Shown here piece after piece: positions 1 through 64,000 of a stretch of DNA of 64,000 nt. Made by a program: the position numbers and the translations under genes. The notes beneath the pieces were generated by a model. The model saw only the letters and a list, made by a program, of their open reading frames with translations. It searched no databases and had not been told where the DNA came from. This DNA comes from Stegostoma tigrinum. Lineage: Eukaryota. Location of the stretch: NCBI RefSeq assembly GCF_030684315.1, contig NC_081397.1:11370421-11434420 (forward strand), written 5' to 3'. The number at the start of each line of letters is the position of its first letter. Position 1 is the first letter of the stretch.

Positions 1-350
1 CAGCCGCACTGCTAGTTAGCGAATGGTATAAACACTGACGGTTTCACTTACAGCACCTTACATAGCTGCAGATAAAATCTTATTCATGTTAATGAGCAGA
101 CATTTGAACATCAAAGAAAACCTGCAGATGTTGAAAGAGCAATATTCAGCCGAAACTGACAGTCACAGATCGATAAACTCACTTGCACATTCACACAGCA
201 GAAACTCGACAGGGAGAGAATGATAAATGCATTTACAAATCAGATAGTGACAGGTATAGCTTAATAATTAGTTTCTCAGATTTACAGGGCAGGATCTGAC
301 TGGCAGACATGAGAAAATACTCTCACAGCCATAGAGAAGAAAGTGACAAT
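1..350 (+). repeat. Degenerate ~48-bp satellite array (consensus ~GCAGAAACTGACAGGTACAGATTGATAACTACACTCACATTCACACA)
   Basis: Recurring GAAACTGACAG...GATAA...ACTC...CACATTCAC motifs at ~48-nt spacing. Confidence 0.7.
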
Positions 351-360
351 CACATATCAT

Positions 361-1420
361 TGAGGCAGAGAGTAGTCGTAGAATGGAGTTTCTCAAATTG
401 GAGACCTGTGACCGGTGGTGTTCCACAGGGATCTGTGCTGGGACCACTGTTGTTTGTGATATACGTAAATGATCTGGAGGAAGGTGTAGGTGGTCTATTC
501 AGCAAGTTTGCAGATGACATTAAGATTGGTGGAGTAGCAGATAGCAAAGGGGACTGTCAGAGATGACAGCAGAATATAAATAGACTGGAGAGTTGGGCAG
601 ATGGAGTTCAATCCGTGCAAATGCGAGGTGATGCATTTTGGAAGATCTAATTCAAGGGCGTACGATACAGTAAATGGAAGAGTCCTAGGGAAAATTGATG
701 AACAGAGAGATCTGGGTGTTCAGGTCCTTTGTTCCCTGAAGGTGGCAACGCAGGTCAATAGCGTGGTCAAGAAGGCATATGGCATGCTTTCCTTCATCGG
801 ACAGGGTATTGAGTACAAGAGTTGGCAGGTCATGTTACAGTTGTATAAGTCTTTAGTTCGGCCACATTTAGAATATTGTGTACAGTTCTGGTCGCCACAT
901 CACCAACAGAATGTGGACTGTTTGGAGAGGGTGCAGGGGAGGTTTACCAGGATGTTGCCTGGTATGGAGGGTGCTGGCTATGAAGAGAGGTTGAGTAGAT
1001 TAGGATTATTTTCATTAGAAAGATGGAGAGTGTGGTTCGGGATCTGATTGAGGTCTACAAAATCATGAGGGAAAGAGACAGGGTGGATAGCAAGAAGCTT
1101 TTTCCCAGCGTGGGGGACTCAATTACTATGGGTCCTGAGTTCAAAGTGAGAGGATGAAAGGTTAAGGGAGATATGTGTGGAAAGTTCTTTATACAGAGGG
1201 TGACGGGTGCCTCGAATGCGTTGCCAGTGGAGGTAGCAGATGCAGGCACATTAGCATTTTTTAAGATATATTTGGACAGGTATCTGGATGGGCAGGGAGC
1301 AAAGGGACACAGACCCTTAGAAAATAGATGACAGGTTAGACAGAGGATCTCGATCGGCACAGGCTTGGAGGGCGGAAGGGTATTTTCCTGTGCTGTAATT
1401 TTCTTCTCTTTATTCTTTGT
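361..1420 (+). mobile_element. 5'-truncated CR1 LINE (RT C-terminus plus 3' end), degenerate
   Basis: ORFs 309-566 ([17 protein letters not shown]) and 601-1047 (LVRPHLEYCVQFWSP), CR1-type 3' tail. Confidence 0.9.
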
Positions 1421-2260
1421 ATATCGATAACTACACTCTTGTCTTCACGTATCAGAAAACGACAGGGACAATGACAATTATGCACACATTCAGAATGCAA
1501 AATAACTGACAGGTACAGATTGATAAATATATGCACACATTATAAAAATGTAGAGATTGTGATCTATATTTGCACATTCACAGAAATTTGACATTTTTGC
1601 ACTCCCACATTCATGACGCAGGAATGGATGGGTATTGATTGACAACTAAACTCACATATGACACAGCAGAAACTGAGAGGGACAGTTTGATAATTACAAT
1701 CACATCTTCACGAGCAGCTACTGACAAATACAGATCAATAACTACACCCAGTTCTTCACAAAACCAAAGTTAACAGGTACAGATTAATAACTAAATTCCT
1801 GTCTTGATGATACAGAAACTGCTAGGTACAGGTTTATAAAAATGCTCACACATTCCCCAAGCAGAAACTGACAGGAATATATTGAAAACAAAACCTCAGT
1901 TTCTGCTCCATGAATGTATCAGGGATAGACTGACAATTACACAAACACATTTGAATATTCTGATTTCAGATACTGACAGGGACAGATTTACAACTTCATT
2001 CATTGACACACACACACCCCTGAAACTGACGGGCAAAGTATGATAAATGTATTCACACCTCTACAACTTTCTGAAGAAGGGCCCAGGCCCGAAACATCAG
2101 CTTTCCTGTTCCTCTGATGCTGCTCAGCATGCTGTGTTCATCCAGCTCTGTGCCTTGTTATGACAGATTCATAACTACACTGTCAGATACACACGGGAGA
2201 AACTGAAAGTTACAGAGTGGTAAATATGCTCATGCTGGCATGCAGCAAAAACTGACACAA
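1421..2260 (+). repeat. Degenerate ~48-bp satellite array, interrupted by a short hammerhead-core element at ~2071-2161
   Basis: Repeated ACTGACAGG.ACAGATTGATAA.TA.ACTC motifs. Confidence 0.75.
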
Positions 2261-2268
2261 AAAAAAAC

Positions 2269-4038
2269 AGCTCCTGTAAACCGTCATCAGATGGGTTTGA
2301 AAACATTTAACTGATCAATTCAACATCTAGCTAATAAGCATTCAGATATTTAGATTATCACCAGGAATTCTAACAGAACTGTGGGTCTGATTGCACTCTT
2401 GCCCTGAGCTGCACTACATTTGATCAATTTTAAAAACTTCAACTCTAATTGAGTGATGCACAGAAAGTAACCAACACCCGTACAGCTCCACGACTGGAAC
2501 TACCTAATGCAAGCTTGTCTGTGCATATGTGTTTAGTTACTGATCCATTCATGTCAGTTGCTACCTGTTGAATGTGTGAGTGTAGTTATCAATGTGTCCC
2601 TCTAAATCTTTGGCAAATTACTTCTGTATTACACAGCAGAGACTGACAGGGAAACATTGGTCTAGACCAATCAATCATTGTAAAAATGGTACAGAACAGA
2701 AGGAGGTCATTTGGTGCATCATGTCCATGCTGACCCAAACACCCCCAGATGGGCATCACAATCACATCTTCCTGCACACATCCCATAGCCCTGCAGGTTT
2801 CATTCTATTATCCTTCAGAACTTGGTCCATATGTGACAGACCATCAAAAGAGGAGAGCCAGATTATTTTGTGAAGAATTTGGAAACTAAAATTTAACACT
2901 GAGGACCATTGGGTGAGTACCCAGGTTTTAGATAATGAGATTTTTTTTTTGAAAAGAACCGTTGTTATGGAACAAGATGGACAGCCACACTCCATTGATC
3001 CTTCAATCTTCCTGCATTCGAAAACTGAGCATTTTAAATGTTTCATGTAAAGTGGAGAGCCAGTTACCATTTAAATTATTATTTTTTTAAATAAATGTCC
3101 ATGATTATAAAATCTTCTAGCGTACAACAGAACAAAAAAAATCTAGTTACACAAGATGAAGAATTTGAGAACAATCCTGCGATAAAGGTGGAGATGGTAG
3201 TTCCCCTGCCACCGTGATACATTTATGGAAATTGAATGCTGGCTGAATGGATGTAATTATTGGCTTGTTGTTTCTCAGCAGTGCTGGCTTGGAGAGACAG
3301 GACTGTTTGCTGTGCTGTAGTTGTCTATGACTAGATATGTGTGAGTGATAATCATTTTGTATAGTTCATGTATCTGTTGCTGGAGTTTAAATGGAACTCC
3401 ATAGCTGTTAGTCCTTGGATCACATCTTTAGTTATGATGTCTGTATTTTGAACTAATTCTGAGTCAGTCAGTACCTGTACCTGTCAGTCCATCCACGTGG
3501 AAACAAAGCAGAGTAATATTACAGGTCCCGTTACACTTCCTCAGAACAGAGGTTCAACTTCAGAACGTTCATTTCCATACTCATATGCTGATAGACTTGC
3601 TGAGATTTTGCAGCAATTTCTACTTTTGTTGCTGATTTCCAGCATCTGCAGTTCCTTGGTTTTTCTCATTTGTTAGGCATGTGTGTTTGAAGTTGTCATG
3701 ATTTGATAAATGTATGCACACATTATAAAAATGTAGATATTGAGATGAATGAAATGACATGAATGGATCAGTAACTAAACTCATATGCACAGACAAGCTT
3801 GCATTAGGTAGTTCCAGTCATGGAGCTGTACGGGGGTTGGTAACTTTCTGTGCATCACTCAGAGTTGAATTTTTCAAAATTGATCAAATGTAGTGCAGCT
3901 CAGGGCAAGAATGCAATCAGGCCCACAGTTCTGTTAGAATTCCTGGTGATAATTTAAATATCTGAATGTTTATTAGTGAAATGTTGAATTGATCAGTTTA
4001 ATGTTTTCAAACCCATCTGATGATGGTTTACAGGAGCT
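2269..4038. repeat. ~285-bp inverted repeat (arms 2269-2556 and 3755-4038)
   Basis: agctcctgtaaaccgtcatcagatggg...ccattcatgtca is the near reverse complement of tgacatgaatggatc...cccatctgatgatggtttacaggagct, with few mismatches. Confidence 0.9.
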
Positions 4039-4060
4039 ATCTGTTTTTTCCTTGCTGCAG

Positions 4061-4142
4061 ACAAATGCTTGAAGGAACAAGGCAATGTATCATTTCTTCA
4101 GTACAAAGCCAATTGTGACCAGCTCGTCCTAACAAACAGCAG
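4061..4142 (+). other. 82-nt exon-like segment, copy 1 of a triplicated unit
   Basis: ttttttccttgctgcag| acceptor and |gtatgt donor. Phase-1 frame open: KCLKEQGNVSFLQYKANCDQLVLTNS. Confidence 0.55.
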
Positions 4143-4599
4143 GTATGTTCCCACTGTCACAGCAGAGAACGTCCTTTCCACAGTCACGGAGCAGATTGAG
4201 TCAGACACCGTTAAACTTTAATTTCCAGTCAGACACGTTCAAACCGACAATAAAACAACACGGAGGAATGCCACTTTATTTTGCTTCTCTCTCCATTCAA
4301 AATACCCAGTTCAAACAGATTTCACCTAACATAACCCATTGACATTTACACCATTTTTGAAGATGGGTAGACTGAATCCTTATCCAAAGTATACCCTCAG
4401 AACTTGAAGGAAATCTGCACAGAATTACTCTGATATCAACTCCACATAATGAATCACGCTTCCACGGATAATATTTTTGGCTGCCTGAAACCTAATCCAC
4501 TTTAAGGAGTAGAAAGTGACTAGTACGCATGGATACCTAACCTCACACATTCGTATTGTAGGGTCAGACGAAAAAAATAGTATTTGACCATATTGATAC

Positions 4600-5225
4600 T
4601 TCAGAAACTGCAAGTAAAAGGTTGATTAAAAATGTTCACATAGTCACATAATAGAAACTATCATGCATATATTCATTGATGTACTCGCTTTCACACAGAC
4701 TGAAACTGGCAGGAATATATTGATGATAACACTCCCAATTTCACAGAGCATAAAGTGACAGTTACAAACTTAGAACTGCAATCACAAATCCACAGAGAGA
4801 CAGGCACGGATTGCTGACTGTACTCAAATATTCAGAGTAGGTTCTCACAGGTACATCTTGGTAACCGGACGCTCAAATTGACAGAGAAGCAAATGATAGG
4901 TGCATATTGCTTTCATGCACATATCCAAATGGACGAACTTGACAGGAACAGATTGATAACAACCTTGGACATAGCAAGAACTGCAGATGCTGGAATCAGC
5001 CTTCCCAGTTACACACAGCATAAACTGACTGACATGTACAGTTTGATAATTACTCTCATTCACAGAGCGGAATCTGAAACGTCCTTATTGATAACTGTAC
5101 TCACATGGCCACCAAGCGGAAACTGACAGAGTTTGATCACAGTGACAGCCAAATTGCGGAAATTGACAGATACATGTTGATAATCACTTTCACACTTGCC
5201 TTGCAGGAAATGTCAGGGTCAGTTC
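4600..5225 (+). repeat. Degenerate ~48-bp satellite array
   Basis: Same GAAACTGACAG/TTGATAA/ACTC unit repeated. Confidence 0.7.
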
Positions 5226-5234
5226 ATTAAATAC

Positions 5235-5935
5235 GCTGCTGTTGACTTGCTCACTGAGCTTGTAAGTTTGTTCACAGACATTTCATCACCATACTACATA
5301 ACATCATCAGTGCACCGTGAATGAAACGTTGGTATTCTGTCCTTCTTGCTATTTATGTGCCTCACTTTGCTGGGGTGGTGAGCAACACTTCCAGATTGAT
5401 TTCTTAGTGGTTGGTGTGTGGTGTCCAGCTGGACATGTTTGTTAATGGAGTTCTAGTTTGAATTCTCGTGCATGTCTTTGGTTGGGATGTCCTCTGATGG
5501 CTACGTTGTCCCAGTCAAACAGGTGTCCCTCTTTATCCATGTGCATTAAGGTGAGTGATAGTTGGCCATGACTTTTGGCAGCGAGTTGATGTCCATGAAT
5601 CCTGATGGCGGGTTTTCTCCCGGTTTGCCTTGGGTAAGGTTTGTGGCAGTATTTGCATGGTATCTTGTAAATCGCATTGTTTCTGCTAATTGTGAATATT
5701 GGATCCTTCATTCTCAACAGCAGCTGTCAGTTCGTGGGCTATCATGATTCTTACGGGGTAGTGTAACCTGGTGGTTATTTCACACCCTCAGTGCATAGTC
5801 TGGTGACTACTATCACTGGATGTGTTGTGTCTTCCTGTTGTCATCAGTTGTGTGGCATCTGCGAACAATGCATTTTGGGTAACTGTCATTTCTAAAGACA
5901 CTATCAGTGTTCTTCCTTGGCTTTATGAAACTCCG
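5235..5935 (-). mobile_element. Penelope-like retroelement fragment (GIY-YIG endonuclease plus 3' end with hammerhead-like core)
   Basis: ORF 5442-5717 NAIYKIPCKYCHKPYPRQTGRKPAIRIHGH matches the Penelope VYKIPC..C..YIGQTGR motif. Minus-strand CTGATGA-stem-GAAA-TG-TC at ~5310-5277. Confidence 0.85.
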
Positions 5936-7015
5936 GGATGCTGCAGTGTGTTGTGGCTCACTTGAAGGGACAGCTAGCTCATTGGATTCAAAATTGGCTT
6001 GATGGTACAAAGCAGAGGGTGACAGTTGAAGATTCTTTCTCAGACTGGAGGCCTGTGACTTGTGGTGTGCCACAGGGATTGGTGCTGGGACCTTTGTTAT
6101 TTGTTATTGACATAAATGATCTGGATGTGAATGTGCAAAGCATGATTAGTAAGTTTACAGATGATGCAATGTTAGGCAGTATCGTTCATAGTGGGGAAGG
6201 TTATCGAAAATTACAGAGGGATCTTAATCAGATGGGGAAGTGGGCTAAGGATTGGAAAATGCAATTGAATGGAGATAAGTGTGAGGTGTTGTACTTTGGA
6301 ATGTCAAACTACAGTAAGCCTTTTACAGCAAATGGTAACGTCCTGACTAGTGATGTGGTACAGAGGGACCAAGGAGTACAGGTCCGTAGTATGTTTAAAG
6401 CAGTGTCACAGGTGGATAGGGTGCTGAAGAAGGAATTCAGCATGCTGGCCTTCATTGATCGAGGCATTTTGAATAGACATGGAGTATTGTGTACAGTTTT
6501 GGTCACCCTGTTGTAAAAAAGACCTAGTTCAACTAGAAAGTGTTCAAAGAAAATTTATGCAGGACTAGTGGGCCTGGGTTATCGTGAGATGTTGGCCAGG
6601 GTAGGACTTTATTTCTTGGACCGTAGGAGAATGAAGTGTGACCTTATTCAGATGTATAAAATCATGAGCTCCATAGGTCGGATAAATGCATATCGTGTTT
6701 GTTTTTTTTTCCCCCACAGATGAGGAATTGAAAACTAGAGGGCATAGGTTTCAGGTGAGAGGGCAAGAATTTAAGAAGGACCTGAGGGGTGCCAACTTCA
6801 CAGAGAGAGTGGAGCACATGTGGAATCAGCTGCCAGAGAAAGTTGTTGAGGCAGGCACAATATCAACACTTTAAAAAAAAATGAACATGTACATGGATGG
6901 GAAGGATGTAGAGGGATATAATGTGGGCAGTTGGATCCAGCTGAGTGGGCACCACAGTCATCATGAACCAGTTTGGGTGGAAGGGCCTGTGTCCGAACTG
7001 TATTACTATATGACC
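5936..7015 (+). mobile_element. 5'-truncated CR1 LINE
   Basis: ORF 5938-6516 WIQNWL..QRV..GVPQGLVLGPLLF, downstream TRGHRFQV. Confidence 0.9.
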
Positions 7016-7935
7016 ATAAGACATAGGAGCAGAAATCAGGCTATTTGGGACATGAAGTCTGCTCCACCATTAAATCATGGCTGAGACGATCCTTAAGCCA
7101 ATTCTCCTGCCTTCATCCCATAACCTTGATCCCCTTGATAATCAAAAACCTATCTATCTCACCCTTAAATGTACACAATAACGCGGCCTCCACAGCCTTC
7201 TGTGGCAGTGAATTCCATATATTCACCACTCTCCGGCTGAAGAAGTTTCTCCTTATCTCTGTTCTAAAATGTCTTCCCTTTACTTAAAGGCTGTGCCCTT
7301 GGGTCCTAGTCTCTCCTACCAATGGAAGGATCTTCCCAACATCCACTCTGTCCAGGCATTCAGTAGTCTAAGTTTTGATTATCGTCCTTCTAAACTCCAA
7401 AGAGTACAGTTCCAGAATCCTCAAACATTGCTTATATGTTCAGCTTTTCATTCCTGGGACCATTCTCGTGAACCTCCTCTGAACCTGCTCCAGGGGCAGT
7501 ACATCCTTCCTGAGATATGGGGCCCAAAACTGCACATGCTACTTCAAATGTGGCCTGACTCAAGTCTTCTAAAGCCTCATAAGCACATCCTTTTTTTTTA
7601 AACATCTTCAAGACCATAAGTCATAGGAGTGGAAGTAAGGCAATTCGGCCCATCAAGCCCATTCCACCATTTAAATCAAGGCTGGGCATTTCAACTCCAC
7701 TTCCCTGCACTCTCCCTGTAGCCCTTGATTCCTTTTGAGATCAAGAATTTGTCAATCTCTGCCTTGAAGTCCTGGCAAAATAAATGCCAGTATTGCAGTT
7801 GCCTTCCTGACTACTGACTCAAACTGTGAGTTTACCGTGAGAGATTCCTGGAGTTGAACTCCCAAGTCTCTTTGCACGCAAGACTTCTGAATTTTCTGCC
7901 CATTTAGAAAAGAGTCTATGCTTTTATTCTGGAGG
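7016..7935 (-). mobile_element. Nested CR1 3' fragments
   Basis: Reverse-oriented CR1 3' ends (catag..gagcagaa..ggc.attcggccc) and VQRDLGV-type residues in ORF 7752-7964. Confidence 0.75.
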
Positions 7936-7999
7936 GAGGATGGTAACTTCTTCAGGTCAGGCATCCCTGGAAGACGCTTTGCAGTGAAGTTAAAATTGT

Positions 8000-8302
8000 A
8001 TCAGAGATAATGGTGACTGCAGATGCTGGAGAATCCAGACAAACCTCAGGGGATCTCTACCCCACTGCAACTCTAGATTCCCCTCCACCTACCTCCTCCT
8101 CTATCCATCTTTGATCCACCTCCTAGTCTGTCCCTATTTATTTCAGAGCCCTCTTCCCCCTCCCACTTTTCTGATGAAGGGTCCAGGCCCAAAATGTCAG
8201 CTTTTGTGCTCCTGAGATGCTGTTTGGCCTGCTGTGTTCATAAGCTCCACATTTTTTTTAAAATCTCGGATGCTGCAGCATCTGCAGTTATCATTATCTC
8301 TC
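8000..8302 (+). mobile_element. Short Penelope-associated element with decayed hammerhead core
   Basis: ctgatgaagggtccaggcccaaaatgtcagcttttgtgctcctgagatgc at 8171 onward. Confidence 0.65.
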
Positions 8303-9110
8303 ATGCTTTTATTCTCCTTAGCCAAGTGCATGACCTGACACTTTCCCACATTGTACTCCCTCGACTACTTCTTTGCCCACTCTCCTAACCTGTCCAATTC
8401 ATACTGCAGCCTCAGCGCCTCAATACTACCTGTCACTCTACCTATTGTTGTATCATCTGCAAACGTAGTCAGAATGCAAACAGTTCCTTCATCCAGATCA
8501 TTAATGTATAAAGCATGCCTTTTATCCCCACTCTCTGCTTTCTGCCAGGCAGCCAATCTTCTATCCATGCTAGCACCATGGGCCCTTATGTTACTCAACA
8601 GCCTCCTGTGCGGCAGCTTGCCAAGGGGCTTTTCGAAGCCCAGGTAGATAACATTCATTGGCTCTCCTTGGTCTACCCTGCTTGTTACTTCCTTAAAGGA
8701 TTTAAGCAGATTTGCCAGGCATGACTTCCCCTTGATGAAACCGTGCCTGGAGTGTTGGAGGCTGTGTTTATAAAATTTAGTGGTGTGGAAAGGGTGCATA
8801 ATCAAGATCTTTTCCCCAGGATAGAAGAATGCAAAATGAGAGGGGATGGGTTTAAGTGACTGGGAAAGTCTTAAAATGAACCAAAGGTGTGCAATATTTG
8901 CACACAGAGTGGTGTGTGAATGGGTTGAATGCCAAAAGAAGTGTTGGAGACTCTTACAACTACAACGTTTTAAAGGCATCTGGATGAGTATATGAATTGG
9001 AAGTGTTTCGTGGGATATGGACCAAATGCTAGTAAATGGAACTAGATTAATCTCCGATATCTGCTCTCCATGGACGAGGTGGACCCTGTACATCTCTCGG
9101 ACTGTATGAC
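8303..9110. mobile_element. CR1 fragments (minus ~8303-8750, plus ~8760-9110)
   Basis: ORF 8365-9093 HGFIKGKSCLANL..FADDTTIG. Plus-strand 3' CR1 remnant follows. Confidence 0.75.
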
Positions 9111-9516
9111 GGGGACTGATTTATGAGAGAATAATCATCATTCATACTGCCTAAACAGACAGGGACAGATCGAGAACTGCACTCCCATTCCCACAATGCA
9201 GAGAATGACAGATATTCAGCAAAGTGTCCCTCAATAAACCCGAATGTCTGAACAATACAATCCTGCCCACAGCCTAATAAGGAAATCTCAGCTAGTGATG
9301 AAACAAGGTAACATTTCACTCACAAAAGATTACTATGAGCAGAATAAAACACCCTGTCACAATTAAAATCTCGGAGGTAGTGTTCAAAATGTTAGTGGAT
9401 GACAGGAACAAGTTCAACTGCAAGGGAGCTAGGAATTTGATCCGTGTACAAAATTTCGGTTTGTGTTTCACATTTCGTTGCAGATCCGAACAGATCCACT
9501 TTGTGTTTCACACTAA

Positions 9517-9629
9517 CCAATCACAGAAAGGCTAATCACATGGTCTGACATTCTTGTAAACTACCCAATCAGGAACAAGACATTTCCCCCATCCTTCATT
9601 AGCATTGCTGACGCGGTCAGGCTATAAAA
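9517..9629 (+). promoter_or_regulatory. H2B promoter: two CCAAT boxes, octamer variant, CRE half-site, TATA
   Basis: CCAAT 9517 and 9565, ATTAGCAT 9598-9605 (canonical H2B octamer ATTTGCAT), TGACG ~9609, TATAAAA 9623-9629. Confidence 0.8.
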
Positions 9630-9680
9630 TGCGAGCTCCGAGCCTGCTTCCGTTTATTGTATCTGAAAGCGATCGTCACG

Positions 9681-10061
9681 ATGCCGGATGAGAAGAAAGC
9701 GCAGGCAACTTCCAAGAAGGGCGCCAAGAAAATCATCAAGAAGGCGCCGGGGAAAGGCGGCAAGACAAAGAAACGATCCAGGAAAGAAAGTTACGCCATC
9801 TACATCTATAAAGTGATGAAGCAGGTTCACCCCGACACCGGCATCTCCTCCAAGGCGATGAGCATCATGAACTCGTTCGTCAAGGATATTTTCGAGCGTA
9901 TCGCGGGGGAGGCTTCCCGCCTGGCCCATTACAACAAGCGCAGGACCATCAGCTCCCGGGAGATCCAGACCGCGGTGCGGCTGCTGCTGCCCGGGGAGCT
10001 GGCCAAGCACGCCGTGTCGGAGGGTACAAAGGCGGTGACCAAGTACACCAGCTCCAAGTGA
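9681..10061 (+). CDS. H2B: Histone H2B (replication-dependent)
   Basis: ATG at 9681. MPDEKKAQ...[27 protein letters not shown]...[13 protein letters not shown], intronless. Confidence 0.99.
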
Positions 10062-10102
10062 GACCCCACATTGTGCTGAGAAAAACACATCCAAAACCCA
10101 AC

Positions 10103-10118
10103 GGCTCTTTTCAGAGCC
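10103..10118 (+). terminator. Histone 3' stem-loop (H2B)
   Basis: GGCTCTTTTCAGAGCC followed by ACCCA and a purine-rich downstream element. Confidence 0.97.
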
Positions 10119-11818
10119 ACCCACAATTTCAATGAAGCAGTTGAACCATTTTTCGTTTGTAAATGATTCTCGGTATCTATAATTAATGTCTCTAATCTTA
10201 TCTTTGTTTACACAAACGTTCTAAACATTACCGTGCGGTCCCTGTCCCTCTGTCGGTTACTTTCGGTTGCCTTCCTACCCAGTCTCTCCTCCCTCCCTGT
10301 ACAGAAAGCACATTCATCGTCACTGTCATTTTTTTTAACAACTCCTATGTGTTCCAGTTATTATTTACCCCTTGATCAGGAATTTCACCCCCTGGAAAGA
10401 AAACTAACTGCTCGAGTCCCACGAACAGATGTTGGGGGATACTTGTCATTGAGGATTTTAGCTGTCGGTGAGAGGCTTTCAAAATGAGCTGAGCTAAAGC
10501 CAGAGCCAGGATTGCAGTCGCAAGTGTGAAACTGTGTTCAAGGACAATATGGGAGGGCAACTTCAAACTATTGTTTCAAGTTTTAACCCGTTCACCCCGA
10601 AAAACGTTGTGTAAGTTTTTATAAATACATCAGCGTGCACTTGTAATGTGAAATTGAATTAAATTCAAAGAAAAATTAAACTGTTTATTCCTCTTTGTGA
10701 AACTTTCCCCCCTCTATCCTACATGTTGGAGGGTTTTTCAAATTTGTCCCAATGGGGGTATGAACGCTGGATTTCACCCGTGGCAATGAAAAATTATGAT
10801 CTCTTATTTGAGTCCCATTAAGAGAAATTCCGCGCGATTCCTTTTTCAATTTCCAAATCTGTCAGGGAATTTATCCGATTTTTTTTTCAGTTTGCAGTGT
10901 GTGGGGCTTTCTGCTGTCGGTGAGAGGCTTTCAAAATGAACCGAGACCGTCCGGAAAGACTGATCCAGCACAATAAGTGAGGGCTATTTTACAATGTTTT
11001 CTGAAAACGGTGTTGCTTCGGGAGTGACAGAGAGAGATTATGTGAAGTGAACATTTTTAACTGAAAGGAAATTAAATCGTAAGCATTAACGCAAAAATCC
11101 TTGTAAAACCTCTTCCTCGTATTGCCCATATTGGCGGGCTTTTCAAATCGGACAGAAAACGTTTGATGATTTGGCGCCGGTATTTTCCTACGGTTTCCAC
11201 GCAGAGGAATTTTGTTTTATTTTCAAATCTCCCCGCGGGTTCTATCCGGTTTTGCAGAAAGCTGTAAATGAGGCTTTCTGCTGTCGGCGGGAAAATTTCC
11301 AAGTGAACCGAGAGGAAAGCAGAACAGCTGCCGGACTGGCATCGCAAAAGTGGAAATATTGTTGATCTTGTGCAATAGGGAGAGCGATTGTAAAATATTG
11401 TTTAAAGCAGTATTGAGTTCAACGAGAAAGAAACAGTTGTGTGATACTTTGATTATTATATCCGGGTGTAGATGTGAATTAAATTCAATCTGTGCAGAGA
11501 ATAACTTTCGGCGGGCTTTTCATTCCCCCTTCCGCTTAATGTTAAGTTTTTTCGCGGGGTGGGGGTAATTCAAGATCAAAAATAGTTGGTTTCAACTAGG
11601 CCGGGAAATCAGAGAGAGATGGTGTGACGTATATAGGTGTATTCTAAAAGTAAATTATCTGAAGTAAGAACGCATTCTTCTTTGTAAAACTTCTACCCAT
11701 TTCGAAATTATTGGCGGGCTTTTCGAGTTTGAAAGAAAGCGGTTGATGATTTGGCGCCGGGATTTTCCGGCCTCCTCCCCGGGCCCTATCCGGATTGGTG
11801 AGGGAAGCAGATATCTGA

Positions 11819-12355
<537 letters not shown>

Positions 12356-12383
12356 AGACACTTATTGAATCTGACAACCCAAA

Positions 12384-12399
12384 GGCTCTTTTCAGAGCC
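12384..12399 (+). terminator. Histone 3' stem-loop (H2A)
   Basis: GGCTCTTTTCAGAGCC-ACCCA, downstream GAAAAGCAGCT element. Confidence 0.97.
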
Positions 12400-13098
12400 A
12401 CCCACAACATCAGTGAAAAGCAGCTAGACTTTCACTGCTGGCTAACTAATTTTCATTTTATGTGCAAACCCGGTCCTCTAAACGCGCAAAAAAATCCCTT
12501 TTGCTTTCGCTTTAACAGTGATAAAACTAGAACGGGACGAATAAAGTTGGAGGGTTTGCTGCAGGGACAGCGACTGCGACTTTAAATAGTGACTCAAAGC
12601 GGTATCCCCATCCAGGGAACATGAGACATGGAATAGCTCGGCCCCAGAAAGATGCCATGCGAGACAGAACCGACCATCCTCAGAGGATCGAATACACTTG
12701 TGGGAGATTGGGCAAAATTTCGATTGCATGGCCAAAACTACAAAAATCATTTGTGTAATGTGGCGGGTTTTGAAATTGGCGATTGTTCCCACCCTCCTTC
12801 TCCGGCAAGTTCAGTTACAGCTGGGGAAACGCCACGGGAAGCAATTCCCACACAGGCGGTTCAATTGGAAATGTATAAACTATAAAGGGTGGAATGCAGT
12901 ACTTGAATTTGTTGTGATTACTGAAAATTTATAAACCTGATCGTCCCGAGTTGCCTCGTCTTCAATATCAGTTCGTGCATCCCAGACCCATTCATTTTCT
13001 GTAACTCTTGTTGCATTGAGACATCAATAGCATGCTGTGTGTTGACATTAACTAAAGTCCAGTGCCTGACGATTGCTGCTCTCTCGGGACAGTTTAGT

Positions 13099-13114
13099 GG
13101 CTCTGAAAAGAGCC
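13099..13114 (-). terminator. Histone 3' stem-loop (H3)
   Basis: Reverse complement GGCTCTTTTCAGAGCC, followed by ACTAA and GAGAGAGCAG. Confidence 0.95.
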
Positions 13115-13158
13115 GTTGTGTTTCTCGGGGTGAATGTACATGGCCGGGCACGCTCCGT

Positions 13159-13572
<414 letters not shown>

Positions 13573-13624
13573 CTACAACACACACAAGGTACTACTCTCA
13601 ATGCTGATCCTGCTGCGGCGCTGC

Positions 13625-13790
13625 CTATTTAAGGGAATGGAGAGCACGCCCTAGAGCTGCGATTGGATACAGTCCCGTCCCTCAAATCCCCGCGAAACAG
13701 CCACTGAAGGACAGAAAAGGCAGTAAAATAATTATTGGAGGCTGATTGGTTAACTTGAAATGACAGTTGGTCAATTTCAAATCGCCCGCC
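13625..13790 (-). promoter_or_regulatory. H3 promoter: TATA-like, CCAAT boxes, CDE/CHR-like element
   Basis: TTAAATA ~13626-13632, ATTGG at ~13662, 13733 and 13745, GGCGG-N4-TTTGAA at 13790-13776. Confidence 0.7.
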
Positions 13791-14471
13791 GATTTCAGCC
13801 TGACCTTACAAAATATTAAAAAGTCCCATGCGCCTGCGCCTAAGATTATATCTTATGCTTTACAAAATTTTCTTGTGAACCTAACTTGCAGTCAGCGCGG
13901 AGAGGGCTCTGAATCATTTCCTGACGCATCTCTAACAGGCAGGTGGAATGAACACGCCACTAAAACCTCGGCACGGCTACCAGAATCAAAACTGAACAAA
14001 TTATCATTCCTGGGAGCGTCAATGAAGTACAAACACTGTAATATGTATCATTAGCGCCTGGGCCCAAAATTACGGACAGAGCAAATTATTATTCATGGTC
14101 TGGACAGCTGGTGTTATTACTGATAGACTGGTATTCATATGGAAGAGAATCAAAGATTTAGGGTTGAGAAACAGATCAGCCATGGTCGCATGACGGAGCC
14201 GGACGCTCCTTCTGTATCTGACATAACCAGCTGCAGAACCGTATCGTCTCGACTGGCCGTGAAACCTCTATCTGTAGTGTAGGGATATCTTGATTATAAA
14301 ACACGTTACTGCAGACAGTATAATTTAACAATCGCGCTCTCTCTCTTGCAACGCGGGACACGAAGTTAATATATTTCCTGAAGGATTGATGCAAAATTAA
14401 ATGTCGCTGCACCAGCCCTATGTGCTGGTTCCCCATCCTCAGGTCTCCGCTCTCAATCGGAGTGTTTGGGT

Positions 14472-14487
14472 GGCTCTGAAAAGAGCC
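14472..14487 (-). terminator. Histone 3' stem-loop (H4)
   Basis: Reverse complement GGCTCTTTTCAGAGCC-ACCCA. Confidence 0.97.
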
Positions 14488-14517
14488 TTTGGGTTCGCTG
14501 GAAAAGGGACGATTTGC

Positions 14518-14838
<321 letters not shown>

Positions 14839-14881
14839 TCACTGCAATCGCTGCTGACTGAGAGCGGAGCTGCCTCACCTT

Positions 14882-14917
14882 TTTTTATACAGTCCGCCCC
14901 GACCTGACTGAGAAAGA
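14882..14917 (-). promoter_or_regulatory. H4 promoter: TATA, GC box, site II-like element
   Basis: TATAAAAA 14889-14882, GGGGCGG 14900-14894, upstream TTTCTCAGTCAGGTC resembling the H4 site II. Confidence 0.7.
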
Positions 14918-15120
14918 GCTGACAGGGAGTGATGGGCGGCCCGGGCAGAAAACTGAGTGACAAACAGAGAAATGTCCAGCTCCGCCTCCAGCTTACTGCC
15001 GCCCCCAACTGGATCTGGAACTAAACCTTTTCTCCACAAGGGCAGTGAACACAAGGCCCGGCAGAAAACCTGCAGACTCAAACTTATGTTCAAAGATAAT
15101 AAAACCTGGATATTTTAAAA

Positions 15121-15563
15121 GCAAGATGACAAAGTGTGAAGCTGGATGAACACAGCAGGCCAAGCAGCATCTCAGGAGCACAAAAGCTGATATCACTGAT
15201 ACAATTTTAAAAGCAGTTGTGAAACAATTAAAAGCCCATGTCCTGGCCTTTCTTTCAGAAGACAGCATGTCAGCTTCCATTTCACAGATAGCAGGAACTG
15301 CAGATGCTGTAGAATCCGACAAAGTCAGTTTCCATTGCTCCCGGTGAATCAGACAAAATCATTTCTTGGGGACTGTGTTGTGAAGCGGGGTTTCTGCGCC
15401 AGTGTTACTGTCTCCCTGAATATGTGAAATAGAAATGGACAGGAACTGAAACTGACATTTCCACAGCCATCATAACAAAGTGTGGGGCTGGATGAACACA
15501 GCAGGCCAAGCAGCATCTTAGGAGCTCAAAAGCTGACATTTTGGGCCGAGACCCTTCATCCAG
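15121..15563 (-). mobile_element. Two partial copies of the short hammerhead-core element
   Basis: gctggatgaacacagcaggccaagcagcatct.aggagc.caaaagctga at ~15141 and ~15487. Confidence 0.7.
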
Positions 15564-15636
15564 CCATTTCACTTTCCACAGCCATGTCACATTCCTCAAT
15601 GACTGCCTCTGGCTCAGGCTCACCCCACGTGGTTCA

Positions 15637-16062
15637 TTCTCAGGGTCAGTGCAACATGTCCAATTCTGTTCACTATCACTCACGTTAACCTATACAATAC
15701 CAGGTTCATTTCTTTGCTGCTTTCTTGGTAACTTCGGTTTTCAGCTTGGCCTTCGCTTCAGTGAGCGTTTCCAATGTTTTCAATTGTATTTGCTCCTCCT
15801 GCTCTGACAGTGAACAGTACAAAATCAATCCCAACCGGAGATCAGCTGTTCTCCACTAAACAGAGACACACAGATGGTGCAGTTTCTCAGCATGGGGGGT
15901 ATGTAGCTAACCACTGTCAAGGTGAGTGTGTGCCCGGACGGACTTTCCGAGAGGAGAAGGAATAGTGATGACCCCACTGTAATACAGGAGGATTGTTCTC
16001 AGGGTCAGTGCAACATGTCCAATTCTGTTCACTATCACTCACGTTAACCTATACAATACCAG
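15637..16062. repeat. 67-bp direct repeat (15637-15703 and 15996-16062)
   Basis: ttctcagggtcagtgcaacatgtccaattctgttcactatcactcacgttaacctatacaataccag occurs twice. Confidence 0.9.
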
Positions 16063-16179
16063 AGAGATTTGGGATTGTAGTCGGGGGTTGTAGTGATAGA
16101 GCTTGCTGTTAGGGTGGATGGAGGCTATATCAAGTCTGATCAGTGTGTGAGTGTAAAACTGTGTCACAGAATCGTGCAG

Positions 16180-16830
16180 TAAGGCATTCTTTGACTTGGG
16201 CCTCAGCATCATTGTATCCTCCACTGTCAACATCCTGGGAGCTACCATGAAGGACAAATTGAACCGGACTCACCCGATAAATGCATTGGCTACAAGAACA
16301 GGGCCAAGGCTATGGATGCTGCAGCAAGTAACTTCCCTCCTGATTTCTCAAACCTGTCCAAAATCTCCAACATTCAAGTCAGGAGTGTAAAGGTTTCCCC
16401 TCTGTAGCCCCCATTACCTGTATTAGTGCAGCTCCAACTGCACACAGCAAGCAAGGTACTATCCACGAAAAGGCTGCTCCTGTTTAATTGGCACCACATT
16501 CACAAACATCCACTCTCTCAAATATAAAATTAGATAGCACCTACCAAACCCACAACTACTTCCATCTTGAAAGACAGCAGCAGCAGGTTCATGGGAACTG
16601 CACGATCTGCAAGATCTTCTCCAAGACACTCACCATCCTGACTTGGAAGTATATTGGCCGTTCAGTCTGTGTCAATCCGTGAAAATCCTGCAATTCCCTT
16701 ACTAATGGCAATGTGGGCCGACCTACAGCTCAGAGATTGCAACGGTTCAGGAAGGCAGTTCACTACCACCTTCTCACGGGCATTTCAGGAGGGTCAATCA
16801 ATGCTCAGACCAGTCAGTGATGTCCACAGC
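16180..16830 (+). mobile_element. Old non-LTR retroelement 3' fragment (same family as 51520-51920 and 62190-62770)
   Basis: Shared caccatcctgacttggaa.tatat...cttctca.gggca motif among copies. Confidence 0.6.
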
Positions 16831-16899
16831 TGGCATTTTTATTCTTTGAAATGTCTGCATTATTCTTGCCCAGTTACAAGGACTGTCCAAATTCTCTTA

Positions 16900-17450
16900 A
16901 AACACCCAGTTGTGAAACAAAGCATAGACTGGGTAATCATTTTGCACAACATCTATGTTCTGCTTGCAAAAAAGACCTTGAACTTCCTGTTGCCTGCCAC
17001 TTTAATGCACCACCCCGTTTCCAGGCCAACATCTCTGTCTCTGTCTTGCTGTAGAGTTCCATTGAAGCTCAACACAAGCTAGAAGAACAATACCTCATCT
17101 TCCAATTGGGGACTCTGCAGCCCTCCAGACCCAGTATCGAGATCAATATTTTTTGGGCCTAACCTCTACCCCTCACAAGGCCTTGTTACCACATACCCTG
17201 CCATTATCCACCACCCACTAAGAGTTCCCAAAAACTACTATTCAACCTCCCAGTCTGATCGTTATCAACTCTGTCCAAATGTTCTTCTCTCTGTTAGGCT
17301 TTATCCTAACATTTATTCCAAACCCCATCACACTCTCCTTTTATCTGCATATAAACTGACGTTTTCCCAACCACCATCAAATCTGCGGAAAGGTCACTGG
17401 ACCCAGAATGTTAATTTTGTTCCTTTTTCCTTCGAAGATGCTGCCACACA
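16900..17450 (+). mobile_element. Penelope-like GIY-YIG C-terminal fragment and 3' end
   Basis: ETKHRLGNHFAQHL..LPVACHFN then KLEEQYLIFQLGTLQP. Decayed ctg.ggaaaggtcactggaccc.gaatgttaa core at ~17383-17414. Confidence 0.8.
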
Positions 17451-17454
17451 TTGA

Positions 17455-17650
17455 ACCGCTCCAGGCCATTTGGCCCAACAAGTCCTCATCGCCCCCTGAA
17501 GAGCACCCTACCCAGACCTATTCCCCTACCCTTTATTTCTCATGTCTAATCCACCAAACCTAAACATCTCTGGGCACCACGGGCAATTTAGCACAGCCAA
17601 TCCACCTAGCTTGCACACCTTTGGACTGCGGGAGGAAACAGGAGCATTCA
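17455..17650 (-). mobile_element. V-SINE (HE1-like) fragment
   Basis: gggcaatttagcacagccaatccacctagcttgcacacctttggactg.gggaggaaac.ggagca V-domain-like motif. Confidence 0.65.
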
Positions 17651-17899
17651 AAATTATGCTCAAACTTTTATTCTATATGAAAACAGTAAGGGAGGTGACA
17701 TGAGCAGAACAAAACATTGGCACATAGTTCACAATTATGCGCTTAATCTGCAGCACGCTTCATAGAATCACCACAGAATCCCTACAATGTGGAAACAGAT
17801 ACTTCAGCCCAACTAAAATTCCACACCGACCCACTGAAGAGCATCCCCTCCCAGACCCATCGCACCGCCATTTCCCTGCAACCCTGCATTTCCCTTTGT

Positions 17900-18350
17900 C
17901 ACACACAACCCAGAGGAGCGCATGCGTGAGGCCCTCCCCCAGCGCTGCCATTGACTCAGTGAGTGGAAGAGGTTTGTTTGAAACAGGCCGCAATGGAGAG
18001 ACCAGCGCCCAGGGAAGCGAGGGAACAGCAGGCTCCTTCCAGCAGCGCATCGAGATGTGAGTCTGGGGCACAGAGGGGGCTCCGAGACCGGCATTGATTC
18101 GGGCTCAGTTCAGGGAGAACCGGGGGCTGTTGGTAAGAGGCGGAGCGGAGCAGGAACTGGTCCCGGAACTTGGAGTGAGCGGCCTGGAGGCGGGAGAGAG
18201 AGGCCTTTCTCGGGCTGTGTGTGGGCCTGCGGAGGGAGACACAGCGGCAAGAAGCTGCTGTGGGGTCAGTCTTGTGCTGTTCATCCTCTAAACTGGGATG
18301 GAAATTCGTTGTTCGGCTTCAGTTTCGCGCTGTTTTTGGACACAGTGCCG
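17900..18350 (+). promoter_or_regulatory. GC/CpG-rich putative promoter or first-exon region
   Basis: CpG enrichment against an AT-rich background, GCGCATGCG (NRF1-like), CCGGAA (ETS), candidate donors gtgagt and gtaaga. Confidence 0.4.
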
Positions 18351-18789
18351 TGAACAGTGGAAACACAGACTAGAGGCATGTTATAACCCTGAAAAGGACA
18401 GGTATTTGAGTCCCCAGGTTAAATTTCTCACCTGAAATATTTAAAATAGCGCCCTTTGTTCTTCCTTTTCACAGGTAGTGTGTTGTGAGCTGGATATTGA
18501 TCTGTGTATGCATGCCTGTTTCTTCGGATAGCCCCATGTATGAAAGTACAGTTGTTGCTCAGTTTCTGATTCTCACTCAGTTGATTTCGAATTATTTCAG
18601 GAAAAAAAAGTACCATGAGAATTCCCAGAAAAGGAGCAGATCTGGAGAACAGGGAATAAAGCCTCTGGTTCTGTTCATTTTGCTCGTTTTCTTCTTTTAA
18701 AAACAAACACACGTCCCAATGATTATGAACTTGATGTTATGTTGATTAGTTCCATACGGCCAGACTTTCTGTATATTGACTTCCTCCAG

Positions 18790-18871
18790 GCAAATACTTG
18801 AAGGATCAGGATGATGTTGTATTTCCTCGGTACAAAGCCAAATCTGACCAGTTACTGCTAACAATCAGCAG
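18790..18871 (+). other. 82-nt exon-like segment, copy 2
   Basis: cttcctccag| acceptor and |gtatgt donor, KYLKDQDDVVFPRYKAKSDQLLLTIS. Confidence 0.55.
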
Positions 18872-20369
18872 GTATGTAGCCCACTGACGTTGACACAAGT
18901 TTTGAAGATGGATAGACTGATTGGTCATCCGAAATAGACACTCAGGAACAGCATTAAATCTGCATTTTATAAGGGCATTTTCAAAGTTACAATCAAGACA
19001 AACAATAGATCATGCTGTAACATAGTTTCAACAGCCATACCTCAGTGAGATGTTAAGTACAGAAATGGGAAGAACCCGTGCAACAAGAGTTACTAAAGTG
19101 GATGAAACATGTTTATATGAAGTTTATCAGTGACTGAGAAGGACAGAATTAATCCTTTGATGAATAATTCTCTCCTCCTCTCACTCTCACACACACACAC
19201 ACTCTGACTGACTGAAGGTGTATGTTACAATGTGGAACAACTAAATTGTTTTGTGTTCACTGCAAATCATAGAAAATGATAGACTCAAAATGATCTCCAC
19301 TAACACCCTCAAGTTACAGAACTCTGCAGCACAAGAGAAAGGCCCGTCAGCCCATTGCGTCTGCACCTTTTTTTTCAATGAACAACTTTTAAAATCCCAA
19401 TCAGCCAGCATTCTATTTCCATGAATGTATTGAGGCTGAAGAGGAACTGCTATCCTCACCCTTATCATTTCTTCACCTTACAGGAGTTAATATTTCTTTT
19501 TTTTTTCTTCAGTCTGGCAAGAAACATTGTGTATCTCTTTGAATTTTTTGTTTCAATTTTCTACAAAGGGCTTGATGTTCATGTCAACCTTCCCTGCAGC
19601 ACAATCATGTTAGTCCTCATGTTAGGGACAAATGTCAGTGTAATATTAATCCCTCAGTCATACAGAGTCAGTGAATATCTACTGTACCTGAGATGGTTGC
19701 AGACATCACGAAGCTAGCACTGCAGCTATTCGCAGGCTGATAACTGGAGAACTAATGTCAAATTGGCACTAACAGACACTGGCAGTGAGTGGAAGAAGTT
19801 CACAATTCCAACAATTACTGGAAACTAGTGTGCAGAATGTAATGTCCCAGTGCAAGCACAGTGGGCTGAATGGTCTGCTTCCACGCTGCACCTCACCTTG
19901 ATTCTCATCCTGGTGATGAAGTAAATGATATTCTGTTGTATAGAGTATTAGTTTAAAAATGTAACATGAAATAGCCAGACAGGAGCAAAACAAAATTTTT
20001 AAGAAAGAGCACTAACGATCTCCAATACAAAAAAAAATGAATCTAAATGTCTCATTGATACTACTGAAACCTGAAAAAACAAATCCCGTACTGAGACAGA
20101 GAATCAGCATATGATACAATCGGTATATAAAACCCACACTCAGCACATAAACAGTAAATTGTTTTGTTGATTCAGAATGGTTCTCAGAGGAAACCAGCCC
20201 CATTTATATGACCCCTCCTAGATCCTGCCAACTGATAACGAACGAAGAAGTCTCAAAATGCCGAAGAGATTAAAATCCAGTCTCAACGCCCTATTAGCTA
20301 TGTCAGAATGTGTTGCATATTCACAGAGAATATTACTGGCTGCAAGAGAATCAAGGCACATTGATACAC

Positions 20370-22030
20370 AACAGTAGAAACTGACAGATACGGATTGATA
20401 CCTACACTGACTCATTCACATTCCAGAAACACACAAAAGAAAATTGATGATGAAACACATATTCACATTCAAATAACAGAAACTGACAGGCATGGACTGA
20501 TAATTTGACTTGGCCATTCACACAGCAAAAACTGACTGGAGAGATGGGGAAATGCAGCCTAACATTTATGTTGCAGATACTGACAGCAAGAATAATGTTG
20601 TTAGACACAAATTCACAGAATAAAAACTGACTGTTACACATTGATAAATGCATTTGCCTATTCAAAGCCAGAAACTCATAGGTGGAAATTGATGGGTAAA
20701 ATCACACATTCCCAAAGCAGAATGATTGTTTATAACAGTCTTGGTTTCAAATAACTGATGGGGGACAGATTGGTAACTTCACTCACCGATGCACAGAGCA
20801 GAAACTGACAGGCATAGAGCAATAACTACACTCATCTGCTGCCGTAGGTACTGATTGACAATGACATTTACATATTCACACAGAAGAAACTGACAGGTAT
20901 TCACTGATAACTAAACTCATATATTGACATAACAGAAACTGCAAGTGATAGACTGAGAATTACACAAACATATTCACCAAGCAGAGGCTGAAAGTGTACA
21001 GATTGATAACTACACAACTGTATTCACACAGCAGTCCGAGAGGGATAGACTGAATGTTAAACTCACATGGACAGAACAGAAACTGACAGGCAGAAATCAG
21101 CAGTGAAACTCTCATTCTTTTAGCTGAAACTGACAGGTAGAGATTAATAACTAAATCCTCACATTCACAAACCAGAAACTGATAGGGGCAGAATAATAAT
21201 GACATTGACATATGCACATAACAGAAAGTGATATGGACAGAATAAAAATATCACTCCCAGGCTCATTTGACATCATCTGAACAGTACGTTTGAACCACTA
21301 AATTCATTTTCACAGAAAAGTGTTTGCCAATTAAATATTGATAACTTTATTCCCAGATTGACAGAGCAGAAACTGATAGGCATAGATTGATCACTGAACT
21401 CATATTCAAAGAGCAGAACCTGACAGGTACAGATCCATAACAGCACTCACATATTAACATATCAATTGCTATCTGTTAGTTCCAGCTAACATCATTCACA
21501 TATTGACAAAGAAGTAACTGACAGATAAAAATAGACAACTATATTTATATATTCCCAGACCTGAAACTGGCAGGGACAGAGTGGTAAATACACTCATGCA
21601 TTCACATATCAGACTGACAGGGACAAATTTAAAACACTATTTCACAGAGCACAAGTACAAGAATAGATTGATCACAGCAGTCATGCATTCACATAGCAGG
21701 ACCTAACAGGTAAGGATTGATAATTATACTCATGTTTTGAAGTAGCAGATGCTTACAGCTAGAGATTAATTACTGCACTCTCATATGCACAGTACACAAA
21801 CTGACAGATAACTGATAACTGCACTCAAAATTTCACATGGCAGAAACTAATATAAACAGATTGATAAATAAGCTCATATTTATATCGCAGAAATAGGCAG
21901 TGACTAACTACTTCTGTGTGAATATGTAAACATATTTATCAGTCAGTCTCTGTCAGTTTCTACAATGTGGATATATCAGTTTAGTTATCAGTCTATAGTT
22001 GTCAGTTTCTGTGATGTGAATGTGTGAGGT
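20370..22030 (+). repeat. Longest degenerate ~48-bp satellite array (roughly 30 units, last ~130 bp inverted)
   Basis: GAAACTGA-like cores at ~20886, 20935, 21079, 21126, 21175, 21369 and 21416 (multiples of ~47-49 nt). tcagtttct orientation at 21910-22030. Confidence 0.85.
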
Positions 22031-22034
22031 AAGT

Positions 22035-22990
22035 GCATTGGATGCCATCTGTATGGAGTTTAGTGAGGTATTTGACAAAGTGCCACAGTAGACTGGTCCA
22101 GAAAGTAAAAGCCTCTGGGATACAGGGCAATATGTTGAATTGGGTCCAAAGATGGCTCAGTAACAGGAAACAACATGTAATGGTTGATTGCTGCCTTTGT
22201 GAATAGAAAGCTGTTTCAAGTGGTGCTCAGCATGGCTCAGTGTTGGGACCCCTGCTGTCCGTTTTCTACATTGATGATTTGGACTTGAATGTGGTTGGCT
22301 TATTTGAGAAGTTTGCAGACAACACAAACTTGGCCATGTAGTGGGTAGTGTAGAGGATAATTGTAAGATGCAAAATGGTACAGATAGTTTCATGGAGTCG
22401 GCAGGAAAGTGGCAGATGGAGTTCAGCTCTGATAAGTGCGAGATAATGCACTTTGGAAGCTCCAACAGTAAATGGAATCAAAAATAATTGAGAATATGTT
22501 GAGAGCGGTAGATGAAGTGAGAGATCTTGGCGTGCAGGTGCACAGGTCACTAAAGGTAGCAGTACAAGGATTTAGAATTGTAAACAAGGCATGTAGAATG
22601 TTCCCCTTCATTGACAGTGGTATGGAATACAAACGTAGGGATATAACTGTGAAACTGTATCCGGAAATGGTGAGGCTGCAACTGGAGTATTGTGTGCAGT
22701 TCTGGTCACCACGTTACAGGAAGGATGTAATTGCTGTGGAGGGAATGCAGAGGAGATTTACCAGAATGTTGCCAGGGCTGGAGATTGTAGCTACGAGGAG
22801 AGTTTGCAGAGGTTGTGGTTATATTGCTTGGAATACAGGAGGCTGAGGGGTGTCTTGATTATAGAAAACAAAACTGTGAAAAGGAGAGACAGAGTGGACA
22901 GGAGGAACCTGCTTGGAGAAACTGTTCAAAAATCAGAGGTCATTGATTGAAGTGAAGTGGCTGAAGGATCGGAGGATTCTTAAGGATTTT
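22035..22990 (+). mobile_element. Old CR1 LINE fragment
   Basis: ORF 22472-22846 VRDLGVQVHRSLK..LEYCVQFWSP. Confidence 0.85.
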
Positions 22991-23034
22991 TTTTTAACAG
23001 TATGAAACAGTCTGACCTCTTCTAGCCTACCAAT

Positions 23035-24580
23035 GTTAGGAAGGAAGATGTGCCAGGAACTTTGAGGAAGGTGAAGATAGGTAAGTCCCCCGGGCCTGAT
23101 GGGATTTATCCAAGGATTCTGTGGGAAGCGAGGGAAGAGTTTGGAGGGCCCTTGGCAATGATCTCCTCGCCCTCACTGTCAACGGGTAGAGTGCTGGAAG
23201 ATTGGAGAGTGGCAAACGTCAATCCCTTGTTCAAAAAAGGAAATCGGGATAACCCAGGAAATTACAGACCAGTTAGTCTTACGTCAGTGGTGGGCAAATT
23301 ATTGCCAAGGGCTCTGAGAGATATGATTTCTGATCACGTAGAAAGGCACAGTTTGATTTGGGACAGTCAGCATGGATTTGTGAGGGGTAAAACATGCTTC
23401 ACAAACCTTACTGAATTCTTTGAAGAGGTGACCAAACACGTGGATGAATGTACAGCAGTGGATGTGGTACCCATGGATTTAAGTATGGCATTTGATAAGG
23501 TTCCCCACAGTAGGCTCATGCAGAGGGTAAGGAGGCATGGGATAGAGGGAAATGGGGCAGATTGGATTCAGAATTGGCTGACCCTTAGGTGACAAAGGGT
23601 AGTAGTGGACGGAAAATATTTGACATAGTGTTCAATTACGAGTGGTGTACCACAAGGATCTGTTCTGGGTTCTCTTCCATTTGTGATTGTTGTAAATGAT
23701 TTGGTTGAAGGCGTGGAAGAATGCATCAGCAAGTTCGCAGACGATACGAAGGTGGATCATGTTGTGGGTTACAAAAGTACATTGATAGTATACGGGGCTG
23801 GGTTAAGAATTGGTAAATGGAGTTTAACCTTGAAAAGTGTGAGATGATACATTTTGGAAGGACAAACTTGAAAACAGAATACAGGGTTAGTGGAAAGATT
23901 CTTGGCAGTGTGGAGGAGCAGAGGGATCTTGGGGTTCATGTTCACAGCTCCCTGAAAGCTACCAGCCAGGTGGATAGAATTGTTAAGAAGGCGTATGTTG
24001 TGTTAGCTTTCATTAACAGAGGGATTGAGTTCAAGAGCCATGAAGTTATGCTCCAGCTATACAAAAGTCTGGTTTGTCCACATCTGGAATATTGAGTCCA
24101 GTTGTGGTCATGCCATTACAGGAAAGATGTAGAATCATTGGAAAAGGTGCAGACAAGATTTACCAGGATGTTGCCTGGAATGGAGGGAAGATCTTACGAG
24201 GAAAGTTTGGGAGAGCTTCGGCTTTTCTCTTTAGAGCGACGAAGATGAGAGATGACTTGATAGAGGTGTACAAAATGATCAGAGGTATAGATAGAATGGA
24301 CAGCCAGAGACTTTTTCCCCGGGTGAAGGTAGCTATTGTGAGGGGGCAGAGTGTTAAAGTGAGTGGAGGTAGATATTGGGGAGAAGTCAGAGGTGGGCTC
24401 TTTACTCAGAGAGTGGTCGGGGTGTGGAATGCGTTCTGGAAAGGAGAGTGGAGTCAGCCTCTTTCGGGGCATTTAAACAGATATGAGACAGGCATATGGA
24501 TGATAGCATAAGGTAGGAGTGGAGGTTAGATAGACATGAGGATTAGGGGAGACGTTCGGCACAACATCGTGGGCCGAGGG
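23035..24580 (+). mobile_element. CR1 LINE ORF2 (RT) remnant
   Basis: [26 protein letters not shown] (23050-23592) and later CR1 motifs. Confidence 0.92.
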
Positions 24581-24700
24581 GGCGGGGGGGTGGGTGTGGT
24601 AGCGGGGGGGTAGGCTGGCGGGGTAGTGGGGGGGTGTGCGGGTGGGGTAGCGGGTGTGCGGACGGGGCGGGTGGGGGGTGGGGGTGCGGCAGTGGTGGTG
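24574..24700 (+). repeat. G-rich low-complexity tract
   Basis: More than ten runs of three or more G within ~125 nt. Confidence 0.85.
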
Positions 24701-25405
24701 CTCCGCCATTCTTTCTGAAGCCAATGGTCAGTTCTTTAGTTTTTCCAACATTGAGAGAGATGTCGCCTTCACTGCACCATGTCATCAAGCCCTCTATCTC
24801 CCTTCTGGGTTTTGACTCCTGGTTGTTCCATATGTGTCCCACCATGATGGTGTCATCAGCAAACTTGTAGATGGTGATCATTTGGAAATTGGCGCCACAG
24901 TGTTGGGTGCACAGTTGGGGCCTGAGGTTGCATCCTTGGCGGGTGGCCTCCAGTGTTGTGTGTTATTGTAGAGGAGATGCAGTTGTCTGTCTTCACTGAT
25001 TGCAGTCTATGGGTCAGAAATTTGAGGATCCAGTTGCAGTGGGTGGAGCCGAGACCAAGGTCACAGAGTTTTGAGATCAGTCTGCACAGGGTAACGGTGT
25101 ATAGATGTTCCAGGGATGAATAATCTCCTACAACCTCTTGAATCAGGCAGAAGATACAGAAGCCTGAACAGGTTCAGGGGCAGCTTCTTTCTGTTCATTA
25201 TTAAATTGATGAATCGACTCTTTGGCCTCACATAATGATGATCTTGTTAATGTTGATCTCTCCAAGTGCGCACCCTGTAAAATGTAACCTGCATGCCTCT
25301 CTGAGTTGTTTTGATCTGTACATCCTTGCTGACTGTGATCTGCCTGTACTGCTCGTAAACAGAGCATTTCACTGTCTCTCGCTACATGTGAATTTATTAA
25401 AACAA
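24701..25405. mobile_element. Rex1/Babar-like LINE remnant, internal part on minus (~24701-25100), apparent 3' end on plus (~25140-25405)
   Basis: ORF 24543-24881 IYKFADDTIMVG..WCS...LNVGKTKELTIGFRK. Plus-strand RF..SFF...IKLMN motif and tail. Confidence 0.65.
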
Positions 25406-25782
25406 AATTAACAGAGCATATACTGACAGGTACATATTTGTAACTACACTCACGCATTCAACAAGTGGGAACTGACAGATATAGATCGATAACGAAACTC
25501 ACATATCCATATACCCACTTGCAGTATGTGGTCCCACTCATGCAGCTGTATCAGTGTTGGTTAGCTTTTGGATCTCACTCAACCAGGTGTTCGAATTTTA
25601 AGAAAAAAAAATAGACAAGGAGAAGCTCAGGCTCGGAGTAGAATCAGACCGTGGTTCTGTTCAAATAAATAGCTCGAAACAAACAATCCTGATGAATAAT
25701 TAACTGAATGTTACATTGGCAATATCAATCTGATCAATCTCAACTGATGTTAGTTTACAGGAGGTATTCCTTCTTCCTCCAG

Positions 25783-25864
25783 GCCAATACTTGAAGGACC
25801 AGGACAATTTAGTGTTTTCTCAGTACAAAGCCAATTGTGACCAGCATCTTACAACAACCACCAG
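25783..25864 (+). other. 82-nt exon-like segment, copy 3
   Basis: ttcttcctccag| acceptor and |gtatgt donor, QYLKDQDNLVFSQYKANCDQHLTTTT. Confidence 0.55.
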
Positions 25865-27335
25865 GTATGTTACACTGTCAGAGCACAGAATATCCTAGCC
25901 ACAGTGATAGCAGATTCAATGTCACACATTGAATGCAATTTCCAGAGAGATGTGTTCTAACCAAGAGTCAAACACCATTGAGGAAGTACCAGTGTATATC
26001 TTTTATTTGTACTGTCACTTCCAGCCCCTCAGTTCTAAACCATTTCACTTTTGAGGAATGACAGACTGAATCCTCATCCAAAATATATACACAGGAACAG
26101 CATGAAATCTGCATTCAGTAAGGTTACTTTTAGTGTTACAGTCAAGTGAACACATAGATGATGCTGTTAGTTTGACCAACCACATGGGAAGTAGATATGG
26201 AGTACAGATATTGAAGCAAACATTTCAGTTAGCAGTAACAGACAGACAATTATTATTTCAATGAATATTTGTCTCAATAGTCACAAAACTTAAATAAGGT
26301 GAATTCCAAATGCACGTGCTGTGCCAAAGACTGACATTGAGAGAATTGCTAATATACACTCTCACTCCCTCTCTTGCACCCTCCTCTCTCTCTCTCTCAC
26401 TATCAAATGCATAAACCATCCCAACACACATTCCAACATATAATAGCCATGCAATACCATATACATTGCAAGCAACAAGAAACTGTCACATCTGGAATGA
26501 TTTCTACTCACAGAACCATTGTCAGAGAGGCCTGCAGTCCTTCACATTATTGAGTCTGTACCGAGAATTCTCATCCCATTCATTCAACATTTCATTCACA
26601 TAAATGTATGATAGCAGCAGAGGAGCTGCCATCCCCACCTTTATCGCAACATCATTCTCCTTTTCTTCAACTTTCAGGAATAGAATTTGCTTTGTCTTTT
26701 TCAGTCCAGCAAGAAACCTCTGGTACCTCTTTCAAAATTAATCTCAATTTTCTATAAAGAGCCTGACATTCCTCCTGGCCCTCCCTAGAATGTATTGCAG
26801 AGAAATACCAAGATATCTGAATACAATTTTCACAATAAATCAGTTTAATCAATTGGTTACTTTTCAAAGCAGTGCACAAAATAAAAATAGACAAAATTGG
26901 TTTGCTTGGTAGGTTTGTGAAACACTCCTTTTGTTTCAAAGCAGAGTTGAACAGTGTTGATTGTTCAATAAATTGAGTTTCACACTTTAAATCTGCTGCA
27001 CTACAAGACAGAAAATAAACTTTCTTTTCCTTTCCACTTCCCTCCCATAGAACAACACAAGAGTACCAGTAATTGCTTCCACCATCACGGCACAGAGCAG
27101 GGTCATGTCCTGTCTACATCAGGGAATAAGTTCCCCGTTTGTCTTTTCTGTCCAAGCGACACTGTGTGGTCAGGCAGCTGCAATGCAGTTGAATTGTTCA
27201 CTGCCATTGGCTTTCACAGTTTACACTGATTGCTACTTTAGCATTACTCAGAAAAGCATATCACTACACACTGAAAAAGAAACAGATGTTATTCTGACAG
27301 TCAACACTTTATATCATTAATCCCTGTTCAACTCT

Positions 27336-28328
27336 GGAGTGGGGTTCCACAGGGCTCTGTCCTTGGGCCTCTACTGTTTGTAATTTTTATTAATGACTTG
27401 GACGAGGGAATTGAAGGATGGGTCAGCAAGTTTGCAGACGACACAAAGGTCGGAGGTGTCGTTGACAGTGTAGAGGGCTGTTGTAGGCTGCAGCGGGACA
27501 TTGACAGGATGCAGAGATGGGCTGAGAGGTGGCAGATGGAGTTCAACCTGGATAAATGCGAGGTGATGCATTTTGGAAGGTCGAATTTGAAAGCTGAGTA
27601 CAGGATTAAGGATAGGATTCTTGGCAGCGTGGAGGAACAGAGGGATCTTGGTGTGCAGATACATAGATCCCTTAAAATGGCCACCCAAGTGGACAGGGTT
27701 GTTAAGAAAGCATATGGTGTTTTGGCTTTCATTAACAGGGGGATTGAGTTTAAGAGTCGTGAGATCTTGTTGCAGCTCTATAAAACTTTGGTTAGACCGC
27801 ACTTGGAATACTGCGTCCAGTTCTGGGCGCCCTATTATAGGAAAGATGTGGATGCTTTGGAGAGGGTTCAGAGGAGGTTTACCAGGATGCTGCCTGGACT
27901 GGAGGGCTTATCTTATGAAGAGAGGTTGACTGAGCTCGGTCTCTTTTCATTGGAGAAAAGGAGGAGGAGAGGGGACCTAATTGAGGTATACAAGATAATG
28001 AGAGGCATAGATAGAGTCGATAGCCAGAGACTATTTCCCAGGGCAGAAATGGCTAGCACGAGGGGTCATAGTTTTAAGCTGGTTGGTGGAAAGTATAGAG
28101 GGGATGTCAGAGGCAGGTTCTTTACGCAGAGAGTTGTGAGAGCATGGAATGCGTTGCCAGCAGCAGTTGTGGAAGCAAGGTCATTGGGGTCATTTAAGAG
28201 ACTGCTGGACATGCATATGGTCACAGAAATTTGAGGGTGCATCCATGAGGATCAATGGTCGGCACAACATTGTGGGCTGAAGGGCCTGTTCTGTGCTGTA
28301 CTGTTCTATGTTCTATGTTCTATGTTCT
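27336..28328 (+). mobile_element. Young 5'-truncated CR1 LINE with intact C-terminal frame
   Basis: Uninterrupted 278-aa ORF 27398-28234, (TTCTATG)n tail, TSD AACTCT at 27330-27335 and 28329-28334. Confidence 0.96.
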
Positions 28329-29359
28329 AACTCTACACTATACAAGTTACAAAGGCCCATTGTGTTTCCAGTCTTGAATCTGAGGAACAGCACAGAATCC
28401 CTTCTGTAGCAGTGTGTTGCCTTTCACTTGCACATGATTCCCACAGGCACCAACAATTAAAAATCTTCGGTGGTTTCCCATTCACTACAGGAGACGGGAA
28501 CTGAGATACAGACTGGCAGCACGAGGGAAAACTCACTCACACACAGCCAGTGGATGCTAAAAGGAAAAGAATGAAGTACGGCCTCACAGTAATTTCCAGA
28601 TATGAACTGACTCTCAAAATCTCTGATTACACCTGAGGATATTGGACTATTACAGTGCCCAGTAGTGACAGATAGATTCTACTGCGCACTCAACCTCATG
28701 CACAATGTAAAAACAAACTGAGACTGAAATGCAATGCAGTTGAGTGCAATTGAAAAGAGTTTGACAGAGTTTACTACTCCGACACAAACCACAACTGAAC
28801 ATACAAAAATGAGATCCATGTACTCTCCCTGAGACTGTGGGAAACATATCAAAACTACCACAATCGTTATGAAAAGCCAGATACCCACAGAACTTATGTC
28901 ATATTGGCCTTTACAAATAGACGCTGACAATGAGTAGATGAAGTTCACATTCCGAACAATTACTGCGGAACTGCTGCATAAAAAAATCCCAGTACAGAGA
29001 CAGTGGGCTGAATGGTCTGCTCCTATGCTGTACCATATCTGTGATTCTGATTTTGGTGAGAAACAAGCAGTTTAATCAGTGGTACCACAGATCTCAGGCT
29101 GTCTGACCAAATAGGAAATATGTGACAATTTGTCAGAATGGTTCTCAGAATAAAGCAGTTCCCCTCCTGTTATCACCCCATGTCCTGAACTTCCTCACCC
29201 CCCCTCACCTACCACACGGACTGACACTCAACTCATAAATCACACACTGCAGAAGAGATTCAGAGCCAGCCTCAACACCCTAACAATAACTATCACAGAG
29301 TGATTTGTACAGTCACAGAGAATAATACTGGCCTTCAGAGACTTAGCCATTTTGATACA

Positions 29360-29930
29360 TGAGGAGAAACTGACACGTACAGATTGATAACTACACCCAC
29401 TTGTTCATATTGCCGAAACACCCAAATGATGACAACACATTGACTACAATGTAAAGGTGTGACTGTAGTTATCAGTCTCTCTTGGTTTCTGCTAATGTCA
29501 GTCATGCATTCACATTGCAGGAACTGTCAGGGAGAGATGAATAACTTCACCCTCATTCTCAAAGCTAAAATGGGCATACGCAATGATAACTACACTCCCA
29601 GATTCACAGAGCATAAACTGACAAGTATAGTCTGTTAACTAGACTCTCCTATTTACAGAGCAGAATCTCACAGGTACATGTTGGGAACAGCACCCACACA
29701 TTCACCAAGCAGGAACTGACAGGTGTACTTCGATAAGTGCATTTACACACTGACAAGGCAGAAACGGAGAGGCATGGACTGGGAACTCATATTCACACAA
29801 CAGAAGCTGACAGATACAGATTAATGTTGTCACTCTCAATTCTCAGAGCAGAAACTGACAGATACAGGCTGGTAAATACAGTCATACATTTACATATGTG
29901 AAACTGACAGGTATATGTAGATAAATATCT
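29360..29930 (+). repeat. Degenerate ~48-bp satellite array
   Basis: Same unit as 20370-22030. Confidence 0.75.
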
Positions 29931-29934
29931 TGAT

Positions 29935-30800
29935 TATAGAAATGATTTGGAGTTGGGTATTGAGGATAAAATCTCTAAATGCGCAGGTGATACTAAGCCA
30001 GGGAGAAGAGTGAATTGTGCGGATGATACTGAGTGACTTCACAGGGACATTGACAAGTTGGCCAAATGGGCAGAGACCTGGCAGATAAATTTCAATGCAG
30101 AAAAATATGAGCTCATGCATTTTGCGAATAAAAACACAGAGAAACAATACAAGCTTAAGGGTACAGCTTTGAGGGTAGTATTGGAGCAGAGAGATCTTGG
30201 GGTTCATGTGCAATATTCTCTGAAGGTGGCCAGGCAAGTTGAAACAGTTGAGAAGCAGGTTCAAAGGATCTTTGAATTTAAAAATAGAGGCATTGAGTCT
30301 CAAAGGAAGGACGTAATGCTACGCCTCTACAAATCATTGCTAAGACCACATTGCTCAGACTAGATTTGTGTTCAGTTCTGGACACCTTATTTAAGGAAGA
30401 AGCCTCTGGGGAGGGTTCAAAGAAGATTACTAGAATGATAGCAGGATTTTACTGACAAGGAAAGATTAATGAAATCAGGCTTATTCCCCTTGGAGCAGAG
30501 AAGATTAAAAGGAAACCTTATGGAGGTGTTCACAATTATGAAGAATTTTGAGAGAGTGAAGTTCAATACTCTATTTACACTATGTCAGTAACCAGGGGTC
30601 ACAGTTTCAAGATTGTCACCAAGACAGCGAGGAGTGAGATGAGGAGAAACATCTTTACTCGGAGCATTGTTAGGATTTGGAATGCGCTCCCTGGGAGAGT
30701 GGTGGAGGTGGATTCCATGTGAGGTATGAAAAGAGAGCTGGATATATATTTGAAAATGATGAAGTTTAGAGGGTCATGTAGATGGGGCTGGAGAACAATC
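29935..30800 (+). mobile_element. Old CR1 fragment
   Basis: ORF 30058-30363 WQINFNAEKYE..QRDLGVHV. Confidence 0.85.
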
Positions 30801-31211
30801 CTGCCTATAATTATTTCCAGCTCACCACAATTATAAAATAAATGCAGAGTAGATTCAGTTCTTTATGTCATCTGTCCTGACCCACTAACCAGGAGATTAA
30901 ATAGTTATTCAAGTTAGGAATGGACAGCACAAAATTTCAAATCCCTGCCATCATGGATCAGATCATGTTACAGCAGAAGAAATTGGCCCACTCAGAGTTA
31001 TGTGAGAGACAGTTATTCCAATGGCTTCTCAAGGCAAATTCATGTTTGGAGTTGATGTCTGGCTGAGTGAATGGGAAGAAAGCTTAGCCATTTCTCAGCT
31101 GCAGAAACCTGACGCTCCTCTGTCTTCTCTTCCTTCTCCCCCTTATTTGCTGGAAGGAACAATTGCTATCCATCAATTTGTGAGGCATTGAAGGGATTCT
31201 TCTGTGCTGTC

Positions 31212-31343
31212 TCACAATGTCCACGGAAGATTGACAGAAACATTTCCCTCTTCACCTTGACCTGGTTCCTCATCCCCTCGCATATCTGTGTGCCTCAGGG
31301 TGGTGTATGTGATGCAGGATGGTTGCTGGTCTGCTTGCTCAGC
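31212..31343 (-). CDS. Paralogous terminal exon of the ITIM-bearing Ig receptor (alternative last exon or pseudogene remnant)
   Basis: tgtcctattttcag| phase-0 acceptor. AEQADQQPSCITYTTLRHTDMRGDEEPGQGEEGNVSVNLPWTL* aligns with DAKPDPNDSCITYATL...DGNVYENIPLK* at 49932-50051. Confidence 0.65.
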   Translation of the reverse strand, partial: AEQADQQPSCITYTTLRHTDMRGDEEPGQGEEGNVSVNLPWTL

Positions 31344-31394
31344 CTGAAAATAGGACAATACAGAAACATAGTAAATGAGGAGCAGGAGCAAAAT

Positions 31395-33060
31395 CGGTGG
31401 CCTCATGGACAGTGAAGGTGGTTATCTCAGAGTACAACGGGAACTTGATCAACTGGGCCAATGGGCCGAGGACTGGCAGGTAGAGTTTAATTTAGACAAA
31501 TATAGAGGTGTTGCATCTTTGGTGAGGCAAACCAGGGCAGGTTAATGGTAGGGCCCTAGGGAGTGTTGTCAAACAGAGGTATTGAGGGGTGCAGGCACAC
31601 AGTTGCATAAAGTGGAGTCCCAGGCGGACGGCAAGTTTGGAACAGTTGCCTTCATCAGTTCCAACACTGAGTGTAGGAGTTGGGATGTTATGATGTGGCT
31701 GTACAAGACATTTTGCCCCTAAGAACTCCATGCAACTAATTGAACAACATTCACTGTTCTGGTCCCGACTACTTTCTGTGACAGGGAATCCCATTGGCTC
31801 CCCACCCTCTAGGTGAAGACATTTCTCCCCATCCTCAGCCCTTCCCCGTCTCCTTTCAACTGTGACCCCCTGAGTGTGGACTCACGTGCCCTCAGCCCCC
31901 ACTCCGGCCATCAGCAACATCTGTGTTTACCCGTATTAAGTCCCGTTGAAGTTTCACAGGTTTCTATGAGATCGAACCTCAATCTTCGAAACTCCAGTGA
32001 ATATAATCCTCACCGATCCAGTCTTTCCTTATCCATCAGACCTGCCATCCCAGGATTCAGTCTGGGAAACTTCGGCTGCACTCCCTCCATAGCCAGGACA
32101 TCCTTCCTCAGAGACGGAGACCCCACTCTGCAGACACAATACAGCAGGAAGTGGTCTCTCCCTGTACAATTGCAGCAAGACAGCCTTGCTCCTGGACTGG
32201 AACCCTCTCACTATGAAGGCCAACATCCCAATTCCCTTCTTCACCATCTGCTGCTCCTGTAATGCTCACTGTCAGTGACTGTTGTATGAGGTACATCCAG
32301 GACTTGGAGCACCCCCACATCCCAATCCGGCAGATAAAAACCCAATTTCCTGGTTTTGCACCCAAAGCAGATCATGTCACTCTGATCTACATTAAACTGT
32401 GTGAATCATCTCAGTGTTGAGTCTACAAGCTGGACATTCGGAGGGGGTGGCTGGTGAACGTGGGGATGTGGAGGGAGTGGATGGTGAGAATAACAAACTT
32501 TATCTGGAAGACACTGAGAGTGTATGGCATGAGCTGTGAACATCTGGGGTTGTTACACAGACCAGTTCCTCTTAGAAAAGCACACAGTTGGAACAACTTT
32601 GAAACGGATGATGACGAATGTTATTTCTCTGTACTCTGAACAGGATGTGGCCAGTTCTGCCAAGGTGGCAAGTGGATGCCAATCTCGAAATATCCTTGAA
32701 TGGATCGACATTCTCGGCCTGAAGGCAATGAGGAGTTTGCAAAGGTTTAGGAGTCACGTGCAGAGCAGATCAGGTGAGAATGGCAGATTTTGCTCCCATA
32801 AGAACCATCAGAGACAGGAATGGGAGTAGGCCATTCGGCCCCTCAATCCTGCTCCACCATTCAAAAGGACTGTGGCTGATCCAACATTCCTCATGTCCAC
32901 TTTTCTGCTCTTCCCTTTGATTCCCCGATTGATCAAGAATCTGTCAATCCCAGCCTTAAATCTGCCTTCCCCCTGCTGCCACAAATACACACAGCTCCCT
33001 GTAGCAAGGAGTTCCAAAGTCTCTTATCTCCCTGAGAGAAGAAATAACTTCTCATGTCAG
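31395..33060. mobile_element. Mixed-orientation CR1 fragments
   Basis: Plus-strand fragment ~31395-31710, minus-strand fragments ~31710-32400 and ~32800-33060, with CR1 motifs. Confidence 0.7.
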
Positions 33061-33344
33061 TCTTCACTATTGAACCAGATGGTTCTTTGCTTCTTACAAT
33101 GGTCATCATTGGAGTCTTAACTCCAGATCTGTTTTGTTTAAAGTAGAAGTCAAAATCCACCGCATGCCACAGCAAGATTTAAATTCAAGCCCTCACAGTA
33201 TATCCCGGCCATCTGACAGAATAGGATATTGCCTCCCCATTATTTCAGAAATTGAAAATGAATCATATCAAAGTGCAGTGTTCAGGTCAGCATAATTTGC
33301 CCCACACCATTGAGCCAAACATCGACAGCAGTGGAATCCCTACA

Positions 33345-33618
33345 TTGTAGAAGTAGGCCATTCAGCCCATTGAGTGCATACCAACCCTCTGAACAGCATC
33401 CCACACAGACCCACTCCTGTAACCGATCCCTGTACCCGTTCACTTTCCATGGTTACTCTCCCTAATGTACCCACCACCGGACACTATGAACAATTTAGCA
33501 TGACCAATCCACCGAACCTGCACACCTTTAGACAATGGGAGAAGACTGGAGCACCCGGTGGAAACCACACAGACAATATGAGGCAGCAGTGCTAACCACT
33601 GAGCCACCGTGCTGCCCA
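33345..33618 (-). mobile_element. tRNA-derived V-SINE (HE1-like)
   Basis: Head GGGCAGCACGGTGGCTCAGTGGTTAGCACTGCTGCCTCA (A box) on minus, V-domain-like core, CR1-like tail. Confidence 0.8.
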
Positions 33619-33814
33619 GTGTTTTTGCTGTGTAGGGCTTGCTTAGCTCAGTTGACTGTCTGGTCGTGCTGAAAGCGTGTGGTTCAGTTTCTGCACTGGT
33701 TGAGATTGCTGGGAATGATCGTCGCCCTTTGCCTTAGATGTGGTGACCCTCAGGTTAAACAGTAAAACAGTTGTTGCTGTTGTCTCTCTGTCTCAGCCTC
33801 TGTCTCTCACTCTC

Positions 33815-33845
<31 letters not shown>

Positions 33846-33874
33846 GCAAGCTTTTTCACTACAAAATAACTTAG

Positions 33875-33906
33875 GTGTTTCCCGCCTGATGCAACATCAC
33901 AGTGAG
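33875..33906 (-). pseudogene. Paralog of the 35-nt cytoplasmic exon with a disrupted donor
   Basis: Strong acceptor tcttttcttttatttacag|, (A)HCDVASGGKH, phase 1 to 0, followed by CTAAGT instead of GTAAGT. Confidence 0.4.
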
Positions 33907-34194
33907 CTGTAAATAAAAGAAAAGACACTTTCATGACAGAATGCATCTAAATGCACGGGGAGAGGGTGTAGAGGCAGATTCACCAGGATGTTGCCTTCGA
34001 CACTGGAGAGTGCCAGTGATGGAGAGAAATTGGACAGACTGGGGTTATTATCCTTAGAGCAGAGGAGATTGAGACACTGGACACGATTGGAATGTATCAA
34101 ATGATGAGGGACCATAGATTGGGTGAGCAAGAAGAAATGTTTCCTCCTTGATGGAGGGACCAATGAGGGACAACGTTTTCACCCAGAAGCTGTG

Positions 34195-37147
34195 GAGAAG
34201 GAGTGGATTAGGCAAAATGGGAGGATATTTAATTGGGGAATAGGAAACTATGACGTGATTAGACATGAGTTAGGAAGCATGGACTGGGAGCAATTGTTCC
34301 ATGGTAAGGGAACTATAGACATGTGGAGACTGTTTGAGGAACAGTTGTTGCGAGTGATGAGTAAATATGTCCCTCTGAGACAGGCAAGAAGGGGTAGGAT
34401 AAAGGAACCTTAGATGATGAGAGCGGTGGAGCTTCTTGTGAAAAGGAAGAAGGTAGCTTACATAAGGTGGAGGAAGCTAGGGTCAAGTTCAGCTAGAGAG
34501 GATTACATGCAGGCAAGGAAGGAGCTCAAAAATGGTCTGAGGAGAGCCAGGAGGGGGCACGAGAAAGGCTTGGCAGAAGGAATCAGGGAAAACACAAAGG
34601 CATTTTGCACTTATGTGAGGAATAAGAGAATGGTCAAAGAAAGAGTAGGGCCAATCAGGGATAGCATAGGGAACTTGTGTGTGGAGTCTGAGGAGGTAGG
34701 GGAAGCCCTAAATGAGTTTTTTGCTTCTGTCTTTATGAAAGAAATGAACTTTGTAGTGAATGAAACCTTTGAAGAGCAGGTGTGCATGCTGGAATGGATA
34801 GAGATAGACGAAGCTGATGTGCTGAAAATTTTGTCAAACATTAAGATTGACAAGTCACCAGGCCCAGACCAGATTTGTCCTCGGCTGCTTTGGGAAGCGA
34901 GAAATGCAATTGCTTCGCCACTTGCGAAGATCTTTGCATCCTCGCTCTCCACTGGAGTCGTACCTGAGTACTGGAGAGAGGCAAATGTAATTCCTCTCTT
35001 CAAGAAAGGAAATCGGGAAACCCCCGGCAATTACAGACCAGTAAGTCTCACGTCCGTCGTCTGCAAGGTGTTAGAAAGGATTCTGAGGGATAGGATTTAT
35101 GACCATCTGGAAGAGCATAGCTTGATCAAATACAGTCAACACGGCTTTGTGAGGGGTAGGTCATGCCTCACAAACCTTATTGAGTTTTTTGAGGATGTGA
35201 CTAGAAAAGTTGATGAGGGTCGAGCTGTGGATGTGGTGTATATGGACTGCAGTAAGGCATTTGATAAGGTTCCCCATGGTAGGCTCATTCAGAAGGTCAG
35301 GTGGAATGGGATACAGCGGAACTTAGCTGCATGGATACAGAATTGGCTGGCCAACAGAAGACAGCGAGTGGCAGTAGAAGGAAAATATTCTGCCTGGAAG
35401 TCAGTGGTGAGTGGGGTTCCACAGGGCTCTGTCCTTGGGCCTCTACTGTTTGTAATTTTTATTAATGACTTGGATGAGGGGATTGAAGGATGGGTCAGCA
35501 AGTTTGCAGATGACACAAAGGTTGGAGGTGTCGTTGACAGTACAGAGGGCTGCTGTAGGCTGTAACGGGACATTGACAGGATGCAGAGATGGGCTGAGAG
35601 GTGGCAGATGGAGTTCAACCTGGATAAATGCGAGGTGATGCATTTTGGAAGGTCGAATTTGAAAGCTGAGTACAGGATTAAGGATAGGATTCTTGGCAGT
35701 TTGGAGGAACAGAGGGATCTTGGTGTGCAGATACATAGATCCCTTAAAATGGCCACCCAAGTGGACAGGGTTGTTAAGAAAGCATATGGTGTTTTGGCTT
35801 TCATTAACAGGGGGATTGAATTTAAGAGTCGTGAGATCTTGTTGCAGCTCTATAAAACTTTGGTTAGACCGCACTTGGAATACTGCGTCCAGTTCTGGTC
35901 GCCCTATTATAGGAAAGATGTGGATGCTTTGGAGAGGGTTCAGAGGAGGTTTACCAGGATGCTGCCTGGACTGGAGGGCTAATCTTATGAAGAGAGGTTG
36001 ACTGAGCTCGGACTCTTTTCATTGGAGAAAGGAGGAGGAGAGGGGACCTAATTGAGGTATACAAGATAATGAGAGGCATAGATAGAGTTGATAGAACATA
36101 GAACATAGAACAGTACAGCACAGAACAGGCCCTTCAGCCCACAATGTTGTGCCGACCATTGATCCTCATGTATGCACCCTCAAATTTCTGTGACCATATG
36201 CATGTCCAGCAGTCTCTTAAATGACCCCAATGACCTTGCTTCCACAACTGCTGCTGGCAACGCATTCCATGCTCTCACAACTCTCTGTGTAAAGAACCCG
36301 CCTCTGACATCCCCTCTATACTTTCCACCAACCAGCTTAAAACTATGACCCCTCGTGCTAGCCATTTCTGCCCTGGGAAATAGTCTCTGGCTATCGACTC
36401 TATCTATGCCTCTCATTATCTTGTATACCTCAATTAGGTCCCCTCTCCTCCTCCTTTTCTCCAATGAAAAGAGACCGAGCTCAGTCAACCTCTCTTCATA
36501 AGATAAGCCCTCCAGTCCAGGCAGCATCCTGGTAAACCTCCTCTGAACCCTCTCCAAAGCATCCACATCTTTCCTATAATAGGGCGCCCAGAACTGGACG
36601 CAGTATTCCAAGTGCGGACTAACCAAAGTTTTATAGAGCTGCAACAAGATCTCACGACTCTTAAACTCAATCCCCCTGTTAATGAAAGCCAAAACACCAT
36701 ATGCTTTCTTAACAACCCTGTCCACTTGGGTGGCCATTTTAAGGGATCTATGTATCTGCACACCAAGATCCCTCTGTTCCTCCACGCTGCCAAGAATCCT
36801 ATCCTTAATCCTGTACTCAGCTTTCAAATTCAACCTTCCAAAATGCATCACCTCGCATTTATCCAGGTTGAACTCCATCTGCCACCTCTCAGCCCATCTC
36901 TGCATCCTGTCAATGTCCCGCTGCAGCCTACAACAGCCCTCTACACTGTCAACGACACCTCCGACCTTTGTGTCGTCTGCAAACTTGCTGACCCATCCTT
37001 CAATTCCCTCGTCCAAGTTGATAGCCAGAGACTATTTCCCAGGGCAGAAATGGCTAGCACGAGGGGTCATAGTTTTAAGCTGGTTGGAGGAAAGTATAGA
37101 GGGGATGTCAGAGGCGGGTTCTTTACACAGAGAGTTGTGAGAGCATG
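34195..37147 (+). mobile_element. Young CR1 ORF2 segment (host), with premature stops and no 3' tail
   Basis: ORFs 34123-34413, 34414-35565 and 35581-35982 (RT domain). Resumes at 37025-37147 after the nested insertion. Confidence 0.95.
36095..37015 (-). mobile_element. Young CR1 copy inserted antisense into a CR1 of the same family
   Basis: Intact 278-aa ORF 36180-37016, tail at ~36091-36112, TSD AGTTGATAG at 36086-36094 and 37016-37024. Confidence 0.96.
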
Positions 37148-37494
37148 TTATTCCGAATGGGAATATTGGGAATTGGGGAATGTTGGGACACTGAATAAAT
37201 TGGAGGAGGAGACAGACAGATTTGTAATCTATGATGGGGAATGGGAGTAGGGGCAGGAAACTGGATCTGAGGCCAAGATAGGATCAGCTGTGCCGTATCA
37301 AATGGGGCCACAGGCACCCAAGAGGCTGAATGGTCTCCTCCTGCTCCTAGCCCTTAAGTTGTATTGGTCAATCAGTTGCCTGAGCACATTTTAGTGTGGG
37401 TGGTACAGACAGTAGCGACAGAAAGCTCTTATTCTGAGGTGCTAAAGTGTGTAATCCATCACAGGTCACTCAGTAAGAGTCAATGTAAGACCCA

Positions 37495-38290
37495 TATGAT
37501 AACAGCAGAATTAGGCTGTTTGGCCCATCGAGTCTGCTTTGCCATATGATTGTGGCCAAGAACCCCATTCTCCTGCCTTCTCCCCCTCGGCCTTGATCTC
37601 TTCACCAGTCAAGAACCTATCTATCACTGTCTTAAAGACATTCAATGAGTTCCGCAGATTCGCCACCCTCTGGCTGAAGAAGTTTCTGCTCATCTCAGTT
37701 TGAAAAGATCATCCCTTCATGCTGAGGCTGTGCCCCTCATGTCCTGGTCTCTATCCAGGCCTCTCAGTATTCTGTAAGTTTCAATTGGATTCTCCCTCAT
37801 CCTTCTAAGCTCCATTGAGCACAGACACGCAGTCTTCCCCACTCCTCATTAGACAAGCCCTTCATTCCTGGGATCTTGTAAACCTCCTGTGGACCCCCAT
37901 CCAAGGCTAGCACATCCTTCCTGAAATACAGGGCCCAAAGCTGCTCACAATACTCCAAATACGATCTGACCAGAGCCTTATACAGCTTCAGTGGTACGTC
38001 TGTTCTTGTATTCTAGCCCTCTTGAAATGAATTGAAATGAACTGCCGAATGAACTTGCATGTTAACCTTAAGAGAATCCTGAAGTAGGACTCCTGAAGTA
38101 AGGCATTAGATTTCCGAAGACTTCCCCCTTTGAAAAATGGTCTATGCCTCTATTCCCACCAAAGTGCATCACCTCACACTTTCCCCCATTGTATTCCATT
38201 TGCGATATCTTTGCCCTCTCTCTGAGCCTGTTCAATTCCTTCTGCAGCCTCTCTGCTTCCTCACCATGATCTGTCCCTCCACCAAACTTT
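37495..38290 (-). mobile_element. Old CR1 fragment
   Basis: ORF 37511-37693 RNFFSQRVANL, reverse-oriented CR1 3' end. Confidence 0.8.
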
Positions 38291-38539
38291 CAGTCACCAA
38301 AGAAACAGGAAATGACAACCCTCCCTGTGTAAACAATGCTGGACCCAGAGCGAATGGCTCCTTGCCCCTGAGACCCAGGCCAGAGGAGACCACACTCAGA
38401 CATTAAGCAGTTGTAATGCGGTAATAAACAGATTGATGTCTCAGTGCCCAAACTCTCGGTGTCTCCTCGAAACAAAATGAACAATATAGCAGTTAGCTCT
38501 CAGTGTACATTTCCCTCTTCCAATTCAATTCAATGACTG

Positions 38540-38960
38540 CTGCTTGGAATTCCCGTGTGTGTCTATGTTTGGCTTGGACTACTATGGTTACCGTGTCCCA
38601 GTTAAACTGATGGCCTTCACTGTCAGTGTACCAGTAGTAAGAAGAGTTTATTGTGCCATTTTGCTGCTAGCAGATGTTCATGTGTCCTGATGGCTAGTTT
38701 CCTTCCTGTCTGTCTAAGGTAATGGTTTCAGCAGTTGTTGCTTGGTATTTTGTCGACCACATTAGTTTGCATGTTGTGAGAATGCGGTCTTTCATCCTTT
38801 TGAGTGTTTATCATAAAGTGGCTGTGGGCTTGTGTGCTCCCCTGATTCCTTGTGGTCTGAGGAGACTTCTTGTCTGTTCTGATATGTTCTTGATGTCGGG
38901 AATATGGTCAGTGTGGTAGGGTGTACTATTTCCTCCTGTTGTCCGAAATAAATGTTGACT
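38540..38960 (-). mobile_element. Penelope-like fragment (RT thumb to GIY-YIG)
   Basis: IPDIKNISEQTRSLLRPQGIRGAHKPTATL, then NVVDKIP..HYLRQTGRKLAIRTHEH. Confidence 0.8.
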
Positions 38961-39140
38961 CCCGGGGCAATTCCATCCTGACTGTATACCACTGTGCCAC
39001 CACCTCTGCAGGGTCTGTCTGCTGGTGGGACATGACATCTCCAGGGATGGTGATGGTGGTGTCTGGGACATTGTCTGTAAGGTATGATTCTGAGTATAAT
39101 GCTGACTCTCCGGATTGTGACATGAGCCCCCAGATGTTAG
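38961..39140 (-). mobile_element. LINE APE-endonuclease fragment
   Basis: SESYLTDNVPDTTITIPG..SHQQ..VYSQDG resembles the TE.WL...I.GY...R.DR...GGV motif. Confidence 0.5.
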
Positions 39141-40085
39141 GAAGCAGGACATTGCAGGGCTGACAGGGCCGTTTCAGGTCTGTTGTCTGTTCTGGTGCCT
39201 AGGTCAATGCTGGGTGATCCATAGCGATGAATACGACTGAATGGCTTGCTCTTTCATTTCAAAGGGTCAACCCTGATTACAGGTCACTGGACTTGAAACA
39301 TTAACTTTGATTCTCTCTCTCCACAGATGCTGCCAGACCTGCTGAGTTTCACCAGAACTTTGTGTTTATAACCTGTAAAATTAAGTTTGTTCCTCTTTCT
39401 CTCCCTCTCCATAATCCGGCTAAGATTTTGAAATTTGCCATTCTTGCTGTCTTCTCCTGATTGATGCAAGATGAAGAGCTTCAAACAGAATCTGTTCATT
39501 TTCCAGGTGCAGTCCTGCCAAGTAAATCTCGTCAAAGATTTCCAACTTCCCAAAGTGGTCTGCATCTACTTAATGACCTAATCTTCTGGTGGCGGGGTGG
39601 GGTGAGAGGTTGGCATTGGGGGTGGGTTTTATGGGGGTGAGCTGTCAACTTCAGAGAGATACATGATCGCGATAACGGTTTGTACAAAGTACAGCTTTCT
39701 GTCGATATTTACTGTTTAAAAAGCAATTGATGCATCAATTACAGATCATGGTCAATTCACCACAGTCTTACCAGATCATTAGAGCTGCTCTCCCATTGGA
39801 GAGAGCGGATTGGATGGTGATGGAACCTGAGGGTCACTGCGCCTCAGGTGATGGAGAGGTTCAAAAGGAGAGTCCTTCACGGTAACCCCATCCGGTGTAT
39901 GAATTGAACCCACGCTGTTACCAATCTAATGCATCACAAAGCAGCCATCGAGGAAAGCACCCCCGCCCCCCCACCACGTCCACTTCTGAGACAGGAATAG
40001 TCGCTGATCTGGAGAGTGGTTGTAATTACAAAACAAATAGCCTTGCCCCTCTCCCCACCCCAACATCATTGGAGATAAAGAGCTT

Positions 40086-40719
40086 TGTAATGATACTGTA
40101 GCTTTAAGAGATTATTTTGTCCTGGTTTCTTTTGAGAGAGAGATTGAATGAGAGGTGTCGAGCTCGCTGGTGAAGACCGCTTGACTAAACAGCTTGAGTT
40201 TTATTTTGTCCAGGCTGAATGAGTGTGGCCAGCTCTCAGATCAGGATTTCTCGGTTTTGTTTCATTTCACGTGCATCTGAAGCTGTTGGCATCTCAAATG
40301 CCTTTGAAGCTTCAGTGGATGTCTCCCGGCTCCTGCTGTCTCTGTATTTTCTGTTGACTCTTTACCCTCCTGGATTGGAGTTCTGCACGTGAGAACCTGT
40401 GTCTCAATTTTACATGTTTGTCAAGGAGTGTGTTTGTGGGATGTTACTATTTTGAATCAGTTAATTAGCAATAGTTACTGTATCTACTGTTCTGTTACAT
40501 TTCCAACAGAGTTAAGTTATTCTTAATTCTTCCTTCTTTTATTGCATTTTAACTGTCGTGTTTAAATCCATTGTTTTGCTTAACATTGAGTTGTTTGCCC
40601 AATCACATTGCATCTGAAACAAGCACTTCATGTTCGCTTTTAAAAATAAAGTTAGGGGAGAGACTACCTTCTGAAAATATCTTGAGGGGGTCTGGCCTGG
40701 TCTAGTCTTGTCCATAACA
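40086..40719 (+). mobile_element. Probable solo LTR
   Basis: TG...CA ends with imperfect inverted termini TGTAATG/CATAACA, AATAAA at ~40645, no convincing TSD. Confidence 0.45.
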
Positions 40720-40989
40720 GACTGAATAATTCCAAAGATTTATCTTGGGAACAGACTGAGCAGTTTTGGCCGATACTCTCTGGACTTCAGAAGAATCAGA
40801 GGAGATCTAACTGAGGGATCCAAAATGCTAAATTTGAGGGATTGAAAAAGGAGATGGAGAGAGGATGTTTCCTCATGTGGGAAAATCTAGAATGAGATGA
40901 CATCAAGTGAAGATAAGGGGTTGGGGCAGATTGAAAATGGACATGAGGAGGAATGGCTTTTCTCGAAGGTTGGGGAGAAGGGGCATGTC

Positions 40990-41163
40990 CAACCTGCACA
41001 TCCATTGGAGCATACCAGGAAACAGAAGCACCTGGAGGAAATCCACTCCATCACAGGGAAAATGTGCAAACTTCACACAGACAGTCACCTGAGGCTAAAA
41101 TCGAAGCTGGATCCCTCACACTGTGCAGCAGCAGCGCTAACCACTGAGCCACTATGTCACCCA
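40990..41163 (-). mobile_element. V-SINE fragment
   Basis: aacctgcacatc..gaagcacctggaggaaatccac..gcagcgctaaccactgagccac. Confidence 0.7.
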
Positions 41164-42520
41164 TTGAGCCTGTTCCACCTTTCAGTCTGTGCCTTCATAC
41201 CATTAACTTGCCTTTAGCCCCATCCCCTTATTATCTCAGCCAAACAAAAATCTGTCAGATTGGAAACTAACCACTGATCCAGCCACTGCTGTGTTTGTGG
41301 AAAAGAGATTTCAACCTCGATAACGCTTTGTGTGTAATCATTTAACGGAACGTTTTCAGTCTAACTGTTGCCACGTACCATAGCCATCCAAATACGAAGC
41401 AGTTCTGACTTTTTTTTTTAAACAGAGTTTGCCTTACACCTGTGAATGCTCTGTTTCAACTATAAACTCTGGAAAATGCCCCACCCCAACTCCCCCGATC
41501 ATGTGTCATTGCTTATGGAGAGAAATCTACTGGTTGAATTCCTGTAGCCACAGGTTTTGGGGCAGGATTTTTGTTTGTCAAAGAGGTACATAATGCTTTT
41601 TGCCCCAAGTTTGTACGTTTGCTTCCGAAGTACCTTGGCCAGTGGCAGGGGGCAGGGACTAACGTCCAACTGGAAAGCTGAGCCCAGAATGTCAGGATGG
41701 AGCTGGGTAATACTTTGCGACAGAGAATAGAGGAGAAAGTGGGAGAAAGAAACAGAGTGGTGATAAGGGAGAGTCTTGCGAATGAAGTTTCATTGAATTG
41801 AGATGCCTGGTCAATTTGCTGATTTCGAAAGCTTGTGGCATCTCACAATAAAGTAATAGTCACACAGTACAGAAACAGGCCCTTTGGCATAACTTGTCCA
41901 TGCCAACTGGGCTTTCCATCATAAACTAGTCTCATTGGCCTGCAAATCCCTTTTGCACCCTGTCCAATTTAATAATATCCTTCCTTTTCCTAAGGTACCA
42001 GAATTATACACACGAATCTAAAAGTGGCCAGACCAATGTCCTGTACAATAGCAACATGATGTCCCAAATCCTATTATCAATGGCCTGACCGATGGATGCA
42101 AAAATGAAATCTGGATAGTGGCATGTGATCAGGAATGTAACTTTAATACAAGAGTATCACAGTACTGGAGAGTCTTTTTGATCCATCCAGACTGTACCCA
42201 CTAACAACAAAGGATGTTCCCAGTCACAATGGGGCAGTCCACAACCAGCGGGGGACAGTCTAAAGGGGAAGGGTAGGACTGAGGTGAGGGAAAATGTCTT
42301 CACCCAGAAAGTGGGAAGCATGTGGGATTCTCTGCCACAGCAGTGATTGTGCCCAAAACATTGAATGTGACTCCATCTCTCAATCCTGTCATCATCTCTC
42401 TCTCTCTCTATCTCTTCCCCCACCAGCCCCCATTTCTCTCTCTCTCTATCTATCTCTCTATCTTTCTCAATCCTGTCATTATCCTTTTCTCTCCCTTCAT
42501 CCTGCACTCATCTGACTTTC

Positions 42521-42650
42521 AGAGATAATGGGAACTGCAGATGCTGGAGAATTCCAAGATGATAAAATGTGAGGCTGGATGAACACAGCAGGCGAAGCAG
42601 CATCTCAGGAGCACAAAAGCTGACGTTTCGGGCCTAGACCCTTCATCAGA
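42521..42650 (-). mobile_element. Intact ~130-bp Penelope-associated element with minimal hammerhead core
   Basis: Minus strand CTGATGA-A-GGGTCTAGGCCC-GAAACGTC, flanked by direct repeat ATCTGACTTTC (42510-42520 and 42650-42660). Confidence 0.8.
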
Positions 42651-43129
42651 TCTGACTTTCTCTCCCTCACCCGACCCTCGCTTCCAGAAATGTTAATTGC
42701 AGGCTCGAGCACGCGAATCAGTTTGAATTATTTTAGCCCCTCCTAACAGCCTCAGTCGTATGTGAATAATCTGGGAGATATATGCACACAATGTTTCATT
42801 TATATGTACATATGTAACACCCACTGACAGAAAGTAAACATGGAAAACACCTTCACATGCATCGCACGGGTCCAAATGTAAAGTCAACCTCTTTCTGTCT
42901 GGGAGAGGAAACACTTTGGGAATTCAATTAATTTCACCTCTGACATTCCTGAAAAAGAAAATAAATAGGAGCAGAGAATGACGCCCCTCGGTCCATCTAC
43001 CAGTGGTGTAATTTGTAATCTGTAACCATCCATCTCCCTGAGAGTGTTACAAACTAGTTTCTCCCCACCTCCCCCTTTCCCCACAATTTTCGCCCTTTAA
43101 CTGCAGCAAGTAAAACGAACACATCAAAC

Positions 43130-44980
43130 ACTTATACAGCAGAAACAGACCCTTCAGCCCAACCTGTCCATGCCAGCCAGGTTTTCTAATCTACCCTACT
43201 CCCATTTGCCTGCATTTGACCCATGTCCCTCGAAACCTTTCCTATTCACGTCCCTGTTTAAATGCCTATTAAATGTGTGATCGTACCCACATCTACAACA
43301 TGTCTCCCAACTCATCCCATACACGCACCACTCTCTGTGTGAAACAGTTGTCCATTAGGTCCCTTTTAGATCTCTCACCTTAAACCTACGCCCTTTAGTT
43401 TTGGGCTCCCCCGCCCTGGGGAAAAGACCTTGGCTATTCACCTTATCTCTGGCTTTCATGATTTTGTTGACCTCTGCAAGATCACCCAGCAACCTCCACT
43501 CTCTTGGGGAAAAAAGTCCCAGCCTAATTAGCCCCTCCCTACAACTGAAACCCTCCATTCCCAGTAACATCCTTGTCAATCTTTCCAGTTTAATAATATC
43601 CTGTCCATAGCATTTAATGCATTTCTGTTTTGGTCATTTAAGGATTTCTCATGATCAATCTTGCCAATGGATCCATCAAAGAGAATGAATTGCCTCCAGT
43701 TATCCCTTCCCTTTCGCTCCCATCAATAAGCTGGATAAACACGACCTACTTGTGCACAGCCTTTCCAAAACGCACATGATCTCGAGGGACCGACTCCCCA
43801 CCCCTGGGAGACAATCTAAAGGGGGAGATTAGGGTCCAGCTTCTGCAGCTCTAAACCTGGCACGGGGTCGGGGGGGAAGCTCTCGTGGCTTCTTGGGCTA
43901 GAGAGAACAGAAAATTATACTAACCACCCAGAGAGAAGTCGAATGGACTGTCTGCAACCGGAACACACAAGAAAAGGAACTAAACCTCATCTGTTGGTCC
44001 TTATCTGATAGAAACACTTGTCAGAAAGGCATGAGAACGGATGCAGAGTCGACAAACTCAAAATCCTAACTCAATCTCTCTCTCTCTCTCTCTCTGCCCC
44101 ATGGCCCCAACCCCCGACTCGCTGACAGATGCTGTCAGACCGGTTGAGTTGCCCCAGTGCTCTCTGTGTTGGTTTCAGATCTCCAGAACCCTGCACTGTG
44201 TTGCTTTTGCAACCTTACAAGCTGTGTTCCTTGCTTCAGACACCAGTGCCACCACTCCTGGTGAAATGGTGTCCTCTGTTGTTCAAGCATAGAGGAAAGA
44301 TATGGCTAACACATTTGAAGATAACATTGCACTACTGTCAGAAAGGAAACACAGGACAATGAGACTACATTGCTTGGGAATGGTGTACATATGACCAGAG
44401 GATCAGAAGTGGGCCATTCAGCCCATCTGGCTGCTCCACCTTTCAACCATGATTGTGGCTGAACTGCTCATTCTTAACTCTACTTTGCTGCTCTTCCACC
44501 CCTTGCCCCATAACCTTTGCTTCTCCTTCCTGATTGAAATCTCTCTCAAACTTGAATATACTGAATGACCCGGCAGTGACAGCCCTCTGTGGTAAAGAAT
44601 TTCACAGATTCACTCCCGTCAGAAGAAGAAATTCCTCATCTCCATCTTCAATGGACGAACGCCTATTAAGACATGATGCCCCTCTGGTCCCACATTCTCC
44701 CACACGAGGGGCAATGGCTCCCGGTCAAATTCCTCAAAGGATCTTCGATGAGCCCTCCTCTCATTCCTATAAACTCCAATGAGGATAGGCCCAACAGACT
44801 CAATCTCTCCCTCATCAGACACTCCCTCCATAGCCGGGATCAGCCGAGTGAACCTTCTTTGAACCTGCCTCCAATTCTAGTCTCTCCTTCCTTCGATACG
44901 AGGCCACAAAACTGCTCACCGTATCCCAGCTGTATCTTGTATGGTTTTTTTTCGAAAAATTTCCCAACGTTCATCTCACA
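43130..44980 (-). mobile_element. Old CR1 3' fragments (~43130-43610 and ~44390-44980)
   Basis: ORF 43355-43579 RLGLFS..GLFPRAGEPKTKG, ORF 44619-44831 EMRNFFF. Confidence 0.75.
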
Positions 44981-44984
44981 TTGA

Positions 44985-45162
44985 AGGCTGACGTTTCGGG
45001 CCTCGACCCGATGTTTCGTCTAAACCCTTCTTCTGAAGAAGGATCTCGGCCGGGAACGTCAGCTTTCCTGCTCTTCTGATGCTGCTGGGCCTGCTGTGTT
45101 TATCCGGCTCTGTACCTTGTTATCTCAGATTCTCCAGCATTTGCAGTTCTACTATCACTGAA
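44985..45162 (+). mobile_element. Hammerhead-core element with inverted 5' piece
   Basis: ctgacgtttcgggcctcgaccc (inverted) precedes ctgaagaaggatctcggccgggaacgtcagctttcc. Confidence 0.65.
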
Positions 45163-46084
45163 ACAATTTTACCCTGGATTGTAAGAAATAGTTTTCATCT
45201 GAAATCCTCAAGCAGTTGAGAATCTCTGTCCCTTTGTGAAGTACAGCTGGTTTTGAGGGCGTTCCTAACATACCAATACATCAGACAGAGTTACAGCGTG
45301 CCATGGTGTGGTTGGAGATCCCCAGTGGGCAGATTTTATGCCATTCCCACTCAGTGGGCGATATGTACTCCCTGAGGAACAAGCAGTGATAGCTCTATCC
45401 CTCTGTAAAATCAGCAATTACCACAAATCTGCCTTATTTATTTCCTATTTCTGTCCCACCCTGTAATCAATTCTCCTTTTCTGTTTACATTTAAAACAAA
45501 TGCATTCCCCTTTGAATCGACTTTTTTTTTAAAAATGCTAATCTGTTTATGACTCTCTTGCAGTTTATTGCACGTGGCTGTTACTTTAGCCCTCTGTTTG
45601 CTGTATTCGGGCAGTTTAATTGTTGACTGCATGGCAGATCGGTCCTTTTTACAGCAGAACTCCCAGGTTTCCCCTTATTTCCTGTGGCTATCGGCCTGAA
45701 GAGGGCTAATATCAGAAATGTTGACTGCTCCTTTCCTCCACATGCTGCCTGGCTTGTCCTTCCAGCCTCCCGTTTGTCTGTCTCGGCTGTATCTTCAGCT
45801 AAAGGGGAGGGCATGGCTCAGTGAATGTCTGCTGTGTGTGTGTCACAGAGAGCGAGAGAGAGGGCGTGTTTCATTGAAAGGAAGAGTTTGGAGGTTTAAA
45901 GGGGGATGTGAGGTAAAAGGTTTTCACCCAGAGAGTGCTGGGGAATCTGGTACTCACTGCCTGTGAGGGTGGGAGAGGCAGAAACCCTCATCACATTGAA
46001 GAAGGATTCAGATGTGCACTTGTGATTCAAAGGCTTTGGGCCAACTGCTGGGAAAATGGGATTAGGGAATAGGGATAGATAGGA

Positions 46085-46201
46085 GGAACTGCAGATGCTG
46101 GAGAATCTGAGATAACAAAGTGTCGAGCTGGATGAACACAGCAGCCAACCAGCATCAGACAAGCAGGAAGACTGATGTTTCAGGCCTAGACCCTTCTTCA
46201 G
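46085..46201 (-). mobile_element. Hammerhead-core short element
   Basis: Minus strand ctgaagaagggtctaggcctgaaacatcag. Confidence 0.7.
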
Positions 46202-46369
46202 CAATGCTCAAGAATCTTGCTGCATTGACCCCCATCACCAAACCCCAACCTGTCCATTCTTCTCAGGGTTTTCGAAATTGCATTGAGATCATCTCTTGAT
46301 CTCCCAGATCCGGATGATACAGAGTGCCCAAACTCCCTTCCCAGCTCACTGCCTCATTGTGAAAAATGT

Positions 46370-47140
46370 GCGCAATCACACTCTCTCTCTCTCACAGACT
46401 CACACACACACACGCTCATGCATGTAGATTCACACGCACAGTCAGACTCTCACACACACTCACACCAGCCTTCCCCTCACTCTATGCTGCACCTCCCATT
46501 TCCTCTCAGTCTCACCCCCACTCCATCCTCCTTGACGAACCCCCACCCCCACAATTCAGTCCCTTTTCTCGCTATTCTCCCTCTCACGCACCGCACACGC
46601 ACAAAGACACGCACACACTTACATGGTCACATATTCACACAGTCTTACAGACACATACACACTGGAACAATTTTTCCGCACGTCCTTCACAGGTGCGTGC
46701 GCACACACGCGGTCTGACACACAGTCACACCAGCTTGCATTCACACAAACACATGTTTGCTCAAACAAATTCATTCACAAAATTACATTGAATATCACAC
46801 CCACACACACTCAGAACTGTCATAATCTCTCTCACATTCCCTTACACATTCACATGCAATCACAGTTTATGCTCACACTCTTGTACAAACTCACATTATC
46901 TCACACACAATTTCAAACAAACTCACACTCACCCACACACAGCCTCTTAAACTCACAGAAAAACACATTCACAATACACTCTTGCTCTCTCTCTCGCACA
47001 CACACACACACTCTCACACACTGTCACACACATTCACGCACAGTCACACAAAACATCCTACGCGCACATTTAATCTCACAAACCATCTCAGACGCTCATT
47101 GACATAAACTTTCCTCAAACATTTTCTCTCACACATACTC
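46370..47140. repeat. Degenerate (CA)n/(CT)n low-complexity region
   Basis: cacacaca and ctctctct runs throughout. Confidence 0.9.
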
Positions 47141-47609
47141 CTTCCCTTACCCTCTACCTCTCCCTACCACGATATCTCACCCTCCATCCCGCACCCTCCC
47201 CCCTCCCTCCCACCCACACATGAGCGACGGATGGAAGGGGCGATGCTGGTGACCCAGGGGAGACTGCGGCTGACATGTTGGCTCACTGCACCTTGCATCA
47301 CCTTCCCATCCCTGACAGTAATCCCCAAGTTCGGTCTCTGATACCCGCCTCACATTGGATCCCCGGGGGCTCCAGCAACGCATCTTGATTTTTAAAAAAA
47401 GAAATCCACCAATTTGTTGTGTGTTACAATTTTATTCATCACCAAAGGCAGAATTGTTGCGTACAAAAGCAAATATCATCAAGAAATTACATTTACAATA
47501 ACACAGCGATCGATTAAACCCGTCCCAATGTACACCATCCATGAACAATACTTTCCATTGCTTCATAAACACCGGGCCCATTGTGTTTTCATTTAGTTTT
47601 CCATTTCAA

Positions 47610-48410
47610 CACAGGGTTCGGAGGGAGTGGGGAGTTGTGAAGGAGGATGCAGAGATGCTTCCATGCCATTGGGTTAAGTTGAGTGAGTGGGCAAATGCAC
47701 GGCTGATGCAGTTTGATGTGGATTGATGTGAGGCTCCCACTTTGGGAGAAATAAGAAAACAGGAATGCAGATTATTATCGAAATGGTGATGGATCGGAAA
47801 AGCAGCACGGAGGACAGGAGTTGGAACATCATGTTGTGGCTGTACAGGCATTGATAAGGATATTCTTGTAGTATTGTGTACAGTTCTGGTCATGTTGCTA
47901 CAGGAAGGATGTTATTCAACTGGAAAGGGTGAAAAAAATGAACATAACCATGTTGTCAGGAATGGAGAGTTTGGGCTATAAGGATAGGCTGGTTTTTTAT
48001 TCCAGAGCATCGGAGGCTGAGGGGTGACCCTTTGAAGGTTTTAAAAATCATGAGGGACATAGATAAGGTGAAAGCCAAGGTCTTTAACCCCAGGGTTGGA
48101 GAGTCCAAAAGTAGAGGGCATAGGGTTAAGGTGAGAAGGGAAAGATTTAGAAGGGGCCTGAGGGGCAAATCTTTCGCACAGATAGTGGTGGGTATATGGA
48201 ATGAGCTGTCAGGGGAAGTGGTGGAGGTGGGTAAAATTATAAATATTTGAAAGAAATTTTGGCAGATACATGGATAGGAAAGGTTGGAAGGGATATGGTT
48301 CAAACACAGGTAAACAGGGCTGGGTCAGTTTAGGAAACCAGGTTGGCATGGACGAGTTAGGCCGAAGAGTCACAGAGCACAGAAATAGCCCCTATGACTC
48401 TATGATGAGG
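47610..48410 (+). mobile_element. Old CR1 fragment
   Basis: ORF 48032-48250 KIMRDIDKV..ESKSRGH. Confidence 0.8.
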
Positions 48411-49931
48411 GGCACAAATGCTGTCTTTACCAGCAATGCCCCACATCCTTCGCCTGAACGAGGGGTCATCGTGATTAAAAAACAGCAATAAGCCAGTCAC
48501 CATCCTTACTGGCTCGAATGTGAACAATTCATCAGCACAGTCCTGCTGTTCCATTCAAAGGTACCTGGTACCTATTGACCAGACCCTTTGGCCCTCGCGC
48601 TGGTGTTGTCCCTGATGTTGTTCACCAGTTTGCAATCGGACCTGCGCTGCTCCTTTCTTGGTGGCCAGCAATTGTCAGATCCAGATGGCATCGATGTTAA
48701 AATCTTAACGTCTTCTACCAAGCCTGTACTTAGATCAACCCAAACCCTTTTGTGGTGCAGCGAGAGTGTCTGTATGTCGGGACTAAAAAGCCAACATTTT
48801 TTTAATTCATGGGATGAGGGCATTGCTGGCCAGGCCAGCATTTGTTGCCCATCCTTAGCTGTCCAGGGGGCTGTTAAAAGTCAACCACTTTGCTGTGGGT
48901 CTGGAGTCACATGAAGGCCAGGCCAGGTAAGGATAGCAGTTTCCTTCCCTGAACCACGTGAGTGAACCAGATGGGGTTTTCCAACAATTGATTCACAGTT
49001 ACCATCAGACTCTCAGATTCAAGATTTTGATGAATTTAAATTCCACCATCTGTGTTGCAGGATTTGAACCCGGGTCCCCAGAACATCACTGGAACATCAG
49101 GATTAACAGTTCCGCGATAATCCCATGAGGCCATCGCTTCCCCATTCAAAGGTCAAGCCTGCCGCTCTGGAGGTGTGTGATCCCCCATCCTGACAATGTG
49201 GCGTTTCCAAAATACCTGCAGCGGAGAGAAACGCCCTACGTTCCTGTTCCCACAATGGGTTTTGGAATCTCAGAAAGCCGAGTTGAAGTGTCCAGCAGGG
49301 GTTTTGGTTCATTGGGTGATCTAGTCTTTTCCGTATAGACTCTGTTTCAGCCATGCCTTTTCTATCCAGTTTGTTCAGTGGCTTGCAGCTCAGTGTGTGT
49401 TCCTTCTGTGGGGCCAGAAGTTGTTCCTTCCAACCCTACACCCCAGGTCTCTTTCACCCTGGAATGTAACCATTGAAATTGGCTGGTTTCTCTTTTTATA
49501 TATCTCCCAACTGACAGATCCTTCTGGCAATTCCTGTTCAAAGTTGGTCAGAATGGGGGAGATTCCTGTTCCATGCGCAGAAGGTGGCAGATGATGTCTT
49601 CCTCCCCTTAAACATGGCCCAACTGAAAAGCTCAATCCTCAGACATGTACATGAGAGGGAAGCAGAGGCAGGTATTAAATTTCCAAAGACCACCAGCTGC
49701 TGAAATAGTTTTGAATTTACAAAACTAACAGCCTGCAATGTCCAGAACAGACCAACAGATGCAACAACATGAAATTAGCTTCAAAATGAGTGGAGCAGAA
49801 CAATGTGTGAAAGATGGTTTCCATCGCAAAGTTCACAAGTTTGCGATCTGTACACAGGAGTTACATTGTACCTCTTCATGAGACAGTCTATAAAAATCGA
49901 ATGACCCGCCTCTCATCTGTCTTCTTCTTTC

Positions 49932-50051
49932 TTACTTGAGTGGAATATTCTCGTAAACATTTCCATCCGCTCCGTCTTCTTCCTCTGAGAGCTCGCTGAG
50001 CTTCAGTGTGGCGTATGTGATACAGGAATCATTGGGGTCAGGCTTGGCGTC
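49932..50051 (-). CDS. Ig receptor terminal coding exon (ITIM ITYATL plus YENI)
   Basis: ttccaattgcag| phase 0, DAKPDPNDSCITYATLKLSELSEEEDGADGNVYENIPLK-TAA. Confidence 0.85.
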   Translation of the reverse strand, partial: DAKPDPNDSCITYATLKLSELSEEEDGADGNVYENIPLK

Positions 50052-50384
50052 CTGCAATTGGAACGATATTGGAATGGAATTGGAATTGAGTGGGAGCAGG
50101 AAGGTGAAGAGGTGGGAGAGGTCGTTTGTAGGTAAAGGTAGGAGTGGATATCAGTGGGAAACAGGAATCACCAACAGGAAGTTCAGTGCCACAAGTTAGG
50201 AATCTGGGTAGTGCAGTGGTAATTTCCCTACCTCTGAGCCAGGAGGCTGGGGTTCAAGTCCCACCTGTGCCTGAGGTGTGCCATACAGATTATAAAAGTG
50301 GGAAGGTGATGTCAGAGCTGTACAGGACTTTGGTGCGGCTGCAGCTGGAGCACTGTGTGCAGTTCCAGTCTCCGCACTATAGTA

Positions 50385-51372
50385 GTGGTGAGTGGGTTTC
50401 CACAGGGCTCTGTCCTTGGGCCTCTACTGTTTGTAATTTTTATTAATGACTTGGATGAGGAGATTGAAGGATGGGTCAGCAAGTTTGCAGACGACACAAA
50501 GGTTGGAGGTGTCGTTGACAGTATAGAGGGCTGTTGTATGCTGCAGCGGGACATTGACAGGATGCAGAGATGGGCTGAGAGGTGGCAGATGGAGTTCAAC
50601 CTGGATAAATGCGAGGTGATGCATTTTGGAAGGTCAAATTTGAAAGCTGAGTACAGGATTAAGGATAGGATTCTTGGCAGTGTGGAGGAACAGAGGGATC
50701 TTGGTGTGCAGATACATAGATCCCTTAAAATGGCCACCCAAGTGGACAGGGTTGTTAAGAAAGCATATGGTGTTTTGGCTTTCATTAACAGGGGGATTGA
50801 GTTTAAGAGTCGTGAGATCTAGTTGCAGCTCTATAAAACTTTGGTTAGACTGCACTTGGAATACTGCATCCAGTTCTGGTCGCCCTATTATAGGAAAGAT
50901 GTGGATGCTTTGGAGAGGGTTCAGAGGAGGTTTACCAGAATGCTGCCTGGACTGGAGGGCTTATCTTATGAAAAGAGGTTGACTGAGCTCGGACTCTTTT
51001 CATTGGAGAAAAGGAGGAGGAGAGGGGACCTAATTGAGGTATACAAGATAATGAGAGGCATAGATAGAGTTGATAGCCAGAGACTATTTCCCAGTGCAGA
51101 AATGGCTAACACGAGGGGTCATAGTTTTAAGCTGGTTGGAGGAAAGTATAGAGGGGATGTCAGAGGCGGGTTCTTTACACAGAGAGTTGTGAGAGCATGG
51201 AATGCGTTGCCAGCAGCAGTTGTGGAAGCAAGGTCATTGGGGTCATTTAAGAGACTACTGGACATGCATATGGTCACAGAAATTTGAGGGTGCAGACATG
51301 AGGATCAATGGTCGGCACAACATTGTGGGCTGAAGGGCCTGTTCTGTGCTGTACTGTTCTATGTTCTATGTT
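50385..51372 (+). mobile_element. Young CR1 inserted in an older CR1 (intronic)
   Basis: ORFs 50355-50822 and 50823-51287 split by one stop, (TTCTATG)n tail, TSD CTATAGTA at 50377-50384 and 51373-51380. Confidence 0.95.
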
Positions 51373-52099
51373 CTATAGTAAGGATGTAATTGCACTGGAC
51401 AGGGTGCAGAGGGATATTCACGAAGATATTGCCTGGGTCAGAACATTTCACCAGTGAAGTGAGGCTGGACAAGCTCAGGTCGATGCTTGGAGCAGAAAAG
51501 GCTGAAAGGGCTTTTGATTTGTTTCCATTCACTCATGGGACATTGGCATTGCTGGCTGGGCCCAGCATTTGTTGCCCTGTCCCTTGCTGCCCTCTTGAGA
51601 AGGTGGTATTGAGCCGCCTTCTTGAGCTGCTACAGCCCCATGTCCTGTAGGTCGACTCACAATGCGCTTCAGGAGGGAACTCCAGGATTTTCACCCAGTG
51701 ACACTGAAAGAACAGCCAATGTATTTCCAAGTTGGGATGGTGAGCGGCTTGGAGGGGAACACACAAGGGGTGGTGTAGCCATGCATCTGCTGCCCGTGTC
51801 CTTCTGGATGGATGTGGTTGTGGGTTTGGAAGGTGCTGTCTGGGGATCTTTGGGAAATTTCTGTCGTGTATCTTGTAGATGGTACATACTGTAGCTACCA
51901 ATTGGGTGTGAATGACAATGAACTGGCAACTATTTAATGTCACGGTCAGTGATGTTTTAATTCTGTACAGGAGTAACTGGAACACCAACACCAGTAATGC
52001 CACAAGTTTGAAACTCACTTATCCCCAGGCACTGGAAGTGGAATGTGAAACAATGAGTGACCTACTCCATTGTTAAAGCATTGCTGGATATTTCCCACT

Positions 52100-52890
52100 G
52101 TGTTTAAAGCAGGCACAAAGCTATGGGGGAGGGGAGCTGTGAAGGAGGCTACAGAGATGCTTCAGTGTGATTTGGACAATTCAGGAAGTGGCAGCTAATG
52201 TAGATCAGCATGAGGTTATCCAACTGAGAGCAAAAACAGGAAGGTGGTGATTATCCAAACGGTGATGGATTGGGAGTGGGGGAGGTGCAATGAGACCTAC
52301 GTGTCCCCCATACACCAATCGCTGAAAGTGAGTATCGCAGGGGCAGCGGGTGGGGAAGGAGGCAAATGAGATGCCGGCCTTCAAGCGAGAGGATTCGAGC
52401 CCAGGAGCCGGGATGTCTTGCTGCAATTGTGCAGGCTGAGACCAAACCCTGGAGTATTGTGTGTGCAGTTTGGGATCAACTTATCTGAGAAAGGATGTCC
52501 TGGCTACGGAGGGAGTGCAGTGAAGGTTTCACAGACTGATTCCTGGGATGGCAGGATGGACACATGAAGAGAGACTGGTTTGGCTAGGATTATATTCACT
52601 GCAGTTCAGGAGAATAAGGGAAGAATCTCATAGAAAACTGTAAAATTCTAACAGGACTAAATACGGTAAACACAGGAAGGATGTTCCTAGTGACTGGGAG
52701 GAAGTCAAGAACCAGAGGACACAATATAAAGGAGATGGGTAAGGACTGAGATGAGGCGAAATGTCTTCACCAAGAGAGTGGGATCCTTGTGGGATTCTCT
52801 GCGACAGAACACAGTCAGGACCAGAAAATTGAATGGGGAGAGCAGCCTGGAAGGGCTGAATGGCCGACTCCTGCTCCTACTTTCTAAGGT
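52100..52890 (+). mobile_element. Old CR1 fragment
   Basis: ctggagtattgtgtg..cagtttggg, aggactgagatgagg..ttcacc motifs and gggctgaatggccgactcctgctcct tail. Confidence 0.75.
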
Positions 52891-53015
52891 GTTTCCTGTG
52901 ATCAGTCTGATATGAACCAATAGTTAATATTTTACTGCGCGGATGTAAGGTATAAATCGACCTGCACTTCCTGTGGCAATAGCTGTGGTCTATTTAGGCT
53001 TAAAATGTAACATAC

Positions 53016-53050
53016 CTTCTTCCCATTCGAGGAGAAACCAACACTGCTGC
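53016..53050 (-). CDS. Ig receptor cytoplasmic exon (35 nt)
   Basis: gttttattttcag| and |gtatgt, phase 1 to 0, GSSVGFSSNGKK. Confidence 0.75.
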
Positions 53051-54509
53051 CTGAAAATAAAACAGACCAAGTTGAGAAGGAACTCTTTGGAGACATTGAC
53101 GATTCAATTTGGACGAATTGAAGGCTGATCAACATTAAAGATGTAACTGAATATTTCAAAAGCATAAGCTGTGTTTTTATATTGGTGCAACGCTTAATAA
53201 ATTGTCCTCCTCAATCAGCCCAGAAACTTCAGAAGATCGCATTTAGAAACCTCGCTCTGGCTAAAGCCTACAATTTGCATTCAGGTCAATCACACAGAGG
53301 GTCAGTTTTTTAGGATGCAGGTCATTGCAACATCTTCAGCAGGCCGCCTTAATCTTATCAGCCTTTGCATCACTCACCCTGTTGTTGTACATGAAAACGA
53401 CAAGAGTGAACCATACAGATAACGTCCATTTGGGTTTTAGCTGTTGCATGCTGATAGTTTCAGATAGCTCAGTTGGCTAGATGGCTGGTTTTTGTAATAC
53501 ATGGCATGCCAGCCCTTGCCAACAGCATGGGTACAATTCCCACACCAGCTGAGGCTACCCTGAAGGATGCTCCTTTTGAACCTCTCCCCTCTCCTGAGGC
53601 GTGGTAACTCTCAGACAAGTTAAAACACCACCCAGTTCCCCTTCACTCTCTCTCTCTCCTATGAAAGAGCAGGCTGGTGGCCATGTAGAACATGACCATT
53701 TACTACTCATTCCCTTCAGACAAAGGCTAGAATGTGTTTGGATTCCATTGTACACAAGGCCAACTTCAGTTCAAATGTCCCTTGTGGGTGTTGATCGGTA
53801 TCCGTGTGATAATTGCAAGTTCATCTTTCTGAGCAACAATATGACATGCGGTGCTTTTATTTTCTCTGTCATCTCAAATCAGCAGGTGGTAGCATTTTGC
53901 ATATCCGCCTTGCGTATTATATGAGGAAAATGGAACTTACTTTCTCTCTATCCACAGATGCTGCCAGACCTGCTGAGCTCCTCCAGAAATATCTGAATTT
54001 ATTTCTGATGTCCAGCATCTACAGTTCTTAGTTTTAAGAGAAAATGATCTACGTCTGCCTCAGTTAAGTGTAAAATGCATGTCCCACTGCTTGCGTCACG
54101 CACAGAATGTTTCTACATGTACAAAACAGTAATTGGGAAGCGACCGCCATCATATCACAGTCACCAACACACACAGCGATATATTTTTATTTCATTCATT
54201 CACAAGGTGTCACTGGCCAGGCCAGCATTTATTGCCCAACCCGAACTGTCTCCATTGCTGTGGGTCTGGAGTCACATGTCGGCCTGACCAGGTAAGGATT
54301 GCAGCTTCCTTCCCTAAAAAGCATTGGTAAATTTATTGGGCTTTTCCCCAACAATTTCATGGTCATTAAACTCTGAATTCCAGATATTTATTGAATTCAA
54401 ATTCTGTGGGAGGATTCGAACCCAGGTCCCCAGGACATTAGCTGGGGTCTTTGGATTAACAGTGAAGTGATAATATAACTAGACCATACCCCTTCTGATT
54501 GGAATAACC

Positions 54510-54697
54510 AGATGTGGTGCTGGATGAGCACAGCAGGCCAGGCAGGGTCAGAGGAGCAGGAAAGCGGACATTTCAGGTCTGGACTCTTCTTCATTTTCTG
54601 AAACATCGGCTTTACTGCTCCTCTGATGCTGCCTGGCCTGCTGTGTTCATCCAGCTCCACACCTTGTTACCTCAGACTCCAGCATTGGCAGTCCCTG
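54510..54697. mobile_element. Head-to-head inverted dimer of the hammerhead-core element
   Basis: ctggatgagcacagcaggccaggcag mirrored by ctgcctggcctgctgtgttcatccag. Confidence 0.75.
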
Positions 54698-55046
54698 TTA
54701 ACCCTTTCTCATTGCTCTGTGTGTCTGTTCTGAGTCACTGACAACATATAAATCATCTCCAAATCCTTGACCCTATCTGCAGGGGAACAAAGGGTCACAG
54801 CAGATCAGATCGGGGCTTGTTTCTGATTGGCTGGTTTACTGTCCATTCATTCACAAATCTGGATGTTTCTTTTGGTAGACCCTCTGTTCCCTCACACTCC
54901 TGTCACTGCAAGCACTGTGGTATTTCTCTATTTGGAACTGGCCACACACAGGCATTTCCACAGTAACTGGGATCATGATATTGTTGGAGCTGCAACGATC
55001 CTCTGTCTCTCTCTTAAACATAGCATTAAACAAACAAAATATTTAC

Positions 55047-55106
55047 CAGACTCTGTTCTCTTTTTGGTGGTGACCACTGAATAAACTATATCCGCAGCGG
55101 TGTTTT
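55047..55106 (-). CDS. Ig receptor cytoplasmic exon (ITIM IVYSVV)
   Basis: tttatttctttgtag| and |gtaaat, phase 1 to 1, ENTAADIVYSVVTTKKRTES. Confidence 0.85.
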
Positions 55107-56548
55107 CTACAAAGAAATAAAGTGCACATGAAAAACACACATCAATCAGAGAGCAGCGCTTTTATGGGCTAAATGACACATGCAACATCAATGCACAGAT
55201 TCATGGATAGATAATAAATTTAAGAGCTGGATGGACAAATTTAATCGACTGATGGATGGATAGACAGATGGATGTTTTAAGATAGAGATAGATAGTTCTT
55301 GATTAATAAGGGGAATCAAGGGTGATGGGAGAAGGAAGGGAAATGAGATTGACAAACATATCAGCTTTGGTCAAGTGGCACAGCTGACTTGATGGACAGA
55401 ATGGCCTAATTCTTCTCCTATATGTAAGGTCCTGTAGCCTTATTTAGATAAGAAGATGCATAGATAAATAAATATGCATACAGATAATATCCTTGGTGAT
55501 CATTAAGTTCACTACAACCACTATAAATACTGCTGTACAGGAAGCTTGCTTCCCTTCATATCACTTGCATGGAGCACTTGTGTCTCTGAGGAGCCAAGCC
55601 TTTGTACACATCACTCATTGTAACCAACATCAGTTGGATTTCTCAATACCAGAGTACTGCGCCCTCAGTTTCCGACATTACTTCCGATAAAATAAGCATG
55701 GTGTGTCAGGCAAAACACCCTGAAGGAGGTCCAGTCACAAGGTATTAACAGCAACGGCCGTCTGTAAAAGACACTGGTTAAAGATAGGGGTTTATAGCCC
55801 AGCAGTAGACCCATCAGCCCATCAGGTCTGTGCTGGCCAAAAGCAACCACCTCCCTATTCTCTAATCACATTTCCCCAGCACCTGCCTCCATAGCCTTGG
55901 CATCACAAGTGCACATCTCAATCTTTCTTCGATGTGATGAGATATTCTGCCTCTCCCACCCTGACAGGCAGTGAGTTCCAAATTCCGCATCACTGACTGG
56001 ATGAAAACATTTTCATTCACATCCCCCTCTAAACCTCCTGCTCCTTACCTTCAATCCATGTCCCCAACCCCCCGGTCGTTGAGTCCTTCAAGAAGGGGGA
56101 AGGGTTTCTTCCTGTCTCCCGTATGTCTGCCCCTTATCATTTTATACACCTCAAAGAAGGAGGAGTTGGCATCTTTGAGGGTGAAAGGGATTGAAGTGTC
56201 CGGGGGAGAAAGCTGGGAACCGGGGATTGAGTTTGATGGTCAGCTGTGACACTACCCAATGGGCCGGCCAATGGGAAGGCTGAATGGCCTCCTCATTTCT
56301 CTCAGAAACAGGGACTGAATTAGATGGTTAGCTATAATCATAATGTCTGGCAGAACAGGATAGGAGGGCTGAATGGCCTAGTACTGTTTCCTGGCTGCTG
56401 TCCTCCCCTTCAGCCTCCACAGCTCCAAGGAAAACCACCCCATTCTAGCCCAGCTGACAGCTCGGACGTTTGACCAGAATTCCTACCATGTTATGGTGCA
56501 CCGTCACTGTGTGGGGCTCTATAACCACACCGATTCAATGGCACTCAC

Positions 56549-56622
56549 CAGCATTGTGTGCTGCTCCGATTACTGCATACTCCAGGTTGCTGGCTGCTGC
56601 CGCTTCACCAGAAGCTTGGGAT
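56549..56622 (-). CDS. Ig receptor cytoplasmic exon (ITIM-like LEYAVI)
   Basis: cccctttctactggaaatag| and |gtgagt, phase 2 to 1, RSQASGEAAAASNLEYAVIGAAHNA. Confidence 0.8.
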
Positions 56623-57165
56623 CTATTTCCAGTAGAAAGGGGAAGGGAAGGAAGTTGTCATTTCAAACACAACGCTTTCAACACCACGCTCAGATTCAAT
56701 AAAACAGCAAAGCTAGCATGGAAATTACAAAGCCCAGTTAAACCCTGTTATTGCTTGGTCCCACGTCCCTGGTTTCCATCCAAACATGGAGCTTTCTCAC
56801 CCTCAAGGAGCTTCCCAATTCCCCATCGCTTTTCACTTATGTCGTTTAGTGAAGGGAATCTGCCATCCTTACCTGGTCTGGCCGTTTTGTGACTCCAGAA
56901 GCTGGTTAACAAAACTGCCCTCTGGGGCAATCAAGGATGGGCAATAAATATTGGCCCTGCCAGTGACACCCACACCCCTGTGAATGAATAAAAGCCACCT
57001 GGGACTTTCCAGGAGTATTGTTTCCTGGTTTGTCAGGCTCATATTAAAAGGATAAGGCAATACCCAAGCTCCCTCTCTCAGTTCTTCTGCTCGTTGTCGC
57101 TCCCTGATTAAGGGGAATCAGGATAAACAATGGCAAATATAAAATTTGCAGTTTCATCCCCTTAC

Positions 57166-57196
57166 CTCTTGGGCTGTGACACAGGTGAGGAATTGC
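57166..57196 (-). CDS. Ig receptor juxtamembrane exon (31 nt)
   Basis: tctctctacctgcag| and |gtaagg, phase 1 to 2, GNSSPVSQPK(R). Confidence 0.8.
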
Positions 57197-57354
57197 CTGC
57201 AGGTAGAGAGATAACATTCTTAGCGTATTGGACAGTAGCTTTGTGCTGTTACAGACAGGAGCTGCAAAGCCCTTTCTCAGTCATAAGCAGAGAGCAAACA
57301 CATCAATAGATGAGAATCATCAAACCCATCTTAATGCACATTAACCAGTTGTGA

Positions 57355-57770
57355 CAGGGATCGGGTGAGGGTTTGGGTTAGTGTCTGAGTGAGGGCCAAG
57401 GCCAGAGTTCGGGTCAGCATGAGGTTAAGGATTGTTTTATGGTGAGGGTTAGCATTCAGTTTAAGGTTAGTGTTAGGATTTGGATTAGGATTAGGGTCAT
57501 GGTTAGGTTTTTGGGTATGGTTTGGGTCAGGGTTAGGGTTAAGGTTGTTTCAGCATTATGGTTCAGTTCAGGATTAGCATTGGGTTAAGGCGAGGGTTAC
57601 GGTGAGGGTCAGCATTCAGTCTAGGGCTAGGCTAAAGGTTTGGGTTGGTGTATTAGTTTTAGTTAGCATTTGGCTGAGAGCCAAAATTAGAATGAGTATT
57701 AGAGCTCAGTTTCGGACTAAGATTTAGTTCAGAGGTAGGTTTGAGTTTAAATTAGGGTTAGGATTAGTGG
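57355..57770 (+). repeat. Degenerate (TTAGGG)n-like hexamer tract
   Basis: ggttagggtt, ttagga, tcaggg and tgaggg variants with 6-nt period. Confidence 0.8.
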
Positions 57771-58081
57771 ACCAAGGACTTGAGGGGGCTGAATGGCCTC
57801 CTCCTGTTCCTGATTCACATGATCTTATGCCTCTCCTCTTCTCTGAGGTAACACAGAGTGGCAGTATTGGTCACATTTACCCGATCCAGGAGGCTAACTT
57901 TGTGAGTGCTCTCCCTTCTACTGTCGGGAACACGGTCTACACCAGTTCCTGACCCAATACCTCCTTCCCCGGGTCCCCCACCCCCACCCCCACCCTGTCC
58001 AGCTGCAAAGGTTACACTGGGGCGGGGACGGCAATGCCATGCCCCGGGGAACAAACCCGATCCCCGTGGGAAGTTACAGAC

Positions 58082-58183
58082 CTGTGTGCCCCCTCCGGTG
58101 GATGAACCACGCCGACGCGATCAGGCCGGCGAACAGCAGAACTGGGACGAGCGAGGCCGCGATCTCCGTGGAATAACTCCGAG
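58082..58183 (-). CDS. Ig receptor transmembrane exon
   Basis: ttggatttcag| and |gtctgt, phase 1 to 1. ARSYSTE-IAASLVPVLLFAGLIASAWFI-HRRGHT: 21 mostly hydrophobic residues plus a basic stop-transfer. Confidence 0.85.
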
Positions 58184-59007
58184 CTGAAATCCAACAACAA
58201 CATCCGGCTCACGTTAACAAACTCAGCGGGAAGTGTTACCGCATCAGCCCTGTGTGAGGCACACGGTCAGCATCAGAGTGACCAACCCCTGCAGGTACGT
58301 AACTCCCTGCCACCCACGGGGGATGGAAAACACGGAAGAATTGAGCCCATTGAGCTCCCTGCACCGAACCCACTTTCTCGCACAAGCCCCTGAGAGCCCA
58401 GAAGGTTTTGACACATTGAGTTCTCATCTAGGCACTTGTCAAAGGTTATCAGGTTTCCAGCCTCAACACCCCTCCCAGGCAGTGCAGTCCGGAACACCCA
58501 CCATCCTCTGGGCGAAACAATCCTCAAACACCCTCTATTCCTCCTGCATTCTACTTTCAAATGATGCTCCCCTTATTGCTCACCCTTCCACCCAGGGGAG
58601 CCGCTGCTCTCTGACCCCCCTCCCCCATAGCCGTCCCTGTGCCACACAGACTGACACACCTCTATCAGTTCCCCCTCAGCATTCCCTGCTCCAAAGAAAA
58701 CAGCCTGAGCTTACTGAGCCTCTCTTCATCGCTGAAATGCACCAGCCCAGGGCAACGTCCTGGTGAATCTCCTCTGCACGCCCTTCTCCATAAGACTTAC
58801 ACTTCCAGATTTTTATTGCGCTCAAATTCTACCATTGAGTATGGAGGGATTTGAACTGGGATCCCGGCAAAATGACCCAGGCAGCTGGATTAATAACCTC
58901 ACGTCACCTTCCTAACTGAGATGGTTAATTTTGACTGGCACGGACTGGATGGAGCGAATGGCCTTTCCCTGTGCTCTGTCTGTGTCTGATCTGACTGTCA
59001 CTGTTAC

Positions 59008-59310
59008 CTCGCAGCGTGAATTCGATATAGTCGCTGGTCACGTTAAAAATGGTGCCGTCGGTTCCTGTGTTGATCGCTGCACAGTGATACCTCCCGACAC
59101 TGTCTCTCCGGAATGAATGAATAACCAGCTCACCACCATCGGCAGTCACATGGGAGCTCGCACTGCCGTTCCTTAGCGGCACGTTGTCTCGGTACCAAAT
59201 GAACTGGGGCTCAGTGCCTTCCCTCACCAGGCACCGGAGAACAAGGCGGTCCCCGGGCTGTATCTCAGTCCCGTTGGTGCGGGATATCAGCACAGCATCC
59301 GTGACAGGAA
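59008..59310 (-). CDS. Ig C2-type domain exon of an Fc-receptor-like/PECAM-like receptor
   Basis: gttttctcctcag| and |gtaaca, 303 nt, phase 1-1. VPVTDAVL..GDRLVLRC..EGT..FIWYRDN..L.I..DSVGRYHC. Confidence 0.92.
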
Positions 59311-60067
59311 CTGAGGAGAAAACACGCCGAGTTCAAAACCATGGAGTTCGCCCATCGATTGAGGCTATCAGTGGGGACCAGTTTAATGCAAATAATTTAA
59401 AAGGGATTTAAGCAGTACGATGGATTCAAAATCTAATGGAGAGCTTTAATACTCCCCAATGATCAACATTTTGGAGATTATCATTGAGGGAAAAAAATCT
59501 ACCTGTCGCACCACCCCACCAGCACACCCCCCAAAATGTTCAAAGGAGTTACCATCGGCGTATCCCCACACACTATCCTTGGGAGATGCTAAAATTGAGA
59601 GACTTCATTGAGTCATACAGCGTGGAGTGGGCCCTTCGGCCCATTGAGCCTACACACACAATAACTGCCCCCTAAAGGCATACTAAATCCAACTTCCTCC
59701 CCTGGTCCCATATTCTTAAATGTTATGATATGAGAAGTGCTTCTCCAAATATATTTTAAAGACGTTTCGGTTTATGCTCGCCACTATATTCCCAGTCAGT
59801 GCATTCCTGATTCACCCAGAGCTGAGTGAAAAAGCTTTATTTTTTTGTCAAATCCTCTCTGAATCCCCTGCCTGTTACACTAAATCTGTGCCCTCTCATT
59901 TTAATTTTAGCATCTCCCAAGGATGTGCAATCTCATGATTGACCCATCAACCAGGGGGAACAGATGCTTTCCATTCACCCTGTCCATCCCTCTCACAATT
60001 TTATACACCTCATTCATGACCCTCCTCTGGCTTCCCTGCTGAAAAAAATCAATCCAGGCCTATCTGG

Positions 60068-60264
60068 AGATAGTGGGAACTGCCAATGCTGGAGAATCGA
60101 AGATAACAAGGTGTAGAGCTGGATGAACACAGCAGGCCAAGCAGCATCAGAGGAGCAGGAAGGCTGACATTTCGGGTCTGGGCCCTTCTTCAGAAATGTC
60201 AGCTTTCCTGCTGCTCTGCTGCTGCTTGGCCTGCTGTGTTCATCCAGCTCTACACCTTGCTATC
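60068..60264. mobile_element. Head-to-head inverted dimer of the hammerhead-core element, inside a minus-strand CR1
   Basis: Arms ~60102-60173 and 60193-60264 are near-perfect reverse complements. Confidence 0.85.
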
Positions 60265-60384
60265 CCAAGCCCATCTAGTCTCTCTTTCTAGCTCAATTGC
60301 TCCAACCCAGGAAACAACCTGGTGAACCTCTTCTGTATCCCCTCTAGTGCGATCACATCTTTCCTGTAGTGAGGTGACCAGAAA

Positions 60385-62185
60385 TGCACACAGCTTTCTA
60401 TCGGTATGCCAGGAACAAAAGAATGACTAGAATAAGATTAGGGCCAGTCAAGGACAGTCATGGGAAGTTGTGTGTGGAGTCTGTGCAGACAGCAGAGATG
60501 CAAAATGAACATTTTTCTTCAGTGTTCACACAGGAAAAAGACAATGTTGTTGAGGAACATACTGAGATATGGGCTTTGAGACTAGATGGGATTGAGATTC
60601 ACAAGGTGTTGGTGTTAGCAATTCTGGAAGGTGTGAAGATAGATAAGTCCCCTGGGTCGGATGAGATGTATCCGAGGATCCGCTGGGAAGCTCAGGAGGA
60701 GATTGTAGAGCTTTTGACTTTGATCTTTATGTCATCATTATCTTCAGGAACAGTGCAGGAAGACTGGAGGATAGCAAATGTTTTCCTCTTGTTCAAGGAG
60801 GGGAGGAGGGACAATCCTGGTAACTACAGACCAGTGAGCCTTACTTCGGTTGTGGGTAAAGTGTTGGCAAGTATTATAAGAGATAAGATTTATAATCATC
60901 AAGAAAGGAATAATTTGTTTAGGGATAGTCAGCACGGTTTTGTGAAGGGTAGATCATGACTCATAAACCTTACTGAGTTCTATGAGAAGGTGACCAAACA
61001 GGTGGATGAAGGTAAAGTGGTTGATGTGGTGTATATGGATTTGATTACATTAGTTTGATAAGGTTCCCCACGGTAGGCTATTGCATAAAATACAGAGTTA
61101 TGGGATTGAAGGTGATTTAGAGGTTTGGATCAGAAGTTGTTAGTTGGAAGAAGACAGAGGGTGGTGTTCGATGGGAAATGTTCACCCTGGAGTTCAGTTA
61201 CTAGTGGTGTACCACAAGGATCTGTTTGGGGCCACTGCTGTTTGTCATTTTTATTAATGACCTGGATGAGGGCATAGAAGGATGGGTTAGTAAATTTGCG
61301 GATGACACTAAAGTTGGTGGAGTTGTGGATAGTGACGAAGGATGTTGCAGGTTACAGAGGGACATAGATAAGCTGCAGAGATGGGCTGAGAGGTGGCAAA
61401 TGGAGTTTAATGCAAACAAGTGAGAGGTGATTCACTTTGGAAGGAGTAACAGGAATACAAAGCACTGGGCTAATGGTAAGATTCTTGGTAGTGTGGATAA
61501 GCAGAGAGATCTCAGTGTCCGTGTACATAGATCCCGGAAAGTTACCACCCAAGTTGATAGGGTTGTTAAGAAGGCATACGGTGTGTTAGGTTTTGTTGGT
61601 AGAGGGCTTGAGTTTCGGAGCCATGAGGTCATGTTGCAGCTGTACAAAACTGTGGTGGGCTACAATTGGAGTATTGCATACAGTTCTGGTTGCCACATTA
61701 TAGGAAGGATATGGAAGCATTAGAAAGGGTGCATAGGAGATTTACCAGGATGTTGCCTGATATGGAGGGAGGGTCTTATGAGGAAAGGCTGAGGGACTTG
61801 AGGCTGTTTTCGTTAGAGAGAAGAAGGTTGAGACATGACCTAATAGAGACATACAAGATGATCAGAGGATTAGATAGGGTGGACAGTGAGAGCCTTTTTC
61901 CTCGGATGGAGATGGCTAGCACGAGGAGACATAGCTTTAAATTGAGGGATGATAGATATAGGACAGATGTCAGAGGTAGGTTCTTTACTCAGAGAGTAGT
62001 AAGGGCATGGAATGCCCTGCCTGCAACAGTAGTAGACTCACCAAGTTTAAGGGCATTTAAATGGTCAATGGATAAACATGTGGATAATAATGCAATAGTG
62101 TAGGTTAGATGGGCTTCAGTTTTATTTCACAGGTCAGTGCAACATTGAGGGCCAAAGGGCCTGGAGTGTTCTATGTCTCTACATT
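60385..62185 (+). mobile_element. CR1 LINE ORF2 remnant with 3' end
   Basis: ORFs 60384-60959, 61226-61423 and 61666-62103 with CR1 RT motifs. Confidence 0.93.
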
Positions 62186-63793
62186 TCTACTACTCCGGAT
62201 GCTCAGAATCCTGTAACGAACAATTGACCACCTGACTCCCCAGAGCCTGTCCGACATTGACAATACACAAGTCAGTAGTGTGATGGAATACTCCCCGCTT
62301 GCCTGGATGGGTGTAGATCTAACAACACTTTAGAAGCTGAACACCATCCATAGAAAAAGCTACTCCCACTTGATTGCCACATCCCCAAACATCCAATCCC
62401 GACATCACTGACATAGTTGTGACAGTGTGTACCATCTACAAGACACATTGAGGACATCCACCAAAGATTGTGAGGCAACACCTTGTAAACCCACAGCCAC
62501 TTCAATCCTGATGGACAAGGGCAGCAGATACATGGGAACACCAGGACAAATTCCCCTCTGAGCCACTCACCATCCTGACTTGGAAATATATCTACTGTTC
62601 CTTCAGCGTTGCTGGGCCATAATTCTGGAATTCCCTCCCTAAGAGCAATGTGGGTCACCAACAGCACATGGATTGCAGCGATTCAACAAGGCAGCTCACC
62701 ATCAACTTCTCAAAGTGGGGCAACGAGGGACGGGGACTGCATTGCCCATGTCCCATGCATGAATAAATAACTCCCAATGGAATAGGCCTGCCTATTATCA
62801 TTCACCAAACATTGTGTATATAATTTAAGTCCAGTTCATTTTTAGACTCGCGAAGTGAGAAACAAGCTCAGTAATGGTGAAACTGGATGACTCATGAAAT
62901 TGCGCTAAACAGAGACAAAAGGGTGTTGTTGGGAGAAGGATACCAGCCATCCTTACCCAGCATGGAACTCCACATAACTTCAGACCAAAACTGAAGGGAA
63001 CTATTTTGAACCTCCTTCTGAAGGGGCCAAGCAAGTCAGTCCCTTCTCAGAAATACAGTCTTTTGACAAAGTTCTCCTCTAACTGTGATTTAAAAAGCAA
63101 ACCCTCATAAACACCAAGCCCATCCCCACCCTGATAATCATTGACACTTGACCAATCACCTCCCTTCACACTCTAAATGCCCGGTGTTTTGCCCAAAATC
63201 AACACTTTGGTCATTAATGTAATGCTGTTTGTTATTTTGGTCAGAAGACCAGGAGAGATTGGGACAGGAGTTGGTTCTCCAGCAAAATATCTAATCAAAT
63301 ATTCAGGGGATGCGCAATTTTTGGAAATGACAAGGAGGGAGGCCGTGTGGATGATATAGCTCTGTACGAGATTGAATAGATATGACAGCAACAAGAATCA
63401 TCTAGGATCAGGTGGTGTAGAAGCTATCATGGGCGAGACGAAAACTATATTGGCTGGAGTTTGGAAGAATGATGGGAGGCATTGAATCTCAGGATGTTCT
63501 TGATGATCAATGGGATAATCTAGAGACAGGGAGTCACAGTCTGAAGGAGATGGGGTAGGACTGAGGTGGGGAGAAATGACTTCACCCCGAGAGTGGGGAA
63601 CCTGTGGAGTTCTCTGCCACGGAAAGCAGTCAGAGACAGAAAATTGAATGTTATTCAGAAATGAGCTGAAGACAGTTCTTAGGGGCTAAAGGGACATGCA
63701 AGTTACGGGCATTGAGTTGGATGATCAGTCACAATCCCAATGAATGGGTACAGCAGCCTGTCTGAATGGCCTACTCGTGTTCCTATTTTCTTT

Positions 63794-64000
63794 GATTCTA
63801 TGTTAACAAGGTGTAGTGTTGGATGATCCCCCTGGTCATATTGAATGGCTAAGCAGATTCGAAGCGCTGAATGCTCCTATGTTCTAGGTTTCAAGGTTTT
63901 GATGGAATGATTCTATGTTAACAGGGTGTAGTGTTGGATGATCCCCCTGGTCATATTGAATGGCTAAGCAGATTCGAAGCGCTGAATGCTCCTATGTTCT
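63794..64000 (+). repeat. 115-bp tandem repeat running off the window end
   Basis: gattctatgttaaca.ggtgtagtgttggatgatccccctgg at 63794 and 63909. Confidence 0.85.

Follow-up and report, generated by a model that had tools for sequence, protein, structure and literature searches.

The question raised by a short insertion in Stegostoma tigrinum DNA is whether its hammerhead ribozyme core defines a mobile family in its own right or marks the end of a larger retrotransposon, and whether that core does anything where it now lies. The insertion occupies positions 42521–42649, minus strand, of the 64,000-nucleotide stretch analyzed here (the window), and a first-pass annotation had assigned it to a non-autonomous, Penelope-mobilised, retrozyme-like family. 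We favor a different reading, to which we give a probability of about 0.83: the element is a 5′-truncated, dead-on-arrival copy from an endonuclease-positive Penelope-like retrotransposon (PLE), of which it represents the end module (pLTR with minimal hammerhead, and tail).

Structure and age of the focal insertion

The element measures 129 bp, as delimited by a step in contig depth and by the joints of empty-site contigs, and consists of a hammerhead core (42622–42649, minus strand), a pLTR body, and an optional 32-nt tail (42521–42552, minus strand; element positions +98 to +129), the border of which is set by alignments of separate tail pieces and by inversion joints at 42552/42553. The length of ~130 bp first ascribed to the element thus holds for this copy but is not fixed, since the ends of its relatives vary and one copy is far longer. 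Perfect 11-bp direct repeats bound the insertion as annotated, at its 3′ end (42510–42520) and at its 5′ end (42650–42660), where the repeat supplies a host-derived 5′ strand of helix I. A repeat as good occurred with the same geometry at 9 of 2,000 random positions, and we treat the pair as a target-site duplication. As had been supposed, this copy has no coding capacity.

Four sets of public contigs were placed on 42462–43100, comprising 63,336 (run X1), 1,901, 14,135, and 845 contigs. Summed depth in run X1, which is not a copy number, reaches 10^6–10^7 over the element against 79–510 on its flanks, and the family is clearly very abundant in the genome. In a contig of a second organism (run X9), 42515 is followed directly by 42656; the 140 bases missing from it amount to the element plus one repeat, and a diverged empty-site form is present among the run X1 contigs as well. 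Because the site is empty in one organism and a diverged empty form exists in the other, we consider the focal insertion young. The flanks occur in several diverged versions across the two organisms; the empty and filled forms may therefore be paralogues rather than alleles, and the surrounding region is probably a duplicated segment.

Read on the minus strand from 42649, the core is CTGATGA-A-GGGT-CTAG-GCCC-GAAA-CG-TC, exactly as annotated, and the predicted GUC cut falls between 42622 and 42621. Minimal hammerheads in the pLTRs of metazoan PLEs were described by Cervera and De la Pena (2014, PMC4209133), so the motif class has been in print since 2014. The four traits given there are all present in the focal copy, which bears out its classification as a minimal type I core: all 12 core bases are canonical (CUGANGA, GAAA, and NUH), a single unpaired base follows A9 and precedes 10.1, a G10.1–C11.1 pair is present, and positions 15.2–16.2 form a palindrome (ACGU) with no loop 3. 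The published motifs also resemble ours in occurring mostly as single scattered copies with some opposite-strand pairs. The helices are shorter here. Helix II has 4 bp (42641–42638 with 42633–42630; pair probability 0.79–0.93), compared with 7–8 bp in Schistosoma, and helix I has 2 bp when paired with native upstream sequence, taken from the copy at 8171 and from a consensus of loose contig ends, compared with 4–5 bp in most minimal hammerheads and 2 bp in the D. virilis variant (PMC4209133). In D. virilis an intron ends at helix I; an equivalent arrangement has no support here, since neither the copy at 8171 nor the loose-end consensus shows an AG shortly before the core.

The focal core is intact, which raises the question of whether the ribozyme is active, or domesticated, and acts on a transcript of the host. 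It is the sole one of the eight hammerhead-bearing copies in which both the 12 core bases and the palindrome are undamaged (the core of the 54.6-kb copy, one base out of register in the alignment, was read by eye), and its host flank can pair at three of the first four positions of helix I. Folding argues otherwise. Helix I forms with a probability of at most 0.03, bearing out an earlier caveat about weak stem I pairing; helix III is absent without a partner; and the best monomer fold is an inactive rod of −14.5 kcal/mol, in which CUGAUG pairs with CGUCAG, whereas the whole active dimer reaches −2.3 kcal/mol. These energies leave out tertiary contacts and help from proteins. Single minimal hammerheads of the published set did not cleave (PMC4209133). 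The intactness of the core, moreover, is explained by the youth of the insertion that the empty sites indicate. We therefore consider a role on a host transcript very improbable: the focal copy is probably an inert, short end piece of a PLE, and its hammerhead most likely does nothing at this locus.

Related copies and their ends

All seven relatives named in the first-pass annotation were recovered, at 77–90% identity. Beyond these, the window contains a unit at 15190, two separate tail pieces, and, at 45009, a piece in inverted orientation. The copies fall into at least two subfamilies and make up 10 insertion units. Three of them lack the tail: 2071–2162 (plus strand), at whose ends we found no duplication; 15124–15203 (minus), which starts 2 nt before the cut site, is preceded by a short inverted piece, and has a perfect 12-bp duplication; and 15471–15560 (minus), which starts at G5 and has a perfect 13-bp duplication. 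A solo tail at 15280–15318 (minus) is bounded by an imperfect duplication of 13–15 bp, and a copy with tail at 46075–46201 (minus) has none that we could find. Three units are paired. At 44983–45171 (plus), two copies are joined head to head at the hammerhead start, with an internal jump in the inverted arm. The fold-back pairs at 54502–54697 and 60066–60264 carry the 32-nt tail on one arm only; the former has a weak 14-bp duplication, and the latter, which interrupts a CR1-like repeat and shows TTTC/GAAA microhomology at its turn, a 12-bp duplication with two mismatches. Matches to miRNA families at 54.5 and 60.1 kb, far below gathering scores, correspond to these fold-backs and were discarded.

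A further unit is a composite insertion at 7931–8302 (plus), set in a CR1-like LINE between perfect 13-bp duplications (7918–7930 and 8303–8315). Its first part (7931–8036, minus) is an inverted tail with ~70 nt of downstream parent sequence; its second part (plus) comprises 134 nt of pyrimidine-rich upstream sequence, followed by the hammerhead at 8171, body, and tail. Loose ends in the public contigs likewise run on past the tail and upstream into a pyrimidine-rich tract. Since both extend beyond the unit in either direction, the 129-bp element is a slice of a longer parent.

Across the 10 units, duplications of 11–15 bp bound seven, four of them perfectly, and none was recognizable in the other three. 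In five units the 5′ junction carries a piece in inverted orientation, and opposite-strand joints also appear in contigs of runs X1, X5, and X9. The 3′ ends, read from the alignment, form two classes ~35 nt apart, at +88 to +95 (five units) and at +118 to +129 (six units); the alignments of two tail pieces both begin at exactly +98.

Decay in the family bears on the hammerhead itself. The palindromic ACGT has been lost through CpG decay in six of the seven other hammerhead-bearing copies, in keeping with the annotation's statement that copies differ mostly at CpG positions; as a general description this was overstated, as 7 of 20 differences fall at the four CpG positions in the first 30 nt of the five copies compared.

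Several other features share the window. CR1-like LINE fragments are found in it, and a young CR1-like LINE at 35468–37018 contains a 563-nt inverted duplication whose arms are 97% complementary. A replication-dependent histone cluster at 9612–14838 encodes H2B, H2A, H3, and H4 and has four 3′ stem-loops, the fourth of which, behind H3, scores slightly below the Rfam gathering threshold. An immunoglobulin-domain exon lies at 58925–59332 (minus; Pfam Ig_3, E = 1.6e-11), a degenerate interstitial TTAGGG array of ~14 copies at 57461–57546, and a 49-bp minisatellite with related imperfect inverted repeats at 20870–21245 and 21746–22028.

Sister families and the link to Penelope-like elements

A sister family, family B, ties this structure to coding PLEs. 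One of its copies, a decayed hammerhead with the start of a pLTR body (17383–17450, plus), lies 220 nt behind a remnant of a PLE GIY-YIG endonuclease, the broken C-terminal half of the protein (16908–17162, plus). That remnant, which has one in-frame stop and no Pfam match, has 98 relatives at E ≤ 0.001; the 10 that were looked up include six whale shark proteins and one stingray protein. Together with the CR1-like LINE fragments and the histone cluster, this gives the window the look of cartilaginous-fish DNA. One relative, P0027, contains a CxxxxCxxC linker and matches RVT_1 and GIY-YIG weakly, below the Pfam cut-offs, and from the clade description in PMC8557442 we take it to be Neptune-like. 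Focal copy and family B align colinearly: the score was reached by 0 of 300 shuffles for three of the four copies and by 1 of 300 for the fourth, the copy behind the GIY-YIG remnant. The 134-nt upstream piece of the composite insertion aligned with the family B UTR no better than chance allows (88 of 300 shuffles).

A second endonuclease-like remnant, at 5700–5430 (minus; tblastn E = 3e-5), is followed by a hammerhead of its own at 5310. From its motif, this remnant is presumably Poseidon-like. In the hammerhead behind it (remnant and hammerhead together spanning 5700–5280), helix I measures 4 bp and helix II is long and decayed at CpG sites. In three PLE families of the window the core sits at the same relative place. 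Older sister families that have pLTR body and tail in common with the focal family are seen at 3545–3660, 39273–39360, 53950–54030, and 45696–45790.

These comparisons speak to the suspicion that the hammerhead likeness is a coincidence. The bare pattern CTGANGA..GAAA occurs in the window 10 times against an expectation of 7.5, which is no enrichment, so that significance comes from family homology and not from motif count. Rfam gave no hammerhead match at E ≤ 5 across the window or at E ≤ 10 for 42500–42720. Pair covariation among 11 short, mostly decayed sequences did not exceed that of shuffles. In that alignment, 88.6% of the helix II cells and 47.7% of the helix I cells are paired. Against coincidence stand the shared position of the core in three families and a fish-like metagenome record, L001, which has 24 of 29 nt in common with the focal copy over the core, none downstream, and a longer helix I of its own. 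Because L001 has retained the core and lacks the body downstream of it, the core is conserved across lineages; between families it is the part that is kept. Chance is largely refuted by this conservation, and we regard its probability as negligible. An excess of core conservation is not to be expected among the dead copies of one family, which decay neutrally, and is an unfit test for them.

The hammerhead of L001 (3798–3825, minus) is a solo PLE hammerhead in fish-like DNA, its core nearly identical to the focal one, and the exons of this record resemble, we assume, a MOV10-type helicase. Scans with exact patterns yielded 0 matches in viral contigs, 0 in prokaryote genomes, and 0, then 1, in metagenomes; an endonuclease alignment run against viral contigs found no locus.

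Within the window, we found no reverse transcriptase or endonuclease ORF physically linked to the focal family, and two word-indexed protein searches, including one aimed at linking the copy at 8171 to an upstream ORF, returned no matches. This speaks against a PLE origin: the link to a coding element rests on homology to family B and on structure. For it speak the duplications in 7 of 10 units, the empty-site contigs, the two-way extension of 7931–8302, the colinearity with family B, the two endonuclease remnants each followed by a hammerhead, the four traits of the core, and the fold energies of dimer and monomer, together with close parallels in published insertions. Endonuclease-positive PLE insertions (Craig et al., 2021, PMC8557442) are 5′ truncated, have an inverted truncated copy next to the 5′ end, and may bear a 30–40-bp tail, often at one end only, which matches the 32-nt tail on single arms and the separate tail pieces seen here. 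In the anole, reverse transcription starts at two sites (Frangieh et al., 2024, PMC11167929) that would explain two classes of 3′ ends ~90–130 nt behind the hammerhead. The PLE reading is less comfortable with three features: the three units without a recognizable duplication, a helix I shorter than the 4–5 bp of most minimal hammerheads, and 5′ ends that pile up at the first base of the hammerhead, where published PLE insertions are scattered. Such tight clustering is unlike random truncation and would also fit a short template RNA with a fixed start.

A self-standing, non-autonomous family, SINE-like or consisting of retrozyme-derived monomers that borrow PLE proteins, would supply that template: short, ORF-less master loci would produce an RNA of ~130 nt starting at the hammerhead. 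The sharp 5′ clustering fits this, as do the 870 loose ends counted at 42650 among run X1 contigs (agreement beyond 42650 is low, 0.38), the presence of at least two subfamilies, the 63,336 contigs placed from run X1, and some contig joints that read head to tail. Animal non-LTR retrozymes (Cervera and De la Pena, 2020, PMC7229834; Li et al., 2026, bioRxiv 10.64898/2026.07.22.740005) are likewise non-coding, have a type I hammerhead, PLE ancestry, and duplications longer than 4 bp, and the preprint derives them from pLTRs and reports them in its one cartilaginous fish; the families from that fish might include the focal one. Animal retrozymes, however, are defined by tandem arrangement and by type I hammerheads of the canonical form. 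Among 14 tandem rows in the window, none is an array of 150–450-bp hammerhead units, and tandem-type junctions in public contigs are only occasional. The ribozyme is minimal, without Rfam match and without the 6-bp helix I and loop contacts of the canonical type; the ends are variable and of two classes at the 3′ side; copies continue into parent sequence on both sides; and no internal mark of a promoter of their own is apparent. We consider a self-standing family distinctly unlikely. Of the original proposal of a Penelope-mobilised, retrozyme-like family, the Penelope link is supported, while a separate family built around its ribozyme is not supported: the motif is that of PLEs, and tails, inversions, and variable extension are those of truncated PLE insertions.

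Insertion 5′ ends and the predicted cut

For the preferred reading, an end module of a PLE, we propose the following course. A tandem parent locus would be transcribed across its pLTR, as inferred from Drosophila Penelope, and the element's protein would nick target DNA with a stagger of 11–15 nt, the duplications recording the stagger and the enzyme being deduced. Reverse transcription would start inside the RNA at either of two sites, which lie ~90 and ~129 nt past the hammerhead; the classes of 3′ ends are observed, and internal priming is suggested by the anole element. The enzyme would halt preferentially at the 5′ edge of the hammerhead, probably because the RNA ends there, a cause proposed for the observed clustering. 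Frequent template jumps, which the joined copies display, would yield inverted or tandem units. The hammerhead would be a processing signal of the parent that depends on a second copy as partner and, probably, on help from the element's protein. Work by Lunse et al. reportedly demonstrated dimer cleavage.

The 5′ starts, read by eye with the aid of alignments, lie within −4 to +2 of C3 in 9 of the 12 sense units; the others lie at −134, in the GAAA box, and 2 nt before the cut. If truncation were uniform over 264 nt, such clustering would have a probability of ~1e-12 for a given bin, the bin having been picked post hoc. An RNA 5′ end at this position is the simplest reading of so tight a cluster. 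Transcription of Drosophila Penelope does start inside its own pLTR (PMC2377424); by our reading, that start lies ~120 nt before its hammerhead (PMC2377424, PMC4209133), and the match is inexact.

A second position recurs in the public contigs. Of the 81 contig junctions that contain intervening letters, 12 are listed, and 4 of these 12 start exactly at 42621, the first base past the predicted cut, although two of the four may represent one locus. They join to both classes of 3′ ends; their direction is not recorded. Position 42621 is absent among the 15 plain joints and 24 loose-end rows listed, and no unit in the window starts exactly there. The foot of the rod hairpin lies at 42620, and a pause at that foot predicts nearly the same position as the cut. 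The junctions may record cleavage in vivo or a pause of the reverse transcriptase. Tentatively, and with the odds against it, we suggest that the genome holds a fossil record of two germ-line RNA 5′ ends: a main one at the first base of the hammerhead, which would be the transcription start, with a second, minor one lying exactly at the GUC cut.

What PLE hammerheads do is still described as unclear (PMC8557442), and anole reads showed no RNA ends at the cut (PMC11167929). We found no mention of sharks in the available text of PMC4209133, and our literature search, whose coverage took in few subscription papers, turned up no publication dealing with this shark family or with the ends of insertions at the cut. 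The focal motif alone adds little to what is known of PLE hammerheads; its usefulness lies in scale, because the family is abundant enough that genome-wide counts of insertion boundaries could test whether cut RNA serves as template and where the template starts. If the record of two ends is real, its minor end would testify to in vivo cleavage by a minimal PLE hammerhead whose helix I is only 2 bp long, and the cut RNAs would be templates from which the enzyme jumps, building tandem or inverted units.

Follow-up and report, generated by a model that had tools for sequence, protein, structure and literature searches.

The zebra shark (Stegostoma tigrinum) gene described here, judged from its sequence, probably encodes a type I leukocyte receptor that belongs, broadly defined, to the FcR/FCRL lineage, at the grade of the Xenopus XFL "TM2" receptors and on the shark-and-ray branch of that family. 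It comprises 14 exons with an open 2139-nt frame (712 amino acids); seven exons lie in the window, i.e., the whole 64-kb stretch of DNA analyzed, and seven lie beyond it. The product contains a split leader, six Ig domains, an uncharged transmembrane (TM) segment, three ITIM-type motifs, and a terminal YENI.

Gene Structure and Genomic Setting

Each of the seven window exons is directly preceded by AG, all six coding donors carry GT, and the phases chain through a frame that is open as far as TAA (Table 1). The coordinates, splice sites, and continuous phases that an earlier note had claimed for these minus-strand exons are thus confirmed, as are its Ig domain, TM segment, and four tail motifs; the sixth Ig domain passes the Pfam cut-offs (Ig_3, E = 1.2e-11). 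That note had also guessed that the 5′ exons lie outside the window, and seven were indeed found there, the closest (Ig5) 1.3 kb past the end. Exons 1–7 rest on homology and splice sites, and the read-run mapping described below covered window exons 8–14. NCBI models for paralogs and for other sharks (P0002, P0004, P0006, P0014) arrive independently at the same exon chain. Extra cysteines were seen in Ig3 and Ig4 of the window copy, at positions where its relatives have Arg, Tyr, or His.

Table 1. Coordinates of the receptor exons and the neighboring histone features (window positions unless contig C56 is named).
Feature	Position	Strand	Description	Basis
Leader S1 exon	C56 11451180-11451150	-	31 coding bp	predicted: homology, splice sites
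Leader S2 exon	C56 11449519-11449490	-	30 bp	predicted: homology, splice sites
Ig1 exon	C56 11446448-11446203	-		predicted: homology, splice sites
Ig2 exon	C56 11445165-11444899	-		predicted: homology, splice sites
Ig3 exon	C56 11439611-11439330	-		predicted: homology, splice sites
Ig4 exon	C56 11436952-11436680	-		predicted: homology, splice sites
Ig5 exon	C56 11436013-11435729	-		predicted: homology, splice sites
Intron 7, part	59311-64000	-	continues past window end	
Exon 8	59008-59310	-	sixth, membrane-proximal Ig domain, 303 bp, phase 1-1	exon check, Pfam, trees
Exon 9	58082-58183	-	TM helix, core without charged residue	joints on both sides in 4/4 runs
Exon 10	57166-57196	-	tail exon 1, 31 bp	
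Exon 11	56549-56622	-	tail exon 2, 74 bp, ITIM-type LEYAVI	
Exon 12	55047-55106	-	tail exon 3, 60 bp, ITIM-type IVYSVV	
Exon 13	53016-53050	-	tail exon 4, 35 bp	upstream joint in 3/4 runs
Exon 14, coding part	49932-50051	-	ITIM-type ITYATL, C-terminal NVYENI, stop	
H2B frame	9612-10061	+	presumed H2B	open frame
H2A frame	11819-12355	+	presumed H2A	open frame
H3	13159-13572	-	presumed H3	open frame
H4	14518-14838	-	presumed H4	open frame
Histone 3′ stem-loops (RF00032)	10098-10143, 12379-12423, 14447-14492			Rfam
Histone cluster and spacer	8769-38526		colinear with divergent-subfamily unit, C56 ~3.0 Mb	blastn pieces, ~69-94%

This organization is that of the XFL family, for which a two-exon leader, one phase-1 exon per Ig domain, and an uncharged TM2 tail have been described (PMC2413239). 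In the shark gene, the leader is likewise split over two exons, every Ig domain occupies one phase-1 exon, and the TM segment and tyrosine-motif tail are encoded on separate exons, as in the TM2 class. The second leader exon is described as consistently 21 bp in FCR/FCRL genes (PMC7940838), and only a fraction of XFL genes follow this rule (PMC2413239). With an S2 of 30 bp, the window gene departs from the strict mammalian FCRL1-6/FCGR pattern and is not filed as a member of that group.

Searches with six markers for the tetrapod FcR-region neighbors gave no match on C56, the contig that carries the gene. BolA, PRP3, and PRCC mapped to contig C60, and NDUFS2, an FcR-gamma-like exon, and a calponin-repeat gene to C59, where 44 kb separate NDUFS2 from the FcR-gamma-like TM exon. 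An FcR-gamma chain has reportedly been found in catshark. Eighteen samples of C56, each 10 kb long and drawn from its middle and its ends, contained repeats but no gene family, so the contig offered no neighbor for synteny comparison. ARHGEF11 was rejected as a synteny marker: the RGS-like matches on C53 and C42 both fitted p115RhoGEF best in the PDB, and the test therefore cannot separate paralogs, nor is C53 called a 19q13 homolog.

Domain Affinities

The assignment to the FCRL lineage draws on domain trees built from 86–90 columns, from which some repeated domains, two PECAM domains that were wrongly cut, and 25 redundant rows were omitted. Ig6 formed a clade with the membrane-proximal domains of FCRL-like proteins from paddlefish, caecilian, frogs, and turtle, both among 127 domains (support 100/95) and in a smaller tree of 48 chosen rows (100/99), and Ig3–4 grouped with D3-type domains of squirrel FCRL5, lion FCRL2, turtle, caecilian, frog, and paddlefish (94/94, 99/99). 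Ig1, Ig2, and Ig5 formed shark-only clades, the position of which was left open by the 127-domain tree. Class profiles made from non-shark domains identified Ig2 as D1, Ig3 and Ig4 as D3, and Ig6 as FcR membrane-proximal, with Ig1 and Ig5 ambiguous (Ig5 scored 51 bits for PECAM d6 vs. 47 for D5); five of the six domains scored best against FcR classes. The resulting FCRL-like order, from D3 to a membrane-proximal domain, TM segment, and tyrosine tail, is the same as in the paddlefish, caecilian, frog, and turtle proteins. On these sequence comparisons, FCRL descent of the shark receptor family is highly probable.

Structural databases were searched as well. In the PDB, a profile of seven shark sequences retrieved FCRL5 (E = 1.9e-99, summed over repeats), FCRL4, and Fc-gamma-RI as its top three molecules. 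An AlphaFold model of the paralog P0002, predicted from a seven-row alignment, reached a mean pLDDT of 61.6, with the last Ig domain mostly below 50, and Foldseek placed PirB/LILRB first for this model (TM-scores near 0.14), with Fc-gamma-RI in ninth place; neither the model nor the ranking is informative for a flexible chain of several domains.

Copy Array and Histone Clusters

C56, a single contig of 15.6 Mb, carries 24 near-identical copies of the receptor gene (97–100% identity in Ig6), the window gene among them. A histone H4 gene lies 35–45 kb downstream of 20 of these copies (same strand, within 50 kb), where random placement gave a mean of 4.4 and a maximum of 13 in 10,000 draws; as the copies are not independent, this linkage shows co-duplication, not function. 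The H4 matches used numbered 70, of which 38 were linked, and many have no adjoining receptor. The earlier note had overlooked this array and its joint duplication with a histone cluster inside the same window. We take the window frames between 9612 and 14838 to be H2B, H2A, H3, and H4. No tRNA was found in the 64-kb window, and Rfam detected only histone stem-loops over 144 kb. A screen of 82 open frames (75 from the C56 samples, out of 158 before simple repeats were dropped, and seven from window positions 17.7–31.9 kb) returned a single fragment of a reverse transcriptase, a weak DUF match, and nothing else.

All seven 3′ exons are kept, with intact splice sites and no stop, in 17 of the 24 copies. 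Five copies lack four tail exons, including the ITIM exons, through a 7.2-kb deletion, two have a broken acceptor, and six have no Ig3 match nearby; in the divergent receptor subfamily (Table 1), 17 of 22 matches contain stops. Most likely, a receptor gene came to stand beside a histone cluster that was amplified as segments of 150–400 kb, which would account for the copy number, and some copies may then have lost 5′ exons or ITIM exons. The dN/dS of the window copy was 0.16–1.18 against paralogs, on few changes, and 0.87 against the C53 tail; constraint on the receptor sequence appears weak.

Splicing was examined in public read runs. Thirteen runs were found, none recorded as RNA; their contigs are called transcript-like here. 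Five of the six junctions predicted in the earlier note were bridged, with letters that are those of paralogs and not of the window copy: 59008/58183, 58082/57196, 57166/56622, and 56549/55106 in all four runs, and 55047/53050 in three of four. The sixth, 53016/50051, was absent among the 15 joints listed (79 more exist); one run bridges 50053–55046 with 32 letters that, compared by eye, represent a paralog version of the 35-bp exon. A joint from the TM exon to the last exon, which would give a tail-less form, was present in three of four runs; alternative splicing may be its origin, but the five genomic copies with the 7.2-kb deletion would give an identical joint. At 11 variant sites of the last exon, the run contigs never agree with the window copy, which may therefore be silent, whereas they agree with the neighbor copy and with the deletion copies at 10. 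The contigs drop rare variants and may derive from other individuals, and thus do not amount to an absence of window-copy transcripts.

It is a serious possibility, if somewhat short of an even chance, that the window copy, like most of the array, is a passenger, i.e., a silent or decaying duplicate swept along as the histone clusters were amplified, with one or a few genes still working. The losses and stops listed above, the extra cysteines, the many H4 matches without a receptor, and the missing window-copy letters all point in this direction, but the window copy retains 14 exons, intact splice sites, and an open frame, most other copies keep their 3′ exons without a stop, and the run contigs are limited as stated. 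At the family level, such a fate is compatible with the preferred reading of an FCRL-lineage receptor.

Tail Motifs and Proposed Function

The 112-residue tail of this predicted receptor carries LEYAVI, IVYSVV, and ITYATL, which follow the ITIM-type consensus (I/V/L/S)xYxx(L/V/I), and ends in NVYENI. When the tail was shuffled 100,000 times, 0.022% of the shuffles produced at least three such matches (p = 0.00022). Among 20 shark and ray relatives (one, P0114, counted by likeness), 19 have at least two ITIM-type motifs and 18 a C-terminal YxN; LEYAVI is the least conserved motif across sharks, and IVYSVV and ITYATL are the two best conserved. No activating member with a charged TM segment (NxxR, TM1) was present among these 20 proteins. 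Binding of a ligand, or clustering together with an activating receptor such as the B-cell receptor, would lead a Src-family kinase to phosphorylate the tail; IVYSVV and ITYATL would then dock SHP-1/SHP-2 and damp the signal, while YENI is a possible docking site for Grb2 or an SH2 adaptor like it.

It is unlikely that the family serves as a receptor for shark antibody (IgM, IgW, or IgNAR), inhibitory like Fc-gamma-RIIB or FCRL5, with the tail-less forms as decoys. Human FCRL5 is reported to bind IgG through D1–D2 and D3, but mouse FCRL5 does not bind IgG (PMC12757038), and the ligands of most FCRL are given as other or unknown (PMC4016189). The order D1-D2-D3 was found in the C53 paralog and a ray protein only; the window copy (ambiguous, D1, D3, D3) misses a D2-type exon between Ig2 and Ig3 and with it the adjacent N-terminal D1–D2 pair, which in FCRL5 and Fc-gamma-RI is the module that binds Fc, on account of which an Ig ligand for this copy is possible and not favored. 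The D1-D2-D3 order in the C53 paralog and the ray protein, the title "Fc receptor for shark IgM" of 1988, cited in PMC6795676, the FcR-gamma-like TM exon on C59, and the joint from the TM to the last exon would fit an antibody receptor; opsonization, however, would need an activating member with a charged TM segment.

Relatives and Alternative Origins

Relatives occur in horn shark, catshark, white shark, sevengill, and rays, and domain types are shared with paddlefish, amphibian, turtle, and mammalian FCRL. NCBI automatically names them Fc receptor-like protein 2/3/5 or PECAM-like (Stegostoma, Rhincodon, Chiloscyllium). The NCBI proteins P0001, P0002, P0004, and P0014 are 76–98% identical in Ig6 and have the same tail motifs; in the nearest NCBI cluster, of which 15 members were listed and 3 were not, most of the listed proteins end ahead of the TM segment or shortly beyond it. 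No protein identical to that of the window gene was found among 63 compared, the best reaching ~82–85% over long stretches. The gene type is ordinary, automatic FCRL names being already in the databases. The earlier note's reading of a spliced FCRL-like receptor of a cartilaginous fish with an inhibitory-type tail is supported by structure, motifs, and domain trees. Its description of the gene as hidden does not hold, given NCBI models of near-identical paralogs (named FCRL3/5 or PECAM-like), nor does its suggestion of a lineage-specific family, given the relatives above; only the array is lineage-level.

An independent shark family, exon-shuffled from ancient Ig modules common to FCRL and PECAM1 rather than derived from one FCRL ancestor, is improbable: the length of S2, the lack of marker synteny, and the three domains left unplaced would suit it, but two domain types group with FCRL at 99–100 support, in FCRL-like order. 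PECAM1 itself, or a PECAM1/Allergin-1 offshoot, is scarcely credible and, on a sequence set without MILR1, already largely refuted, despite the PECAM-like names of P0003, P0004, P0006–P0008, and P0011–P0013, teleost PECAM1 matches (E = 1e-43 to 1e-36), and the slight preference of Ig5 for PECAM d6, as a separate PECAM1-like gene lies on contig C26 (its d1 joins PECAM d1, 98/90), constraint of shark Ig6 with PECAM d6 was rejected (p-AU = 0.016), and nearly all domains score best in FcR classes. The domain trees, the constraint test, and the C26 gene exclude PECAM1 as the ortholog.

Comparison with Known Receptors

Like the shark gene, the XFL TM2 receptors and FCRL3-named proteins of paddlefish, caecilian, and turtle combine a two-exon leader, repeated D3-type domains, the same membrane-proximal domain type, an uncharged TM segment, a multi-exon tyrosine tail, and lineage-level expansion. 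We infer that the shared membrane-proximal type is probably the D6 called Xenopus-specific (PMC2413239). Unlike XFL, the shark set of 20 lacks an NxxR (TM1) activating partner, no TAGLN2-group linkage was seen, and the shark copies, which hardly differ in Ig6, are linked to histone clusters.

Mammalian FCRL5/FCRL3 share D1- and D3-type domains and an ITIM-type tail with the shark gene and provide the best PDB sequence match; in contrast, they have a shorter S2 and a D1–D2 pair that the window copy lacks, and the membrane-proximal domain type of the shark gene is absent from the two mammalian proteins in the set. IgG is not known to exist in sharks. PECAM1 also has six Ig domains, many small tail exons, and ITIMs, and its d6 resembles Ig5, but it has its own shark locus and the other domains do not group with it. 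Human FCGR1A/B/C adjoin the HIST2 histone cluster at 1q21, where an FcR-family gene was duplicated with replication-dependent histone genes; these are three copies vs. more than 40 in the shark, and no relevant paper on this arrangement was among those listed by a literature search.

Significance

FCRL genes and the FcR-gamma chain were described as missing from cartilaginous fish and first present in bony fish in a 2014 paper (PMC4016189), and a 2026 review likewise reports FCRL as missing and asks how sharks perform antibody-dependent phagocytosis without it (PMC13337447). The literature search, which covered subscription journals thinly, found no paper on this receptor family or array, and no shark fcrl gene ids were among the matches listed from the supplement of PMC11372145, which gave no way to match its B-cell genes to this family. 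Against the reports of absence, an FCRL-like family appears to be present across sharks and rays at the domain level, and its origin would therefore move back to the origin of antibodies. The shark receptors are concrete candidates for binding shark IgM, IgW, or IgNAR. In the array, an immune receptor has multiplied along with histone clusters, which is unusual and bears on whether copy number should be taken as adaptive.

In a broader reading, the FcR/FCRL family and the FcR-gamma adaptor would go back to the common ancestor of jawed vertebrates, and an inhibitory receptor that binds antibody would be part of the shark branch. Antibody binding by some shark member is unlikely, and it is just as unlikely that the histone linkage is an ancestral block surviving as human FCGR1-HIST2; FCRL descent together with at least one of the two is somewhat less so, though still doubtful. 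On this reading, the ancestral block would have expanded in this shark into a small chromosome made up for the most part of units that join a receptor to histone genes, some receptors bearing ITIMs and others lacking a tail.

Gene structure and splicing

The seven minus-strand exons proposed in the earlier note were confirmed, with AG acceptors, GT donors and a single open frame running to TAA. The first of them encodes the membrane-proximal Ig domain, Ig6 (Pfam Ig_3, E 1.2e-11), and the tail of 112 aa carries LEYAVI, IVYSVV and ITYATL as well as NVYENI. With the general ITIM-type consensus used for counting, at least three matches arose in 0.022% of 100,000 tail shuffles. The 5' exons had been suspected to lie beyond the window, and five more Ig exons and a split leader (31 + 30 bp) were indeed located in the adjoining 130 kb. 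Including these seven upstream exons, which are predicted from homology and splice sites only, the gene comprises 14 exons (2139 nt, 712 aa) with no internal stops. Relatives at 97-98% are NCBI models of Stegostoma tigrinum, which makes zebra shark the most likely source of the window. In Ig3 and Ig4, this copy carries extra cysteines at positions occupied by Arg, Tyr or His in its relatives. Behind a second copy of the 30-bp leader mini-exon (see the table), the only Ig exons found are those of this gene.

Splice joints were assessed by comparing contigs of four public runs, which have no RNA annotation on record, over window 49700-59500. Four of the six predicted junctions were bridged in all four runs and a fifth in three, with GT-AG ends throughout and on the minus strand. 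The sixth is absent from the 15 joints listed, but one run crosses it, carrying the 35-bp exon in the form found in a paralog. Across the last exon and 3' region, the contigs match this copy at none of 11 variant sites, while 10 of these sites agree with a neighbouring copy or with the deletion copies. Because the contigs carry the letters of other copies and the runs are without an RNA record, the data support splicing at the level of the subfamily but do not show that this copy is expressed.

Locations of the gene and associated features (C-numbers are contigs of the same genome; C56 contains the window)
Feature	Location	Remarks
Receptor exons 8-14	window 49932-59310	minus strand
Second copy of leader mini-exon	C56, about 11458306-11458365	92% identical to the 30-bp exon; 8.8 kb upstream of second leader exon
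H2B, H2A, H3, H4, three histone stem-loops	window 9612-14838	replication-dependent histone cluster
GC-rich segment	window 17891-18363	89% conserved across both unit types; possible donor site
Reverse-transcriptase-like LINE fragments	window 27275-28234, 34414-37031, 50310-51287, 60378-62103	CR1-type by eye; several nearly identical; one within last intron of receptor gene
Degenerate TTAGGG tract	window 57461-57546	intron following TM exon
115-bp tandem repeat	window 63793-64000	window end
Inverted neighbouring copy	C56:11539970	Ig6, TM, tail
Divergent subfamily sites	C56, about 12.48-12.51 Mb, and 0.3-5.7 Mb	about 20 copies, mostly broken; 18 beside a histone cluster
Satellite/simple repeats	C56, 5.9-8.7 Mb and ends	predominant in samples; between the two arrays
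Ten-Ig paralog P0006	C53, about 16.33 and 17.06-17.09 Mb	decayed H4 fragments about 0.7 Mb off
Ig exons of CD22/Siglec-like look	C53, about 1.31 Mb	by eye
PECAM1-like gene	C26, about 10.99-11.02 Mb	five Ig exons found
FcR-gamma (FCER1G)-like TM exon	C59:9569577-9569660	best PDB match FcR-gamma; 44 kb from NDUFS2
Second such exon, CD3-zeta-like	C14	by eye

The receptor-plus-histone array

Contig C56 spans 15.6 Mb of a 3.2-Gb genome, and the window covers its positions 11370421-11434420. By counts that are lower bounds (128 candidates scored), it holds 24 copies of the Ig6 exon at 97-100% identity, on both strands between 9.1 and 15.2 Mb, and 22 matches at 40-45%, of which 17 contain stops; further matches comprise one on C798, one on C53 at 87% and two partial ones. 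The divergent subfamily at 40-45% in Ig6, that of protein P0177, includes members near 12.49 and 12.73 Mb that look complete and have a similar ITIM-type tail (sequence read for the 12.49 Mb member).

The repeat unit consists of a receptor and a histone cluster. Genome-wide, 59 of 62 identical H4 matches lie on C56. A same-strand H4 is found no more than 50 kb downstream of 20 of the 24 close copies, at 35-45 kb (4.4 of 24 by random placement), and of 18 of the 22 divergent matches, at 22-32 kb (1.8 of 20 for those at 0.2-5.8 Mb). The two unit types are colinear across window 8.8-38.5 kb. Because the copies share descent, the histone linkage indicates co-duplication only. Human FCGR1 presumably adjoins the HIST2 histone cluster, a possible parallel to the shark array. 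The GC-rich segment has a promoter-like look, with an NRF1-type motif; frames near it gave no Pfam matches, and it could represent a non-coding RNA or another gene's first exon.

All seven 3' exons and intact splice sites are kept in 17 of the 24 copies, and two have a broken acceptor. The four tail exons are missing in five copies, where joining TM to the last exon leads to a stop after a few residues; two more copies are without Ig6. This tail-less joint occurs in three of the four runs and in two NCBI models. Near the five deletion copies and the neighbouring copy, no match to Ig3 was detected. The inverted neighbouring copy gives the best letter match to the transcript-like contigs, and the stretch preceding it holds no upstream Ig exons that belong to this neighbour. 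Values of dN/dS against paralogs range from 0.16 to 1.18, with few changes, and duplication in the assembly may account for some of the near-identical pairs.

Six genes, chosen partly on general knowledge, served as markers of the tetrapod FcR region, and none was found on C56: BolA, PRP3 and PRCC lie on C60, and NDUFS2, an FcR-gamma-like exon and a calponin-repeat gene on C59. Eighteen 10-kb samples from the middle and ends of C56 consisted mostly of repeats and yielded no gene family; these regions are possibly centromeric.

Proposed signalling and possible ligands

Of 20 relatives from sharks and rays, 19 carry at least two ITIM-type motifs and 18 carry YxN, and by eye none has a charged TM core. 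By analogy with established ITIM biology, clustering would lead to phosphorylation of the tail tyrosines by Src kinases, SHP-1/2 would dock on the two conserved motifs, and an activating signal would be damped, probably in B cells. One study describes bamboo shark B cells as high in fcrl3, fcrl5 and fcgr1a-like, genes given by name only (PMC11372145). According to another, human FCRL5 binds IgG via D1-D3, but the mouse protein does not (PMC12757038). That some member of the shark family binds antibody seems rather unlikely.

Family placement

The earlier note called the gene hidden, but its paralogs already carry automatic NCBI names (FCRL or PECAM-like), and one paper uses names of this sort; the gene is therefore not a hidden one, nor does it represent a new receptor type. 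PMC4016189 (2014) reports that FCRL and FcR-gamma were not found in sharks, and FCRL is again stated to be missing from sharks in PMC13337447 (2026). In a literature search that covered few subscription journals, no published account of the receptor family or of the receptor-plus-histone array was found. The present analysis adds the array and domain-level sequence evidence for kinship with FCRL and not PECAM1. The original observation is confirmed and its interpretation partly supported.

A profile of seven shark proteins searched against PDB returned FCRL5, FCRL4 and Fc-gamma-RI at the top. Named relatives come from whale, bamboo, epaulette, cat, white, basking, horn, smooth-hound and sevengill sharks and two rays; among the 20 of 150 matches that were named, those outside sharks include FCRL-like proteins of frog, sturgeon, paddlefish, caecilian, turtle and mammal, and teleost PECAM1 scored below the FCRL-like matches. 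In a 127-domain tree, Ig6 groups with the membrane-proximal domains of proteins from paddlefish, caecilian, frog, toad and turtle (100/95), and Ig3-4 with FCRL D3-type domains (94/94); a mixture model on 48 domains gave 100/99 and 99/99, respectively. Ig1, Ig2 and Ig5 form shark-only clades whose position the tree does not settle. Class profiles, whose labels follow domain order in squirrel FCRL5 and our own tree, assign Ig2 to D1, place Ig1 between D2 and D1, and leave Ig5 tied between PECAM d6 and D5. By the same profiles, an adjacent D1-D2 pair is lacking in this copy; the order D1-D2-D3 is present in the C53 paralog and a ray protein. Placement of shark Ig6 with PECAM d6 was rejected (p-AU 0.016, an optimistic value, as the group was picked after the tree was seen). 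A separate gene on C26 has PECAM-type d1, d2, d5 and d6 domains.

The second leader exon measures 30 bp, versus the 21 bp described as consistent for FCR/FCRL in PMC7940838; according to PMC2413239, only a fraction of the Xenopus FcR-like receptors (XFL) follow the 21-bp rule. We classify the gene as a broad-sense member of the FcR/FCRL family and do not call it the ortholog of a mammalian FCRL. The XFL paper also describes inhibitory XFL with matching anatomy and a sixth domain subtype termed Xenopus-specific (PMC2413239). The Ig6 subtype is probably this sixth subtype, and if so, the subtype would be ancient.
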